Assembly: GCF_947179015.1 (NCBI RefSeq)
Contig: NZ_CAMXCM010000001.1
Span: 233,387-297,386, forward strand
Length of the DNA: 64,000 nt
Source of the DNA: Commensalibacter communis
Lineage (GTDB): Bacteria; Pseudomonadota; Alphaproteobacteria; Acetobacterales; Acetobacteraceae
Direction of reading: 5' to 3'
Positions 1 through 64,000 of this stretch are shown in pieces; the first letter of the stretch is position 1, and each line of letters begins with the position of its first letter. The position numbers and the translations under genes are program-made. Under the pieces are notes generated by a model, which was given only the letters and a program-made list of their open reading frames with translations, did not search any database and was not told where the DNA came from.

Positions 1-321
1 CATGGGACAGAACCCCCAGGTAGTAGCCCGCTCAATTATGAAACGCGCTCAGGGATTTATTATTGTGCAGGGTGTCATACGCCATTATTTCATGGGGATA
101 TGAAATATGATAGTGGTTGTGGTTGGCCAGCTTTTTTCACCGTTATCGATAATGCGGTTGAGACGGAAATCGATCATAGCCATCACATGGTAAGGACAGA
201 AGTTCATTGCGCAAAATGTAAAGCACATTTAGGGCATGTTTTTCCAGATGGTCCCCAACCAACGGGTGAGCGATATTGTATCAATGGAATTTCGTTGAAG
301 TTTAAAAAGGAAGAGTCTTAA
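1..321 (+). CDS. msrB: Peptide-methionine (R)-S-oxide reductase MsrB, C-terminal part (5' end lies outside window)
   Basis: Frame-1 translation from position 1 reads ...[28 protein letters not shown]...[10 protein letters not shown], the MsrB SelR-domain signature (CxxC zinc pair, catalytic GCGWP motif). Stop at 319-321. Confidence 0.85.
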
Positions 322-324
322 GTA

Positions 325-1509
325 TTAAGATATGTTTGAAAATGATTTTGATGTGTTTGCAATCAGCCAAAAACTTAACCCGATGATGGCAATGATGGAT
401 AACGCTAAAAAGGCTGTGCCATAATTACAATCTTTTGCAATGATGCCAGCAATAGAGGGGCTGAGGGCTGCACCGATTCCTTGAACTGTCATAATAATGC
501 CTATGCCCGTATTAATCCGTCCCGATCCATCAAGGATGCGAGCGGTTAAACCAGGCACGGCAACGCCCATCAATCCAGCACCGACACCATCCAGCATTTG
601 TACTGGGATTAAAATATCAGGATGTTGGATGAAACCAGCCAACAATCCTCTGACGGGTAAGGCAATTAAGGCAAAGATAAAAATAGATTTATAACCCTTT
701 GTTTGTGCGACTTTGGCAGCTAATAAAGCCATAGGAACCATTGTAAGTTGAGCAATAATAATAGTTAATGCTGTATAAGCTCCAGGATTGCCTGCAGTGC
801 CTCTGGCAACCATTGCTTGGCTTAATAAGGGGAGCATAGCAGCATTTGCTAAATGAAAAAAAGCAACGGTAATTGCGAGGACTATCATTGATCTCTTTTT
901 TAATAAATCCAAGATAGATTGAGGATCTTTATGTGTTTCACTTAGACCTCGGGCTGCTTGATAATTAATGTTTTTAGGGCGAATAAATTGAATGGTTATT
1001 ATAGATAATATTGTCCATACAATCATGAGGGCAAAAACAGCTTTTAATCCGAAATAATAACTAAAAACCCCAGCCATCATTGCTGAAAAAGCATTGCCAC
1101 CATGATTATAAGATTCATTGCGCCCCAGCTGATGATTGTATCCTTTTTGCCCAACCAATCCTAGGGTTATTGCATTAATCGCAGGCGGAATAGCAGCCCC
1201 AGCAATAGCTGCTAAAATTTGTGCCGATATAGTCATATAAAAAACAGGATAAAAATAATTTAAACAACACGCGAGAATAATAACTAATGCAGAAACAATA
1301 ATAACAGCGCGTTTAGCATGGATGATATCAGCCAAGGTACTAATAGGGGTAGTAACAATCATTCCTGTTAGACCACTGATGGTCATCACCCACCCAATTT
1401 GATCAACTTCCCAATGATGTTGTTGTAGAAATATAGCTAGAAAAGGCCCTAATCCATCCCTTACGTCTGATAGAAAAAAATTAAGAAGATTTAATGGGAG
1501 CAGGTTCAT
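325..1509 (-). CDS. Major facilitator superfamily transporter (12 predicted TM helices), substrate unknown
   Basis: 394 aa, uniformly hydrophobic with about 12 helices and a short cytoplasmic loop with basic residues in the middle (QFIRPKNINYQAARGL), which is typical MFS topology. Confidence 0.7.
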   Translation of the reverse strand: MNLLPLNLLNFFLSDVRDGLGPFLAIFLQQHHWEVDQIGWVMTISGLTGMIVTTPISTLADIIHAKRAVIIVSALVIILACCLNYFYPVFYMTISAQILAAIAGAAIPPAINAITLGLVGQKGYNHQLGRNESYNHGGNAFSAMMAGVFSYYFGLKAVFALMIVWTILSIITIQFIRPKNINYQAARGLSETHKDPQSILDLLKKRSMIVLAITVAFFHLANAAMLPLLSQAMVARGTAGNPGAYTALTIIIAQLTMVPMALLAAKVAQTKGYKSIFIFALIALPVRGLLAGFIQHPDILIPVQMLDGVGAGLMGVAVPGLTARILDGSGRINTGIGIIMTVQGIGAALSPSIAGIIAKDCNYGTAFLALSIIAIIGLSFWLIANTSKSFSNIS

Positions 1510-1772
1510 GATCGTTCTATAGAATATTAAATATATATAAAATGTTAATCTGTTTTCGAAATATTGAATAGAATATTATTTTGTTTGATGAGCATATATT
1601 ATACAATTTGTCGGCTTCAGATGATTCATCAAATGAGTAATAAATGACCGAGATAAATTCACAAGCTCAAGAACAAATCTGAAAGAAAATTATAGAATAT
1701 TTTTCTGATGAACTAAAGAGTTTTCCTAAGGAAATCAAGCTTGGTCTTGTTATAAACAAAGGTCGATATATT

Positions 1773-2441
1773 TTGAATTCCGAGCAAATTTATACGATAT
1801 TGGCACATATCTCAGATGATACGGGTATATCAACGGTTTTATTACGAAGTATTTTCCCATATAGTCGTTTTTTTATTACAACTAAAGTAGATATTTCTAT
1901 ATCATTTGGGGTATTCTGTTTAATTATTGCTTCGATCACTTTTTTTATAGATCGAGACAATAATATTTTCTTTTTTTTTGTTTTTTTATCATGTTTACTT
2001 TTTACATTTGCACTTTTAAAATTTATTATAATTAGTCTTATTAGAATTCTTAAACCAGTATTAACAATTGCATCGTTTATCAAGACTATTACTGTTATTA
2101 TTGATGAGCACCGTGATAAATTAACTTTTGGAATATCTATTCAAGATCGTCAAATATGGCGCACAAAGATTTATGAAATATGTTCTCGATATAAAAGTAT
2201 ATTTTGGTCAAAAGGCGAGTTTCTTCCTGCGTTGATCCTTCTTTTATCAGATCCTGACGGATATGCGTTATCGCTTATGATTGAGGAGTGCGCTGAAATA
2301 ATGTCGCTTCCTTTTGAAATAATTGATAGCTCAAGAATATATGAAAAATATACTGATCTTAATGAGGATCAGTTGTTAACCGTCGTGCATTTTGAAGACT
2401 TATTAATTGATTTTTGGGCAGAAAATCAAATAAAAAACTGA
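1773..2441 (+). CDS. Hypothetical small membrane protein in AT-rich spacer (doubtful gene)
   Basis: 222-aa ORF with two hydrophobic segments inside about 1 kb of very AT-rich DNA between the MFS gene and ilvA. An antisense ORF (1790-2083) overlaps it. No recognisable motif. Confidence 0.3.
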   Translation: MNSEQIYTILAHISDDTGISTVLLRSIFPYSRFFITTKVDISISFGVFCLIIASITFFIDRDNNIFFFFVFLSCLLFTFALLKFIIISLIRILKPVLTIASFIKTITVIIDEHRDKLTFGISIQDRQIWRTKIYEICSRYKSIFWSKGEFLPALILLLSDPDGYALSLMIEECAEIMSLPFEIIDSSRIYEKYTDLNEDQLLTVVHFEDLLIDFWAENQIKN

Positions 2442-2567
2442 CTAAGCTCTATGCGCGATTTGTTATAATAAATCAATTATAAATTAAAATATTTTCGTAA
2501 AATTAAAAATTAATCGGATCAACAAAGTAGCTTAATAAACTATTTTTTTGTTGATCCAAATGGATGG

Positions 2568-3767
2568 TTAAACTCGTTCGACTTTGTATTTAGCTTGCAA
2601 ACATTCGACAATTTCTTGAGAATGTTCTGCACTGCGTGCTTCAATCATAATTTCTAGTACGGCTGATTGCACGCTGGACGTCGTAAATAAACGTTGATGA
2701 GAAACTTCGATAATATTACCGTTCATTTCTGTGCCGATAATATGAGAAATATCAGCCAATACACCAGGACGATCAGGAATAAAGAACCGTAATCTTAGCA
2801 AACGTCCTTCACGTAATAGGGTACGTAGCAATGTGTTGGCTAAGATACGTGTATCAATATTAGCACCACTGATAGGGAAAGCAATATTCTTATTTTTGAA
2901 ACGCTCTGGATAAGTTAAAATCGCAGCTAAAGCATTGGCTCCAGATCCTTCAGTGACTTGTTTAGCGTGTTCGGCAGTTAATGTAATGGCATCTTCAATC
3001 GCCTGTTCAGGAACGGAGATAATATCATGCACATGCTTTTTAATGACTTCGAACGGATATTGTCCTAATTTCCGAACAGCTGTTCCTTCGGCGATAGTGG
3101 CTCCGCCTAAAACAGGTAAATCTTTGTTTTGTGCCATGGAATAAGAAAAGAACTGCTCACTTTGCACGCCAATTACTTTGGTATATGGACGTAACGCAGC
3201 AGCAGCAATTGCAAACCCTGAAATTAATCCACCGCCACCTACGGGAACAAGTAAATAATCAAGTTCACCGGCATCTTCAAAAATTTCCAATGCCGCTGTG
3301 CCTTGCCCAGCCATAACAGCTGGATCGTCATAAGGATGAACAAAAATACGCCCTTCTTTGGCAGCTAATTCATCAGCGAATAAAGAGGCTTGGGCAAAAT
3401 CTTCGCCTTCTAGGATAATTCTTGCGCCCCATGCAGCGGTTCGATTGACTTTTGCAACGGGGGTAAATTTCGGCATAACGATAATGGCATCAATACCCAT
3501 TACTTGTGAATGACGAGCAACCCCCTGAGCATGATTACCAGCAGAAACGGTGATTACACCACGTTTCTTTTCTTCTTCAGTCAGCATTGCCAAACGATTA
3601 GCAGCACCACGTTCTTTAAAAGAACCGACAGACTGTAAGTTTTCAAGTTTTAATGTAAGATTAGCACCCACGCGCTTTGACAAAGATTGACAAGCAATGG
3701 TTGGAGTACGGGTGACGCGACCTTTGATCCGTTCTGCGGCAGCATAGATATCATCGATAGAAAGCAT
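2568..3767 (-). CDS. ilvA: Threonine ammonia-lyase (PLP-dependent, single C-terminal regulatory domain)
   Basis: PLP-lysine motif SVGSFKERGA, glycine-rich loop VGGGGLISG, and a C-terminal ACT-like domain of about 80 aa. 399 aa. Confidence 0.85.
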   Translation of the reverse strand: MLSIDDIYAAAERIKGRVTRTPTIACQSLSKRVGANLTLKLENLQSVGSFKERGAANRLAMLTEEEKKRGVITVSAGNHAQGVARHSQVMGIDAIIVMPKFTPVAKVNRTAAWGARIILEGEDFAQASLFADELAAKEGRIFVHPYDDPAVMAGQGTAALEIFEDAGELDYLLVPVGGGGLISGFAIAAAALRPYTKVIGVQSEQFFSYSMAQNKDLPVLGGATIAEGTAVRKLGQYPFEVIKKHVHDIISVPEQAIEDAITLTAEHAKQVTEGSGANALAAILTYPERFKNKNIAFPISGANIDTRILANTLLRTLLREGRLLRLRFFIPDRPGVLADISHIIGTEMNGNIIEVSHQRLFTTSSVQSAVLEIMIEARSAEHSQEIVECLQAKYKVERV

Positions 3768-3782
3768 TATTTTTAACCAGAC

Positions 3783-4259
3783 CTAGGCACCATAAGTAAT
3801 ATCAAGGATTTCATAAGAGCGGTCTCCACCTGGTGCAGGAACGGAAACTGTTGATCCTTTTTCTTTTCCAATTAAGGCTTTTGCCAATGGTGACGAAATA
3901 GAAAGCAACCCCTGTTTGATATCTGCTTCATGAACACCGACAATTTGATATGTCATTTCTTTGTCGGTTTCTTCGTCGACCAACACTACTTTAGCACCAA
4001 ATTTGATAGTGCTTCCTGAAAGTGTAGAGGGGTCGATGACTTGTGCAGAAGAAATAATTTGCTCAAGTTCTAAAATACGTCCTTCAGTAAAAGATTGACG
4101 ATCACGAGCAGCGTCATATTCTGCGTTTTCAGATAAATCACCATGGCTGCGTGCTTCAGCGATCGCACGAATAATTTCAGGGCGTTCTTTATCTTTAAGG
4201 CGACGAAGCTCTTCTTCCAGACGTTGAAGCCCTTGTGCCGTCATTGGAAATTTTTGCAA
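3783..4259 (-). CDS. greA: Transcription elongation factor GreA
   Basis: N-terminus MQKFPMTAQGLQRLEEEL...DLSENAEYDAAR closely parallels E. coli GreA (MQAIPMT...DLKENAEYHAAR). 158 aa. Confidence 0.9.
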   Translation of the reverse strand: MQKFPMTAQGLQRLEEELRRLKDKERPEIIRAIAEARSHGDLSENAEYDAARDRQSFTEGRILELEQIISSAQVIDPSTLSGSTIKFGAKVVLVDEETDKEMTYQIVGVHEADIKQGLLSISSPLAKALIGKEKGSTVSVPAPGGDRSYEILDITYGA

Positions 4260-4427
4260 GATTTACTATCCTTTAAAAAACGAACAAGAAGATACTATAC
4301 CGAAAATCAATATAATAATAAATAACTTTCTACGGAAACGAAGTAATGATTATCAAAATATTATTTATTGTTCAATAAATATGAAATATATCTGTAAAAT
4401 ATAGATTATAGAATAGGATTACAAAAG

Positions 4428-5516
4428 ATGCAGTATCCGATAGTTGTGGGGCTTGTTGGTTTAGGAATAGGGCTGAGTTCAGTAACATATGCTGATAAAG
4501 TTGCGTATCCTAGTTTTGAGTATAAAGATTGGCAAATCGTTTGCGATAACACTCGTACATGTCGTGCCGCGGGATATTCTGCTGAAGAGGCTTCAAATCG
4601 TGTGAGTATCCTGTTAACCAGAAAGGCGGGTGTAGGGCAAGATGTATCAGTCAAAGTAAAATTTTCAGACATTTCTGATGATGGTAGTACTATTAACGAG
4701 CCTCATATAATTACCTTGAATATCAATAATCATTCTTATGGTGTAATTGGTAAGGTCATTAGTACAGAAGATAGAGCCCATTCATTAAATAAAACCCAGA
4801 CAGATGCTTTAACCAAAGCGTTAAAAGGTACATCAACAATCACATTTATTGGTGAGGGCAAAGAGTGGGTTCTGTCAGGGAACGGAGCTGCGGCGACCTT
4901 ATTAAAAATGGATGATATTCAAGGACGTGTTGGAACGCCATCTGCGTTGATCAAAAAAGGCGCTAAGTCAGAGGATAGTGTTTTACCCGCACTGGCTCAG
5001 CCTGTTATTCACCAACAACCTATTCCAAAAGAAGAACCAAAATTATGGCAAAGCAAAATTGATTGGAATATATTGAAAAAAGAGCTTCTTAGAGACAAGA
5101 CATTCGAAGATGATGATCGTTGTGAGTTATTAACTGAAAAAGATACAAATTTAGGAAAGTTTGAGCCCCATGTTGTTGTGGTATTATCTCATAAACGTCT
5201 ATTGGTTAGTGGTCTATGTTGGCGGGCGGCTTATAATGAGGGATATGGGTATTGGATTATTCAACAACAACAACCTTATAAACCTCAATTGATCACAACG
5301 ATGGCAGATGTTACGTTGGAAGGTGACTTTAAAAAGAACAACACAATTGACTCTTTTATGAAGGGCAGAGGGCTTAGTGATTGTATATCTCGTATGTCTT
5401 GGGTATGGGATGGAGAGAATTTTGTTAAAACCTATGACGGTAACTCTGGAATGTGTCGGATGATCACTCTTGGTGGGGCATGGGATTTGCCAAGTTATAT
5501 TGCCAAAGTTCAGTGA
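4428..5516 (+). CDS. Secreted protein of unknown function (DUF1176-like; conserved Cys pair near N-terminus)
   Basis: Signal peptide MQYPIVVGLVGLGIGLSSVTYA, then WQIVCDNTRTCRAAGY. 362 aa with no catalytic motifs. Confidence 0.55.
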   Translation: MQYPIVVGLVGLGIGLSSVTYADKVAYPSFEYKDWQIVCDNTRTCRAAGYSAEEASNRVSILLTRKAGVGQDVSVKVKFSDISDDGSTINEPHIITLNINNHSYGVIGKVISTEDRAHSLNKTQTDALTKALKGTSTITFIGEGKEWVLSGNGAAATLLKMDDIQGRVGTPSALIKKGAKSEDSVLPALAQPVIHQQPIPKEEPKLWQSKIDWNILKKELLRDKTFEDDDRCELLTEKDTNLGKFEPHVVVVLSHKRLLVSGLCWRAAYNEGYGYWIIQQQQPYKPQLITTMADVTLEGDFKKNNTIDSFMKGRGLSDCISRMSWVWDGENFVKTYDGNSGMCRMITLGGAWDLPSYIAKVQ

Positions 5517-5526
5517 GTTTTATAAA

Positions 5527-6063
5527 ATGACATCGTTAAAATGGTCTACTTATTCTGAACTATCAACGCAGCTTTCGAATATAGAAATTGATTGGTTGTT
5601 TAATCAAGGATCATTGACTAAACGTTTGGTTGAACTTAGCGACAACCAATTTTCTCTTGAAATATTATCCGAAAAAACACAAAAGTTGCGGCAAGATGAA
5701 TGTGATTATTTAAATATATCTTCTTCATCACAACAGAGCGTAAGAGAAGTGCTTTTGAAGGGAAAAGAAATTCCTTGGGTCTATGCGCGAAGTATCATTC
5801 TTTGCAATAATATAGATCAAAATGATACAAGCATATTAATTAATATAGGCACGAACCCACTCGGTTCGATTTTATTTGAAAAAGATCAATTTGATCGCTC
5901 TGTTATAGAAGTAACAAAATACCCAGCTAACCTTTTATCATTTGAGCATTCCGATAATGATTTATGGGCTAGACGCTCAAAATTTAATAGTGATACGCAC
6001 ATTGTCTTGGTACAAGAAATATTTTTATCCGATATTTGGAGAGTTATACAATCTATAAAATAA
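5527..6063 (+). CDS. Chorismate pyruvate-lyase (UbiC) family protein
   Basis: WLFNQGSLTKRL ... SVREVLLKGKEIPWVYARSI matches the UbiC pattern (W..xGSLTxRL ... REV.L.....PwvyArS). Start chosen at the internal Met MTSLKW, which gives 178 aa. Confidence 0.6.
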   Translation: MTSLKWSTYSELSTQLSNIEIDWLFNQGSLTKRLVELSDNQFSLEILSEKTQKLRQDECDYLNISSSSQQSVREVLLKGKEIPWVYARSIILCNNIDQNDTSILINIGTNPLGSILFEKDQFDRSVIEVTKYPANLLSFEHSDNDLWARRSKFNSDTHIVLVQEIFLSDIWRVIQSIK

Positions 6064-6104
6064 TGGATGATTGCATCATCATTTTATAGATTAGAAATTA
6101 GTTA

Positions 6105-6611
6105 TTACACTAAATTATTCGGGAAATCTGCTGGTAACTCATTTGCAGCACAATTAATAACATCTTCATTATCGATCCCACGATCTTTAATAAAAGTAAT
6201 ATTAGCAAACTCATCAATAATTTCGATTGGATAGGTTGGTCCAGCTTCACGATAAAATTCCATCAAAGGCAAATTATCATTTTGAAAGCCTCTAGTTCTT
6301 TCGGGATGATTTAAAATCCAGCGAGGAAAAAATATGGTTCCTTGGTAAAAATTATCCTTTAGATTAATGATTATGCTGACATTGGTTCCTGTGGGTTCCG
6401 TCCAAGAAATTTTACATATTTCTGCAGCAATTCTGGCAATATGTACAGATTGACTTTTAACCCATCGTTGCCCGATAAGACCATTATGAATGCGATAATC
6501 GACGATGTTTTCGTTTTTGATATAAAGTTCGTAATTCCAACCATTATCATAGGTAAAAATTAATTGTCTACCAAGAAAATGTGAAAGATCTTTTCTATCA
6601 AAATGAGGCAT
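6105..6611 (-). CDS. padC: Phenolic (hydroxycinnamic) acid decarboxylase
   Basis: 168 aa. HFLGRQLIFTYDNGWNYELYIKNENIVDYRIHNGLIGQRWV...WTEPTGT...IFFPRW mirrors Bacillus/Lactobacillus PadC nearly position-for-position. Confidence 0.8.
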   Translation of the reverse strand: MPHFDRKDLSHFLGRQLIFTYDNGWNYELYIKNENIVDYRIHNGLIGQRWVKSQSVHIARIAAEICKISWTEPTGTNVSIIINLKDNFYQGTIFFPRWILNHPERTRGFQNDNLPLMEFYREAGPTYPIEIIDEFANITFIKDRGIDNEDVINCAANELPADFPNNLV

Positions 6612-6815
6612 GGAGATTTCCTTTAGTATTACCAGATCAAAAACATATAATAGAATTAGCTATTAGATTGTGTAATTATATTCAAATTACAATAGTTTGG
6701 TTAGTGAAATATCTTAGCTAAGCGCATTTTTGAGATAAATTGATAGCAATCTCTTACGAAATTTAAAAGAACAACAACTTTCACGAAAGGGATAGTTGTT
6801 GTTCTTATATTTATC

Positions 6816-9800
6816 TTAATGTTTAAAATAAGATTGTAAAGGCGCTACGTCCAATTGTCCAGCGCGCAATGCAGAAATCGCATGAACGGCAGCAATTGCT
6901 CCAGCCATTGTTGTATAATATGGTATGGCATGGGTTAACGCAGAATGACGAATATCAAAACTATCCGCAGTGGCTTGTGCTCCTTGAACAGTGTTGATAA
7001 TCAGTTGAACCTCGCCTGAAAGGATGGCGTCAATGCAGTGGGGACGACCTTCAAGCACTTTATTCACGATCTTTGCTTCGATGCCAGCTTGCTTTAAGGT
7101 TTCCGCGGTTCCTCGAGTTGCAAGAATTGTAAAGCCCATTTCTGTTAGCTTACGTCCTATTGAGGGTAAAGATACACGATCGTTATGACGAACAGATAGG
7201 AATACATTGCCAGATAAAGGCAAGGTAACCCCTGCGCCAAGCTGAGATTTTGCAAAAGCGCGTTCGAAAGATGTATCAATACCCATAACTTCACCCGTTG
7301 AACGCATTTCTGGACCTAGGATGATGTCAACATTGGGGAAACGTGCAAATGGGAAAACAGCTTCTTTAACAGCCACATGACCCGAAGATGAACGTTCAGT
7401 CAAATTGAATGATTTCAATTTCTCACCCGCCATTACTCGAGCCCCAATTTTAGCAACAGGAACACCCGTCGCTTTCGCCACAAAAGGAACGGTTCTGGAT
7501 GCACGAGGATTAACTTCTAAGATGAAAATTTCATTATTCTTAATAGCATACTGAACATTCATCAGCCCAACAATGCCTAATGCTTTAGCGAGGGTTGATG
7601 TTTGTGCTTTCAGCTCAGTTACGACGGAAGGCGCCAAAGTATATGGCGGGATCGAGCAAGCGCTGTCGCCAGAATGGATGCCTGCTTGTTCGATATGTTC
7701 CATAACACCAGCAACATATACATCTTCGCCATCCGCCAAACAATCGACATCCGTTTCAATAGCATCACTCAGGTACTGATCGATTAATAATGGACCAGAG
7801 CTGACATCGATACCGGCTGATTGCAGAACATCACGTAAATAACGATGTAAGCTATTTTTATCATAAACAATTTCCATCGCACGTCCACCAAGAACATAAG
7901 AGGGACGCACAACGACAGGATAGCCAATTTCTTCAGCGATTGCTTCTGCTTCGTCACCATTGCGAGCAATGCCGTTTAACGGTTGACGTAATCCTAATTT
8001 TTTCAGTAAAACTTGGAAACGTTCACGATCTTCAGCTAAATCAATCGCATCTGCAGGCGTGCCAAGTAATGGAATATTGGCTTCTTCAAGGGCTTTTGAA
8101 AGTTTTAACGGGGTTTGACCACCATATTGAACAATACAGCCTTTGACAGTGCCATTTTCTTGTTCACGACGGATTAAAGAGATTACATCTTCATTCGTTA
8201 AAGGTTCGAAATATAACCGATCGGAAGTGTCATAATCTGTTGAAACGGTTTCAGGATTACAGTTGACCATGATGGTTTCATAGCCAGCTTCTCTGAGTGC
8301 ATAAGAGGCATGAACACAGCAATAATCGAATTCAATCCCTTGCCCAATACGGTTGGGGCCACCACCCAAGATAATGATTTTTTCACGATCTGTTGGGTTG
8401 CTTTCACAAACAGGTGTATTGAAGCTACCTTCATAGGTGGAATACATATAAGAAGTCGAAGAAGCGAACTCGCCAGCACAAGTATCAATCCGTTTATATA
8501 CTGGCATGACTTTAAGATTGGCACGGTGTTGTGCAATATCTGCTTCTGTTTTATTTGTAAATTGTGCTAGTTGTTTATCAGAGAACCCAAGCGCTTTGAT
8601 CGCTCTGAGTTTATAAGTATCATTGGGTAATCCATTGGCTTGGATTTCTTTTTCAACGTAGATAATTTTTGCAAGCTCACGTAAGAACCAAGGATCTAAA
8701 CGACATGCTTCGTGAATGCTTTCCAAAGAGATGCCTGCACGAATAGCTTGTGCTGCCATTAAAATACGATTAGGGCGGGGCTGAGAAAGCGCGCCGCGGA
8801 ATGAATCGATATCTCCATCGCCAGGAATCTCAACAGAATCAAGCCCAGAAAGGCCAATTTCCATTGAACGTAGCCCTTTTTGTAAGGCTTCTGGGAAAGA
8901 TCGACCAATCGCCATGGCTTCACCAACAGATTTCATGCTGGTGCTCAATAATGCTGGTGTTCCAGGGAATTTTTCGAATGTAAAACGCGGTATCTTAACA
9001 ACGACATAATCGATTGTAGGTTCAAAAGAGGCTGGGGTTGTTTTGGTAATATCGTTTTTAAGTTCGTCCAGCGTATAACCAATCGCCAACTTGGCAGCAA
9101 TCTTAGCAATTGGGAACCCTGTTGCTTTGGAAGCAAGTGCTGATGAGCGTGACACGCGAGGATTCATTTCGATCACAACCATACGGCCATCAACGGGATT
9201 TAACCCGAACTGAACATTTGATCCACCAGTATCCACACCAATCGCACGTAAACATGCAATCGATGCGTCACGCATGCGTTGATATTCTTTATCTGTCAAC
9301 GTTAACGCAGGCGCGACGGTGATTGAATCACCTGTATGGATCCCCATCGGATCAATATTTTCGATGGAGCAAATAATAATACAATTATCCGCGGTATCGC
9401 GAACAACTTCCATCTCGAATTCTTTCCAACCTAAGATACTTTCTTCGATCAGCACTTCTGTTGTTGGGGATGCATCCAGACCAGAGGTTACAATTTGTTC
9501 GAACTCGTCTTTATTATAGGCAATACCGCCGCCAGAACCGCCAAGCGTAAAAGAGGGGCGAATAACAGCGGGAAGACCTGTGAACTTTAATGCTTCTCTG
9601 GCTTCTTCAATAGTATGTGCAATGGTGCTGCGAGGACTTTCAATCCCAATTTTTTCCATGGTTTCGCGGAATTTTAAACGATCTTCAGCACGATCAATCA
9701 CGTCTGCTTTGGCACCAATTAGCTCAACATTATGTTTTGCCAAGAACCCAGATTTATCCAACGCCATTGCTGTATTCAAAGCAGTTTGCCCACCCATGGT

Positions 9801-10064
9801 TGGCAGGATCGCATCTGGTTTTTCTTTGAGAATAATTTTTTCGACGGTTTCTGGCGTAATAGGCTCGATATAAGTCGCATCGGCCATATCAGGATCAGTC
9901 ATGATCGTGGCGGGGTTAGAATTCACCAAAATCACGCGATAGCCTTCTTCTCTCAACGCTTTACAAGCCTGAGCACCAGAATAATCGAATTCACATGCCT
10001 GACCGATCACAATCGGTCCAGCACCAATAATCATAATAGAGGATATGTCTGTCCGTTTAGGCAT
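6816..10064 (-). CDS. carB: Carbamoyl-phosphate synthase large subunit
   Basis: 1082 aa with duplicated ATP-grasp halves (two [15 protein letters not shown] / [16 protein letters not shown] motifs) and an MGS-like C-terminal domain. Confidence 0.95.
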
Positions 10065-10073
10065 AGGAACACC

Positions 10074-11447
10074 TTATTGTTTTTTGTTAGGAGAGTGTTG
10101 GTCCATTAATTCCGCAAAGCGTTGGAATAAATAATGGCTATCGGTTGGGCCAGGGCTGGCTTCTGGATGATATTGCACAGAAAATGCAGGATATTTATCC
10201 GAAGCAATGCCTTCATTTGATCCATCAAATAAATTAATATGAGTTGGATGCGCATCAGATGGCAGGCTTTCAGGATCAACGGCAAAGCCGTGATTTTGGC
10301 TGGTAATCTCAACGCGACCTGTTTTTAAATCTTTGACAGGTTGATTAGCACCACGATGCCCTTGATCCAGTTTATAGGTTTTGCCACCCAAAGCGTGAGC
10401 CAAAAGCTGATGTCCCAGACAAATCCCAAAAATAGGAATGCGTTTTTCAAGCAATGTTTTTAAGACAGGCACGGTATAATGTGTAGTTGCTGCAGGATCA
10501 GCAGGGCCGTTGGATAAGAAAACACCATCAGGATTATGGCTCAGGATTTCTTCGGCAGAAGCAGTGGCAGGCACAACGGTAAGGTTACAGCCGACTTCGA
10601 CAAGATTACGGAAAATATTATGTTTGGCTCCATAATCAATCGCAACCACGTTATATGTTTTGCTTGGTTTTGGTGATGTCTCATCACCCCAATGCCAAAC
10701 GCCATTTTTCCACTGGTGTGATGTCGCACAAGTGACTTCTTTGGCTAAGTCCATGCCTTGTAATCCAGGCCATGCTTTTACTTGTTCTTGCAAGAATGGA
10801 ATATCAAAGATGCCATCTTCTGGGAAATATAATAATGCATTTTGTGGCCCTTGGTCACGAATACGTAAGGTTAAAGTACGCGTATCAATGCCACAAATCC
10901 CAGAAACGTGATGTTGTTTTAACCATTCTTGTAAAGGACTGGTTGAGCGCCAACTGGCTGGTTCTGTAATGGGTTGTTTAACAATTAACCCTTTGGCAAC
11001 GATTTTATTGGCTTCGTTATCATCAATATTTGTGCCAACATTTCCAATGTGAGGAAAGGTGAAGGTAATGAGTTGCCCAGCAAAAGACGGATCTGTCAAT
11101 GTTTCTTGATATCCAGTCATGCTGGTGGAAAAGCAAATTTCACCAATAGAAAGATTATCTTTGGAGGAAAATGCCCCAAATCCGATCCCCCATAAAAAAG
11201 TACCGTCCTCTAGCAAGAGAACGGCATTGGCACCTGTTGGACAGGTATGAGGGGTAGAATCGGAAAGTTCATTTGGTTGTAAATCAGACAATGTTAAACC
11301 CGTTTCTTGAATAATTGTTGTCCAATGTTTGGATGGAATGGCACGGGCTTGTTTCCATTTGCGGATAGCCTCTGTGCTGACTTTTGTAATGCGGGCGGCG
11401 TTTTCAATCCCCCCAAGGCGAGAAATAATTGTATCAATATCCATCAT
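10074..11447 (-). CDS. carA: Carbamoyl-phosphate synthase small subunit (glutamine amidotransferase) with an in-frame ~60-aa N-terminal Cro/YdaS-like HTH extension
   Basis: The CarA core runs from ...ANAVLLLEDGTFLWG...SMTGYQETLTDPS to the class-I GATase triad (GICLGHQL ... H ... E). It is preceded by MMDIDTIISRLGGIENAARITKVSTEAIRKWKQARAIPSKHW, an HTH-like segment with no intervening stop. Confidence 0.9.
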   Translation of the reverse strand: MMDIDTIISRLGGIENAARITKVSTEAIRKWKQARAIPSKHWTTIIQETGLTLSDLQPNELSDSTPHTCPTGANAVLLLEDGTFLWGIGFGAFSSKDNLSIGEICFSTSMTGYQETLTDPSFAGQLITFTFPHIGNVGTNIDDNEANKIVAKGLIVKQPITEPASWRSTSPLQEWLKQHHVSGICGIDTRTLTLRIRDQGPQNALLYFPEDGIFDIPFLQEQVKAWPGLQGMDLAKEVTCATSHQWKNGVWHWGDETSPKPSKTYNVVAIDYGAKHNIFRNLVEVGCNLTVVPATASAEEILSHNPDGVFLSNGPADPAATTHYTVPVLKTLLEKRIPIFGICLGHQLLAHALGGKTYKLDQGHRGANQPVKDLKTGRVEITSQNHGFAVDPESLPSDAHPTHINLFDGSNEGIASDKYPAFSVQYHPEASPGPTDSHYLFQRFAELMDQHSPNKKQ

Positions 11448-11602
11448 GTCCTTATGTCCTTTGCTGGACGAATGTCGTATACTATATATAAAGCATTGGG
11501 AAAAAAATTCCCAGAGTATTTATAAAATTTTTCTTTTGGGAAATTTATTCCTGAATTAAGTCATGCTATACAGTATTTTAGTTTATTATATGGAGAGTTA
11601 TT

Positions 11603-12058
11603 GTGGATTTACGCGAGCGTTTCAAAGAAGATCTTAAAGTGGCGATGAAAGCCAAAGAAGCCGAAAAAGTATCAACCTTAAGAATGATTGGTGCAAAATT
11701 AAAAGATTTGGATATTAATGCACGTCCAAAAGGAATTGAAGCGGTTGGAGAAGACGAAATCATTGCGATGTTAAAAGGCATGATTAAATCTCGTCGCGAA
11801 TCTGTGGAAATGTATAAGCAAGCCGACCGTCCTGAATTGGCAGAAAAAGAGGAAAGCGAAATTCAAGTCATTGAAACATTTTTGCCTGCTCAGTTAGATG
11901 ATGCTGCCATTGCAAAAGTTGTGGATGAAGCCATTGAAAAAACAGGAGCTTCTTCTGTGAAAGAAATGGGAAAAGTCATGGCTTATTTAAAAGAACATTA
12001 TGGCGCTGTGTTAGATTTCTCTAAAGTCGGTCCATTAATTAAAGCTAAATTTTCTTAA
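11603..12058 (+). CDS. GatB/YqeY domain protein
   Basis: 151 aa. MDLRERFKEDLKVAMKAKEAEKVSTLRMI... matches YqeY-family N-termini. Confidence 0.7.
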   Translation: MDLRERFKEDLKVAMKAKEAEKVSTLRMIGAKLKDLDINARPKGIEAVGEDEIIAMLKGMIKSRRESVEMYKQADRPELAEKEESEIQVIETFLPAQLDDAAIAKVVDEAIEKTGASSVKEMGKVMAYLKEHYGAVLDFSKVGPLIKAKFS

Positions 12059-12074
12059 TATATTAAGGTGATGT

Positions 12075-13895
12075 GTGGCGTTTGATCAGCGTTTTCTTGA
12101 GGAATTACGGCAACGTATTCCTTTACATAGTATAATTTCAAGAAAAGTAAAAGTTGCCCGATCAGGTCGCCATTGGAAGGCGTGTTGTCCTTTTCATGGG
12201 GAAAAAACGCCTTCATTCTATATCTATGATGATCATTTTCATTGTTATGGATGTGGCGTTCATGGGGATGTTATTTCCTTTGTGATGCAAAATGAAGGTC
12301 GAACCTTTAATGAAGCGGTCACAGAGCTTGCTGCTTTGGCAGGAATAGAAGTTCCAGAACAAACTCCTCAACAAAAACAACGTCAGGAGCAACAGCATAA
12401 TTTATACGAGCTGATGGCAGCAGCGCATGAATATTACTTATCTGAATTTCAAACCAATAAAGCCAAAATTGCGCGAGATTATTTATTGGATCGTGGAATA
12501 ACGCCACAGACAATACGTCATTTTGGTCTTTGTTGGTCGGGTGATGGTCGAGGGGGTCTGATCCAATATCTAAGATCCAAAGAATATAGTTTGGAGATGA
12601 TAGGCGAAGCAGGTTTATTAAGAAAACAGGCGGACGGGCAATGGGGGGGAGAGCTATTTTTTAATCGCGTGATGTATCCCATATGTGACCGGCGTGGTCG
12701 TGTGATTGCTTTTGGTGGACGTATTATTGGTGAGGGACAGCCAAAATACCTAAATAGCCCAGAAACGCCGTTATTTTCGAAACGTCGAATTTTATTTGGA
12801 TTAAATCATTTATCATCTGTTTTTTCACGTAAAGACATAGATCCACTATTTAATACTATCTTGGTTGTTGAAGGTTATATGGATGTGATTGCTTTGTATC
12901 AAGCAGGGTTCCATGGCGCGGTTGCCCCTTTAGGAACAGCATTAACTCAAGACCAATTGGCTTTATTATGGCGGGTCAGTTCACAACCTGTTTTGTCCTT
13001 TGATGGTGACAGTGCAGGGCGCAGGGCAATGTTGCATGCTGCTGAAGAAGCATTGCCGATTTTGACCCCAGAGCAGACTTTGAATTTTATTACCCTTCCA
13101 GAGGGTGAGGATCCGGATAGTTTCATTCAAAATAAAGGGGTGAACGCCTTTCTTGAAATTATACGTCACAAACTAAGCCCTAGTGAAATATTGTATAATT
13201 TGTCTGTTGATGCCATGACGAATCGTTCACCAGAACAGAGAGCTGCGTTAAGAAAGCGATTAACGTCTATTGCTGAACAGATCAAAGATAAAAACCTTGC
13301 TAAGGAATATCGGAAAGTATTATTGGATCGGTTTTATGAGCAATTCTATTCTAAAAATAAACAATCAAATTATCAATCTCCTTACGGAAAAAAGCAAAAC
13401 GATAAATTTAATGAACATTTAATGCGTCCTGTATTTCAAAAAGATCAGGTTGAATATCAACGGATGTGTATTTTAATTGCTTTGTTAATATATTGTCCAA
13501 GGATTATTTCGAGTGTTGAAGACGCACTTTGTCGCTTGGATTTGCCAGAGGAGCTATCGAAGTTAAGGGAAATTTTATTAGATTTCCCCCTTGATTGCGA
13601 TAATATAAATTCATATTTACAAGAGAGAAATATGATTGAGGTAACCAAAAAAATCCTCAGCCATTCCAATCTAACCTTGATAAATCATAATAATTACGAT
13701 AAAATCAATGATTTTGGATTGTTTGAAAAGCAATGGTGGCATTATTATGGGTGGTTAAATATTCACGAATTGGAAAATCAAGTTACACAAGCGCAACAGG
13801 ACTGGATTAATTGTCCAGATGAGGAACACCAACGAACATTAATTGCTAGACTTAATGCTTTGGATGCTGTTAAACGTGGTGAGATTGATGTTTAA
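12075..13895 (+). CDS. dnaG: DNA primase
   Basis: CHC2 zinc finger CCPFHGEKTPSF...CYGCG, TOPRIM region LVVEGYMDVIAL...SFDGDSAGRRA. GTG start, 606 aa, directly upstream of rpoD. Confidence 0.9.
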   Translation: MAFDQRFLEELRQRIPLHSIISRKVKVARSGRHWKACCPFHGEKTPSFYIYDDHFHCYGCGVHGDVISFVMQNEGRTFNEAVTELAALAGIEVPEQTPQQKQRQEQQHNLYELMAAAHEYYLSEFQTNKAKIARDYLLDRGITPQTIRHFGLCWSGDGRGGLIQYLRSKEYSLEMIGEAGLLRKQADGQWGGELFFNRVMYPICDRRGRVIAFGGRIIGEGQPKYLNSPETPLFSKRRILFGLNHLSSVFSRKDIDPLFNTILVVEGYMDVIALYQAGFHGAVAPLGTALTQDQLALLWRVSSQPVLSFDGDSAGRRAMLHAAEEALPILTPEQTLNFITLPEGEDPDSFIQNKGVNAFLEIIRHKLSPSEILYNLSVDAMTNRSPEQRAALRKRLTSIAEQIKDKNLAKEYRKVLLDRFYEQFYSKNKQSNYQSPYGKKQNDKFNEHLMRPVFQKDQVEYQRMCILIALLIYCPRIISSVEDALCRLDLPEELSKLREILLDFPLDCDNINSYLQERNMIEVTKKILSHSNLTLINHNNYDKINDFGLFEKQWWHYYGWLNIHELENQVTQAQQDWINCPDEEHQRTLIARLNALDAVKRGEIDV

Positions 13896-14146
13896 AAACG
13901 TGTTTAAGATAATGTGTAAGAATAATTTTGATATAACTCTTGATTTATTTTAATAAAACACCATTTGTAATAACAAATTATTTTTGGCTATGAAGTTGTT
14001 CCGCTAACCCTGCGTAATTCAAGAAAGTGATAAGGGTCTATAAGAGAGCCAATTTTAAGAGAGTCTGCATAGGTTTGTGTTATTTATTGATTGGTGATTT
14101 GTTAATATTTAGAAATAGTGCTATTTGGTAGTAAACTATTTATTCT

Positions 14147-16150
14147 TTGAGGCGGAAAATGGTTGTAAAAGCAGCAGGTAAAAGTGAAGGAAATGCAAAT
14201 GATCGGGATAATGACACCAGTTTGTTAGATGTCAGATCTGCAGATGTTAAAAAATTAATTAGCAAAGGGAAGGAAAGAGGATATGTAACTCTTGATGAGC
14301 TGAATGCAATCCTTCCACAAGATAAAATGTCTTCTGAACAAATCGAAGATGTGATGGCTGCTTTTTCAGAGATGAGTATTCAGATTATTGAGTCTGAAGA
14401 AAGCGAAGAAGAAGCTAGTGAAGATGATAATGAAAATAATGCTTCCGAAGATGAGGTTGGGGAGAATGATGATGAAGAAGTCGTCGTTGCAGCAACCGAA
14501 TCAACTGCAGGAAGAACGGATGATCCCGTACGTATGTATTTGCGTGAAATGGGTGCAGTTGAGCTCTTGTCACGTGAAGGCGAAATCGCCATTGCCAAAC
14601 GTATCGAAGCGGGTCGCAATCAAATGATTGGAGGGCTTTGTGAAAGCCCCTTGACATTCAAAGCTATTATTGGCTGGCATGAGCAATTAAAAGCCGGTGA
14701 TATTCTACTTAGGGATATTGTAGATTTAGAGGCGACACAAACAGAATACGATCAAGCAGGTTTGCCAGATATGAGCAGTGCTCTAAGTGCATCTGACGAT
14801 GGTGACGAAGACACTGATGAAAATGATGATAGTGATGAAGACACAGATGAGAACGGAGAAGATTCTAATGAAGAAAATAACCTTTCTCTATCAGCATTAG
14901 AAGAAAAATATAAAGATGAAGTTTTAAGCCATTTTGCTGAAATCGAAACAATTTACACCAAACTTTATCAACTTCAAGCTCAACGTCTAGATTTTATTCA
15001 AGCTGGTGAAAAATTAACCCCGGCCTTTGAAACGGAATATGAAGATCTAAGAAATAAATTGATTATTGAAGTTCAACAAGTTCATTTACAAAGTAATAAA
15101 ATTGAATTTCTGGTTGAACAGTTGAAAGAAGTTTCAAAAAAATTAGCGACTTTAGAAGGTGGTTTGTTGAGAATGGCCGAGAAATGTAAAATTTCTCGTG
15201 ACGATTTCTTATCTAAATATCATGGTTATGAATTAAATCCAGATTGGATAGATGCAGTCCGTGCGTTGCCAGGAAAATATTGGAAGTTATTTGTTGAGCG
15301 ATACGAAGAAGATATTAATAAATGTCGTGATGAAATCGCTGAACTTTCTCAAAGAGTAGGATTGCCAATTGGTGAATTTCGCCGTGTTTTTTCAACGGTT
15401 TCTTATGGTGAACGTGATTCGTCCAGAGCAAAAAAAGAGATGATCGAAGCCAATTTGCGGTTGGTTATTTCGATTGCTAAGAAATATACGAATTGCGGAT
15501 TACAATTCTTGGATTTGATCCAAGAGGGTAATATTGGCTTAATGAAAGCGGTTGATAAATTCGAGTATCGTCGTGGTTATAAATTCTCGACTTATGCGAC
15601 ATGGTGGATTCGTCAAGCTATTACCCGTTCTATTGCGGATCAAGCCAGAACCATTCGCATCCCAGTGCATATGATTGAAACAATTAATAAATTGGTTCGT
15701 ACTTCTCGTCAAATGCTGCATGAGATTGGTAGAGAGCCAACCCCAGAAGAGCTTGCTGAAAAATTGGGAATGCCCTTAGAAAAGGTCAGAAAAGTTCTGA
15801 AAATTGCGAAAGAACCTATTTCTTTGGAAATTCCAGTTGGTGACGAAGAAGACAGCCATTTGGGTGATTTCATTGAAGATAAAAGTGCGGTTATTCCTTT
15901 GGATGCTGCAATTCAGACCAATCTTCGTGAGGCAACAACACGTGTTTTAGCCTCTTTGACACCTAGAGAAGAACGCGTTTTGAGAATGCGTTTTGGTATT
16001 GGGATGAATACAGATCATACGTTGGAAGAAGTTGGTCAACAATTTAACGTAACACGTGAACGTATTCGTCAGATTGAAGCTAAAGCATTACGGAAACTTA
16101 AACACCCAAGTCGTAGTCGTAAGCTGCGTTCATTCTTAGATGATAATTAA
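14147..16150 (+). CDS. rpoD: RNA polymerase sigma-70 factor RpoD (with acidic insertions)
   Basis: Regions 1.2 through 4 are recognisable ([63 protein letters not shown]). Two D/E-rich inserts are present. 667 aa. Confidence 0.95.
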
Positions 16151-16175
16151 TTTAATTTTAAATTCTAATTCATAA

Positions 16176-16208
16176 GGGAAGAGGGCTTATCGCCTTCTTC
16201 CTTTTTTT
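16176..16208 (+). terminator. Rho-independent terminator after rpoD
   Basis: GGGAAGAGGGC-TTATC-GCCTTCTTCC hairpin (one mismatch) followed by TTTTTTTG. Confidence 0.5.
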
Positions 16209-16218
16209 GTTAATTGAA

Positions 16219-16800
16219 ATGTCAGCACTAAATAATATTCATCCTTCTACACCTGTAACGGTTTCTATCACTTTCTTGCGAATGGATCATTTTCCAACTT
16301 ACGAACTGTTGGATTTGCCTGCTGGATATTCTTTGGAAAAATTGTCTTTTGTTCCTGTACCACTATATCGTTATCTGTATGGGAATGTTGGCAAAAGCTG
16401 CTGTTGGTGGATGCGCAGGGTACTTTCAGATCAATATTTAGAGCAATTATTTTCTGATCCGTTGATTGAAGTTTATATTTTAAAAGATTCAGAAAATATA
16501 ATTTCTGGTTTTTTTGAACTAGATTGTACACTTTTTACCAGTATCAATGTTGCGTATTTTGGTTTGATGCCTCATTTAGTCGGTCAAGGGATAGGAACTG
16601 CTTTTTTTCATCAAGCAATTCGAAAAGCGTGGGAAAAGAAACCAAGTTGCCTACGCATCAATACGTGTAACCTTGATAATCCAAGAGCATTGGAAATTTA
16701 TAAAAAAGCTGGTTTTGAGCCATTCAAAGTAGAAACCGAGCTTTGGAATATTCCAGATGTTTTAAATTTACCTATTCCTAAAAAATATCGAAAAAAATAA
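16219..16800 (+). CDS. GNAT-family N-acetyltransferase
   Basis: Acetyl-CoA-binding-like motif LVGQGIGTAFFHQAIRKAW and a C-terminal AGFEP. The annotated ORF starts with TTG at 16207. The first ATG is at 16219. Confidence 0.6.
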   Translation: MSALNNIHPSTPVTVSITFLRMDHFPTYELLDLPAGYSLEKLSFVPVPLYRYLYGNVGKSCCWWMRRVLSDQYLEQLFSDPLIEVYILKDSENIISGFFELDCTLFTSINVAYFGLMPHLVGQGIGTAFFHQAIRKAWEKKPSCLRINTCNLDNPRALEIYKKAGFEPFKVETELWNIPDVLNLPIPKKYRKK

Positions 16801-16954
16801 GATAATCCCTTGCTTTTTATGAGAGTTTATGGTTTTAAAAGAGTTCTTCCCTGCCAAGGTTTTACGGCTATGCCTTGGCTATACCCAAAAGATGGAAGAA
16901 TAATCAGGTTCTATACTGATTTTATTGGGTTGAAGTCAGCCGAAGGGAGATAAT

Positions 16955-17437
16955 ATGCCATTATACGAGTGCGTGTTTATTGCACGTAATGATGTCACTC
17001 AACAACAAGTTGAAGATATCGCTAATGGAGTTGCTTCTTTGATCGAAAGTGAAGAAGGCTCTGTACAAAAACGTGAATATTGGGGATTACGTAACTTAGC
17101 ATACCGTGTTAAGAAAAATCGTAAAGGCCATTATATGCTATTAGGTGTTGATGCAAAATCAACAACTATCAAAGAAATTGAACGTCAATTGAACTTGAAC
17201 GAAGATGTTCTTCGTTTCATGACATTGCGTATTGATGCGATTGATGAAGCACCATCTGCGATTCTTTCTCGTAAAGGGGATGATAGCAGAGATCGTTCAG
17301 ATCGTTCTTCAAATAATCGTTCTTCTAAATCATCTGGGCGTTATGAAAGCGGTCGCAAAGCCGTTGAAGAAGATGATCTAAGCTCTGATAACAACAGTTT
17401 TGCTGTTGATCATGCTGATGATGAAGAGGAGGTCTAA
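16955..17437 (+). CDS. rpsF: 30S ribosomal protein S6 (acidic/Ser-Arg-rich C-terminal tail)
   Basis: MPLYECVFIARNDV...EYWGLRNLAYRVKKNRKGHY is canonical S6. It occurs in the conserved rpsF-rpsR-rplI order. Confidence 0.9.
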   Translation: MPLYECVFIARNDVTQQQVEDIANGVASLIESEEGSVQKREYWGLRNLAYRVKKNRKGHYMLLGVDAKSTTIKEIERQLNLNEDVLRFMTLRIDAIDEAPSAILSRKGDDSRDRSDRSSNNRSSKSSGRYESGRKAVEEDDLSSDNNSFAVDHADDEEEV

Positions 17438-17440
17438 TTC

Positions 17441-17716
17441 ATGTCAGAAACAGCTCAAGTAAATCCAGCTGCACGTCGTATTGCTGTGGGGGCACGTCGT
17501 CCCTTCCATCGCAGACGTAAAACATGTCCTTTTTCATCTGCAAATGCACCAAAGATCGATTATAAGGATATTCGTTTATTGTCTCGTTTCCTTTCAGAAA
17601 GAGGCAAGATCGTTCCAAGTCGTATCACTGCAGTTTCTGCAAAGAAACAACGTGAATTGGCACAGGCAATCAAACGTGCTCGCTTTTTAGCATTATTGCC
17701 TTACGTTCAAGACTGA
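17441..17716 (+). CDS. rpsR: 30S ribosomal protein S18
   Basis: RRRKTCPFS...[25 protein letters not shown] is the S18 signature. Confidence 0.9.
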
Positions 17717-17729
17717 GGGAGAAGAGATT

Positions 17730-18329
17730 ATGGCTGCAACTGAAGTTATTCTACTTCAAAGAGTAGAAAAACTGGGTCAAATGGGTGATGTCGTTAAGGT
17801 AAAACCTGGTTTTGCTCGTAACTACTTGCTTCCTCAAGGTAAAGCAATCCGTGCGACGGCTGCTAATCGTGACCGTTTCGAAAGAGAACGTAGTCAATTA
17901 GAAGCACATAATGTCAAACGTCGTGAAGAGGCTGAACGTCTCTTGGAACGTTTACATGGCTTGTCAGTGGTTATTATTCGTCAAGCTGGCGAAAGTGGAA
18001 ACCTTTATGGTTCTGTAACTGCACGTGATATTTCTGAAGCTGCTGCAAAAGATGGTGTATCCTTCTCTCGTCAGCAAGTCGAAATCGCACATCCAATTAA
18101 ATCATTAGGTTTGTACCAAGTTAAAGTTCAACTTCATCCAGAAGTTCACTTGGATGCAAAAGTTAATGTTGCTCGTTCTGTTGAAGAAGCTGAACGTCAA
18201 GAAAAAGGCGATGTTACACAAGTTGAAGCTGCACATACACATGTGGATGCTGATACTGTTGAGCAAGCCAATTCAGAAATGTTAGAAAATGCACCTGTTG
18301 TAGATGAAGCTGCTGATAAAGCAGAATAA
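17730..18329 (+). CDS. rplI: 50S ribosomal protein L9
   Basis: VILLQRVEKLGQMGDVVKVKPGFARNYLLPQGKA is the L9 N-domain. It has a C-terminal extension. Confidence 0.9.
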   Translation: MAATEVILLQRVEKLGQMGDVVKVKPGFARNYLLPQGKAIRATAANRDRFERERSQLEAHNVKRREEAERLLERLHGLSVVIIRQAGESGNLYGSVTARDISEAAAKDGVSFSRQQVEIAHPIKSLGLYQVKVQLHPEVHLDAKVNVARSVEEAERQEKGDVTQVEAAHTHVDADTVEQANSEMLENAPVVDEAADKAE

Positions 18330-18360
18330 TATAACATTATTTTTTGATATGGTTATAAAA

Positions 18361-18389
18361 AGCGAGGGGATTAACCCTCGCTTTTTTTA
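18361..18389 (+). terminator. Rho-independent terminator after rplI
   Basis: AGCGAGGG-GATTAA-CCCTCGCT perfect 8-bp stem followed by TTTTTTT. Confidence 0.65.
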
Positions 18390-18531
18390 TAGTTTTATCT
18401 TTGATTAGATTAAATTTTTATTAAAGCATCATAACTTATTTGAATTTTCAGTTAAAAAATAAGATACTTATTTCAAGAGTAATCGTTTATTTTGTAAATT
18501 AAGAAAAGCTTTATAAATTTGGGAGCTAGAT

Positions 18532-19755
18532 ATGTCTGGATTATTAGACGCAGTTTTAAAAAAACTCATTAAGAATGGTCGTTTAGAAGTTATATTTCCA
18601 GATAAAAGAAGAAGAATATATGGGGATATGAATGCTAAAGATGCTGCTGCAATGGAGATTTTAACAGCAGATACCTATGCTCACTTGTTAGTTAATCCCA
18701 GCCTTGCTTTTGGTGAAGGCTATATGAATGAAACTATCAAACCAATCAATTGCTCAATTTATGATGTTTTGAATGTGATCTTACAAAATGATCTTGCAGC
18801 TGGACATTTTGGAGAAAAAATTGTTTCTGTTTTAAGGTTTGGAAAGCGTTTTTGGTCTCAGCTCAATGGTTTGAAAACGTCACGTAAAAATGTAGCACAC
18901 CATTATGATCTAAGCGGTGCTTTGTATAGTTTATTTTTAGATGAAGATCGTCAATATTCTTGTGCTTATTTTCTGACAGGTAATGAAACCTTGGAAGAGG
19001 CTCAGTTGGCTAAGAAACGCCATATTGCATCTAAATTGAACCTAGATCGTCCAGGGCTCAATATTTTGGACATTGGATGTGGTTGGGGTGGAATGGCGTT
19101 GTTCCTTGCAAAAGAGTTTGATGCCAACGTAACTGGAATTACTTTATCACAGGAGCAACTGCAAGTTGCTAAAAAACGTGCTAAAGAGGAGGGGTTAGAG
19201 GATAAGGTTCGTTTTGAGTTAAGAGATTATCGATTGGTAAATAAACAATATGACCGTATTGTTTCAGTAGGCATGTTCGAACATGTGGGTGTGAATTTTT
19301 ACGATCAATTTTTTCAAGATATTAAAAGAATTCTCAAACCTGATGGTGTTATGCTTCTCCACTCGATTGGACGCTCCGATGGTCCAGGCTCTACAAATGC
19401 TTGGATTAATAAATATATTTTCCCAGGAGGGTATTCTCCATCATTAAGTGAAGCTTTTGCAGCTATTGAAAAAAGTGGTCTGTGGGTTACTGATTGTGAG
19501 ATACTTAGATTGCATTATGCCAAGACATTAAAATTATGGCGTGCACGAGTAGAAGCACAAAAACAAGCGATTATAGAAATGTATGATGAACGTTTTTATC
19601 GAATGTTTGACTTTTATTTGTCTTCTTGTGAATTATCATTTTATTATCATAACCACATGAATTTCCAACTACAGATTAGCCCGACAATCGACAGCTTACC
19701 GATAACAAGAGATTATATGTTTCAAACGGAACAGGAGTTATCTATCGAGCATTAA
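18532..19755 (+). CDS. cfa: Cyclopropane-fatty-acyl-phospholipid synthase
   Basis: HYDLSGALYSLFLDEDRQYSCAYF, SAM motif ILDIGCGWGG, and the C-terminal ...YFDQFF..LKPDG...LH region. 407 aa. Confidence 0.85.
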   Translation: MSGLLDAVLKKLIKNGRLEVIFPDKRRRIYGDMNAKDAAAMEILTADTYAHLLVNPSLAFGEGYMNETIKPINCSIYDVLNVILQNDLAAGHFGEKIVSVLRFGKRFWSQLNGLKTSRKNVAHHYDLSGALYSLFLDEDRQYSCAYFLTGNETLEEAQLAKKRHIASKLNLDRPGLNILDIGCGWGGMALFLAKEFDANVTGITLSQEQLQVAKKRAKEEGLEDKVRFELRDYRLVNKQYDRIVSVGMFEHVGVNFYDQFFQDIKRILKPDGVMLLHSIGRSDGPGSTNAWINKYIFPGGYSPSLSEAFAAIEKSGLWVTDCEILRLHYAKTLKLWRARVEAQKQAIIEMYDERFYRMFDFYLSSCELSFYYHNHMNFQLQISPTIDSLPITRDYMFQTEQELSIEH

Positions 19756-20602
19756 TATTATGGTGCAAGTGAGCAAGTTGATCAAACTCTGAAATCGTCA
19801 ATGTTTCTGCTCTTCTTGTACCGTCAATATTTGCTGAAGCAAGTAATTGTTCCCCGCCGATATTTTTTAATGCACCTTTTAACATTTTGCGTCTTTGTCC
19901 AAAAGCAGCGGCAGTAACCTGTTCCATCGCTTTAAAGAGGGCTGGTGTAGGTTGCTCTGCTTTGGGAATGATATTAATGACAGCAGAATAAACCTTTGGT
20001 GGTGGGGAAAACGCACCAGGTGGAATACGCTTTACGATCACACATTCAGCAACCCATTGTGCAATAACAGATAAACGTCCATAATATTCAGTATTAGGAG
20101 CAGCGCATATACGCTCAGCGACTTCTTGTTGGAACATTAACGTCATGCGTTTCCATTCTAATCCTTGCTTTAACCACCCCAGTAATAATGAAGTGCCTAT
20201 ATTATAGGGTAGGTTGGCGATGATTTGACGCGGTGCGTCACAAAGCGTTGTTAGATCAAGTTTTAACGCATCATGTTGCACGACTTGAAAGCGATCAGGG
20301 TAAAAACTTTGTAACTCATGAAGTAATTGCAAAGCACGCTGATCGACTTCAACGCCAATGATCTTTTTGGCAGCGCTGTCCAACAAAGCTCTGGTTAGAC
20401 CGCCAGGGCCTGGCCCCACTTCAATCACATTTTTATTGGTTAAATCTCCAGCCAAAGCAATAATTTGCTGATTTATCATGGGGTCTAACAGAAAATGTTG
20501 CCCCAATGATTTTTTGGCAAGAAGATTATATCTAGTGATGCTTTCTTTTAGGCTGGGTAGCTGGTTTTGTTGTAGAGTCATTGGTATTTGTATGCATTTC
20601 AA
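19742..20602 (-). CDS. rsmA: 16S rRNA (adenine1518/1519-N6)-dimethyltransferase
   Basis: LGQHFLLD ... VIEVGPGPGGLT ... NLPYNIGT motifs. The true start is probably the internal Met at about 20581. Confidence 0.85.
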   Translation of the reverse strand: MKCIQIPMTLQQNQLPSLKESITRYNLLAKKSLGQHFLLDPMINQQIIALAGDLTNKNVIEVGPGPGGLTRALLDSAAKKIIGVEVDQRALQLLHELQSFYPDRFQVVQHDALKLDLTTLCDAPRQIIANLPYNIGTSLLLGWLKQGLEWKRMTLMFQQEVAERICAAPNTEYYGRLSVIAQWVAECVIVKRIPPGAFSPPPKVYSAVINIIPKAEQPTPALFKAMEQVTAAAFGQRRKMLKGALKNIGGEQLLASANIDGTRRAETLTISEFDQLAHLHHNINAR

Positions 20603-21980
20603 TAATGGCTTGGCGGTGTAAGTCGCGATCTAATTGTTGAGACACTTGTTCAACACGTTGGCTTAACAGTTGGTTAGCAATTTCACTGGTTGAAATATCA
20701 GCGATATTCTTCTTTTCTTTTGTACAAACCATAATTAGGGCAATACCATCAATTGAAACCAATGGTTTGCTGACTTGACCAGGTTGTAATCCTTGCAAAA
20801 CATTACCCATTTCTGGATTCATACGCTCTAACTGCATTGGGCCAGGATCAGAAGGGCGCGTGTTTCCCGCCTTTTGGTTTGCTTCTTCAACTTGTTGGCA
20901 AGTATGTAAAGAATTTTTTAATTGGTTGACCTGATTTAATACACTGATTTGCTGTGGGGTAGGGTTTTTCGGGTTTAGTTTAGAAGAGAATGGGAGGAAC
21001 ACTTGCCGAATAGTCATTAACGTTCCCATTTCATTACCGATCGTACGTTTGCCACTGAGCATTGCAATAATATATCCACCAGCAACTTGAATAGGGTTAG
21101 AAATTGCCCCAATAGGCATTTTGCTGACTAGAGTAGCAACTTCTGGATCTAAATTATCCTTCTGCACCCAGCCTAGAGCTCCACCTTGTAAGGCACTTTG
21201 TGCTTGAGAGAATTGAGCAGCAACGATTGGAAAAGGGGCACCATTTCGAAGTTGTTGAATGATGGTTTTGGTAAATTGTAACTCTTGTTCTGGATGACGT
21301 GCGTTTTCAACAGGAATGAAGATTTCATTCAGAAGATATTCTGGTTGTCCAACCTCTTGTTTTAAGGCTTTTTGTCTTTGTTCAACTTCTTGGGCTGTAA
21401 TACGACTTTGGCTTCCAAGTTCTTGTTGAAGGACTCTACTCCATCCTAGTTGTAGCCGGATTTGGTCAATCAAGGTGCTCATAGATACACCATCGGACGA
21501 AAGTTGGTTTCTTAGAGCATTAGGGGGCATACCATTGCGTTTTTCAATGTCAGCAATGGCTTCGGCGATTTGCTCAGGGGGGACATTCACATTTCTTCTG
21601 AGCATCTCTTGAGTATGAAGGCGTTCAGTAATTAATTGCTTAATTAATTGTGGACGCATCCGCTGTAATACATCAGGAGTTAATCGGACACCTGCGGTTA
21701 ATTGGAATAATTGTTCTCTGTTATTTACATCTCTTTGGGTTAACAGATTACCATTAATGATCGCAATAATCTTGCTTTCTGCATTATCTTGAGCGTCAGG
21801 AATGGAGTAATCTTTACCCATAGCTTTCGAGTTAACACTGGGAGAGGAGGAGGGAATATGATTTTTGTGCTCTGTTGTTGCAAAAGAAGTCGCGGAGCTT
21901 AAAAAAGTACCAACCATAGCTAGGAAAATACTCAATTTATATGGAGAGAGTAAGAGTGAAAATCTATGTGTCTTGTACAT
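20532..21980 (-). CDS. surA: SurA-like periplasmic chaperone / parvulin-type PPIase
   Basis: Signal peptide, SurA-N-like region, parvulin motif QGGALGWV. It sits between lptD and rsmA as in other Proteobacteria. Confidence 0.75.
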   Translation of the reverse strand: MYKTHRFSLLLSPYKLSIFLAMVGTFLSSATSFATTEHKNHIPSSSPSVNSKAMGKDYSIPDAQDNAESKIIAIINGNLLTQRDVNNREQLFQLTAGVRLTPDVLQRMRPQLIKQLITERLHTQEMLRRNVNVPPEQIAEAIADIEKRNGMPPNALRNQLSSDGVSMSTLIDQIRLQLGWSRVLQQELGSQSRITAQEVEQRQKALKQEVGQPEYLLNEIFIPVENARHPEQELQFTKTIIQQLRNGAPFPIVAAQFSQAQSALQGGALGWVQKDNLDPEVATLVSKMPIGAISNPIQVAGGYIIAMLSGKRTIGNEMGTLMTIRQVFLPFSSKLNPKNPTPQQISVLNQVNQLKNSLHTCQQVEEANQKAGNTRPSDPGPMQLERMNPEMGNVLQGLQPGQVSKPLVSIDGIALIMVCTKEKKNIADISTSEIANQLLSQRVEQVSQQLDRDLHRQAIIEMHTNTNDSTTKPATQPKRKHH

Positions 21981-24355
21981 TATCCATTAATTCCAAAAGT
22001 GCCAAGTGTTTTAAAGGTTAGCATAAATAATACTGTATCACTATTTTGCTCACCATTAATCATTGTATATTGTTTAAGATAAATTACATCTAGACTGAAG
22101 CAATCATTTCGATAGCCCGCATTACCACCGATTGCGACATTTTGCTTTCTAGATAAACTGCGTCGTCCAAAAGCAGATGCATGCCAATGTTCCCAATCTG
22201 TGGAAGCACCTAACGTTAATTCACTTGTTTTTTGATCGTAAAGCTTAGATGGACCTGTGGATGTAAAGGGGTTTCCAAAATAGTAATAATAAGGGGTAAC
22301 GGGTTCATAAATATATCCCCCGTTGATACCGAAATGTTTGAAGCCTGCGTTAAATATTCCTTCACCATATGTAATATCCCCGCTATATGGGTCTACACGA
22401 GTTCGGGCTGTTGTCGTAAAATATTGCGTGGGTGCAAATCTTAGACGCGCGACCACATCTGACATATGACGATTGACTCCGGCATTTCTGGGTAAATTTT
22501 TGGTTACATGTTCTTGGTAACTTTGACCGACTAAGAAATCAACTTGCTTACCGTTCCATGCCCAATTTCCGTGAATACCGACATTGGCTCTGGCACCACC
22601 ATCTAAACGATCTGTTCCTTGAAAACGATTGAGTGCGAAAAGGGTTGTATCAGAAAATTCGTATGCAAAGCTATCTTCATTTGGCATTGCCCAATTTCGT
22701 CCGCCTTTGGAATGAGGGGCAGCAATAAGTTGTACAATAGGCTCGATAACCTGTGTGCCGGTTGTATTGCCTAGTTTAAATTGTCTAAGGAAAGGCCAAT
22801 TCATTTTGACCGCTAATGTTGGTAATGCTTGTCCTGTAAAATGGCTACCGTATTTATTTAAATAAAGTGGTTGTTGGTAGAGATGTGATGCATTGTAGAT
22901 GTTGGAATCTACATGTAAAGTCACCAACCATTTTTGTCCAATATTAGTATCAAATGGTCTATCCCAATTTAAAGAAGCCTGACCTCTTTGGTCATTTACA
23001 CCTGTTGGGCGATAAAGGATAAAGTTGGTTGTATCAAATGAGAAGCGACCACCTAATGCATCAGGTTGACCGAAATAGCTATATGTATAACGTGGTAGCA
23101 CAAAAGGCAGATCGGAATCATTAATGACGCCACGATTTAATCCTTGATAAGCTTGCATGGTAACCTTTGAGTAGGCACCTTCTCCAAACCCTTCTAAATA
23201 AAGATTTGAGCTTAAGGTATCTTGACCGTAACCGTTGATACGATAATCGCGCATATAGTCAGCAGATGTTGCAACGTTAATATTTGCACCATAACGCCAA
23301 TTTTTATTTAATGACCATTCTGTTTTTAAGAATAAATATCCTTGTGCGCCATGACCATTACTGTGGAGTGTATTTCCCCATGCATTTTGCCATGAATCTT
23401 TATCTACTGTATCATCTGCGACACCACCTTCAACGCGCAACATGCCTTGATTAAAGCGCGCTCTGTAGATAGCACTTAGTTGTGGTCCAGTTTTTGTTGC
23501 AAATAAGGGGCTCAATGTCAAATCTGACCACTTATTCATCGCCCAGTAATATGGAATAGTCGTGTAGGCACCAATATATTTACTATTAAAATTAATACTT
23601 GGGATTAAGAAACCACTTTGGCGTTTTACAGAAGGGTCAACGATAGAGAAGAAAGGCATATAGAAAACAGGCACACCAAAGAAATCGATGAATGTATCAG
23701 AGAAATCAATGCGCTGATTTTCCATATCTCGAATAGCTTGATAAGAACGTAATTGCCAGAAGGGTGCTTTTTTAGGATTTTTTTCACAAATAGGACAGGC
23801 TGTATAAACAGATCGGCTGAAATCATGCACTTTACCACCCGTGCGTCGAGCACCATTAGCAGCCAGTTTACCATTGTCGGCAAGCAATGCATAAACTTGA
23901 TCCATCACGCCTTCACGCATATTATCACCAAGTTGCACATGTTGGGTAAATAAAATTTCACCATCAGGTTCAACCATAGATACATTACCACTGGCGGTAG
24001 CGATGTTCGTGGTACGATTATAAGTCACTTTATCAGCGCGCAAGATATGGTCATTTTGCCATATATGAACATCTCCAGCCCATGTAACCTCTCCAGTCTT
24101 TGAATTGTAAGAAACGTTATCAGCTTGGAAAGTAATCGGTTCTTTTTCTGAAAAAGGAGTACCGCTTGATTTGCCAATGTTGGATTGAGCAATTTGTACT
24201 TGCTGCTGTGCAAATACACTCTGATCCACAAGTAAACCAATAGTTCCTATTGATCCGCTGAAAATGCTAATTAACAATAAGGTTTTATGCTTATTTTTAC
24301 GAGCAATTTTTCTGGTCAATTTTTTAAAGAGTGAAGGTGAAGAATAATTACGCAT
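21980..24355 (-). CDS. lptD: LPS-assembly outer-membrane protein LptD
   Basis: About 790 aa beta-barrel protein with an N-terminal OstA-like domain, following lptG. Start placed at the Met whose ATG overlaps the lptG stop (TGATG on the minus strand at 24353-24357). Confidence 0.85.
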   Translation of the reverse strand: MRNYSSPSLFKKLTRKIARKNKHKTLLLISIFSGSIGTIGLLVDQSVFAQQQVQIAQSNIGKSSGTPFSEKEPITFQADNVSYNSKTGEVTWAGDVHIWQNDHILRADKVTYNRTTNIATASGNVSMVEPDGEILFTQHVQLGDNMREGVMDQVYALLADNGKLAANGARRTGGKVHDFSRSVYTACPICEKNPKKAPFWQLRSYQAIRDMENQRIDFSDTFIDFFGVPVFYMPFFSIVDPSVKRQSGFLIPSINFNSKYIGAYTTIPYYWAMNKWSDLTLSPLFATKTGPQLSAIYRARFNQGMLRVEGGVADDTVDKDSWQNAWGNTLHSNGHGAQGYLFLKTEWSLNKNWRYGANINVATSADYMRDYRINGYGQDTLSSNLYLEGFGEGAYSKVTMQAYQGLNRGVINDSDLPFVLPRYTYSYFGQPDALGGRFSFDTTNFILYRPTGVNDQRGQASLNWDRPFDTNIGQKWLVTLHVDSNIYNASHLYQQPLYLNKYGSHFTGQALPTLAVKMNWPFLRQFKLGNTTGTQVIEPIVQLIAAPHSKGGRNWAMPNEDSFAYEFSDTTLFALNRFQGTDRLDGGARANVGIHGNWAWNGKQVDFLVGQSYQEHVTKNLPRNAGVNRHMSDVVARLRFAPTQYFTTTARTRVDPYSGDITYGEGIFNAGFKHFGINGGYIYEPVTPYYYYFGNPFTSTGPSKLYDQKTSELTLGASTDWEHWHASAFGRRSLSRKQNVAIGGNAGYRNDCFSLDVIYLKQYTMINGEQNSDTVLFMLTFKTLGTFGING

Positions 24356-25473
24356 CAGCCGTCTTCCAAATGAATAAGAAGAGATATAGCCAAACAAAGT
24401 CCAGCAGCCGTCGGGGCCCATGCAGCAATAAGGGCTGGCAAAGCACCAGACTCACCAAATTGTTCAGCGACTTTTGAAATGGTAAATAAGGCAAAACCAG
24501 CAGCTACTCCTGAGCCAATCATTTTCGCAACGCCACCTCTGCGTGTGGAACGGGTGGCAAATCCTGCAGCAACCAAAGCCATTGTACTAGCTAATAAAGG
24601 TTGTGCCAATAATGACTGAAAACGCAAGCGATGACTGATAGACGAAAAGCCAGATTCGTTTAACAAATGTATGAACCCTGGTAATGACCAAAAGGACAAC
24701 GTGTCAGGGGATGAAAAGCTTTCTTCTATGTTTGATAGTGACAGATTTGTTGACAATTTAATCATTCCTAAATTGACAGGTAATTTGTCTGGTTTAATAG
24801 ACCGTGCATCATTCAAGACCCAATAATGTTGATGTTCCAAATATCCCGAAGGCGATTCAATACGAACCAGTAAATGGTCATTATCGTCAAGTCTGAAAAT
24901 GCTGATTCCTTTCATATGAAGGATGTTATCTTGCACTTTCACTTCCTGAGCATGTAAAATTGCAACACCTTTATGATCTAGCCCTTGATCAGATTGACGA
25001 ACCCATAAAGAGCCGCTTGAAAGGCTTGTTAATTTTCCACCACTTGTATTTAAATAAGTTTGATCGAGGATTTCAGCTTTACGAAATAAGTTAGAGGAGA
25101 TAGGGGAAATAATCATAATTGAAAATAATCCCAGACCAAAAGCACATAGCACAGGTGCAGTTAAGAATTGCCAAGCAGAAATTCCTGCTGCGCGTGTTAC
25201 AATTAATTCGGAAGAGCGAGTTAACCTCCAAAAACAAATAATCCCACCTAAAAGAATGCCAAATGGTAAAATTTGCATACAGAAGTTGGGAATATGATAA
25301 AGCGCAATAGAAGTTGCTACACTTGTTGAAACGTGAGGTTTGGTTGCAACTCGACGCAATAAATCAATAAAGTCAAATAAAGATACCAGTGCTGTTAAAG
25401 CAAGGATCATCGATATTGAGGCAAAAGAAAATTGTTTTGCAATATAGATTGAAATCGTGCGTGCTGAAAACAT
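24355..25473 (-). CDS. lptG: LPS export ABC permease LptG
   Basis: YjgP/YjgQ-family topology (3 TM, periplasmic beta-jellyroll insert, 3 TM). Paired with lptF, 3-bp spacing. Confidence 0.8.
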   Translation of the reverse strand: MFSARTISIYIAKQFSFASISMILALTALVSLFDFIDLLRRVATKPHVSTSVATSIALYHIPNFCMQILPFGILLGGIICFWRLTRSSELIVTRAAGISAWQFLTAPVLCAFGLGLFSIMIISPISSNLFRKAEILDQTYLNTSGGKLTSLSSGSLWVRQSDQGLDHKGVAILHAQEVKVQDNILHMKGISIFRLDDNDHLLVRIESPSGYLEHQHYWVLNDARSIKPDKLPVNLGMIKLSTNLSLSNIEESFSSPDTLSFWSLPGFIHLLNESGFSSISHRLRFQSLLAQPLLASTMALVAAGFATRSTRRGGVAKMIGSGVAAGFALFTISKVAEQFGESGALPALIAAWAPTAAGLCLAISLLIHLEDG

Positions 25474-25476
25474 ATT

Positions 25477-26631
25477 TTACCTTCCTTTTTGTAAAGAAGA
25501 TAGGGGGATAGGTTTGTCAGTCTTGGATTTTAATTCGGGTATAAAAAGAATGAAAGACGCAACAATGCCTGGTGTAATTGCTACAACCCATATGAATGGA
25601 ATGAAGATCATATTTCTTGTTGCTATGTTTTGAATAATTAAAATCAATGACATTAACCCAACAATAGTAAAAATAGCACCGAGTGGGCGAAGAATATTAC
25701 CATATCGTGCAAAACTTCCTCTTAACACGCTGACCAATGCAACCATAGTGAATGAAAATATGGTTAATGGCGAAGTTAATCGTCGATGTGCTTCGACCGC
25801 TAGTTTGCCATAATCACGATCAAATACCTCTTGTGCATTGGGATGAAGTAGTTCGTACAAAGACATTTCCGTTGCATCTTTAAGACGTGCAGCTTGTTCT
25901 TTGTTTGAAGAGAGATCAATTGTATTTCGTTTAAAATTCAGCACATTTAAACGACCTGTTCTTTTATCGATAACTTCTCGGGAACCATTTAATAAAACGA
26001 CTTGAGGCTTATCATTGATAATAACGATATTCCCACTTTCAGCGAGGATAGTAGCTTTATTATCTGGTTGCCTAGCATCCTCTACTAAAATACCTTTCAA
26101 GACACCATTATGGTCTTTAGAGCGTATATAAACGGTTAAATTATTCGAAATATTCGTAAAAACACCTTCTTGTAACATAAAGGCAGCCATTTTATTTCGG
26201 ATTTTAAATTCGTTTTGCCTAAAAGAATGATAGGCAGCAGGCACAATCCATAGATTAAGTAAATAACACGCAACTGTTGCAATGAGCGCACAAATCATTC
26301 CAGGCTTAGCCAAAGCAAATGATGACATTCCTGCTGCTCTCATGACAACGATTTCTCTGTCACCAGCTAAACGATGGTATATAAATTGTACAACAACAAA
26401 AGTTGTAATAGGTAAAATAACCGCAACAAAAGAAGGAATTAACAATCCAGTTAGTTGAAGGAATACCCCCAGAGACAGACCTCTATCGACAACAAGAGAT
26501 ACAAATCGTAAAGATTGTGTGAGCCAGATAAGTGCTGCTAAGCCTCCTGTTGTTGCCACCAAAGCAATCAATAATTGATGTAAGATATAGCGGTCAAACA
26601 TGGGGAGACGCAATGAAGCCAATAAACGCAT
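25477..26631 (-). CDS. lptF: LPS export ABC permease LptF
   Basis: Same family and topology as lptG. First gene of the lptF-lptG-lptD-surA-rsmA string. Confidence 0.8.
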   Translation of the reverse strand: MRLLASLRLPMFDRYILHQLLIALVATTGGLAALIWLTQSLRFVSLVVDRGLSLGVFLQLTGLLIPSFVAVILPITTFVVVQFIYHRLAGDREIVVMRAAGMSSFALAKPGMICALIATVACYLLNLWIVPAAYHSFRQNEFKIRNKMAAFMLQEGVFTNISNNLTVYIRSKDHNGVLKGILVEDARQPDNKATILAESGNIVIINDKPQVVLLNGSREVIDKRTGRLNVLNFKRNTIDLSSNKEQAARLKDATEMSLYELLHPNAQEVFDRDYGKLAVEAHRRLTSPLTIFSFTMVALVSVLRGSFARYGNILRPLGAIFTIVGLMSLILIIQNIATRNMIFIPFIWVVAITPGIVASFILFIPELKSKTDKPIPLSSLQKGR

Positions 26632-26843
26632 TTGAAATTACCCCACCTTGTTCCCTAGATATTTCTTCTTTACTATTAATACGGTTCAAAAGACAATAAG
26701 AATTATAAATTAAGTAACGAAAATGAGAGTTTTTGCTTTTGATATTTACACCAATAGCAAAAATTTTTCATTTAAAGAAACGGATTTAATATAGTTTGTT
26801 ATAAATGTATAGCTCGACTTAAGCTATTATCATGATTGTTTTG

Positions 26844-28262
26844 CTAGTTTGGAAAGATTTTTCCTGGATTTAAAATATTTTTTGGATCCAAACTTTGTTT
26901 GATTTTTTCCATTAGCTCTAGCTCTACCCCGCCACGCCATGAGGGCATCATATAGTTCTTTAATTGCCCAATACCATGTTCAGCAGAAAATGAACCTTCC
27001 AAATCGTAAACAACTGCACAAACAGCATCCATCAAATCATGGCTTTTATTCATAAAATCTTTGCTGTCGCCATTGGCAGGTTGAACCAAATTAAAATGAA
27101 TATTCCCATCCCCTAAATGTCCAAATGGAGCAACCTGTATTCCTGGATAGATTGCTTCGCATGCTTGGGTTGCACGTTCAATAAATTCTGGAATAGAGGA
27201 AATGGGAACAGAAACATCGTTTTTAATGTTTGCCCCAGAAAGTTTTTGTGATTCAGATTGTTCTTCTCTGAAACGCCACAAATTAAGTCTTTGCGTTTCG
27301 CTTTCCGCAAGAACGGCATCGAGAATAATTTCTTCTTCAAAAGCTTTTTCTAGGACGGTTTCAAAGAGCTCTCTTAATCCATCCCCTTGTGCCGGAATGG
27401 CCAGTTCGACAACTATATATACGGGTGCTTTGGTTTCAAGTGGGAAATTTAACTCTGGAAAATGTTGGCAAACCAGATCCATGCCTTTTTGTGAAATATA
27501 TTCAAATGCTTGTAATGCAGCAGGGTTATAATTGTTAAACAGATGTAGTAAACGTAGTGCATGTTGCAAATCTGGCACTGCACACAATGCAACTTCTGTA
27601 GAACGCGGGAGGGGGTGTAAATGCAGAACAGCAGCTGTAATAATGCCCAGCGTTCCTTCTGATCCTATAAAGATTTGCTTTAACGCATACCCTGTATTGT
27701 CTTTTCTCAGGCGACGTAAATTATGTAATATTTGACCATCAGCCGTTACAACTTCTAGACCCAAAACAAACTCTCTAGCATTGCCATATCGTAATGTATT
27801 ATTACCACCAGCATTGGTTGCAATAACGCCTCCAATTTGTGCAGAGCCTTGGGATGCAATAACGATCGGTAAATATAGCCCTGCATTTTTCGCTGCATTT
27901 TGGGCTTCTTCTAAAATAACACCAGCTTCCACAGTCATCGTAGAATCAATGGTATCAATATTGCGAATTTTATTCATGCGGCTTAGGCTAAGGATGATTT
28001 GGTTACCTTGTTTTGGTGGCGTTGCACCACCGACAAGGCTTGTATTTCCACCTTGTGGAATAATCGTTACATCATATTGGACGCACAATTTAACGACATC
28101 TGAGACTTCTTGCGTATTCTGAGGTCTTAGTACAGCAATACTATTCCCCTGAAAGATTTGTCGCCAATCAGTGTTATAGATTTCGGTATCTTTGGGATTG
28201 GTGATAATTCCTTGTGAACCGACAATAGAGGTCAGGTCATGAATAAAGCTGTTAATATCCAT
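26844..28262 (-). CDS. FAD-linked oxidase (GlcD / D-2-hydroxyacid dehydrogenase family)
   Basis: 472 aa with an FAD-binding PCMH domain (IIPQGGNTSLVGGATP) and a C-terminal VAO-type domain ending HGIGQLK. Belongs to the GlcD/Dld-like family. Confidence 0.8.
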   Translation of the reverse strand: MDINSFIHDLTSIVGSQGIITNPKDTEIYNTDWRQIFQGNSIAVLRPQNTQEVSDVVKLCVQYDVTIIPQGGNTSLVGGATPPKQGNQIILSLSRMNKIRNIDTIDSTMTVEAGVILEEAQNAAKNAGLYLPIVIASQGSAQIGGVIATNAGGNNTLRYGNAREFVLGLEVVTADGQILHNLRRLRKDNTGYALKQIFIGSEGTLGIITAAVLHLHPLPRSTEVALCAVPDLQHALRLLHLFNNYNPAALQAFEYISQKGMDLVCQHFPELNFPLETKAPVYIVVELAIPAQGDGLRELFETVLEKAFEEEIILDAVLAESETQRLNLWRFREEQSESQKLSGANIKNDVSVPISSIPEFIERATQACEAIYPGIQVAPFGHLGDGNIHFNLVQPANGDSKDFMNKSHDLMDAVCAVVYDLEGSFSAEHGIGQLKNYMMPSWRGGVELELMEKIKQSLDPKNILNPGKIFPN

Positions 28263-28274
28263 AAGAGTAATCCA

Positions 28275-28811
28275 TTAATGAAGGTAAGTTGTATTATCGG
28301 GTTGATACGGTTGATACATAGCAGAATTAAAAACCGAAGTCCCAGCAATTCCAAAAAATAAACCACATAATATTGAAACAATAATCGTGGCTGTTTTAAA
28401 GGGGAATTTGTCAGATTGAGCATGAAGTTCAGTCTGTAGCTCAGCTCTAGATCGTTGTGTAAGCAATAATTCTGACTTTAGTGTTTCGTTTTGTCTTCTT
28501 AAATCACGAATAACGATATCTAATTGAGTGATATTGCGAGTTAGGTTTGAAATGTGGGAACGCGCTCTGGTCAACTCCAGAGAGTCTGACTGATTTTTAT
28601 ATTGAGCATTATTAGCGCTGTTTGATGAAGGGGGATTATTGGCAATATTTTTAAAAAGGTTTTTTAATGCTCCACCCGTAATCGTATCCTTTTTTGCCCT
28701 TTTTTTAATTGTTTCGAGCGCATTTGCAGATTGCCCTGGTTGGTCTTCTAAAACCAATGCCAGAATATCAGCAAGGACTTTTAACTCTTTGGGGTCTATT
28801 TTTTGGTTCAT
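28275..28811 (-). CDS. Hypothetical tail-anchored coiled-coil protein
   Basis: 178 aa. Polar or coiled-coil N-terminal two-thirds (LDIVIRDLRRQNETLKSELLLTQRSRAELQTEL) and a single C-terminal TM helix. No known motif. Confidence 0.4.
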   Translation of the reverse strand: MNQKIDPKELKVLADILALVLEDQPGQSANALETIKKRAKKDTITGGALKNLFKNIANNPPSSNSANNAQYKNQSDSLELTRARSHISNLTRNITQLDIVIRDLRRQNETLKSELLLTQRSRAELQTELHAQSDKFPFKTATIIVSILCGLFFGIAGTSVFNSAMYQPYQPDNTTYLH

Positions 28812-28817
28812 TTTTAA

Positions 28818-29792
28818 TTACGTTGTTCTTGGTGCGGCAGCACGGGTTAACCTATCACAAATTGCTAATCCTAATCCGACTTGTGGAATGGACATGACTG
28901 CAATTCCTTTTAATCCTAATGCTTGTCCTTGTGCATCTAGATCGCGTAGATATGCAAACAAATTTTGTGCGGCCTCTTCTAAATTAGCATTGATACTTAA
29001 GTTTTTAGACAAGCCAGTATGTTCTATTGGATGCCCAAAAGCAAGTAAAGCTTCATCGGGTGCCACATGGGTGCAATTCAACCGAACTGGTAAAGAAGGT
29101 GCATAATGAGAACTCAGCTGACCAGGGGAAATAATTTTGGTTTCGATGGGGTGGCTGATTTCTATGGTTCCACAAATAGAGGTTAATGCTTCCAAAGAAA
29201 TACCACCGGGGCGTAATAGAGTTGGGGTATCACGGCTTAGATCGAGAATAGTGCTTTCGACACCCACTTGACAGGGACCAGAATCAATGATGGCATCAAT
29301 TTTATGATTAAGCTCTTGAAATACATGTTGAGCCGTAGAAGGGCTGATTTTACCAGAGTTGTTCGCAGAGGGGGCAGCAATCGGTTTTTTGCTGAACTGA
29401 ATCAGTTGTCTTGCGACCTTCGTGTTGGGAATACGTACCGCCATTGTCGGTAAATAAGCAGTCGCAATAGGACTTATTTTGATAGGATTATCTGTTCTTT
29501 GGTTCAAAACCAACGTCAAAGCGCCTGGCCAAAATTTCAATGCCAGCTCATAAGCAAGTTCTGTTTTTTGAACAAATTGAAAGAGATGATCTAACTCGGC
29601 GAAATGAATAATTAACGGATTAAAGCTTGGGCGACCTTTAGCTCGATAAATTTTCTCTACAGCCTTTGTATTGGTTGCGTCAGCACCCAATCCATAAACA
29701 GTTTCTGTGCCAAATGCGACGACGCCCCCATGCTTAATGATGGTGGCTGCTTGTTGGATTTCAGATAGTGAATCAGAAAATAAAGAAGTCAT
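28818..29792 (-). CDS. tsaC: L-threonylcarbamoyladenylate synthase (Sua5/YciO/YrdC family, long form with Sua5 C-terminal domain)
   Basis: YrdC fold motifs (VAFGTETVYGLGADATN, PLIIH) plus a C-terminal extension of about 120 aa. 324 aa. Confidence 0.8.
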   Translation of the reverse strand: MTSLFSDSLSEIQQAATIIKHGGVVAFGTETVYGLGADATNTKAVEKIYRAKGRPSFNPLIIHFAELDHLFQFVQKTELAYELALKFWPGALTLVLNQRTDNPIKISPIATAYLPTMAVRIPNTKVARQLIQFSKKPIAAPSANNSGKISPSTAQHVFQELNHKIDAIIDSGPCQVGVESTILDLSRDTPTLLRPGGISLEALTSICGTIEISHPIETKIISPGQLSSHYAPSLPVRLNCTHVAPDEALLAFGHPIEHTGLSKNLSINANLEEAAQNLFAYLRDLDAQGQALGLKGIAVMSIPQVGLGLAICDRLTRAAAPRTT

Positions 29793-29802
29793 CAGGAATT
29801 AA

Positions 29803-30600
29803 TCACTCAAAATTACTTAAATAATCATCAATCAATGTACTAGAACAAAAGAAAGGCGGAATACGTGATCCTTCTTTGCCATATTGTAAAGGTTGGTTGT
29901 CAAAACTGCGCAAATATCCACCAGCAGCCTCAAGTATTGCTTGAGGAGCAGCCGTGTCCCATTCCATAATAGAGTTAAGGCGAAAATGCAAATCAGCTTT
30001 TCCTTCGGCAATGCGTATAATTTTGGCAGCAGATCCCATCGCTTTGATTGAGCAAGCTGGAAAATTTTCAAGCTTTTCGCTTAGTTGGGGATCATTTGAA
30101 TGGTTATGAGAGGTAATAATGCGAAAACCGTTTTTAGGAAGTGTGCTGACATGAATAGGAATTTTTTTGTTGTTCTCAATTCGCCAAGCTCCTTGACCAA
30201 CAATACCGCAAAAGATTTCATTATAAGCTGGCAAAGCAACAACGCCCATAACAGGTTTGTGGTTGCGGATCAGACCGATATTGATGGTAAAGTTCTTACT
30301 GCCTCGGATGAAACCCTTGGTACCGTCAAGGGGATCGATTAACCAAAATTCAGAACCAATTTTGGTATGGATGCCTTCGGATGTTTCTTCTTCGGCAATA
30401 ATGGGGATGGAGGGGACGGCTTTTCGTAAACCTTGCAAGATTAGGGTTTCTGAGGCTTTATCTGCTTGGGTTACGGGGCTGAGGTCAGATTTCGTAGAGA
30501 CAATTAACCCTTTTTCACGGATTTCATTAATAATGACTGTGGCTTGTGCTGCCAAGTCAATTGCCAATTTCATTAATTGTTGGTCAGAAAAAGGGTGCAT
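29803..30600 (-). CDS. Inositol-monophosphatase-family phosphatase (CysQ-like 3'(2'),5'-bisphosphate nucleotidase)
   Basis: IMPase signature WLIDPLDGT and a downstream WDTAA metal-binding motif. 265 aa. Confidence 0.8.
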   Translation of the reverse strand: MHPFSDQQLMKLAIDLAAQATVIINEIREKGLIVSTKSDLSPVTQADKASETLILQGLRKAVPSIPIIAEEETSEGIHTKIGSEFWLIDPLDGTKGFIRGSKNFTINIGLIRNHKPVMGVVALPAYNEIFCGIVGQGAWRIENNKKIPIHVSTLPKNGFRIITSHNHSNDPQLSEKLENFPACSIKAMGSAAKIIRIAEGKADLHFRLNSIMEWDTAAPQAILEAAGGYLRSFDNQPLQYGKEGSRIPPFFCSSTLIDDYLSNFE

Positions 30601-30943
30601 TGTAAAATTTGAACCTAAATTAAGAATTTTTGATTGAGCGTGGAGATAAGAAATTTGATCATATCTAAAGTGAACTCAGTTTTTATAATTCAATTATCAT
30701 TTAGAGAATATATCAAAAATATCACTGTGAGTAGATATTTATAGGATGCGATAAAGTTACATAACTTTCCTGCATAGATATTGTTGCTAAATATGAAACC
30801 CGTTTATATAAAGAAACTGCATTTGATTAGGTCATTATTATAAATGAATATTAGTAGGTGAAGCTGTTGTCTTCTCTCGTGCATGTGGGTTTCCCATCTA
30901 TGTATGCGAATATAAGTTTATAGGCGTATAAATGCTCCAAATC

Positions 30944-31018
30944 GGTTGTATAGTTCATTGGTAGAACGCTAAATTTAAGATTTAGAAGTAGCAGGTTCGA
31001 TTCTTGTTATAACCACCA
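30944..31018 (+). tRNA. tRNA gene; anticodon reads UAA from a canonical 7-nt loop but the variable arm is short (atypical for tRNA-Leu)
   Basis: Hand-folded cloverleaf. Acceptor GGTTGTA/TATAACC plus discriminator A plus encoded CCA. D-arm GTTC-ATTGGTA-GAAC. Anticodon stem CTAAA/TTTAG with loop TTTAAGA. T-arm GCAGG-TTCGATT-CTTGT. Confidence 0.7.
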
Positions 31019-31327
31019 TAATAAAATGCCCCAAAATTTTAAGGATGGCAGCCTTAAACTCTTTATAAAATGAAGGGGGGTCTAGGGGGAAGATATTTTC
31101 TAATGAAGGTTAAATGATCTTCGGGTGATTTAATCTAACAGCGGAAAGCATGGTCATCACCGGTTAAAGATGATGTTATGATCGCTTTATTATCAGCAAG
31201 ATGATGGGATTTATATCAAATTGCCTGTAGTAAAGCCATCATAACCACTCGCGGCAATCTGTCGTGATTATGTATATATTTGACACTTAGACCCTTCATT
31301 AAAATCGTTATTTTATGGATATCCACG

Positions 31328-32674
31328 ATGACACAAAGTTTGATCGAAAAAATTACAGGTAAAAAAACCATTATCGTTCAAGAAAATGAACGTATGATTG
31401 CGTCGTATCAAGGGCGGGTTTTAGGATTTTACTCATCAGGAGTGCATTCTTTGCCTAATCGGGATCATTCTTTGGAATATACTATCTATGATTTAAACCA
31501 ACCTGTTTTTTTCAGTGATTTAGAAAAAATTATTCGGCGGAAAATGCCTAGAGAATTAGAGCGACATGTCTTCATCATTGTAGCAAACGACAATGAAATT
31601 TGTATTATCAAAAATGGTATCGCAGTTTATGAGGTTTTAATGCCTAATACTGAGCGTCTGTTATGGAAAGATGCCGGAGAATGGTCAATCCAAAAAATTG
31701 TCATTCCAAACGATTATCGTATGGATGCGAAAGTTGTAAAACAGTTTGGATTGGAACAGAATGTCCTGTCTATCACAACAAATGAGAACGAAGTTTGCAT
31801 CATCAGAAACGGGAATTTGGTTTATGATGTTCTTAGTCCTAATAAAGAATGTTTATTGTGGAAAGATGGAGAAGATTGGTCGCTTGAAAAAATTACCATT
31901 CCAGATGATTGCCGAGTTGATAATAAAGTTGCTAAACAGCTTGTTGTTTCCAAAAAGGCGTCGTTGTTGGTGACCTCCACGATTGAATCTTATGAAAAAG
32001 GGATATTAAGAATTGATGGTATTATATATCCACCATTAGAGGCAGGGACATATTACTTTTGGAATATCGCGGTTAATCTTACGGTTAAAAAAATAGATTT
32101 GCGTCGTCAGACTTTGGATATTACTGGTCAAGAACTATTAACACGCGATCGGGTAACTATTCGTATTAATCTGACCGCAGATTATACAGTAGAAGATCCA
32201 ATGATGGCTGTTTCAGCAGTCAAGGATTACCAAGCAGCCCTTTATAATACGTTACAATTAACGTTTCGTAAAACTTTAGGGGAAATGTCTTTGGATCAGA
32301 TTTTGGATCGCAAATTTGCTATTGGTGATGAAACAATGGCGATGGTGCGTGCGGAAATGAAATCCATTGGATTAGAAGTGCATAATATTGATTTAAAAGA
32401 CGTTATTTTGCCTGGAGAAATGCGTGATATTTTTAATCAGGTCGTTGCTGCTGAAAAGCAAGCAGAGGCGAATGTCATTCGCAGACGTGAAGAAACGAAT
32501 GCGACACGTTCATTATTGAATACAGCCAAAGTCATGGCGGATAATCCGATTATGTTGCGTTTGAAAGAATTGGAAAGTTTAGAAGCTATTGCTGCCAAAG
32601 TCGATCATTTAACAGTTCATAATGGTACCGAAGGGCTGATGAATGATTTGGTTAAGCTAAGAAGTGGTAAATGA
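31328..32674 (+). CDS. SPFH (band-7/stomatin/HflK/C-like) domain protein with N-terminal tandem ~65-aa repeats of unknown type
   Basis: The C-terminal half (IDLRRQTLDITGQELLTRDRVTIRINLTADYTVEDPMMAV...LDQILDRKFAIGDE...HNIDLKDVILPGEMRDIFNQVVAAEKQAEAN) is a typical SPFH domain with coiled-coil tail. The N-terminus carries two near-identical repeats (ENEICIIKNG...LWKDAGEWSIQKIVIPNDYRMD / ENEVCIIRNG...LWKDGEDWSLEKITIPDDCRVD) plus a degenerate third copy upstream. Confidence 0.75.
   Translation: MTQSLIEKITGKKTIIVQENERMIASYQGRVLGFYSSGVHSLPNRDHSLEYTIYDLNQPVFFSDLEKIIRRKMPRELERHVFIIVANDNEICIIKNGIAVYEVLMPNTERLLWKDAGEWSIQKIVIPNDYRMDAKVVKQFGLEQNVLSITTNENEVCIIRNGNLVYDVLSPNKECLLWKDGEDWSLEKITIPDDCRVDNKVAKQLVVSKKASLLVTSTIESYEKGILRIDGIIYPPLEAGTYYFWNIAVNLTVKKIDLRRQTLDITGQELLTRDRVTIRINLTADYTVEDPMMAVSAVKDYQAALYNTLQLTFRKTLGEMSLDQILDRKFAIGDETMAMVRAEMKSIGLEVHNIDLKDVILPGEMRDIFNQVVAAEKQAEANVIRRREETNATRSLLNTAKVMADNPIMLRLKELESLEAIAAKVDHLTVHNGTEGLMNDLVKLRSGK
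31577..31978 (+). repeat. Intragenic tandem duplication (2 x ~200 bp) encoding the repeated N-terminal module of the SPFH protein
   Basis: Protein residues about 84-151 and 152-217 are about 60% identical over their full length, encoded by adjacent DNA copies. Confidence 0.6.
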
Positions 32675-33108
32675 TAGTTAAGATATATTTTGATTTTTTT
32701 CTTGATGCAAAGTCTGTTCAAGGAAAAGAGAAAATACTGAACAAGATTACTCGACTTTTAGACAATCAATATGGTTATGCATCAGTGAACCATATTGAGA
32801 ATAATAAATTCATCATAGCTTATGAAATAGATACCTGAAAAAATTTGATATTTCGATTGATTGAATTTTCTCAAACAATAGGAAGGTAGTGGATTATCAC
32901 AGGTTCTATCAATGATGATTTGAGTTTATGGAGTAATGATCCAAGAGTTATTGGGGTTAGTCATATTGGGATTAATGTAGATAAATCAAATAGATAATTC
33001 AATTATGTATTTGCTGCTGCTTTCTATTACAATTGTTTCATTTAGAACGCAATCAACTGTTTATGACCTTCATTCTATTGTTAATCATAGAGTGAAGGTC
33101 ATATGACT

Positions 33109-33981
33109 TTATTGTATTGTCGATACCCAGCCACGTTCAATTTGATAGCCATAGCCTGTTAATTGATATGGTGTTATATTAATTTTGGTTGAGACTGTTT
33201 TGCTTGAAAAATTACTCAAGCTACCTATACAATCGGTATTATATTCAAAGGGAAAATACATTTTTGATGTGTTTCCAATGGCGCCGCCAAAATCTGTGGA
33301 AGTCACAGGGCCGTAAAAAACACTAATCTTTGCTAGTAAATTACATGATGGAACAACAAATTGGGGAAAGCCAACTTTATAAAATGCATAATATTCTGCA
33401 AATCCACTTCCTGATGTTTGCAGATTGCTAACGGTGCTTGGTAAAGTCCAGCTGCCGATATGGACTGTTTGTCCTGTTTGTTCGTCTTGTAAGTCACCAC
33501 TCCATGTGTTCCCGGTGGTTTTTTTAACGGTCATTTTGTAATTATGACCATAAGTGGTTGGAAATACTACGCCACAGCTTACACCAGGACCGCCATCAGC
33601 TCCGTTTGAGCAATTTGGATCTGTTGTGGTTGAATTGGCAATAAATGATGAAAATACAGCTCTTAGATATTGTTTTCCATTGATATCATATTGTGGTTGA
33701 AGTCCAGTATATGCACCATTTCCTTGATTGCCAGAGTTATTAAAATAAAATTGTTGTGCAAAATAGGTGCCCGTCGCATGTAGAGTATTTTTATTTACTG
33801 TAAATCTGAAGGTTAAATTTGTTAAGCCGGTGTTATTATAAGGCTTAACAAATTTACCGATTTGCCAAGAAAACCCTACATTCCCAGCTGGGACATACGC
33901 CATCGCATTAGATATTCCAATTAGAAAAGTAGAAAAGATACCTACGATTAAACTAATTGTTTGTTTTTTGTTTTTAACCAT
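33109..33981 (-). CDS. Secreted protein of unknown function (Gly/Thr/Asn/Tyr-rich, beta-rich appearance)
   Basis: Signal peptide MVKNKKQTISLIVGIFSTFLIGISNAMA. 290 aa with no recognisable catalytic motif. Flanked by 400-bp AT-rich spacers. Confidence 0.5.
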   Translation of the reverse strand: MVKNKKQTISLIVGIFSTFLIGISNAMAYVPAGNVGFSWQIGKFVKPYNNTGLTNLTFRFTVNKNTLHATGTYFAQQFYFNNSGNQGNGAYTGLQPQYDINGKQYLRAVFSSFIANSTTTDPNCSNGADGGPGVSCGVVFPTTYGHNYKMTVKKTTGNTWSGDLQDEQTGQTVHIGSWTLPSTVSNLQTSGSGFAEYYAFYKVGFPQFVVPSCNLLAKISVFYGPVTSTDFGGAIGNTSKMYFPFEYNTDCIGSLSNFSSKTVSTKINITPYQLTGYGYQIERGWVSTIQ

Positions 33982-34365
33982 AATATTGGTTGATCCTTTT
34001 TGTATAAAATGAATAAAATATAGTGATAATTATTTAAAATTTATAATAATTACTAGTACAATATAATATTATATTCAAAATAAATACACAAGTTCGAATT
34101 TATATACTTAGAAAAATTCAATTTTTACTTATAATTTAACGTCTATATTTATTTGTAATTTATTTGTGGTATTTCATTATGTAGGTTTCTGCGTTTGCCC
34201 TTTGTCTGACAAAATGCCGACTATTTGTGTATGATGTGATCAGCATTTTTTATAAACGTAAATTTCTTTGTTCTTTAGATTTCCTTGTTGGATATTTTTG
34301 ATATAGTAGATTGAATTAATAATTATTTAATGAAATAAATTTTAAGTTTTTGAAGGATTATACAG

Positions 34366-35844
34366 ATGATACCGACAGTCAGTTTTGCCAGTTTAAAAAA
34401 ACCAGAAAAGGGTGATATTGTTCTTTTTACATTTGAGAATGGCGAACAAAGTGATTCTTTTCGTGTAATAAACAAAGCATTGGGTGATGCGTTGACTCGC
34501 GCGATTGCAGCAGAAGAGTATAAAGGGAAGTTAGGTCAAGTCTGTAAACTCGTTGCCCCAAGTGCGGAATATACTCATGTTGTGATTGTTGGTTTAGGTG
34601 AGCAGGCTGATTTTTCTATTGCCAAGGCCCGTCAAGCTGGTGGTGTGGCAGCAAAATCTTTGCAACATAAAACCACCGCTTTAACCATGATGACTGATTG
34701 GGATTTTACGGAATATTCGACTTATATTGCTTTGGGTGCATTACTAAGTGTGTATGAATTTAATAAATATTGCACAGAAAAAAATAAAAAAACCGATACA
34801 AAACACTTAAAAGAAATCCAAGTGTTAACTTCTGATTTTGAAGCAGCTCAAAAAGATTGGGGTAATATTGCCGCAGTGGCAGAAGGATCTTATTTGACCA
34901 GAAATTTGGTTAATGAGCCTGCTAATCACTTAACACCTCCTGAATTTGCCAAACGGATTAAAGAGCTCGAAACATTAGGCGTTTCAATTGAAATCCTAAA
35001 CAGAGCTAAAATGGAAGAACTAGGCTTTGGTGCATTATTAGGGGTTGCGCAAGGCAGTGATGCTGAACCTCAAACCGTGATTATGCAATGGAAAGGCAAT
35101 CCAGAAGATAAAGAAGCACCAGTAGCATTCCTTGGAAAAGGGGTGACCTTTGATTCTGGTGGAATTTCTATTAAGCCAGCTGGCGGTATGGAAGATATGA
35201 AAATGGATATGGCTGGGGCAGCCACCGTTGTTGGGTTAATGAAAACTTTGGCAACTCGTAAAGCCAAAGCAAACGTCATTGGTGTTGTCGGATTGGTTGA
35301 AAATATGTTGTCTGGGAATGCACAACGTCCAGGCGATATTGTCACCAGTGCTTCTGGTCAAACCATTGAAGTCTTAAATACCGATGCTGAAGGACGTTTA
35401 GTTCTGGCTGATATTCTTTGGTATACCCAAGATCGCTTTAAACCACGTTTTATGATTAATCTTGCGACCTTAACAGGTGCGATTGTCGTCGCATTAGGCT
35501 ATGAATATGCTGGATTATTCTCAAATAATGATGAACTTTCAGAACGCTTATCAACGATTGGAAATGATATTGGCGAAAAAGTATGGCGTATGCCAATGGG
35601 ACCCGCTTATGATAAAGCCCTAGACGCACAATTTGCAGATATGCAAAATATTGGCGGTCGTGACGGTGGGTCTATTACTGCGGCTCAGTTCTTACAACGC
35701 TTTGTAAATAAAACCCCTTGGGTTCATTTGGATATTGCTGGAACGGCTTATACTGGCAAAGGAACAGATAATGGCCCTAAAGGTGCAACCTCTTTTGGTG
35801 TCTGTTTATTAAACCAATTGGTTAAAGATCATTACGAAGCCTAA
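34366..35844 (+). CDS. pepA: Leucyl aminopeptidase (M17)
   Basis: NTDAEGRL active-site motif, metal ligands around VGKGVTFDSGG and DMAGAA. 492 aa. Followed by holC as in E. coli. Confidence 0.9.
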   Translation: MIPTVSFASLKKPEKGDIVLFTFENGEQSDSFRVINKALGDALTRAIAAEEYKGKLGQVCKLVAPSAEYTHVVIVGLGEQADFSIAKARQAGGVAAKSLQHKTTALTMMTDWDFTEYSTYIALGALLSVYEFNKYCTEKNKKTDTKHLKEIQVLTSDFEAAQKDWGNIAAVAEGSYLTRNLVNEPANHLTPPEFAKRIKELETLGVSIEILNRAKMEELGFGALLGVAQGSDAEPQTVIMQWKGNPEDKEAPVAFLGKGVTFDSGGISIKPAGGMEDMKMDMAGAATVVGLMKTLATRKAKANVIGVVGLVENMLSGNAQRPGDIVTSASGQTIEVLNTDAEGRLVLADILWYTQDRFKPRFMINLATLTGAIVVALGYEYAGLFSNNDELSERLSTIGNDIGEKVWRMPMGPAYDKALDAQFADMQNIGGRDGGSITAAQFLQRFVNKTPWVHLDIAGTAYTGKGTDNGPKGATSFGVCLLNQLVKDHYEA

Positions 35845-35855
35845 GGATTTTTAAC

Positions 35856-36317
35856 ATGGCCTCTGTTGGTTTTTATCATTTAACCAAGACTAGTTTAGAA
35901 CAAGCATTGCCAGCGTTGTTGACACGCACGATGCAAGTAAAAGAACATGGGTTGGTCTTATGCAAAGATGACCAACAGGTTAAATTATTGACAGAGGCTT
36001 TATGGCGTATCACACATCCTGTGTGGTTGCCACATGGGTGTCAAACATCTAAACACCAAGATATTTCTCCTGAATGGCAACCGATATGGTTGACAGTGTC
36101 AGAGGAAAATCTTAATCAGGCTGCTTTTTTATTCATTGTAAAAGGGCAGTCTTCACTTTCTTTATCGTCTTTTAAACGAGTGTTTGATTTATTTGATGGG
36201 AATGATGAACAAGCCGTTCAACAAGCACGGGAACGGTGGCGGTTATTAAAACAAGAAGGTCATGATTTGACCTATTGGAAACAGACCGACAAAGGTTGGG
36301 AACAAGGCGGCAAGTAG
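35856..36317 (+). CDS. holC: DNA polymerase III chi subunit
   Basis: VGFYHLTKTSLEQAL...EALWRITHPVWLPHG parallels E. coli HolC (ATFYLLDN...EALWARPAESFVPHN). 153 aa, immediately after pepA. Confidence 0.7.
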   Translation: MASVGFYHLTKTSLEQALPALLTRTMQVKEHGLVLCKDDQQVKLLTEALWRITHPVWLPHGCQTSKHQDISPEWQPIWLTVSEENLNQAAFLFIVKGQSSLSLSSFKRVFDLFDGNDEQAVQQARERWRLLKQEGHDLTYWKQTDKGWEQGGK

Positions 36318-36452
36318 TATTTGTGCTTTTTTGTTTATTTCTTTGCCATTTTACGCTAGTGAATAAACAACTCATTTTATATTCAATATCAAATTATCGC
36401 TTATCCATGATAAAGGAATAAGATTCTGTCACTTTTTATTCTTTGCTTATTA

Positions 36453-38321
36453 TTGTTGATCGTCATGTTGATGGGATTACAGGGCGGGATAGCAGCAAAG
36501 CGGTATTATCAAGGGTATGTTTTAACTGGTCTTGAGAATGTTCCTTTGATAGGATCTTCTTTGGGTTGTATACTCACATTTATTTATTCAATTTTTTATT
36601 TGTCTACAACAAGTTTACCTTTGCCAATATTGAATAAGATATTTGGTTTCAGCTTTTATCTTGATGCATTAAACTCTTTTTGTTTATTTTGTCTTTTCTT
36701 ATGTGGTGCATTATTTGTATCCTTTAAACGAGAGTTAGGCGCTTCTCATTATTTTCTGTTACCTTATGTAAATACATTATTGCTGTTATTATCAGGTAAT
36801 TTATATTTTCTCGTCGGTCTTTTGTCTATTTTGATGATGATGACCTATGGTCTTTCAATAGGAAAAACTATTATTCCTTTTATTGGGTTGGCGAGTTTAC
36901 TAATTATAGTTGTTTTATTGCCCGTACAAGTCGGTGCGCAAGGAAATTTTGTTTATTTACCCTTCGAAATATTAAGACAAATTAGTTTCCCACCCATCAT
37001 ATTATTTTTCGTCTTATTAGCCAGTAGCGTCTTTATGGGATTTGTTCCTTTGAGCCAGTGGCGAATGAATATTGCTCGGCAAGGTAAAGGGGATGTCGTT
37101 TATAATTTTATGCATCTGTTATTATCTATGGCGGGGATGTATTTATTGTTACGATTTTATGTCGATCTGGGTCAAAAAAGTGAAGCTTTGTGGCTTTCAT
37201 TATTGGTAACAATGATGGGTGTCGTTGCCGCTTGTTATGCGGGATGGCAAAGTTTAGTTGTGAAGAGTTTCCAAGAACGGATCAGCTGTTTATATATATT
37301 GGGCAATGCTGTTCTTGTTCAAACGGTTGGCATTGTCTCTTCTTTTATGGTCTCTGAACAACAACAATGGATTTCATTTGCGAATGATGTGTTATATTTT
37401 GGTTTATTCATTCAGTTTATAGGATTCAGTTTTGTTTTTTTATTATCGGGTTTGTTAAAAGCCTATCAAACAACACCGTCTGAGAAACAAATTATTCCTT
37501 CGTCGATTTTAATTTCTTTGTTGCTTTTGAGCTTTTTACTATCAGGTTTTCCTCCATTTGCTGGTTTTGCAATATTATGGGGTAATTTACAATTATTATT
37601 GACGATGCCAGCAGGACATCATTTAACCAATACGTTATTAACAACGGTTATTCTTGGGTTAAATGCGATTATTTTAATCGTCTCCATATTAGGGTGGATA
37701 CGATTAATTTTAACAGGTGGCGTGCAATCACTTCAAAAAGCATTACTAGAATTATCAGACTATTTTTCGCTGAAATCCTTTGCAGAAATTAAAATAGGTA
37801 TTGCTCTTCTCTTTATTATTGCGTTGATACCAGGATGTGTTTTTGTCCTAGCACGTTCTGTTGCAACGAATGTTATGGGCATATCGGAAGCATCAAGTAA
37901 CTTTTTCACTTTTACTATTTCCTCATCACATATTTCATTTACCCCTTGGCTTATTGCGGGCTTATTCATTGGCATTGTCTTAATAATAGGATGGGTTGCG
38001 CGTAAAGAGAGGCAAAAAGCGCCGACTTTATTATTAAGAGAATCAAATTCACAACCGAATACAAACCGTTCCATTATTGTCGAGGAAACAAGTTTTTCAT
38101 TTGGACAAGCCAGTTTTCAAGCAATGTTAGAAAGACGTTTTTCGTTTATACGTTATTTCTCTGTTATCAATTATACCGTTTGTAAAAATTGGATACGACT
38201 AAAGAAAATTTCTTTACGGCATACGCATCATATCAATCTTTTCGTTTGGCAATATCAGAATTTGTTTCTGTTGATGATAATTGCGATTATCCTCGTTTCT
38301 ATCAGTATGATTGCACGGTGA
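36453..38321 (+). CDS. Ehr-like complex subunit: NuoL/HyfB-type antiporter-like polytopic membrane protein (highly divergent)
   Basis: 622 aa, at least 14 TM helices. Its position and size match HyfB/HycC. It retains only weak K..(A/I)YSS-like and broken-helix motifs. First gene of a tightly coupled six-gene operon. Confidence 0.5.
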   Translation: MLIVMLMGLQGGIAAKRYYQGYVLTGLENVPLIGSSLGCILTFIYSIFYLSTTSLPLPILNKIFGFSFYLDALNSFCLFCLFLCGALFVSFKRELGASHYFLLPYVNTLLLLLSGNLYFLVGLLSILMMMTYGLSIGKTIIPFIGLASLLIIVVLLPVQVGAQGNFVYLPFEILRQISFPPIILFFVLLASSVFMGFVPLSQWRMNIARQGKGDVVYNFMHLLLSMAGMYLLLRFYVDLGQKSEALWLSLLVTMMGVVAACYAGWQSLVVKSFQERISCLYILGNAVLVQTVGIVSSFMVSEQQQWISFANDVLYFGLFIQFIGFSFVFLLSGLLKAYQTTPSEKQIIPSSILISLLLLSFLLSGFPPFAGFAILWGNLQLLLTMPAGHHLTNTLLTTVILGLNAIILIVSILGWIRLILTGGVQSLQKALLELSDYFSLKSFAEIKIGIALLFIIALIPGCVFVLARSVATNVMGISEASSNFFTFTISSSHISFTPWLIAGLFIGIVLIIGWVARKERQKAPTLLLRESNSQPNTNRSIIVEETSFSFGQASFQAMLERRFSFIRYFSVINYTVCKNWIRLKKISLRHTHHINLFVWQYQNLFLLMIIAIILVSISMIAR

Positions 38322-38326
38322 TTGCG

Positions 38327-39271
38327 ATGATGTTTTGGTTATTAACTTTTAGCGTCACTTTGCTGCATTTAATGATGGTTTTATTATTGGCTCCTTGGGT
38401 AATGGGGTTCCAAAAATGGCTAGAGGCAAAGATACAAGGCCTGCCTGTTGTTCCTTTTTGGTTTTATTGGGGTGAAATCTACTCGGTTAATATTAAACGT
38501 TTATCTAGTTTTTTAACGATTACCTATTCATATACCTCTTTATTGCCTTTCATAGCTTTGGGAGCAGCAATCATTGCAGCTTTACTGGTGCCTAGTTTTA
38601 CGGTGGGAATGGTTACAGCTTCTTTTTCTGACTTGTTGTTAATTATTGCTTTGCTGATGATGATCCCCGTATCTTTTTTCTTGGTTTCCTTGCGCTATGA
38701 TTCCTTGAAAAGTCTAAAATTGTTACAGACCATGTTGGTTGATAATCTTTTATTTTTGCCTGTCTTATTCTTCGTGTTAACCATAATTCGTTTCATTACA
38801 GGCAGTACATTCCTTGATACGGTGGTAATATTTTTTCACCAGTTTGGTGAATTTCCTTTGATGGCGTATTGCCCTTTATTGGTTGTGGCTTTTTCTTTGT
38901 TATTTGTGGTTTGGGATATGCCTAATTTTTCACAAAGAGAAGGGATGGATGGCTTTGGTGGGGCAGATAGAGGGTTGCTGCTTTACACAAATGATGTGCA
39001 GTTTTTAGTTTGGTTGTCTCTGATCGCGCTGTTTCTATGGCCACAAAGCTTAGTTATTTTGCAACTTGGTGATCACTATTTTATAAATTGGTTGCGCGCA
39101 GTTCCTTTTGGGATATTGGCTTGGGTTACTAAAATTATTGCTGAATGTTTTATATTGGCAATGATGCGCAGTTTATTGCTGTTTTCCAGTGGTATTTATC
39201 GTGTTGGTATTGCAGTTGTTCTAAGTTTTTTGGCAATTATCTTATATTTTGCTGGTTTGAGTGGAGAGTAA
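38327..39271 (+). CDS. Ehr-like complex subunit: NuoH/HycD/HyfC-type membrane protein
   Basis: About 315 aa, 8 TM. N-terminal LLAPWVMGFQKWLEAKIQGLPVVPF resembles the NuoH LLAERKvlgymQxRxGPNvvGp. PNFSQREGMDGFGGADRGLLLY resembles the NuoH PFDLaEaEsELVsGfnvEY loop. ATG lies 6 bp after the upstream stop. Confidence 0.55.
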   Translation: MMFWLLTFSVTLLHLMMVLLLAPWVMGFQKWLEAKIQGLPVVPFWFYWGEIYSVNIKRLSSFLTITYSYTSLLPFIALGAAIIAALLVPSFTVGMVTASFSDLLLIIALLMMIPVSFFLVSLRYDSLKSLKLLQTMLVDNLLFLPVLFFVLTIIRFITGSTFLDTVVIFFHQFGEFPLMAYCPLLVVAFSLLFVVWDMPNFSQREGMDGFGGADRGLLLYTNDVQFLVWLSLIALFLWPQSLVILQLGDHYFINWLRAVPFGILAWVTKIIAECFILAMMRSLLLFSSGIYRVGIAVVLSFLAIILYFAGLSGE

Positions 39272-39273
39272 CG

Positions 39274-39807
39274 ATGTGGCTTTCCTTATTCATTAGTATT
39301 TTATTATTGGCAACGATTGGTGGAATGTCCCATCCTTCTGCTCAAAGTTTTACTCATTCAATACTAACTATTTTTTGTCTATTAGCAGGAAAAGAAAATG
39401 CGCTTGATTCACAGATTACCGTAGGGTGCATGATCTTGTCTTTTGCATCAGGTGTTGTTTTAAGTATTATTTTAAGGCGACAATCCTTTCCACGCTCTTT
39501 CAAAGAATTATTCTCTGGGCTTTTTTTCGTTATCTTGATGGTCTCGCTAATTGTATACATTTTGCCACCTTCTTTACCAAGGTTAGAATATGGAATTGTT
39601 TTATCCATTATTTTAATTGGTATGGTTTATAGTGTTTTAGGAAAAACAGTTGGTGGGCAAATTATGGGGGTTGCGTGTGCATTAAATGCATTGTCATTGG
39701 TTGTTGGGTTAAATGGGCAAGGCATGGCTTTTATTGCACTGGTTTCATTTTACAGTGTTTTTCTATTCATGTCTTACGTTGTTGTTTCTAGATTGGGGCG
39801 ATTTTGA
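39274..39807 (+). CDS. Ehr-like complex small integral membrane subunit (HyfE/NuoK position)
   Basis: About 178 aa, 5-6 TM. Start is 3 bp after the upstream stop, and the 3' end overlaps the next gene (ATGA). Assignment is by operon position only. Confidence 0.4.
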   Translation: MWLSLFISILLLATIGGMSHPSAQSFTHSILTIFCLLAGKENALDSQITVGCMILSFASGVVLSIILRRQSFPRSFKELFSGLFFVILMVSLIVYILPPSLPRLEYGIVLSIILIGMVYSVLGKTVGGQIMGVACALNALSLVVGLNGQGMAFIALVSFYSVFLFMSYVVVSRLGRF

Positions 39808-41135
39808 TCGTGGAAACAATAAATGATCTAGCAAAATTATTATATTGGGGTTGTGTGATTTGGCCTTTGGCTGGAATGGCTGGTATTTTTGCGTGTGAAG
39901 GTCAAGCAGCTAGGGCAAAATGTCATTTTGTTATTTCGATTATTTTAATTGTTATTACGGCTGCTTCGGCATGTTTAGCAGATGATTTTTTCTTGTCTAC
40001 GGTGTGGAGTAGTGATGGGTTAACACGATTTTTGCGTCTTATCATCGCGATTGGGGCTGGTATCTCAACGGTCTTATTAACTTTTTGGGCACCCAGAAGT
40101 CTTTTCTTTGCCAAAGAAGACAAAAGATCATTATGGAATTTATTATTATTTCATTTGCTAATAACCGTTTCAATGTTAGCGGTTGGGGTTAATAATCTTT
40201 TCATTGCTTTGTTATTTATCGTCGTGTTAGCTGCGTTACTAATGTTAGGATGCATGATGATGCAAGGAGGCAGCAGCATCAAAGCAGGTTGGGGATATTT
40301 TCGGTTAGTATTGTTGTTCGCAATGATGGCTGTTGTTTCGGCATTTTTACTGGCATCGGTTCCAATCGATAATGCTCCTTATCTGGCACAATTTAGCAGT
40401 GTATTACTAAGTGTAAGTCTGGTTTTAATTGCTGGATTATTTCCAATGTCTATGTTTTCTTTAGGATTGACAATCGAACTGCCTTTGACATTAGGGGGCA
40501 TTGGCTCTTTTATTCTTTCTGTTCCAACGATCGCTACTGTTTTAAGGTTATATCAACTTCCAAATTATCAGCCTTCTGCATATCTGTTAATTATTTTGGT
40601 CATTATCAGTTTATGTTTCGTGATAATGAATGAACAAAATCGTCAACGCTCTTCCTTGTGCCTCAGCTCTATATTCTTAGTTGCCATGAGTATTTTAGGG
40701 GGCATTTTTGCTAATCATGTCGAAGGAGTGTTCAGTGCTTGCTTGTTTATGATGGCACTAGTTGTTTTTGCACCCTTGGGATATATGATGAGTCAAAAGC
40801 AAAGGAATAATCAAGAAGCATGTGAAGGTTGGGTTATGTTGGCATTATCTGGGTTACCACCGATGGGTATTTTTTGGGCTTGCTCGGTATTATTTGCTTA
40901 TTTGATGCAAACGTTGCCTGTGGCAGGAATATTGATTATTGGTCTATTTTTGATAAGAGGATATATTCTATTTCAAAAGGGTAGAACGATTTTTTTCTCT
41001 CCAGATATGTTTAATAAAGAAATACAATTGATTCTGGGGATTATTATTACGCAAACAATTATTATTCCTTTTGTTACATCCAGTTGGCTATACCAGATTT
41101 CTTTGGAATTTATTAAACATCATGGTGGATCATGA
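39804..41135 (+). CDS. Ehr-like complex subunit: NuoN/NuoM/HyfF-type antiporter-like membrane protein (divergent)
   Basis: 443 aa, about 13 TM. Translationally coupled to both neighbours. Confidence 0.45.
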   Translation: MIVETINDLAKLLYWGCVIWPLAGMAGIFACEGQAARAKCHFVISIILIVITAASACLADDFFLSTVWSSDGLTRFLRLIIAIGAGISTVLLTFWAPRSLFFAKEDKRSLWNLLLFHLLITVSMLAVGVNNLFIALLFIVVLAALLMLGCMMMQGGSSIKAGWGYFRLVLLFAMMAVVSAFLLASVPIDNAPYLAQFSSVLLSVSLVLIAGLFPMSMFSLGLTIELPLTLGGIGSFILSVPTIATVLRLYQLPNYQPSAYLLIILVIISLCFVIMNEQNRQRSSLCLSSIFLVAMSILGGIFANHVEGVFSACLFMMALVVFAPLGYMMSQKQRNNQEACEGWVMLALSGLPPMGIFWACSVLFAYLMQTLPVAGILIIGLFLIRGYILFQKGRTIFFSPDMFNKEIQLILGIIITQTIIIPFVTSSWLYQISLEFIKHHGGS

Positions 41136-42667
41136 TACAGTCTGAGCCACCGTTAACAACGCATACCAAGGCTGCGGATTTAATCAAGAAACACAAAAGG
41201 GAAAGTAAGTTCTTTTTCCGTGTAGAAGAAGATGAGTGGAGAGAAATTGTCTCAAAGCTACCTTTAGATCGTTTGATTTTTTTGGCGATGTGGTGCAGCG
41301 GTGATGATATTAACATTTTGTTTCTCGAAAATGGTTTCCGTCCGTTGGGGGTAAGGGTTGCTTTTTCAATTGATCGTTATTTAGCTGTATCTCAAATCCG
41401 TCCAGCAGCGATTATTTACGAACGTATGATTTGGGAGTTATGGGGCAAAGAGGCGATGAATGCCGTCGATTTGCGTCCATGGTTAGATCGAGGCCTGTGG
41501 AAACATACTTGGCCATTATCCTCTAAACAAGCACCAACTACTTGGCCGCCAGAACAATATGATTATGAAATGCCTCCTGATATCGTTCAAAAAGGTGGCG
41601 AGCTTGCAACGATTGATCCTTCATCTTGTCAAGGTTTTTCTCCGTCCTTATGGCGTTTTGCGATGGTGGGTGAAACAATTATAAAGGCAGAATCGCTATA
41701 TGGATATACGCATCGTAGTATTATATCTAATTTATTAAATAAAAACGTTTTAGAGGTTTTACCTAGAATTAGCCGTATTAATGCAGTCGATAGTGTGGCA
41801 CATCAAATTGCGTTTGCTCATGCGATCGAAGATATGGCGCAGTTTATGCCAACCGCCAAAGTATTACGAAAGCGGGTGATTTTATCGGAGCTTTCGAAAA
41901 TAATTGCCCATTTGCTCTATTTATCGCAGCTATTTCGTCAGTTGGGGATTGGCATTATAGCTTCTCGTTGTGAGATTGCGCGTGAACTCTTAATGCGTTG
42001 GAGCGCGCATTATTACGGTCACCGATGGCTAATGGATTGTGTCTTTCCTGGGACTGTTCGTTCAATCGATGAAATGGGGGAGGAAGCTACCGAAAAATTA
42101 CCAGCGAAAGTAAAATATCTATGTGCTGAAGCTCATAAACTGATGCATGGTTTCCCAGGATTAATAGATAGTTTGCAAGATATTGGGGTATTAAGCACAG
42201 AGCAAGCCATCCAATTTAATATTGGTGGGGTTATTGGGCGAGCTTCTGGGCGGGATGTGGATATTCGTCGATATATGCCTGAATATCGTTTAGAGTGGTT
42301 GTCTCCTCGTACTTTTACCAGTGGGGATGTGTATGCACGGATGCAACTTCGATTTCAGGAAATTGAGAATGCATTGCAAATTATTGAAACAATCTTGCAA
42401 GACGTCGAAGAAGAAGCCCCTGTTGAAGATAAGAAAATCATCGTTGAAACTTTATATGGTGAAGGAATAGGGGTTTGCGAAGGGGTGCAAGGGGATCTGT
42501 GGTATTATATCAAGGTAGAGGGTGGGATTATTAAGGATATTTTTATCCGTGATCCTGCTGCCAATCAGGCCTATGTATTACAGGGTATTTTGCAAGGCGA
42601 ACTTTGGGAAAATCAATCCATTATCAGGGCTTCTTTTGGAATATTATCAACGGGCGTTGATCTATAA
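41132..42667 (+). CDS. Ehr-like complex large subunit: NuoC-NuoD fusion / HycE-HyfG homologue lacking both NiFe-binding Cys motifs
   Basis: The N-terminus is a NuoC-like domain (LDRLIFLAMWCSGDD). The NuoD-like part has ESLYGYTHRS in place of hydrogenase RxCGxCxxxH (aligning with NuoD HIGLLHRG), CEGVQGDLWYYI aligning with EAPRGELGVY, and a C-terminus FGILSTGVDL aligning with the NuoD ...FGEVDR instead of DPCxxCxxH. Confidence 0.75.
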   Translation: MIQSEPPLTTHTKAADLIKKHKRESKFFFRVEEDEWREIVSKLPLDRLIFLAMWCSGDDINILFLENGFRPLGVRVAFSIDRYLAVSQIRPAAIIYERMIWELWGKEAMNAVDLRPWLDRGLWKHTWPLSSKQAPTTWPPEQYDYEMPPDIVQKGGELATIDPSSCQGFSPSLWRFAMVGETIIKAESLYGYTHRSIISNLLNKNVLEVLPRISRINAVDSVAHQIAFAHAIEDMAQFMPTAKVLRKRVILSELSKIIAHLLYLSQLFRQLGIGIIASRCEIARELLMRWSAHYYGHRWLMDCVFPGTVRSIDEMGEEATEKLPAKVKYLCAEAHKLMHGFPGLIDSLQDIGVLSTEQAIQFNIGGVIGRASGRDVDIRRYMPEYRLEWLSPRTFTSGDVYARMQLRFQEIENALQIIETILQDVEEEAPVEDKKIIVETLYGEGIGVCEGVQGDLWYYIKVEGGIIKDIFIRDPAANQAYVLQGILQGELWENQSIIRASFGILSTGVDL

Positions 42668-42678
42668 AAGGATAAAAA

Positions 42679-43245
42679 ATGGCTGTAATCCGAGCATTAT
42701 TTGATTCTGTTTTTGGAAAAATCAAACCTTTAGATCAAAAAATAGGTCATACTAATCAGATTCTACATCTTTTTCCTGTCCCTTGTGGGGATTGCAATGG
42801 TTGTATATTGGAAATAAACGCATTGCGAGGCGCAGCATTTGATATTTCAGCCAGTGGGTTAGCCTTTGTCGACCATCCAGCCATTGCAAATATTTTATTG
42901 ATTACTGGGGTATTAACCCGTTCTATGATCCCGTATTTAGAAAAAAATTGGGAGTTAATGCCAGAACCAAAAGCGATTGTGACTGTTGGGGCTTGTGCAA
43001 TTAATAAAAATGTTTTCGATGAAAATTATGCGGTTTTAAAAGAGACGACTGGAGGGGAAGATTGTATCTTGAAAATCGAAGGATGCCCCCCAGCACCTCA
43101 ACAGATTATGGAGGGGTTATTGGGGGTGTTGGGGCTTCGTCCTCAGTCTGAATTGGATCTTCCTCATCCTCCTCACTCGCCTCTTTATGAAGAGCCTCTG
43201 CATCAGCCTTCAACAGACGAAAACTCCGATAACTCAACGGGATAG
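42679..43245 (+). CDS. Ehr-like complex small subunit: NuoB/HycG-type [4Fe-4S] protein, all four Cys ligands retained
   Basis: PCGDCNGCILEI...ILLITGVLTRSM...MPEPKAIVTVGACA...IEGCPPAP parallels E. coli HycG (CGGCNGCEIEI...ILLFTGAVTRAM...APDPKICISYGACG...IPGCPPTP) motif for motif. It has a 40-aa proline/acidic C-terminal tail. Confidence 0.8.
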   Translation: MAVIRALFDSVFGKIKPLDQKIGHTNQILHLFPVPCGDCNGCILEINALRGAAFDISASGLAFVDHPAIANILLITGVLTRSMIPYLEKNWELMPEPKAIVTVGACAINKNVFDENYAVLKETTGGEDCILKIEGCPPAPQQIMEGLLGVLGLRPQSELDLPHPPHSPLYEEPLHQPSTDENSDNSTG

Positions 43246-44047
43246 TGCATAAATATAATATACCACTAAATGCAAAAGTTCCCCATGGATCTGCAACTAA
43301 TACAGTTGCATAAATGGTAGTCCCTAAAAATAAAGGTAGAACATAGGCAGTAGGAACTTTAAAATTTTTAAATGACCAAATCGGAATGGTTGAGATCAAT
43401 AAGAAAGATGTTGTTACCAACATAATAATGGTTAATATTTCTGAATGAGCAATATTAATCAAAAAATCCCATTGTAGTTTATTGGCTTCTAATCCCAAGA
43501 ATACAGGGAATAACACGATCCCAGCCCCAGCAGGTGCGGGTACTCCTGTAAAAAAGTTACTGGCGTATTTAGGTTTTTCTTCATCTTCTAAAGACGCGTT
43601 GAATCGAGCCAATCGTAATGCCATACAAACGGCAAACATTGCACAAGGGACAAAAGCATAACCGCTTCTTATATCTTTTAACGCCCACATATATAAAATG
43701 AAACAAGGGGAGATCCCAAAAGATAAAAAGTCGGCCAAGCTGTCTAGTTCCGCACCAAAACGGCTGGTTCCTCGTAATAAACGCGCAATGCGCCCATCTA
43801 ACCCATCAAAACAAGCTGCGATTACAATAGCAATAACTGCTGTGCCAAAATCCCCATGGATAGCACTGCGAATACCAATTAAACCTGCGCATAATCCTAA
43901 CATTGTTAAAAGGTTAGGAATCATGCGGTTAAACGATATTCCTTTTACCCTAGGGCGTATTTTTTGACGTAATAGTAAATTACGTCGTGCACGAAGCGAT
44001 AAAGATTTAGGTGTTTTAGAGTTTAGAGACAATAGTTTCCCCACCAA
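43106..44047 (-). CDS. pssA: CDP-diacylglycerol--serine O-phosphatidyltransferase (CDP-alcohol phosphatidyltransferase family)
   Basis: Signature DGLDGRIARLLRGTSRFGAELDSLAD (D-G-x2-A-R-x8-G-x3-D-x3-D). Multi-TM, acidic C-terminal tail. The true start may be the internal Met MIPNLL at about 43924. Confidence 0.8.
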   Translation of the reverse strand: MVGKLLSLNSKTPKSLSLRARRNLLLRQKIRPRVKGISFNRMIPNLLTMLGLCAGLIGIRSAIHGDFGTAVIAIVIAACFDGLDGRIARLLRGTSRFGAELDSLADFLSFGISPCFILYMWALKDIRSGYAFVPCAMFAVCMALRLARFNASLEDEEKPKYASNFFTGVPAPAGAGIVLFPVFLGLEANKLQWDFLINIAHSEILTIIMLVTTSFLLISTIPIWSFKNFKVPTAYVLPLFLGTTIYATVLVADPWGTFAFSGILYLCTIPLSYRSFRLLKADAEALHKEASEEDEEDPIQTEDEAPTPPITPP

Positions 44048-44693
44048 TCATAGTTTGTCCAATTTGTACATTCGGTTTACAGTTTTCAGGCAGATATAAA
44101 TCAACTCGAGAACCAAAGCGAATCAACCCATAAAGATCGCCTGTTTCAAAGTGATCCTCAACATTTGCATCACATACAATTCGGCGTGCAATAAGACCAG
44201 CAATCTGAACGACGATTAATTGTTGACCATTGGGCAATGTCATACAAATAGCATTACGTTCGTTATGTTCTGATGCTTTATCCAAAGAGGCATTGAAAAA
44301 TTTCCCTTTGATATATACTCGGCTGGTAATGGTTCCTTTGGCTGGAATACGTTGTAAATGCACATTCAACACAGACAAGAAAATAGAAACACGCCATACG
44401 GGCTTTTCAGGCATCCCTAAGTTGGCAGGAGGCATAATACAATCAATGGCTGCTACTGTGCCGTCTGCGGGGGCTACAATCACGTTTTCTTCCGTGGGGA
44501 TGACGCGCTTTGGGTTACGAAAGAAAAACCAAACGAATCCAAAACCGAGTAAACTAAGTTTACCGATGAAGCGAGTCATTCGCCATTTTGTCATGCGCCC
44601 TAAAATAGCTACTATGGCTGTTATAATTAGGAAAGGGTGGCTGGCAGGATGTGGTTTGCACATACTGGATTGTATTGATTTTAAAATAGACAT
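44016..44693 (-). CDS. psd: Phosphatidylserine decarboxylase proenzyme (short alphaproteobacterial type)
   Basis: 225 aa with an N-terminal TM and FGSRVD (G-S self-cleavage site) near the C-terminus. Immediately upstream of pssA, as in other Alphaproteobacteria. Confidence 0.75.
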   Translation of the reverse strand: MSILKSIQSSMCKPHPASHPFLIITAIVAILGRMTKWRMTRFIGKLSLLGFGFVWFFFRNPKRVIPTEENVIVAPADGTVAAIDCIMPPANLGMPEKPVWRVSIFLSVLNVHLQRIPAKGTITSRVYIKGKFFNASLDKASEHNERNAICMTLPNGQQLIVVQIAGLIARRIVCDANVEDHFETGDLYGLIRFGSRVDLYLPENCKPNVQIGQTMIGGETIVSKL

Positions 44694-44726
44694 GTAAACG
44701 TAACCTTTAGACGTAATATTCTTAAC

Positions 44727-45470
44727 TCAGTCAGAATCTTTTAAATTCAAACTGGATTTGGATGATTTGCTTTGTAGTATATAGTTTTTTTTCAAAGGTG
44801 CCACTGTAATTGGTGCATAAAGATTTTTTTCAATCTCAACAAGGTGATATCCACCCAAAAAAGGAACAAAAAACAACCCCGTGAATTCAAGTATTTTATT
44901 TGTTCTTAGAGAAACAGAATTCATGATTTTAGGAGGGAAGTACAAAACACGTTCATAATGATTTATACGAAACATATGTTGTTTTAAAACGATATTTAAT
45001 TTTTGAATAAAGAACGCATTTCTATATCGAAAAGAAAGATTATCAATAACCGACCACCATCCAAGTTTATTGGGTAAGAGTAAGATGATTTTTCCGTGAT
45101 CTTCTAAAGTCTCCCAGCATGAACGAAGCATTAAGCTAAATTGATCCTTGGATAGTTTGGCATCATGCACGTACAAAATACGGTTGATACTACAAGCTTG
45201 CAAGGGAAAAGAATCAATGGATAAATGGCATATATTTTGAGTATATAAAGATTTCAAATTCTGAGATGGGAGAGAATCTAATATCCCATGAATATGATAT
45301 TGAGGGTACCAAGTGTTTTTTGGAATTAAAGAGGATGTTTGCCCCAATGTAAATAGAGATAGTCCGTATAGATTAGGCCACAGTTGTGCTAATTTATGTT
45401 GAAGATAGGTTGCAATTCCTTGTCTTTTTTGACGTGGATCGGTTAGAATAGAATTAAAGTCGTAGGCCAT
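44727..45470 (-). CDS. Hypothetical protein, possibly a degenerate class-I methyltransferase-like fold
   Basis: 247 aa. Weak post-I/II-like stretch ILYVHDAKLSKDQFSLMLRSCWETLEDHGKIILLLP but no intact GxGxG. Divergent from gloB, a position often occupied by a methyltransferase in Alphaproteobacteria. Confidence 0.3.
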   Translation of the reverse strand: MAYDFNSILTDPRQKRQGIATYLQHKLAQLWPNLYGLSLFTLGQTSSLIPKNTWYPQYHIHGILDSLPSQNLKSLYTQNICHLSIDSFPLQACSINRILYVHDAKLSKDQFSLMLRSCWETLEDHGKIILLLPNKLGWWSVIDNLSFRYRNAFFIQKLNIVLKQHMFRINHYERVLYFPPKIMNSVSLRTNKILEFTGLFFVPFLGGYHLVEIEKNLYAPITVAPLKKNYILQSKSSKSSLNLKDSD

Positions 45471-45536
45471 TGCAACCTTTTCCTCGAAGATAAATTTTAG
45501 TTTAAAAAAGGATAATGGTTAAAATAAGGAGAAAGC

Positions 45537-46268
45537 ATGTCTATTATTATTGAACCTATTTCTTTCTATGAGTCAAATTATGCATGGATAATGATCGATG
45601 AAAAGAGCAAAAATGCAATTGTTGTTGACCCAGGAGATGCAAAACCCGTTTTAAAATATTTAGAAGAAAAACAATTATCTTTACAAGCGATTTTGATTAC
45701 TCATTTTCATGACGATCATATTGGTGGAATAGCAGAATTAAAAAGCAAATATTCGTGTAAAATATATGCGCCTTTAAAAGAGATCAATAAAATTCCAAAT
45801 ATCGATCAAACCGTAAAAGATGGGGATATCATTTCTTTAGAGGCAATGGGACAGGCTGAAATAATAGAAACACCAGGTCATACATTGGGTTCAATTTGTT
45901 ATTATCTGCCTAATTTAAAAGTTATTTTCACAGGCGATACAATGTTTAGCATGGGATGTGGACGTTTATTCGAAGGAACCCCGCAACAAATGTATAATAG
46001 TTTTGGAAAGTTAAAGAATTTACCAGAAGATACTCTGGTTTATTGTGCGCATGAATATACCGCCGATAATGGACGTTTTGCGATATCTGTGATCCCTGAA
46101 AGTATAGCTTTGAAAAATAGGGTGGAACAGGTAAAAAAGTTAAGATCACAATATTTGCCAACATTGCCCATCTCATTATTAGATGAAAAAAGAACTAATC
46201 CCTTTTTACTTGCGAAAAATGTTGATGAATTCACGGCATTTCGTAAAGCAAAAGATCATTTTGCATAA
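45537..46268 (+). CDS. gloB: Hydroxyacylglutathione hydrolase (glyoxalase II)
   Basis: Metallo-beta-lactamase motif THFHDDHIGG plus downstream H and D ligands (ETPGHTLGS, CAHEY). 243 aa. Confidence 0.85.
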   Translation: MSIIIEPISFYESNYAWIMIDEKSKNAIVVDPGDAKPVLKYLEEKQLSLQAILITHFHDDHIGGIAELKSKYSCKIYAPLKEINKIPNIDQTVKDGDIISLEAMGQAEIIETPGHTLGSICYYLPNLKVIFTGDTMFSMGCGRLFEGTPQQMYNSFGKLKNLPEDTLVYCAHEYTADNGRFAISVIPESIALKNRVEQVKKLRSQYLPTLPISLLDEKRTNPFLLAKNVDEFTAFRKAKDHFA

Positions 46269-47299
46269 TGTCTGATTAACATTTTCAAGTCATTATACCA
46301 ACGTGTTTCCAAAGGAATGGCTCCCAGATACAATACACCATCGCGGATTAAGAGCGTTAGATGAATTTGTGATGGCAGTGAGGTCTGGGAAAGTTCCTGT
46401 TGTAGTTTATTACAACATTTTAAAGATGATAATTGTTCGTAGATTGCTTGATTAACACCATTCAAATAAAGTGATAACTCGCCTGTCGGAGCCATTTGAG
46501 GAAAAGGTAGATATAATTTGCCAGAAGAGTTAATGGCTAGATTATTCCAGCTTGAATTAATATTCTGAACTAACAATTTGTATAAATTATTAGGTTCTTG
46601 AACTAATGCTGCTTGGATATATACATTTTTCAGCTTTTGCGGGGATAAATTATTAACATTTACAGTCATTTGTTGTATATTAAGGCTTAGAAAGGCGAGA
46701 CTGTCTTGAGGTGTTGCTTGAATATTCCAATGCAGCTTGGATCGTAAATTTTTAACCTGTATAGATTGAATTGTCTCTGTAGATTGTGAAGGGCTGGTAT
46801 AAAAGATTTCATCACATTGCAGGTAAATTGAATTCTGCGAAATATTCTTGAAAATAGATGTGTGGATATTCCAAGAATTACCATGAATTTGGATACATTG
46901 GTTTAGGTTATTCAAGGAACAAAAAAGCTGCTCCCCGTTAAGACGAATTGAGATACTCAAAGGATGTGATAAAGAATAAAAAATTATCGCCTGTTTTGCT
47001 TGCCAAAGAATTTGGGGGGGGTGTGAAGAAATATCCTTTTGTATTGTTGGATATGCAACGATAACCTGTGGCCAAATCGTCCATTTAGAGGCAGAGGCTG
47101 ATTGAAATTTAAAGATCAGACCTTGTTTAGTTAAAATATTTTGTTGATTGGTCAAAAACAGATTGATCGTTTGTTTCAAATAGACGTGGGAAAATAAAAA
47201 AGTTCCCCAAAAAAGAAAAAACATCAATCCCATTAACAGAAATTTTTGGTAAGATTTTTTTTTACGGTTAAATAAATGTCGTTTATTGTTATTAAACAT
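46256..47299 (-). CDS. Hypothetical membrane-anchored periplasmic protein
   Basis: N-terminal basic stretch plus one TM (FLLMGLMFFLFWGTFLF), then about 300 aa of polar Q/N/S-rich sequence with no motif. Confidence 0.4.
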   Translation of the reverse strand: MFNNNKRHLFNRKKKSYQKFLLMGLMFFLFWGTFLFSHVYLKQTINLFLTNQQNILTKQGLIFKFQSASASKWTIWPQVIVAYPTIQKDISSHPPQILWQAKQAIIFYSLSHPLSISIRLNGEQLFCSLNNLNQCIQIHGNSWNIHTSIFKNISQNSIYLQCDEIFYTSPSQSTETIQSIQVKNLRSKLHWNIQATPQDSLAFLSLNIQQMTVNVNNLSPQKLKNVYIQAALVQEPNNLYKLLVQNINSSWNNLAINSSGKLYLPFPQMAPTGELSLYLNGVNQAIYEQLSSLKCCNKLQQELSQTSLPSQIHLTLLIRDGVLYLGAIPLETRWYNDLKMLIRHYAK

Positions 47300-47517
47300 A
47301 GGAAATTCAAAAATTTATATTGGATAGTTTCGATGTTTAGAAAAATCCACAAGAGAGATTCTTAAAAAATCAAGAAGAAAATTAATTATATTTTTTAATT
47401 GACTGTTGTAAAACGACAGAAATTCAAGGGTTGTAGAGAATCTACCAAAATAGCCAACGACTCTAAAGATTAAAACTTTTATCAAAAAACCCACAAAGTT
47501 ATCCACAGGCCTATTCA

Positions 47518-48213
47518 CTACGATTCCAACTTAGACCAACTGCGCTCGATAGCAGCAACCGTCTCCTTGCGGTTACTCGTATCCGTAATAGCAGGATGAA
47601 TGATAATGTGGATAGTTCCTGGATATTTGTAAAAAGAATTTCTTGGCCAACAATATCCAGAGTCAATACTGACAGGAACAATTTTTAAATTGAGTTGATT
47701 GGCTATAGCAACTGTTCCTGCATGTAATTTTACTTTTTCACCGACAGCGGTTCGTGTGCCTTCTGGAAAAATAATAATTTGTCTAAAATCATTAACAGCT
47801 TTTTGACAGTCTTGAATTAGGTTTTTTAAAGCTTTGACACCCCCTTGTCGATCGAGAGGAATCATTCCAGATAATAACAACATTGGTCCAACCAAAGGAA
47901 TACGGGTCAGCTCTCTTTTCATAATATATGCAGGGCGGTCTAGAAGATTCATCCATACAAACGTATCAAACGCAGATTGGTGCTGAGAAGCAATTAAAAA
48001 AGATTTGTCTTGGGGAAGGTTTTCTTGGCCAATAATTTGAGTGGATATTTTACAGATTTTTTCAAGTCCATTCAAAGAGAGACGAGTCCATAACTGAGCA
48101 TAAGTTAGAGCGTGTTTCTTTGCTATAAAACGAATAACAAAAGCAATAGTACCCATAAAAATGGTTAATGTAATAAAGTAGATTAAAAATAGAATAGAAC
48201 GAATTAAAATCAT
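47518..48213 (-). CDS. 1-acyl-sn-glycerol-3-phosphate acyltransferase (PlsC family)
   Basis: Acyltransferase motifs HQSAFD (HxxxxD) and FPEGTR. N-terminal TM. 231 aa. Confidence 0.75.
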   Translation of the reverse strand: MILIRSILFLIYFITLTIFMGTIAFVIRFIAKKHALTYAQLWTRLSLNGLEKICKISTQIIGQENLPQDKSFLIASQHQSAFDTFVWMNLLDRPAYIMKRELTRIPLVGPMLLLSGMIPLDRQGGVKALKNLIQDCQKAVNDFRQIIIFPEGTRTAVGEKVKLHAGTVAIANQLNLKIVPVSIDSGYCWPRNSFYKYPGTIHIIIHPAITDTSNRKETVAAIERSWSKLES

Positions 48214-48227
48214 CAGAAATCAGCTTC

Positions 48228-48848
48228 TTATGGAATATTTTGTAATAAATCTTCTTTGGGACGTGTCGTATGGATAAGGCCTGTATAAGCTGCTAGAAAT
48301 TTATTATATTCAAGAAACAATAATCTTATCGAATGTAAATGGGATAAAGTTTCTTTTTTATCATTACGAGCAACATAGGGATACAGCTTTACATTATCTA
48401 ACAAAGTTTGCATTTCCACAAGTGCACGACGAATATGATAGCTAGAGGTCACAATAATTAATGAATCCAAATGATAATAATGTGCCCATGCAGCGGTTTC
48501 AACAGCATTCCCCATAGTAGAGGTTGCATTATGTCCCAATGTAATTCGATTTCGATCTTGTTGTGTCAAAGCAAAGGGTAGGATTCTTTCTAAATCCACC
48601 AAATGAGTGGTTGGTTCTACCCCAGAAATTAATAGATATTTCCCATGATTGGATTGTAAAAGTTTAATCGCAGTCTCAATACGTTTTGCACCACCTGTTA
48701 AGACAACAATACCCTGGGCGTTAGGTATAGCAGGATTATAGGTTAATGTATCAATAACAAATACAACAAAGCCCATGCCCCATAGAAGAAAAATCCCCAA
48801 GATCACCCATATAATACTCCATTTCGATTGCAAGCGTAGTTTATTCAT
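48228..48848 (-). CDS. DUF218 (YdcF/ElyC-like) domain membrane protein
   Basis: N-terminal TM, then GIVVLTGGAKRIETAIKLL...YLLISG, the DUF218 signature. Confidence 0.6.
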   Translation of the reverse strand: MNKLRLQSKWSIIWVILGIFLLWGMGFVVFVIDTLTYNPAIPNAQGIVVLTGGAKRIETAIKLLQSNHGKYLLISGVEPTTHLVDLERILPFALTQQDRNRITLGHNATSTMGNAVETAAWAHYYHLDSLIIVTSSYHIRRALVEMQTLLDNVKLYPYVARNDKKETLSHLHSIRLLFLEYNKFLAAYTGLIHTTRPKEDLLQNIP

Positions 48849-48851
48849 ATT

Positions 48852-49811
48852 TTACGTTAAACGCCTTAACCAAAAGTAAACAATGATAGTGGTGGTAATC
48901 CATCCGATAAAATAATTGCATATTGGCAGCAGAATAAACAGACCAAAAAGTTGAAAAGGGGTCGTTATTAAAAAATAAAACCAACTGGCATTGGACAGAG
49001 CTTGCCAATTAGGGTCACTGCTAAATGGTAAGGATAAATATGTTAAGAATAATAGCAAAGGTACTGAAAATACACTGCCTATTGTTCCACCCACACTGGC
49101 CAAAAAAGCACTTCTGTTTGCAAAACGAAAAGATATATAGGCATCTGATGCCCCAAGATTATGTAAAATTTCAATTGTTTGTTTACATTGCATTAATCCC
49201 GTTCGTGTGGATAATGCAATGACGGTCGCAGCAACAGATATGACAATAATAAGTGCTAAAAAAGCACTTGTTTGCAAGCTATTGGCTAAGGCATTTAATC
49301 GTTGATTCCAAAAATTGCTTTGTTCGATTGAAATATCAGGAACTGTTTGTTTCAGAGTTTTTTCAAGTGTAATAGATAAGGGCGGATCATGTTTTAAGTG
49401 AAGCTCTATAATCGCTGGAATAGGCAAAGCAAATGATTGAATACTTTCATGTAACCAAGGCGCAAGCAATTCATCAATTTCTTTGTCGGTCATTTGATGA
49501 AATGAATCGAGTTCTTTTGAAGTAGACAAGATTGCAATGACGCTTTGTATTTTTGTTTTAGTGGCGGTTGTTGATAGCGTTGTTGTTTGATTGCTGGATG
49601 ATAACGACTCATTGGGCATCGGAATCTGTAAGATGATTGTTGACGCTGCACCTGCGCTCCATCTTTTTGCTAGTTGTTGGCTAGCATAGGCCCCAGCAAT
49701 GGACAAGGCAGCAAGGAAAGTCATGGCTGCAACCAAAGGAATTAAAAATTGCCCAGGCAGTGCACGGTGCAGTTTTAGACCATCTGATGTTTTATATTTA
49801 AACAGCATCAT
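48852..49811 (-). CDS. ftsX: Cell-division ABC transporter permease-like protein FtsX
   Basis: 319 aa with a periplasmic domain between TM1 and three C-terminal TMs. The start overlaps the ftsE stop. Confidence 0.75.
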   Translation of the reverse strand: MMLFKYKTSDGLKLHRALPGQFLIPLVAAMTFLAALSIAGAYASQQLAKRWSAGAASTIILQIPMPNESLSSSNQTTTLSTTATKTKIQSVIAILSTSKELDSFHQMTDKEIDELLAPWLHESIQSFALPIPAIIELHLKHDPPLSITLEKTLKQTVPDISIEQSNFWNQRLNALANSLQTSAFLALIIVISVAATVIALSTRTGLMQCKQTIEILHNLGASDAYISFRFANRSAFLASVGGTIGSVFSVPLLLFLTYLSLPFSSDPNWQALSNASWFYFLITTPFQLFGLFILLPICNYFIGWITTTIIVYFWLRRLT

Positions 49812-50463
49812 TTACCCATAATCGTCCATTTTCCAATTTCAAGCGCGTTGCTGGAAATTGGCGAATTAATGCATCATTGTGTGTTGCCATGATAATAGTA
49901 CACCCCAGATCATTCAAATCATAAAACAGATCCATTAGACGCTTGACTTGATATTCGTCTAAAGCGTTTGTTGGTTCATCAGCAAGTAAGAGATTGGGTC
50001 TATGAATGACAGCCCTTGCAATTGCAACACGTTGTTGTTCGCCCCCAGATAGGGTTTTAGGATAAGTATATTTTTTATGTTCTAATCCGATCCATTCTAA
50101 TATACGTGCATTTGAACGTTGTACGGTATTTTCATCGATATTTTGTAACCGTAAAGGAAGTGCTATATTATCAAAAACCGTCAAATTAGGAATGAGTTTA
50201 AAATCTTGATAGACTATCCCAATACGTTGTTTTAACCGACAGATCGTTGATCTGCGAGCGTGATTAGTTGGTGTATCTAAAATCGTTATTAAACCCGAGC
50301 TAGGTTTTTTTTCCAAGTGTAATAAACGCAGCAAGGTTGATTTTCCAACGCCAGATGGACCTGTTAACCAACAGAAACCACCCTGAGGAATATGTAAATT
50401 TACATTGTCCAACAGAGTAATATCATTTTTATAATTTAAACTGACGCCATCGAGTTGAATCAT
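49798..50463 (-). CDS. ftsE: Cell-division ABC ATPase FtsE
   Basis: Walker A GPSGVGKST, ABC signature LSGGEQQRVAIARA, Walker B LLLADEPT. 221 aa. Confidence 0.85.
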   Translation of the reverse strand: MIQLDGVSLNYKNDITLLDNVNLHIPQGGFCWLTGPSGVGKSTLLRLLHLEKKPSSGLITILDTPTNHARRSTICRLKQRIGIVYQDFKLIPNLTVFDNIALPLRLQNIDENTVQRSNARILEWIGLEHKKYTYPKTLSGGEQQRVAIARAVIHRPNLLLADEPTNALDEYQVKRLMDLFYDLNDLGCTIIMATHNDALIRQFPATRLKLENGRLWVNDAV

Positions 50464-50505
50464 TCGCTGTGCTTTAAATCTTTTTAATTTTTAGAAAGAG
50501 AAAAC

Positions 50506-51018
50506 TTACAAACGTCTTCCCAAAAAGGCTGTGATGGTTGCGCAAAGTGCCGTCAAACCAATCAGCAATAAACCATCAAAAATTAATGAAGATGCAGAAA
50601 TTGTATGACCAGCGACAGTTAATGATGATGGGATTAGTTCTGTTCCACGGCCAACTATATCACGTATTTGTGGATCAGCTGCATCGACCATGCCGACCGC
50701 AGAGTGTAAAACACTGGGTAATATTTTCCAAATAATACCAATAATGAGTAAAAGTGGCGCAAAGATTTCAGCGACTTGTTGAATGAAAAAGAAAGCAAAA
50801 TGACATACTGCCCATATAACCGTTAAAACCATTTTGGATATTGGAACTCCAGAGGATGGATTTTTTTTTGTATAATGCTGCTCTGACATGGATGTGCTGA
50901 GACGTTCGTTTGTACGGGTGGTATCTGTGGGTATATTCACGAAATAATCCTCAAATAAACAATAAATTGGGCTAATTATCTTTCTGTTTTCAGTAATATG
51001 CAACCCTATAAAAAGCAA
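50506..51018 (-). CDS. Hypothetical small membrane protein (start uncertain; possible internal start at 50889)
   Basis: Three to four hydrophobic helices with no motif. Upstream of ftsE in the same orientation. Confidence 0.35.
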   Translation of the reverse strand: MLFIGLHITENRKIISPIYCLFEDYFVNIPTDTTRTNERLSTSMSEQHYTKKNPSSGVPISKMVLTVIWAVCHFAFFFIQQVAEIFAPLLLIIGIIWKILPSVLHSAVGMVDAADPQIRDIVGRGTELIPSSLTVAGHTISASSLIFDGLLLIGLTALCATITAFLGRRL

Positions 51019-51205
51019 TATTTTATATAATTACAGTAATGATACGATATGATTTTGGGTTTGTGAGGCGTTACATTGGATTTACTCACCAGCTTTTAAC
51101 ATAAAAAAAGACATAATCTTAAATAATTATTTGATCGGTTACTGAATTCAGATACAAACATTTGATATCAATTTCAGTTCGTTAAAATGTTAAGGAGAAC
51201 GAGCA

Positions 51206-52765
51206 ATGAATGCGCTTCCAGCCATTTTGGTTGTGGATGATGATCCTAAAATTCTGCAAGAGTTCAAGCAAATGTTAGAGGATCAGTTTTGCGTATATAT
51301 TACACAATCTCCACATTGTGCCTTGGATATGATTAAAAGAGGCGTTCACTTTTCTGCTATATTATATAATTATTTTATGCCTGTAATGTATGGGAATGTG
51401 TTTTTTGCACGTGTTCGGAATATTACAGTTGCCACGCGTATTCTTCTATCATCTAAGGATCGAACTGATTTTTTAATTTCAGCGTTAAATCAGGGTGGGA
51501 TATCTTTTTTTATCTCAAAACCTCTCGATCCTTTGGAAGTTAAAGAAATTGTACAACGTGCTGTTGCACGCTCTCAATATCGTCGCCAATTACGACATGA
51601 ACAGATTTTGCTAAAAGGATTATTGGATCATTTACCTTATGGATTGGCCTTTAAAGACGAGCAAGGCAAATTTACTAAAATGAATGAACTGGCAGCAGCA
51701 AGAAGAGGCTTGACCGTTCAAGAATGTTTAGGAAAAACCGAAGAGGAAATAGAACCGTCTTTTAAGCCCCAAGAGCTGTCGGCGTTTAAAGAGCGTTTAC
51801 AAAAAGAAGAACGCTTTGTTGCGACACTAGAAGTACCTGCTGCTGATATTCATCAGCCTTCGCAATGGTTTTTGATTACACGGTTGTTACTAGGCAGGGT
51901 CAAAGGTGAAATTGCGCATTCTTCCGTTATTATGGAATTAGATATTACCGAGCAGAAAATGCTAGAAGCTAAGCTACAACATGCAGAAAAACTACAAGCA
52001 TTAGGAACTATGGCAGGGAGTATTGCTCATGATTTTAATAATCTGTTGACAACCATGATGGGATCGTTGGAGTTATCAGAACAATTATTAATGCAAGATC
52101 AGTTGCAAGAAAAACAAATTATTTCTATAAAACGATTATTAGTGAATACGCTTGCTGCTGCACAGAAAGGCGCAGTTCTTACGGAAAGATTGTTAAGTTT
52201 TAGTCGTCGAAAAAAATTATCTTTGCAAGAAGTCGATGTCGTTAAACAAGTAAAAGAAAATTATGAACTTTTATCCCAAACTCTATCAATGCGTCATGCT
52301 TCTCGTTTAAAAGGCGATAAGAAGGCCGCAATTAAAGAAAGTATTTACTTAGACATTCGGTGTCAGCTTCCTATGGGGGTTTTAATCAAAACAGATCCTT
52401 CTCAATTAGAGTTGGCAGTCATGAATTTATGTATTAACTCTGCTGATGCAATGCCTCACGGTGGGAAAATCATGGTTATTTTACACAAGGAAACGATTAC
52501 AGACCCTGTGAACCATAATCATCAACTCTCATGTGGGGATTATGTTGTGATTACAGTAAAAGATGAAGGTGAAGGTATGTCAGCAGAAACGATTGCCCAT
52601 ATTTTCGAACCTTTTTTTACAACAAAGGAAGCAGGGTGGGGAACAGGTTTAGGACTAGCAATGGTTTATGGGTTTGCACAACAATCAGGTGGGGATGTGA
52701 TGGTTAAAAGCCAAGCTGGGGTTGGAACAGCAATTAGTATTTATTTACCTATTTTAGTCAACTAA
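51206..52765 (+). CDS. Hybrid sensor histidine kinase: N-terminal (pseudo-)receiver - PAS - HisKA - HATPase_c
   Basis: Receiver-like ILVVDDDPKIL...ILYNYFMP...FISKP. PAS-like middle. H-box GSIAHDFNNLLTTMMGSLEL. N/G1/G2 boxes (MNLCINSADAM, VKDEGEGM, GWGTGLGLAMV). Confidence 0.8.
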   Translation: MNALPAILVVDDDPKILQEFKQMLEDQFCVYITQSPHCALDMIKRGVHFSAILYNYFMPVMYGNVFFARVRNITVATRILLSSKDRTDFLISALNQGGISFFISKPLDPLEVKEIVQRAVARSQYRRQLRHEQILLKGLLDHLPYGLAFKDEQGKFTKMNELAAARRGLTVQECLGKTEEEIEPSFKPQELSAFKERLQKEERFVATLEVPAADIHQPSQWFLITRLLLGRVKGEIAHSSVIMELDITEQKMLEAKLQHAEKLQALGTMAGSIAHDFNNLLTTMMGSLELSEQLLMQDQLQEKQIISIKRLLVNTLAAAQKGAVLTERLLSFSRRKKLSLQEVDVVKQVKENYELLSQTLSMRHASRLKGDKKAAIKESIYLDIRCQLPMGVLIKTDPSQLELAVMNLCINSADAMPHGGKIMVILHKETITDPVNHNHQLSCGDYVVITVKDEGEGMSAETIAHIFEPFFTTKEAGWGTGLGLAMVYGFAQQSGGDVMVKSQAGVGTAISIYLPILVN

Positions 52766-52781
52766 CCTCGTTGAGCGTAAA

Positions 52782-53414
52782 TTGATGAAAGAAGTCTTCT
52801 TTGCTTTGGAAGCATCTCAGGACGAAAGAGGTAATAATTATTACATTATTCCTCCTGACTTTCAAAATTATAAAGCGGATCCATACCGGTACCATTATTC
52901 AGAATTTGAAACTATATCAACATATCATTTTGATAATTTTTATCAGGCTAAGATCAAAGAAAATCAATTAACTGCTGACTTTTATGTGCAAAGTAATCTG
53001 GCATCAAAAGAATTCAATGTATTATTAGATCAGCTCGATATTAAACATCAATCTATTCCGTTGGATATAGTTCTTTATCGTAATAAAAAGCCGTTAAAGC
53101 AGTATTTTTTAACTTTTGTTACAGATATAATTTCTATTCTTGATGAAGGGCAATCTGATTTTCGAATAAGTATCGATCAATACACAAATAAACCAATTAT
53201 CGAGAAAGGATTTACAATTTATGAAACAATATCAAATTTTATTATTGATGAAACAAAAGTAAATCAAAAACATTTATTTTATTGTGCAGATATCCAGAGT
53301 TTAATGTGTTCATCCTATTTTAAAGACAGATATATAAAACAGAATTTAATCGGGATTAATTTTAAAGAAATTAATAGCAAGTTTAAATATGATCCTTTGG
53401 CAAGTTTAATGTAA
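52782..53414 (+). CDS. Hypothetical protein (AT-rich, no recognisable domain) wedged between kinase and response regulator
   Basis: 210-aa ORF starting 17 bp after the kinase stop. Lys/Asn/Ile-rich. Followed by a 330-bp extremely AT-rich spacer. Confidence 0.4.
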   Translation: MMKEVFFALEASQDERGNNYYIIPPDFQNYKADPYRYHYSEFETISTYHFDNFYQAKIKENQLTADFYVQSNLASKEFNVLLDQLDIKHQSIPLDIVLYRNKKPLKQYFLTFVTDIISILDEGQSDFRISIDQYTNKPIIEKGFTIYETISNFIIDETKVNQKHLFYCADIQSLMCSSYFKDRYIKQNLIGINFKEINSKFKYDPLASLM

Positions 53415-53761
53415 CATTGTATATTAGTAAATAGAATCGTTTTAGTTATAAAGTAGAAGATTTAAAACTAAATAAGTAAGAATTAATTGTAACGTAATTG
53501 TAATATGACCTTTAATTTTTTTTGATAATTGATTGTAATCAATATGTTATATGAAAGTTGTTTGAATATAATTATGAATTTTGCCTAATTATTAAGAAAG
53601 CTATTCAAGAGTTGATTGAATATGCACTACCTTAATATTCATTTTGTATTATTTTGTAGAAGAGTTAATTTGGTATGTTTTTAAGGTATAATTAAGATTA
53701 AGATGCTTATAAAATTTGATGTAAATATTATTTTTCTTCTTTGTTCAAAGGGTTACATTTT

Positions 53762-54154
53762 ATGGCAATAGAACAAATTGAAAAGAAATTAATCTTAGTT
53801 GTGGAAGATGATTCTGTTTTACGTCCGTTGTTGGTCGAATTGTTAAACGATATGGAGTTCGAAGTTATTGTTGCAGAAGATGGTCAAACAGCATTGTCTT
53901 TGTTACAAAATTTAAACGAGAGCCAAAGTAATATTGATTTATTACTCACAGATATTGGCTTGCCAGGTATGAACGGCAGTGATTTGGCAAAAATAGCACG
54001 AAAAATGTGGCCAGATTTATCAATTTTATTTATTACGGGTTACTCTCATGGGGTTGGAAAACTGCCAACAGATGAAAATATAAAGCTGATTACCAAACCT
54101 TTTTCTTTGGGTGTTTTCACAAAGAGAGTTGAAGAGCTCGTCGCAAGAGAATAA
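53762..54154 (+). CDS. Single-domain response regulator (CheY-like receiver)
   Basis: Canonical receiver: acidic pair LVVEDD, phospho-acceptor D in LLLTDIGLPGMNG, T in FITGYS, K in ITKPF. About 130 aa. Confidence 0.8.
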   Translation: MAIEQIEKKLILVVEDDSVLRPLLVELLNDMEFEVIVAEDGQTALSLLQNLNESQSNIDLLLTDIGLPGMNGSDLAKIARKMWPDLSILFITGYSHGVGKLPTDENIKLITKPFSLGVFTKRVEELVARE

Positions 54155-54196
54155 AGTAGGGCATACTTATTTTAGTAAAAAGGCTATTTAATACAG

Positions 54197-54775
54197 ATGC
54201 AAAATCATATTTTATCTTCACATGACCCAGTACAATGGCATGGGACAACCATTTTATGTGTACGCCGTGATGGTCAAGTCACCATTGCTGGTGATGGCCA
54301 AGTCACATTGGGGCACACTGTTGTAAAAGGAAATGCCAAAAAAGTCAGAAGAATAGGTGCCAGTGGTACTATTCTTGCGGGCTTTGCAGGGGCAACTGCG
54401 GATGCATTTACCTTATTAGAAAGATTAGAAAAAAAACTTGAACGTTATCCGAACCAACTAGAACGTGCTTGTGTGGAATTAGCTCAAGATTGGCGTACAG
54501 ATCGTTATCTTCGCAGATTAGAGGCCATGTTGTTGGTTGCTGATAAACATCATTCTTATACATTAACAGGAAATGGCGATGTATTAGAGCCAGAAGATGG
54601 TGTTGTTGCGATTGGTTCAGGTGGAAATTATGCGCTGGCTGCTGCCCGTGCTTTGTTGGGGGTTGACGGATTAACATCCGAAGAAATAGCACGTCGTGCA
54701 ATGGCGATTGCTGGTGAAATTTGTATTTATACGAATTCTTCCCTTACCGTAGAGACATTGTCAGCAGAAGGTTAA
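54197..54775 (+). CDS. hslV: ATP-dependent protease subunit HslV
   Basis: Mature N-terminus [21 protein letters not shown] (catalytic Thr) and [14 protein letters not shown]. 192 aa. Confidence 0.9.
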
Positions 54776-54777
54776 TA

Positions 54778-56109
54778 ATGATGAGTAATAATATTCCAAC
54801 CTATTCTCCAAAAGAAATCGTTGCAGAGTTAGACCGCTTTATTGTTGGTCAAAATGATGCAAAACGTGCTGTTTCCATTGCGTTGCGTAATCGTTGGAGA
54901 CGTGCAAAATTGGCAGATGGTATTCGTGAAGAGGTTGTTCCTAAAAATATCCTTATGATTGGTCCAACGGGTTGTGGTAAAACAGAAATTGCAAGACGCT
55001 TAGCACGTTTGTCACAGGCTCCATTTTTAAAAATTGAAGCAACCAAATTCACCGAAGTTGGATATGTGGGACGTGATGTTGAAAGCATCGTCAGAGATCT
55101 AGTCGAAGCCTCTTTGGTAATGTTACGTGATATTAAACGCCGTGATGTCAAAGAAAAAGCGAAAGACGCAGCTAATCAACGTTTAGTAGTGGCATTAGTG
55201 GGTGAAAGTGCTTCTGCGGAAACTAAAAATAAATTTTTACAAATGTTGCTTAATGGTGAGTTAGAAGACAAGGAAATCGAGATTAGCCTTGCCGATGCGT
55301 CTTCACCTGTCAATCAATTTGATATTCCTGGCATGCCGTCTGCTCAAGTCATTAACTTTACTGATATGATGAAAGGGTTAATGAGCAAATCTGAAAAAAC
55401 ACGTCGTCTGACCGTTGCCAAAGCCCGCGAAGCATTGATTAAAGAAGAATCTGATAAAATGCTTGATAATGATGCATTGGTGCAAGAAGCGATTAATCGC
55501 ACGCAGAATCATGGTATTGTTTTCTTGGATGAAATCGATAAAGTCTGTGCGCGTTCTTATGAAGGCAGTGGTGGACGCGGTGGTGCAGATGTGTCTCGTG
55601 AAGGGGTGCAGCGTGACTTATTACCTTTAATCGAAGGTACCACGGTTTCTACAAAATATGGTTTGGTAAAAACAGATCATATTTTATTTATTGCGTCTGG
55701 TGCTTTCCATTTAGCCAAGCCGTCAGATTTATTACCAGAATTACAAGGGCGTTTGCCTATTCGTGTAGAATTATCGCCGCTGACTTGTGAAGATATGCGC
55801 CGTATTTTAACAGAGCCAGAACATTCTTTGTTAAAGCAATACATCGCGTTGATGGAAACGGAAGGTGTCAAGTTACACTTTACCGAAGATGCCATTGATG
55901 CCATTGCAGAACTGGCCACGGATATTAATGAACGGGTTGAAAATATTGGGGCTCGTCGTTTGGCAACAGTGATGGAAAGGTTATTAGAAGAAGTGTCTTT
56001 CTCAGCTTCTGATAAGGCAGGGGAGACCATTGAAATTACACGTCAAGATGTTCAAGAACGTGTCGGTTCATTGGCCAATAAAAGTGATCTAAGTCGCTTC
56101 ATCCTCTAA
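54778..56109 (+). CDS. hslU: ATP-dependent protease ATPase subunit HslU
   Basis: [22 protein letters not shown], Walker [17 protein letters not shown]-domain insert, sensor-2 region. ATG lies 3 bp after the hslV stop. The annotated longer ORF start at 54721 overlaps hslV and is rejected. Confidence 0.9.
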
Positions 56110-56147
56110 TTTTTTTTCTAACTGACTGACCATGCGAGATTTATAGA

Positions 56148-56588
56148 ATGTCTGATCCTTTTATTGTTCCAGAAGAAGAAAGTGCTGCCGAGGCGATTGA
56201 GGCAATTCGTGAAGAATTAGAGTTGTTTGATGATTGGATGCAACGCTATCGGTATTTGATTAATTTAGGCGAAAAGCTACCTGATTTTCCTTCAGAATGG
56301 CAAAATGATCAATTTCGCGTGGTCGGTTGTCAAAGTCAAGTTTGGCTCAATTTCCGTGAACAAGAAGGGAAATTGTTTTTCGCGGGCAGTTCAGATGCGG
56401 TGATCGTCAAAGGATTAATCGCATTATTATTACGCATTTACTCAGGGCGTGATGCTGTAGAAATATCTCAAATTGACCCTATTTTTATTACTGATTTGGG
56501 ATTGGCAGGTGCCTTGTCTGCCAATCGCAGTAATGGTGTTGCGTCAATGGTAAAAGCAATCCAAACAATCACACAGCGTTATTTGTAG
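56148..56588 (+). CDS. SufE-family sulfur-acceptor protein
   Basis: RYRYLINLGEKLPDFPSE...VVGCQSQVWL...GSSDAVIVKGLIALL matches the SufE pattern, with the conserved Cys in GCQS. Confidence 0.7.
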   Translation: MSDPFIVPEEESAAEAIEAIREELELFDDWMQRYRYLINLGEKLPDFPSEWQNDQFRVVGCQSQVWLNFREQEGKLFFAGSSDAVIVKGLIALLLRIYSGRDAVEISQIDPIFITDLGLAGALSANRSNGVASMVKAIQTITQRYL

Positions 56589-56734
56589 TTTCCAATATTT
56601 GTAAATAAGTTAATGAACGAGTCCGATTTGCATAAGCGCGGAATTGTGATTTTCTTTTACTTTTGGACTAGAGTAAAAATAAATACAAAATAAACATCTT
56701 CTTTTATTAAAAAGAATATATTAGAGAGGCATAC

Positions 56735-58435
56735 ATGAAAAGGACTATAGGGGATTTCTTACTTGATAGATTATCCCAAATTGGTATCAAAGATATCCTT
56801 GGTGTTCCTGGAGATTATAATCTTCAATTTTTAATTCAAACAGAAAGAAGAAACGATATCAAATTCGTTGGCACGCGTAATGAGCTAAATGGTGCTTATG
56901 CCGCAGATGGTTATGCCAGGTTGAATGGTATCTCGGCTTTGCTTACAACATATGGGGTTGGTGATCTCAGCGCGATTAATGGCATTGCTGGTGCATATGC
57001 AGAGTACGTACCAATTGTTTGTATTACAGGTGCACCTCCTTTAAATAGTATGTATCGTCGTCGTTCCTTGCATCATACGACTGCAGAAGGGAATTTTGAG
57101 GATATAATGAGTTGTTATCGGCCTTTTACTGTGGCTCAGGCAAGAATTACCCCTCAAAATGCTGTTGAGGAAATTGATCGTGTTTTACGTGCCTGTGTTC
57201 GTAAGAAACGTCCAGTTTATCTGCAAATACCATCTGATATTACTTTTTTTGAAATTGACGTTTATAACGAAAAATTATCTCTGCGCCAGCAAACCAGCGA
57301 TTTGCAACAACTAAATGCTGTTGTTGAATCTATTGAAGAAAAATTGGCTAAGGCGGAAAACCCTTCTGCTTTATTAGGGATGGCATTGGATCGCTTTGGA
57401 TTACGTGATTTAAGCCAATCTATGATTGAAAATCTTCAGATTCCTTTTGCAACTTTATCTGCTGCACAATGTGTGTTGGATGGGGATCATCCGCAATGGA
57501 TTGGCGGATATAGTGGACGCTCTTCTTCAGACAAGGTTAAGGCTGCTATTGAACAATCAGATTGTTTATTTGGGTTAAATGTTAAATTTACCGATAGTAA
57601 TTCAAGCTATTTTACTCAACATGTTCCAGAAAATATGATCAATATCCGTCCATTTAGAACGATTATTGGTCATGAAGTGTATGAGGGCGTTTCAGCGATT
57701 GAATTATTAGATCGTTTATCCAAAATTACGCCTCCTAAAAAATACAAAAATTGGCAATCGAATCCTCCAAAAGTGAAGGATGCTTGGAAACCAGTCACTG
57801 GTGAAAAGTTAATCCAAAATCGTTTCTGGCAACGTGTCGAAAGTTTCATTAAACCACACGACGTGGTTGTTACAGAAGCTGGTACTTCCATGCGTGGTGT
57901 GAAGATTTTGGACATGCCCTCTGGTATTACGATTATCAGTCAACCTTTATGGTTATCGATTGGATATTCGTTGCCAGCATTGTTTGGTTCTTTGATGGCA
58001 AAGCCAAATCGTCGTCAAGTAATCTTTATCGGTGATGGATCATTCCAATTAACAGCACAAGAGGTTTCTTCTTTTTTTGAACATGATCTAAAACCTATCA
58101 TATTCTTAATTAATAATAGAGGTTATACGATCGAACGAGCAATTATGGGCTTTCATTCGAAGTATAATGATATTCCTAATTGGAATTATCGTCAGTTGTT
58201 TGATGCCTTTAGTGATGGGAAAGAATTTTTCTCTCGTCAAGTCAATACTGAAGAAGAATTCGAAAATGCATTAAATGACGCTGATAAAGTTGCTGACAAG
58301 CAATTATGCTTGATTGAAGTTATGTTTGACCCGTTGGATATTCCAAAAGCAGTGCAATCTTCTGCAAACATGGTTGCAGCATTTAACTATGGACCAAGAG
58401 GCTTAAAAGAGCTTGATAAAAATATAGATGATTAA
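56735..58435 (+). CDS. Thiamine-diphosphate-dependent 2-keto-acid decarboxylase (pyruvate / indolepyruvate / phenylpyruvate decarboxylase family)
   Basis: N-terminus MKRTIGDFLLDRLSQIGIKDILGVPGDYNLQFL closely parallels Zymomonas PDC / Enterobacter IpdC (VGxYLxxRLxQIG...GDYNL). TPP-binding GDGSFQL...NN motif. 566 aa. Confidence 0.85.
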   Translation: MKRTIGDFLLDRLSQIGIKDILGVPGDYNLQFLIQTERRNDIKFVGTRNELNGAYAADGYARLNGISALLTTYGVGDLSAINGIAGAYAEYVPIVCITGAPPLNSMYRRRSLHHTTAEGNFEDIMSCYRPFTVAQARITPQNAVEEIDRVLRACVRKKRPVYLQIPSDITFFEIDVYNEKLSLRQQTSDLQQLNAVVESIEEKLAKAENPSALLGMALDRFGLRDLSQSMIENLQIPFATLSAAQCVLDGDHPQWIGGYSGRSSSDKVKAAIEQSDCLFGLNVKFTDSNSSYFTQHVPENMINIRPFRTIIGHEVYEGVSAIELLDRLSKITPPKKYKNWQSNPPKVKDAWKPVTGEKLIQNRFWQRVESFIKPHDVVVTEAGTSMRGVKILDMPSGITIISQPLWLSIGYSLPALFGSLMAKPNRRQVIFIGDGSFQLTAQEVSSFFEHDLKPIIFLINNRGYTIERAIMGFHSKYNDIPNWNYRQLFDAFSDGKEFFSRQVNTEEEFENALNDADKVADKQLCLIEVMFDPLDIPKAVQSSANMVAAFNYGPRGLKELDKNIDD

Positions 58436-58450
58436 GTTGAATTCTATATA

Positions 58451-58482
58451 ATGTAGTTAAAAACCAGATAAATATTTTATCT
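58451..58482. terminator. Bidirectional rho-independent terminator between convergent decarboxylase gene and minE
   Basis: AAAAA-CCAGATAAA-TATT-TTATCTGG-TTTTTTTT. A-run and T-run flank a 9/8-bp stem, so it can terminate both strands. Confidence 0.55.
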
Positions 58483-58520
58483 GGTTTTTTTTGTTGCCAG
58501 ACAGCACAATAATTAAAGAG

Positions 58521-58787
58521 CTAATTATTGGTTTTATTTTGTTGAGGCACTTCAATATCGATTTCCAAAGTTGAAAAATCATTTCCTCTGTCTACTTTGA
58601 CATGAATTTTCTCTTGATCGATAGCAATATGTTTCTGTATCACTTCCATAATTTCTTTTTGAAGTTTTTGTAACAGATCGGAATTGCTTGTTTGAGAAGA
58701 ACGCTCATGAGCCAGTAGTATTTGTAAACGATCTTTGGCAACTGGGGCTGTATTTTTTTTATTGAAGAAATTTGAAAAAAAACTCAT
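58521..58787 (-). CDS. minE: Cell-division topological specificity factor MinE
   Basis: 88 aa. MSFFSNFFNKK...RLQILLAHER is the MinE membrane-targeting and anti-MinCD helix. Confidence 0.85.
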   Translation of the reverse strand: MSFFSNFFNKKNTAPVAKDRLQILLAHERSSQTSNSDLLQKLQKEIMEVIQKHIAIDQEKIHVKVDRGNDFSTLEIDIEVPQQNKTNN

Positions 58788-59599
58788 TATTTATTCCTTC
58801 CAATTAGCCAGTCAAAGAATCCTTTCTTATCAGTAGGAACAGTAACTTCAATTTTTTCACCTTGTAGGCGTTTCACAGCTTCTGAATATGCACGCGCCGC
58901 AGGAGAGTTCGGCGCAGATAATGTGATTGGTGATCCTAGATTAGAAGCCTTTAAAACATCTTCGCTTTCTGGAACAATGCCGATTAAAGGGATAGAAAGG
59001 ATCTCTAGAATATCATCTGTATTCAGCATGTCACCACGGCTGGCGCGGCTAGCAGCATAACGCGTAATCAAAAGATGTTTTGGGATTTTTTCGCCTTTTT
59101 GTGCTTTGTCGGTAGTACTGTCCAATATCCCGATAATACGATCGCTGTCGCGTACTGATGATACTTCTGGATTCGTAATAATAATCGCTTCATCAGCAAA
59201 ATGCATGGCCATTTTCGCACCTTTTTCGATGCCAGCAGGGCTATCACAGATAATCCAGTCAAATTTTTCCCTTAGTTCTGCGATAACTTTTCCGACACCT
59301 TCTTCGGTCAAGGCATCTTTATCCCGTGTTTGTGAGGCGGCAAGAATATAAAGTGTTTCTACACGTTTATCCTTAATAAGCGCCTGTGATAATGCGGCTT
59401 CGCCTTGAATAACATTAACAAAATCAAAAACAACACGACGTTCTGCGCCCATAACAAGGTCAAGATTTCTTAGCCCAACATCAAAGTCAATAACAACGAC
59501 ATTTTGTCCTGTTTGTGCCAAGGCTGCACCTATTGCAGCAGTAGATGTTGTTTTTCCAACGCCACCTTTTCCAGAGGTAACAACAATTACCTTTGCCAT
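58787..59599 (-). CDS. minD: Septum-site-determining ATPase MinD
   Basis: Deviant Walker A SGKGGVGKTT. 270 aa with a C-terminal amphipathic helix. Confidence 0.9.
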   Translation of the reverse strand: MAKVIVVTSGKGGVGKTTSTAAIGAALAQTGQNVVVIDFDVGLRNLDLVMGAERRVVFDFVNVIQGEAALSQALIKDKRVETLYILAASQTRDKDALTEEGVGKVIAELREKFDWIICDSPAGIEKGAKMAMHFADEAIIITNPEVSSVRDSDRIIGILDSTTDKAQKGEKIPKHLLITRYAASRASRGDMLNTDDILEILSIPLIGIVPESEDVLKASNLGSPITLSAPNSPAARAYSEAVKRLQGEKIEVTVPTDKKGFFDWLIGRNK

Positions 59600-59677
59600 A
59601 TCATCTCCCTTATTATTTACGGTTTAGAAATTTATTATTGTATATTGATTAATTATGCTAGAGACTAAAATTCAAAA

Positions 59678-60385
59678 TTACTTTATTTTCAATAAAGGTG
59701 CGACTGTCATAACATCCTTATCTAAATATACTTGCGCAGCTTTCATACTGAAATCATTGTCAATTTCTTCTGCTGTCATATAATATCCATCAATAGCCAT
59801 CAGTTCTGCTTCGAGTTGATAAGCAAAAATCCTGGCCTTAGGTTGCCCACTGATGCCTGCTATGGCTCTACCACGCAAAGCGCCATAGACATGAATGGAT
59901 CCCCCTGCAACGATTTCAGTACCAGAAGCGACAGAGTTGGTGATGATAACATCCCCTTCTGGGAAGAGAACACTTTGTCCAGAGCGAACTTGTTCATCAA
60001 TAATCAAACAGGGAAGAGCTACATTGGCTGTCTGTGGGTTTGCTGGCATATCGAGATTATCGATATTTTTTCCATTGCCAAAAATAAAGGTTTTTGGCCA
60101 GTTTTTTAACTTTTCCCATGTTAAGGAACCACCCTCAACACTAATAATCTGTATATTTCTTTGTGACAAAGCCAAATGTAAATTTTCCAGCCCTTCTTCT
60201 TGTCCAGAGAGAAGTTCAAGATTTAAAATTACGGGCTTTCCTAAAAAAAAGAACGAAGAGCGTTCTAGTTGTTTATCCAAGCTGGCAAGCCAACTTGGTA
60301 AAGGCGCTTCTGGTGAGAGAACCAAAGATAAAAAGGATCGCCCTCTAATGCGTATTTGAGGAAGAGATGGGGAAGTGTCTGGCAC
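59678..60385 (-). CDS. minC: Septum-site-determining protein MinC
   Basis: 235 aa, first gene of the minCDE operon. The C-terminal beta-helix region has repeated G-rich turns (IITNSVASGTEIVAGGSIHVYGALRGRAIAG). Confidence 0.8.
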   Translation of the reverse strand: MPDTSPSLPQIRIRGRSFLSLVLSPEAPLPSWLASLDKQLERSSFFFLGKPVILNLELLSGQEEGLENLHLALSQRNIQIISVEGGSLTWEKLKNWPKTFIFGNGKNIDNLDMPANPQTANVALPCLIIDEQVRSGQSVLFPEGDVIITNSVASGTEIVAGGSIHVYGALRGRAIAGISGQPKARIFAYQLEAELMAIDGYYMTAEEIDNDFSMKAAQVYLDKDVMTVAPLLKIK

Positions 60386-60687
60386 GAATAATAATTCCTA
60401 TTATACAAGCAGAAAAAGAGATAAAATTAACTTATAATATTTTTATAATAGATAAAAATTAAAATTAATCTTTATATTCATTTTATATTTTTTTGTCACT
60501 TAATTATCTATAAATTTGTTAATTACAAGGAAATAGTGCTTTTAAGGCAAGGATATTTGACAAGTTTCAAGCTGTTGGAAATATTTTATTGGATTACTTG
60601 AAGTAATGGTGATAGAAGAATTAAATTTCAGAGTAAAATTCTATATTTCTGTATGTTCATGATATTTTAGAAAAATGGCTAAGTTAT

Positions 60688-61356
60688 ATGCGTATCTTAT
60701 ATCATCTACCTCTTTGCCCTTTTAGTCGTAAAATCCGTCTGATTATGGCGGAAAAGCGCTTGTCTTTTGAACTCATGACAGAGATGGTTTGGAAAAGAAG
60801 ACCAGAATTCATTGCAATCAATCCAGCTGGCATGGTGCCTGTTCTGGTTGAAGAAACAGGTCTGACCATTCCTGATTCTTATGCGATTTGTGAATACTTA
60901 GAAGAGGCCTATCCCGATACTTCATTAATGGGTCGTACGCTTGCTGAACGTGTTGAAGTTCGTCGTTTGACGGCTTGGTTTGATTGTAAATTCAATCGTG
61001 AAGTGACCCATAATCTCTTATACGAAAAAACATTTAAACGTTTTTTTGGAAATAATAATCCTAATGCTCAGGCATTGAGGGAAGGGTATGAAAATATCAA
61101 ATTCCATCTGAATTATATTGCTTTACTGACTGAAAATAGAGTGTGGTTGGCAGGTAGTAATTTATCTATGGCTGATTTTGCTGCTGCGGCACATTTATCG
61201 GCACTGGATTATATTGGTGATGTGAATTGGGAAAAAAATCCTGCGGTAAAAGATTGGTATGCACGGATTAAATCCCGCCCAAGTTTCAGAGCATTATTGA
61301 ATGATCGTGTCAGTGGTGTTGTCCCTCCTAAACATTATGCTGATTTAGATTTCTAA
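60688..61356 (+). CDS. Glutathione S-transferase
   Basis: N-terminal thioredoxin-like domain (MRILYHLPLCPFSRKIRL, VPVLV) plus an alpha-helical C-domain. 222 aa. Confidence 0.8.
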   Translation: MRILYHLPLCPFSRKIRLIMAEKRLSFELMTEMVWKRRPEFIAINPAGMVPVLVEETGLTIPDSYAICEYLEEAYPDTSLMGRTLAERVEVRRLTAWFDCKFNREVTHNLLYEKTFKRFFGNNNPNAQALREGYENIKFHLNYIALLTENRVWLAGSNLSMADFAAAAHLSALDYIGDVNWEKNPAVKDWYARIKSRPSFRALLNDRVSGVVPPKHYADLDF

Positions 61357-61361
61357 GTGTT

Positions 61362-62540
61362 TTGGATCAAAGTATGACGTTTGATAAACCTGTTATTTTA
61401 CAAGTTTTACCTGCATTAAACACAGGTGGGGTCGAACGTGGCACTGTTGAAATGGCACAAGCAATTTTAAATGCTGGTGGTGTTGCACTTGTTGCAAGTG
61501 CAGATGGAGTTTGGAAACAATCATTAGAACGGATGGGTGCAATCCATATTCAATTGCCTTTGAATTCAAAGAACCCTTTGGTGATTTGGAAAAATCAATT
61601 CGCTCTAAAAAAAATTATCAAAAAATATAATGTTGACATAGTTCATGTCAGGTCGCGAGCACCTGCATGGTCAGCTTGGCTGGCTGTAAAAAACACAAAG
61701 GTACATTTGATAACGACTTGGCATGGTGTTTTTAGCGAAAATTGGCGTGGTAAGCGTTGGTATAATCAAGTAATGACAAGGGGCGAACGAGTAATTGCGA
61801 TCAGCTATTATATCGCAGAGCGACTGAAAAAACATTATGGGGTATCAGAACAAATGTTGAGAATCATTCCTCGTGGTGTTGACTTGAATACTTTTGATCC
61901 AGAGCTTTCTTTTGGCGATAGAGTGACAGATCTTGCTGAGAAATGGCAGATTCCAGCAACGAAAAAAATTATTTTATTACCTGGGCGTTTAACGGCTTGG
62001 AAAGGGCAAGAGTTGCTTGTGCGTGCTATGGCAATGATAAAACGACATCACGAAGATTGGATTTGTGTTTTTGTCGGACCATCAAAACATAACGACCAGT
62101 TTATAAAACGACTATTATTGCTAGCAGACCAATTACAGGTTCGTGAACAATTATATTTCGTAGGAAATTGTCAGGATATGCCAGCAGCATTTATGTTAGC
62201 GAACATTGTTGTGGTCCCTTCATTAAAACCAGAGCCTTTTGGTCGAGTAGTGATAGAAGCGCAAGCGATGGAAAAGCCAGTTATTGTTGCTAATCATGGT
62301 GGTGCGGCTGAAACCGTGATAGATAAAAAAACAGGATATGTTTTTGAGCCTGGTAATGTAAAGGCTTTGGCTGAACTGTTACAAGAGTTAGTCGAATCCT
62401 CAGATGAAGACTTACATTGGACGGGTCGTTTAGCCAGAGAGGATGCCCAAGCTCATTATGCCCTCACACAGATGCAAGCTGCGACATTGAACGTATATAA
62501 TGAGGTTCTGCCTCAAACTAAACAATTAAGAGTATCATGA
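61362..62540 (+). CDS. Family GT4/GT1-type glycosyltransferase (LPS core or cell-surface glycan)
   Basis: GT-B C-terminal motif region EPFGRVVIEAQAMEKPVIVANHGGAAETV (E-x7-E). Immediately upstream of a heptosyltransferase. Confidence 0.75.
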   Translation: MDQSMTFDKPVILQVLPALNTGGVERGTVEMAQAILNAGGVALVASADGVWKQSLERMGAIHIQLPLNSKNPLVIWKNQFALKKIIKKYNVDIVHVRSRAPAWSAWLAVKNTKVHLITTWHGVFSENWRGKRWYNQVMTRGERVIAISYYIAERLKKHYGVSEQMLRIIPRGVDLNTFDPELSFGDRVTDLAEKWQIPATKKIILLPGRLTAWKGQELLVRAMAMIKRHHEDWICVFVGPSKHNDQFIKRLLLLADQLQVREQLYFVGNCQDMPAAFMLANIVVVPSLKPEPFGRVVIEAQAMEKPVIVANHGGAAETVIDKKTGYVFEPGNVKALAELLQELVESSDEDLHWTGRLAREDAQAHYALTQMQAATLNVYNEVLPQTKQLRVS

Positions 62541-63448
62541 CTAAGCCCTTGAAGATTTTAGTTATTCGGTTGGGGGCTTTAGGGGATTTCATACAGAGTT
62601 TTTATCCTTTTGCTGCTATTCGTCAACATCATGCACAAGATAATATTACCTTAATGACAACAGCACCCTTTGTAGAATTGGCACAGCATAGTCCTTGGTT
62701 TGATCGTGTTATCGTGGATGATAAACCTCACTTGTTTAATTTCGTCGGAAGATTAAAGTTAAAACAAAAGTTACAGGGTTATGATTTTGTATATGATTTG
62801 CAAACTTCTGGGCGTTCAAGTCGGTATTTTAAATGGGCAGGTAGGCCTCAATGGTCTGGCATAGCTGATGGAGCTTCTCATCCTCATAATAACCCTCATC
62901 GCAATCAAATGCACACGATTGATCGACAACAAGACCAGTTAGAAAAGGCAGGAATCACTCTTTTTCCATCTCCTGATCTATCCTGGCTATTGTCAGAGTC
63001 TATTAAAATACCTAGTCCTTATGTTGTCTTGATACCTGGGTGTTCTTTGAAACGTCCTGAAAAAAGATGGCCTATTAAATATTACGGTAAGATTGCACAT
63101 TATTTAATGGAACAAGGGTTTCAGCCTGTGATTGTTGGTGGGCAATCAGAGGAAAATATGGTTGCTGTTATAAAAGAGTATTGTCCTCAAATAATTAGTT
63201 TAATTGGACAAACAAGTTTGTTACAATTAGGGGGCGTCATCAAGCATGCAGAATTTGCGTTGGGAAACGATACGGGCCCAATGCATCTAGCAGCAATGGT
63301 GGGCTGTCCAAGTGTGGTTTTATTCTCATCAGGTAGCGATCCGTTGTTAACGGCACCTCGTGGGGATGATGTAAAAATAATATATCAGGAAAATTTAAAA
63401 GATCTTTCTGTAAAAAGGGTTGCACAAGAACTGAAGTGGGTTCATTAG
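62537..63448 (+). CDS. ADP-heptose:LPS heptosyltransferase (GT9 family)
   Basis: MTKPLKILVIRLGALGDFIQS N-terminus and C-terminal GNDTGPMHLAAMVGCPSVVLF motif, both typical of RfaF/RfaC/RfaQ-type heptosyltransferases. Confidence 0.75.
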   Translation: MTKPLKILVIRLGALGDFIQSFYPFAAIRQHHAQDNITLMTTAPFVELAQHSPWFDRVIVDDKPHLFNFVGRLKLKQKLQGYDFVYDLQTSGRSSRYFKWAGRPQWSGIADGASHPHNNPHRNQMHTIDRQQDQLEKAGITLFPSPDLSWLLSESIKIPSPYVVLIPGCSLKRPEKRWPIKYYGKIAHYLMEQGFQPVIVGGQSEENMVAVIKEYCPQIISLIGQTSLLQLGGVIKHAEFALGNDTGPMHLAAMVGCPSVVLFSSGSDPLLTAPRGDDVKIIYQENLKDLSVKRVAQELKWVH

Positions 63449-63497
63449 TTTTTGTGATTTTGATAAAATTTGATTTAATTGTTCTGGAGATTTGATT

Positions 63498-64000
63498 ATG
63501 CTTTCTATTACTTTGCCTGATGGTTCCATTCGACAATATGAGGGAACGGTAACAGGCTTAACGATTGCACAATCGATTGGGGCAGGGTTGGCAAAAGCAG
63601 CTTTGGCAATGGAAGTTGATGGCAAACTGGTTGATTTGTCTTTGGAAATCACAGAGGATTCATCGATTAAGTTCGTAACCAGAAAAGACGAAGCAGCTCT
63701 GGAATTAATTCGTCACGATGCTGCCCATATTTTGGCTCAGGCTGTTCAAGAGCTTTTTCCTGGAACACAAGTAACAATTGGCCCAGCTATTGAGAATGGC
63801 TTTTACTATGATTTTGCCCGTGAAGAGCCTTTTAAACCAGAAGATTTAGAAAATATTGAGCGTCGTATGCATGAAATTGTGACGCGCAACGAGGCTTTTA
63901 TTCGTCAAGTCATGCCACGAGATGAAGCAATTCAGTATTTTGAAAAAATTGGTGAACATTATAAAGCTGAACTGATTCGTGATTTACCTGAAACAGAAAC
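63498..64000 (+). CDS. thrS: Threonine--tRNA ligase, N-terminal (TGS domain) part; 3' end outside window
   Basis: Own translation from ATG 63498: MLSITLPDGSIRQYEGTVTGLTIAQSIGAGLAKAALAMEVDGKLVDLS...HDAAHILAQAV...GPAIENGFYYDF, the ThrS N-terminus. Not in the ORF track because no stop falls in the window. Confidence 0.85.
   Translation, partial: MLSITLPDGSIRQYEGTVTGLTIAQSIGAGLAKAALAMEVDGKLVDLSLEITEDSSIKFVTRKDEAALELIRHDAAHILAQAVQELFPGTQVTIGPAIENGFYYDFAREEPFKPEDLENIERRMHEIVTRNEAFIRQVMPRDEAIQYFEKIGEHYKAELIRDLPETE

Follow-up and report, generated by a model that had tools for sequence, protein, structure and literature searches.

Azorhizobium caulinodans carries the system closest to the locus described here, the hyqRBCEFGI "endo-hydrogenase" operon (Ng et al. 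2009, PMC2650096; Sprecher et al. 2012, PMC3357923). The operon has also been reported in Azospirillum, Bradyrhizobium, Rhodopseudomonas palustris, Xanthobacter, and others, and published work on hyqBCEFGI of A. caulinodans covers the phenotypes of deletion mutants, regulation by NifA, and measurements of H2 (PMC2650096; PMC3357923). This nearest known system was missed in the original prediction. For the Ehr complexes (2013; described in PMC6349859, PMC10284858, and PMC4758237), which include M. tuberculosis Rv0082-Rv0087, the general assumption is that antiporter-like subunits link their redox chemistry to ion translocation. These complexes had been said to be known only from comparative genomics, which is wrong, as genetic work on A. 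caulinodans hyq and expression data for the M. tuberculosis Rv0081-87 Ehr locus exist. In this study, we describe an operon that is, with high confidence, a complete, maintained, and catalytically stripped Hyq/Ehr member of the complex-I/group-4-hydrogenase superfamily.

The operon lies at positions 36453-43245 of the window, i.e., the whole stretch of 64,000 nucleotides that was analyzed, and consists of six tightly coupled genes, all on the + strand according to the ORF list and a reading of the junctions. Their products, denoted W1 to W6, are a HyfB-like protein, a HycD/NuoH-like protein, a small membrane protein, a HyfF-like protein, a NuoC-NuoD fusion, and a NuoB-like protein, and all six are 100% identical to database proteins of Commensalibacter communis. 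The host genome is that of C. communis (~2.5 Mb), an acetic acid bacterium of the insect gut. The co-directional, coupled arrangement in hyf/hyc-like order is present as had been predicted; the gaps had been given as -4 to +12 bp, and the junctions from W1 to W6 read -4, +2, -4, -4, and +11 nt. The operon is flanked upstream by pepA and holC and downstream by pssA, psd, an unknown gene, and gloB. No gene for NuoEFG, NuoI/HycF, FDH, or ferredoxin adjoins it, in agreement with the predicted absence of an adjacent input module. The presumed promoter region, read from the sequence as the intergenic stretch between holC and the first operon gene (36318..36464, + strand), contains no hyqR-type regulator gene and, in a regex scan, neither a sigma-54 (TGGYAY-N5-TKGCW) nor a NifA (TGT-N10-ACA) site. 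A scan of 36200-43600 for the sigma-70 consensus gave no more sites than shuffled sequence.

The large subunit W5 (41132..42667, + strand, 511 aa, ATG start) is a HyqG/HycE-like NuoC-NuoD fusion. It matches the Pfam family Complex1_49kDa at 2.5e-21 and, weakly, Complex1_30kDa at 0.041, and it matches NuoD models of NCBIfam down to 7e-38, all far under the equivalog cut-offs (in one example, 130 bits vs 360 bits). Its AlphaFold model (pLDDT 84.8, pTM 0.88) has HycE (7z0s_E; TM 0.80, E=2e-23) as the top Foldseek match, followed by the E. coli NuoCD fusion (0.74), and its closest relatives outside the Acetobacteraceae are Hyq-like proteins (27-28% identity). Of its six cysteines (55, 166, 280, 303, 331, and 449), none forms a CxxC motif. 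In the alignment, R215-I-N-A-V-D-S-V-A-H224 stands opposite the MbhL motif RxCGxCxxxH, Asn217 and Asp220 taking the place of Cys, and the C-terminus, SFGILSTGVDL, holds no NiFe ligands, so that the cysteine list, the L1 alignment, and the C-terminus all bear out the predicted NiFe-less large subunit. The original prediction had misplaced L1 at ESLYGYTHRS, which is the GYxHRG motif common to NuoD, but the conclusion that NiFe ligands are missing is unaffected. Its description of W5 as a NuoD quinone-site module is not supported: in the PDB and family alignments the quinone Tyr site (Nqo4 Tyr87) is Ala218, and the GPxH site (Nqo4 His38) reads DPSS, with Ser as the His equivalent. Nor does W5 have the C-terminal HyqG Cys pair (491/497) in the family alignment.

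The small subunit W6 (42679..43245, + strand, 188 aa, ATG start) is HyqI/HycG/NuoB-like and matches Oxidored_q6 (PF01058) at 4.8e-19; neither it nor W5, which matched Complex1_49kDa, was placed in an unrelated family. Its top PDB match is E. coli HycG (7z0s_G; 1.1e-20), gapless across 129 residues. The [4Fe-4S] ligands C39, C42, C106, and C136 do not vary across 14 lineages, though small-subunit identity drops to 34-42%. Judged from these alignments, the full set of four ligands for one N2-type [4Fe-4S] cluster is retained in W6 with HycG-like spacing, as had been proposed.

None of the four membrane subunits has a match in Pfam or NCBIfam at E<=1, and the earlier view that divergence has left them just short motifs is therefore accurate. 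W1 (36465..38321, + strand, 618 aa) is a HyqB/HyfB/NuoL-like, antiporter-like subunit that starts at TTG 36453 (622 aa) or ATG 36465, the latter fitting the 618-aa database model. Hydropathy indicates ~14-16 hydrophobic segments, a hydrophilic stretch at ~516-589, and then a C-terminal TM helix. The hydrophilic stretch carries EETSFSFGQ, the best-conserved element of W1, whose counterpart in canonical HyqB is TAMSFAQ. In the motif table, hydrophobic residues occupy the positions of the canonical TM5 Glu, TM7 Lys, and TM12 Glu. The W1 family profile has no match in the PDB; in hhalign it matches HyfB-like proteins of two less divergent operons, L002 and L003, which themselves match PF00361 (97% probability, P=1e-10, 481 columns). 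W2 (38318..39271, + strand, 317 aa) is a HyqC/HycD/NuoH-like subunit whose GTG start and the stop codon of W1 overlap as GTGA. Its family profile matches HycD, subunit 4 of E. coli FHL (7z0s_D), at E=2.5e-4 over residues 15-281, and it matches NuoH-like proteins of L002 and L003 with 97.5% probability (hhalign, P=8e-12).

W3 (39274..39807, + strand, 177 aa, ATG start) is a small, NuoJ/K-like membrane subunit in the HyqE/HyfE slot. It has positional orthologues in all related operons and aligns with the third-gene products of Novacetimonas and Gluconacetobacter at 99.8% (hhalign), yet its profile has no PDB match, and its links to canonical 220-aa HyqE-like proteins are weak (P=0.002-0.06), with a collinear MSA. 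W4 (39804..41135, + strand, TTG start; 443 aa as read here vs 441 aa in the database model) is a HyqF/HyfF/NuoM-N-like, antiporter-like subunit with the motif remnants VNNLF, GLFPMSMF, and SGLPPMGIF. It matches no Pfam or PDB profile, and its AlphaFold model (pLDDT 42) gave a non-significant fold search, headed by E. coli NuoN (TM 0.38, E=1.7). Its hhalign comparisons with the PF00361-positive fourth genes of L002 and L003 are weak and collinear (P=1e-3 over 403 columns; P=4e-3 in a second run). The putative homology of W3 to HyqE and of W4 to HyqF draws on position, collinear alignments, and motif remnants; the hhalign probabilities are only 8-20%.

In multiple alignments at very low identity, on which the residue-loss calls for W2, W3, and W4 hang, the canonical Hyq loop between TM5 and TM6 (AENxRxPxD...HLELxxxHEAxxLEYSG) appears shortened and rewritten to DMPNFSQR-EGMDGFGGAD in W2, and W3 has ALNAL where canonical HyqE has its LENG Glu. 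In W4, the TM5 Glu is replaced by Val, the TM7 Lys by Ile/Ala/Gly, the Lys of HSLTK by a hydrophobic residue, and the TM12 Glu by Cys360. By these alignments, the ionisable residues conserved in canonical Hyq are lost from both antiporter-like subunits and from the NuoH-like and NuoK-like subunits. The W4 family also has invariant polar residues (H41, D71, H117, N130, N131, R167, and C360), which could form an unconventional ion path.

The six-gene order is also found in the related operons L001-L003 and L005-L018. L002 and L003 carry PF00361, PF00146, PF00361, PF00329+PF00346, and PF01058, and L002 fits the published Hyq numbering (HyqG of 504 aa with Cys491/Cys497; HyqI with Cys55, Cys58, and Cys152). 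Like Hyq, the Commensalibacter operon runs from a NuoL-like through a NuoH-like, a NuoJ/K-like, and a NuoM/N-like subunit to a NuoC::D fusion of ~504-511 aa and a NuoB-like subunit. Both lack NuoI/HycF, HyfA/D, and NuoEFG, both have a large subunit without the two CxxC motifs and a small subunit with four Cys for one N2-type cluster, and both hosts have a separate bona fide complex I. In contrast to Hyq, the Commensalibacter operon lacks a hyqR regulator as well as NifA and sigma-54 signals, W5 lacks the Cys491/497 pair, the Hyq motif GPVHAGIIEPGHFRF has degenerated to IDPSSCQGFSPSLWRF, neither the conserved Glu and Lys of HyqB/HyqF nor the loop motif of HyqC nor the LENG Glu of HyqE is kept, and the membrane subunits are beyond Pfam recognition.

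With the Ehr complexes the operon shares group-4-hydrogenase-like large and small subunits without NiFe-binding residues, their clustering with NuoH-like and Mrp/antiporter-like membrane subunits, and the lack of an assigned function; it differs in that W1 and W4 lack the canonical relay residues. The FDH-Ehr proposed for Margulisbacteria has an FDH/NuoEF-type partner, whereas none adjoins this operon. The best matches among solved structures are from E. coli Hyc/Hyf (FHL, hydrogenase-4; PDB 7Z0S), namely W6 with HycG, W2 with HycD, and the W5 model with HycE, and the gene order parallels hyfB-C-E-F-G-I. However, the NiFe site, the HycF/HyfH ferredoxin subunit, HycB/HyfA, the FdhF partner, and the relay residues of the antiporter-like subunits are all missing here. 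Together, the HMM and PDB matches, the W5 fold, and the profile-profile links of W1 and W2 uphold the predicted Ehr-type, six-gene, hyf-like complex.

The same version of the operon occurs at the syntenic site in Novacetimonas, Gluconacetobacter entanii, and Acetobacter estunensis, the order pepA-holC-operon-pssA-psd-gloB being common to Commensalibacter, Novacetimonas, and G. entanii. In a crude NJ tree, the sequences from Acetobacteraceae group as a single clade, and the operon is inherited vertically within this family. Across six Commensalibacter lineages all six genes are intact and free of internal stops, and ORF lengths and coupled junctions are kept in these lineages as well as in Novacetimonas, Gluconacetobacter, and Acetobacter. 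Comparison with C. papalotli and C. intestini, the closest two of the species compared, gave dN/dS values of 0.04-0.14, which are rough because dS is saturated. Going by the sequences, none of the six genes is disrupted anywhere in the genus, and purifying selection acts on all of them. Against three more distant Commensalibacter lineages, identity is 51-59% for W5, 52-55% for W6, and 38-49% for W2, vs 30-31% for W1 (the third without a match) and 28-39% for W4, so that the interface subunits W5, W6, and W2 are the best conserved in sequence. Between Commensalibacter and Novacetimonas, the operon evolves much faster than its flanking genes (pepA 54% identity, W5 29%, W1 and W4 undetectable).

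As the hydrogenase site and the pumping residues are lost and the Fe-S cluster is kept, the operon is a maintained, divergent variant within a known but poorly understood enzyme family. From its sequence, it is probably a non-hydrogenase, non-pumping, single-cluster membrane redox module. This function combined with the Hyq/Ehr identity is the best explanation as a whole, to which we give slightly less than an even chance; the mode of action proposed here is more tentative. The six proteins would still assemble as an L-shaped complex, in which a NuoB/NuoCD head sits on a NuoH-like foot and is anchored by two inert antiporter-fold subunits. Such a complex would be no hydrogenase and no proton pump of the conventional kind, and would instead act as a membrane-anchored single-cluster electron-transfer module, with a substrate pocket at the NuoB/NuoD/NuoH interface. 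On one side, electrons may be exchanged with the ubiquinone pool or with some other membrane-soluble substrate, and on the other with a cytoplasmic partner that would dock directly on the head, the operon being without a NuoI/HycF-type ferredoxin subunit for that role. Because the quinone-binding residues of complex I are absent, quinone reactivity, which the complex may have, is an analogy and not a finding.

Of the other readings, the least improbable, though still unlikely, is that the complex performs no redox chemistry and has a structural role, stabilizing another respiratory complex or organizing the membrane. An Fe-S cluster can be purely structural, and here it would be a folding element only. 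Of the canonical catalytic and proton-relay residues tested, none is left, and the operon diverges much faster than its flanks. Moreover, "deranged" bc1 and COX1-like proteins without ligands, for which structural roles were proposed, have been reported from the same family, in which respiratory-complex homologues are thus retained after losing conserved functional residues (Degli Esposti et al. 2023, PMC10715153). That paper does not mention the present operon, and 'hydrogenase' appears in it once, for type 1 hydrogenase. However, the published cases lose their cofactor ligands, whereas the four cluster ligands of W6 are the most strictly conserved feature here; the best-kept subunits form the redox pocket (W5, W6, and W2) and not the bulky membrane anchors, and no partner complex is known. 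We regard it as improbable that the operon encodes a working Hyq-type endo-hydrogenase or energy-converting Ehr, as proposed for A. caulinodans, in which oxidation or evolution of H2, or turnover of another small substrate, at the large subunit would be coupled to quinone reduction and ion translocation. The six-gene architecture and common ancestry with Hyq speak for it, and hyq deletion mutants show phenotypes in diazotrophic growth and in H2 even though HyqG has neither CxxC motif; missing cysteines alone therefore do not exclude an H2-linked role. Against it stand the loss from W5 of the C-terminal HyqG Cys pair as well as the NiFe ligands, the loss of the ionisable residues kept by canonical HyqB, C, E, and F, the missing hyqR, NifA box, and sigma-54 promoter, a Commensalibacter comparative-genomics paper in which the words 'hydrogen' and 'nitrogen fixation' do not occur, and the treatment of Ehr as non-hydrogenases by HydDB.

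Decay toward pseudogenization in a host-associated genome is very improbable and already largely refuted. It would account for the extreme divergence of W1, W3, and W4, the missing HMM matches, and the lost functional residues, but not for six ORFs that stay intact across genera, for the low dN/dS, or for the W5-type large subunit kept in the genome-reduced C. melissae (1.96 Mb); the degeneration of residues is also older than the split between low-GC Commensalibacter and Novacetimonas, and the genes persist. That the operon is the ordinary NADH:quinone oxidoreductase (nuo) of the organism, with the other subunits encoded elsewhere, is the least probable reading of all. Complex I has homologous NuoB, NuoC, NuoD, NuoH, and NuoL/M/N-type modules and N2-type ligands, its NuoD lacks NiFe cysteines as W5 does, and W6 and W5 match NuoB and NuoD HMMs. 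However, these scores are far under the NuoB and NuoD equivalog cut-offs, the top structure and sequence matches are HycE and HycG, six subunits compare with 13-14, the NADH-oxidizing module, NuoI, A, and J are missing, and so are the quinone-site Tyr and His and the charged residues of TM5, TM7, and TM12. Since a separate nuo operon and ndh are reported for the genus, the W1-W6 operon is not ordinary complex I; with the sub-cut-off scores and the hyf-like order, this reading is refuted for practical purposes.

The C-terminal tail of W6 is variable and of low complexity and shares 140 nt with the 3' end of pssA; through this variation, the length of W6 ranges from 156 to 188 aa across Commensalibacter species.

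The operon at 36453-43245 (+ strand) of the Commensalibacter communis window encodes a six-subunit complex of the Hyq/Ehr type (Ehr, energy-converting hydrogenase-related), an identity that we consider settled with high confidence. Its genes, here called W1 to W6, follow the order hyqB-C-E-F-G-I, comprising the six structural genes without hyfA, hyfD or a ferredoxin subunit, as judged from order and sizes against the published Azorhizobium caulinodans operon and L002, one of two less divergent Hyq-like operons. W1 begins at TTG 36453 or ATG 36465, the latter giving the 618-aa database model, and ends at 38321; W2 runs from GTG 38318 to 39271, its start overlapping the stop of W1 in the sequence GTGA; W3 runs from ATG 39274 to 39807, W4 (database model 441 aa) from TTG 39804 to 41135, W5 from ATG 41132 to 42667 and W6 from ATG 42679 to 43245, all on the + strand. 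Read at the junctions, successive genes are spaced by -4, +2, -4, -4 and +11 nt. W5 and W1 each have a 100% identical counterpart among the proteins of C. communis, an acetic acid bacterium that lives in insect guts and has a ~2.5-Mb genome of 37.4% GC. Over the four membrane-protein genes (window 36001-42000) the AT skew is -0.16 to -0.28, compared with values within +/-0.1 elsewhere in the window, the mark of T-rich codons in + strand genes for proteins rich in Phe, Leu and Ile.

W5, the 511-aa large subunit, matches Complex1_49kDa (PF00346) at 2.5e-21 and, weakly, Complex1_30kDa at 0.041 in Pfam, and among PDB sequences it matches MbhL (6cfw_L) at 2.6e-16. All its NCBIfam scores lie far under the cut-offs, e.g., 130 bits with the NuoD model against an equivalog cut-off of 360. 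The AlphaFold model of W5, built on an alignment of 35 homologues (pLDDT 84.8, pTM 0.88), finds its best solved-structure match in E. coli HycE (7z0s_E; TM 0.80, 513 columns) and its next in the fused E. coli NuoCD (TM ~0.74), matches by which the predicted structure confirms a NuoC-NuoD fusion architecture. In the alignment with MbhL, the hydrogenase L1 motif RxCGxCxxxH corresponds to R215-I-N-A-V-D-S-V-A-H224 of W5, with Asn217 and Asp220 at the cysteine positions; the C-terminus reads SFGILSTGVDL where DPCxxCxxH/R is expected, and the six cysteines of the protein include no CxxC. On these alignments the view that W5 lacks a NiFe site, put forward in the original prediction, stands, although the stretch ESLYGYTHRS that had been taken for the L1 position is actually the GYxHRG motif common to NuoD. 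The proposal that the large subunit is a NuoD quinone-site module did not hold. In a gapless HMMER alignment with Thermus thermophilus Nqo4 (2fug_4), the quinone-binding Tyr87 falls on Ala218, and the GPxH motif that contains His38 reads DPSS; therefore, W5 does not look like the conserved NuoD quinone site.

W6, the 188-aa small subunit, matches Oxidored_q6 (PF01058) at 4.8e-19 and scores 75 with the NCBIfam NuoB model against an equivalog cut-off of 116. Its best PDB match is HycG (1.1e-20), to which it aligns without gaps over 129 residues. C39, C42, C106 and C136 occupy the proximal-cluster ligand positions and are invariant in all 14 aligned lineages, among which overall identity goes down to 34-42%. 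The expectation of an Fe-S-competent, NuoB/HycG-like small subunit was thus borne out.

The membrane subunits W1 to W4 have no Pfam or NCBIfam match at E<=1, and their homology was built via intermediate loci. The W1 family profile matches the 667-669-aa HyfB-like proteins of L002 and L003 with 97% hhalign probability (P=1e-10, 481 columns), and the W2 family matches the NuoH-like proteins of the same loci with 97.5% probability and E. coli HycD (7z0s_D) at 2.5e-4. The W4 family is collinear with canonical HyqF over 403 columns at a weak P=1e-3, and the W3 family aligns with canonical HyqE at P=0.002-0.06, also weak. Because hhalign gave only these values, the weaker assignment of W4 as HyqF-like and W3 as HyqE-like draws on operon position and on collinear alignments in which remnants of motifs survive (VNNLF, GLFPMSMF and SGLPPMGIF in W4; ALNAL in W3). 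Searched against all PDB sequences, the W1 and W4 family profiles returned no match at E<=1 and the W3 profile none at E<=10. A W4 AlphaFold model from a 10-sequence alignment was of low confidence (pLDDT 42, pTM 0.27), and a fold search with it was non-significant; its highest TM-score, 0.38 to E. coli NuoN (E=1.7), offers a hint only of likeness to that protein.

When each subunit is aligned with its counterparts in L002 and L003, the residues lost from canonical Hyq form one consistent pattern in all Acetobacteraceae versions. In W1, where the calls follow from the 97% profile match, WE of TM5 is replaced by the hydrophobic pair LL, GxKAGxVPLHVWLP of TM7 reads VFMGFVPLSQWRM (GxKAG becoming VFMG), and GFVSEW of TM12 reads GFAILW. 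In W4, aligned at very low identity, AIELA reads FIVVL, GTKVGLAPLHAW reads LIAGLFPMSMF with LIAGL in place of GTKVG, the HSLTK lysine is absent, and GIFMSEF reads GIFWACS. At low alignment identity as well, the TM5-6 loop of W2 (AENxRxPxD...HLELxxxHEAxxLEYSG) appears shortened and rewritten, and LENG of W3 reads ALNA. The TM5 Glu, TM7 Lys and TM12 Lys/Glu of a working PF00361 proton channel are absent from W1 and W4 and are all kept in L002 and L003. Ionisable residues for proton translocation that canonical Hyq keeps thus appear, from these alignments, to be missing from all four membrane subunits. The most conserved element of W1 is its C-terminal EETSFSFGQ motif, which is common to canonical HyqB.

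The operon resembles Ehr complexes in that W5 is homologous to NuoD and to the large subunits of group-4 [NiFe]-hydrogenases, lacks both the N-terminal RxCGxCxxxH and the C-terminal DPCxxCxxH/R cysteines, and is clustered with a NuoB-like (W6), a NuoH-like (W2) and two antiporter-like subunits (W1 and, by position and a weak collinear alignment, W4). Such complexes had been described to us as known only from comparative genomics, which is too strong, as the Hyq 'endo-hydrogenase' of A. caulinodans has been studied experimentally through deletion phenotypes and regulation. In that system the six structural genes have NuoL, H, J/K, M/N, C::D and B as homologues; its HyqG (504 aa) lacks both CxxC motifs and has three family-conserved cysteines (258, 491 and 497), and its HyqI has four cysteines for an N2-type 4Fe4S centre (Ng et al. 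2009, PMC2650096; Sprecher et al. 2012, PMC3357923). The hyq operon is regulated by NifA/sigma-54, and its deletion alters diazotrophic growth as well as the recycling or evolution of H2 (PMC2650096; PMC3357923); A. caulinodans is the only organism for which H2 recycling or evolution that depends on the operon has been reported. Hyq and Ehr are placed together as group-4-like complexes without NiFe ligands. HydDB excludes Ehr complexes from the hydrogenases, and Ehr and Hyq, the least understood branch of the complex-I/membrane-hydrogenase superfamily, are discussed as evolutionary intermediates.

In our comparison L002 served as the proxy for canonical Hyq in place of the A. caulinodans sequences themselves. 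It fits the published numbering, with a 504-aa large subunit carrying Cys491 and Cys497 and a small subunit carrying Cys55, Cys58 and Cys152; its HyqI cysteines are at 55, 58, 122 and 152. The window operon shares with hyqRBCEFGI the six structural genes in the same order and, in W6, the four cysteines of the N2-type 4Fe4S centre. In contrast to HyqG, W5 has lost Cys491 and Cys497, which lie in PLCNKSFNCSYAGHDL of L002 and where W5 reads SIIRASFGILSTGVDL, and the HyqG element GPVHAGIIEPGHFRF has degenerated. For the third conserved HyqG cysteine, C280 of W5 aligns to C274 of L002, the mapping of which to the published Cys258 is uncertain. The window operon also differs from Hyq in having neither hyqR nor NifA/sigma-54 promoter sites: no hyqR-type regulator gene lies upstream, and no TGGYAY-N5-TKGCW (sigma-54) or TGT-N10-ACA (NifA) site was found in 36200-36470. 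A scan for sigma-70 promoters and terminators gave no more sites than shuffled sequence. In L002 and L003 an HTH regulator gene stands immediately upstream, of the HTH_31 type in L002 (4676-4930) and the ArsR-type HTH_5 in L003 (4139-4480). This small gene resembles hyqR and Mycobacterium tuberculosis Rv0081, and no counterpart accompanies the Acetobacteraceae operons.

Unlike the group 4 [NiFe]-hydrogenases Hyc, Hyf, Ech and Mbh, the complex has none of the four NiFe cysteine ligands in W5, for which reason a true NiFe hydrogenase was rejected, and no NuoI-like subunit to feed the proximal cluster. Such a 2x[4Fe-4S] subunit (HycF/EchF/MbhN) is absent from the operon, its flanks and all related loci. 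Unlike complex I, it has neither the Tyr nor the His of NuoD (Nqo4 Y87 and H38); NuoA, E, F, G, I, J and K are absent locally, and the NuoB and NuoD scores fall under the equivalog cut-offs. An ordinary nuo operon was likewise rejected on these scores, and since Commensalibacter is reported to have, as a genus, a nuo operon separate from this one as well as ndh, the six genes do not encode the complex I of this organism.

An operon of the same six genes is present in further Commensalibacter species and MAGs (L005-L009), in species of Novacetimonas, in Gluconacetobacter entanii and in Acetobacter estunensis, and, much less divergent, in the metagenomic loci L002 and L003, whose products match in order PF00361, PF00146, no family (220 aa), PF00361, PF00329+PF00346 and PF01058. 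The 14-locus list comes from a narrower large-subunit alignment with patterns specific to the Acetobacteraceae clade; it under-samples the family and is silent on absence elsewhere. In an Acetobacter MAG (L012), ~1.5 kb at 5055-6553 interrupts the operon between gene 2 (NuoH-like) and gene 3 and holds a 155-aa opposite-strand ORF without a Pfam match; the small subunit of this locus has a 17-residue acidic insertion.

Upstream of the window operon lie pepA and holC, the latter directly 5' of it, and downstream pssA, psd and a gene of unknown function, all on the opposite strand, followed by gloB on the + strand. Among the Acetobacteraceae loci the upstream neighbours vary (pepA-holC, sometimes with an aldo-keto reductase; parC + LysR; gloB + ABC transporter), and a search for a conserved donor module beside the operon found no redox partner among them. 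The only constant downstream neighbours are pssA-psd, convergent to the operon and present in each Acetobacteraceae locus whose flank is long enough (L001, L005-L010, L012-L014, L018), despite differing upstream genes such as parC + LysR in A. estunensis and gloB + ABC transporter in L012. Because the canonical Hyq loci L002 and L003 lack pssA-psd, we read this adjacency as inherited synteny and not as a functional link. W6 (+) and pssA (-) overlap convergently at their 3' ends by 140 nt (window 43106-43245), and the C-terminal tails of both products are of low complexity and rich in P, E, D and S. The W6 tail ranges from absent to present among Commensalibacter species, with protein lengths of 156-188 aa.

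All six ORFs are intact and of conserved length throughout six lineages of Commensalibacter as well as in the other genera, and the large subunit is kept even in the honey-bee symbiont C. melissae, the genome of which is reduced to ~2 Mb. For every gene dN/dS is 0.04-0.14 in comparisons with C. papalotli and C. intestini (Nei-Gojobori), values that are rough owing to saturated dS but point to purifying selection, and on them a pseudogene cluster was rejected. The synteny pepA-holC-operon-pssA-psd-orf-gloB is common to Commensalibacter and Novacetimonas/G. entanii. In a crude NJ tree, the large subunits from Acetobacteraceae group as a single clade, which points to vertical inheritance with probably a single ancient degeneration of the operon. 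Between Commensalibacter and Novacetimonas the operon has evolved much faster than its flanks, as pepA retains 54% identity compared with 29% for W5 and none detectable for W1 and W4. The best conserved within the operon are the subunits of the NuoB/NuoD/NuoH junction.

How such a complex might work is a matter on which we hold only a tentative preference, namely that it is a membrane-anchored, non-pumping electron-transfer module with a single [4Fe-4S] cluster. The sequence comparisons show the cluster ligands retained, relay and catalytic residues lost and the genes under purifying selection; we infer that W1 to W6 assemble, that they transfer electrons and that they do not pump. Electron transfer would take place at the pocket of the W6/W5/W2 junction, the two antiporter-fold subunits (W1 and W4) would be inert anchors, and, because no NuoI/HycF-type subunit exists, a partner from the cytoplasm would dock on the head itself. 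The main rival is a purely structural role as a scaffold, which would parallel the ligand-less bc1 and COX1-like proteins kept by Acetobacteraceae (Degli Esposti et al. 2023, PMC10715153). However, the cluster ligands are exactly the feature conserved in the window operon, and we consider a scaffold rather doubtful.

It is unlikely, although worth stating, that a complex-I-type chassis has been repurposed for a new activity, having abandoned the NiFe and quinone residues and the canonical Lys/Glu relay and kept the N2-type cluster; maintenance of the chassis with an intact cluster under purifying selection across the whole family would imply such a machine. It might turn over a membrane-soluble substrate at an active site newly formed in what was the NiFe pocket, act as a redox sensor, or use an ion path of different residues, possible candidates being H41, D71, H117, N130, N131, R167 and C360, the invariant residues of the W4 family. 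An H2 function of the genuine Hyq kind could appeal to the Hyq phenotypes reported despite a NiFe-less HyqG (PMC3357923), but the window variant also lacks the cysteines specific to Hyq, the regulator and the relay residues, which makes this function very improbable. The six-gene architecture as such has a precedent that is published and has been studied by experiment, and the present analysis demonstrates no new mechanism.

The Ehr/Hyq kind is already known. The operon products of the Acetobacteraceae clade are annotated mostly as hypothetical proteins. We found no description of the operon in the searchable literature on Commensalibacter, Komagataeibacter, Novacetimonas and Gluconacetobacter, and it is undiscussed in the searchable comparative-genomics papers on Commensalibacter. 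What makes the clade new relative to known Ehr/Hyq is, as far as the alignments indicate, the systematic loss of proton-relay residues together with retention of the Fe-S cluster. The Acetobacteraceae form may be regarded as a natural dissection experiment in an enigmatic family, in which evolution removed the NiFe ligands, the quinone Tyr/His, the Hyq-specific cysteines and the relay residues of four membrane subunits, and kept the six-subunit architecture and a single Fe-S cluster. The role of the complex must depend on the retained parts; knowing it would constrain the minimal Ehr-type function and help to weigh the disputed claim that NiFe-less Hyq is a hydrogenase. The hosts, namely Commensalibacter, Novacetimonas hansenii and Acetobacter estunensis, are aerobes that can be cultivated, which makes experiments by deletion, EPR and purification feasible.

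Several other features of the region were observed. Between psd and gloB lies a conserved unknown ORF of 247 aa (44727-45470, -) without a Pfam match, with counterparts of 25-77% identity in the downstream flank of ten Acetobacteraceae loci examined, its position differing in L010. A 347-aa ORF (46256-47299, -), also without a Pfam match, shares 13 nt with the 3' end of gloB, and a 290-aa ORF (33109-33981, -) has a signal-peptide-like N-terminus and no Pfam match. The sole Rfam match in the window is a tRNA gene at 30944-31015, and positions 31280-32674 encode an SPFH/Band-7 protein of 464 aa carrying a long extension at its N-terminus.
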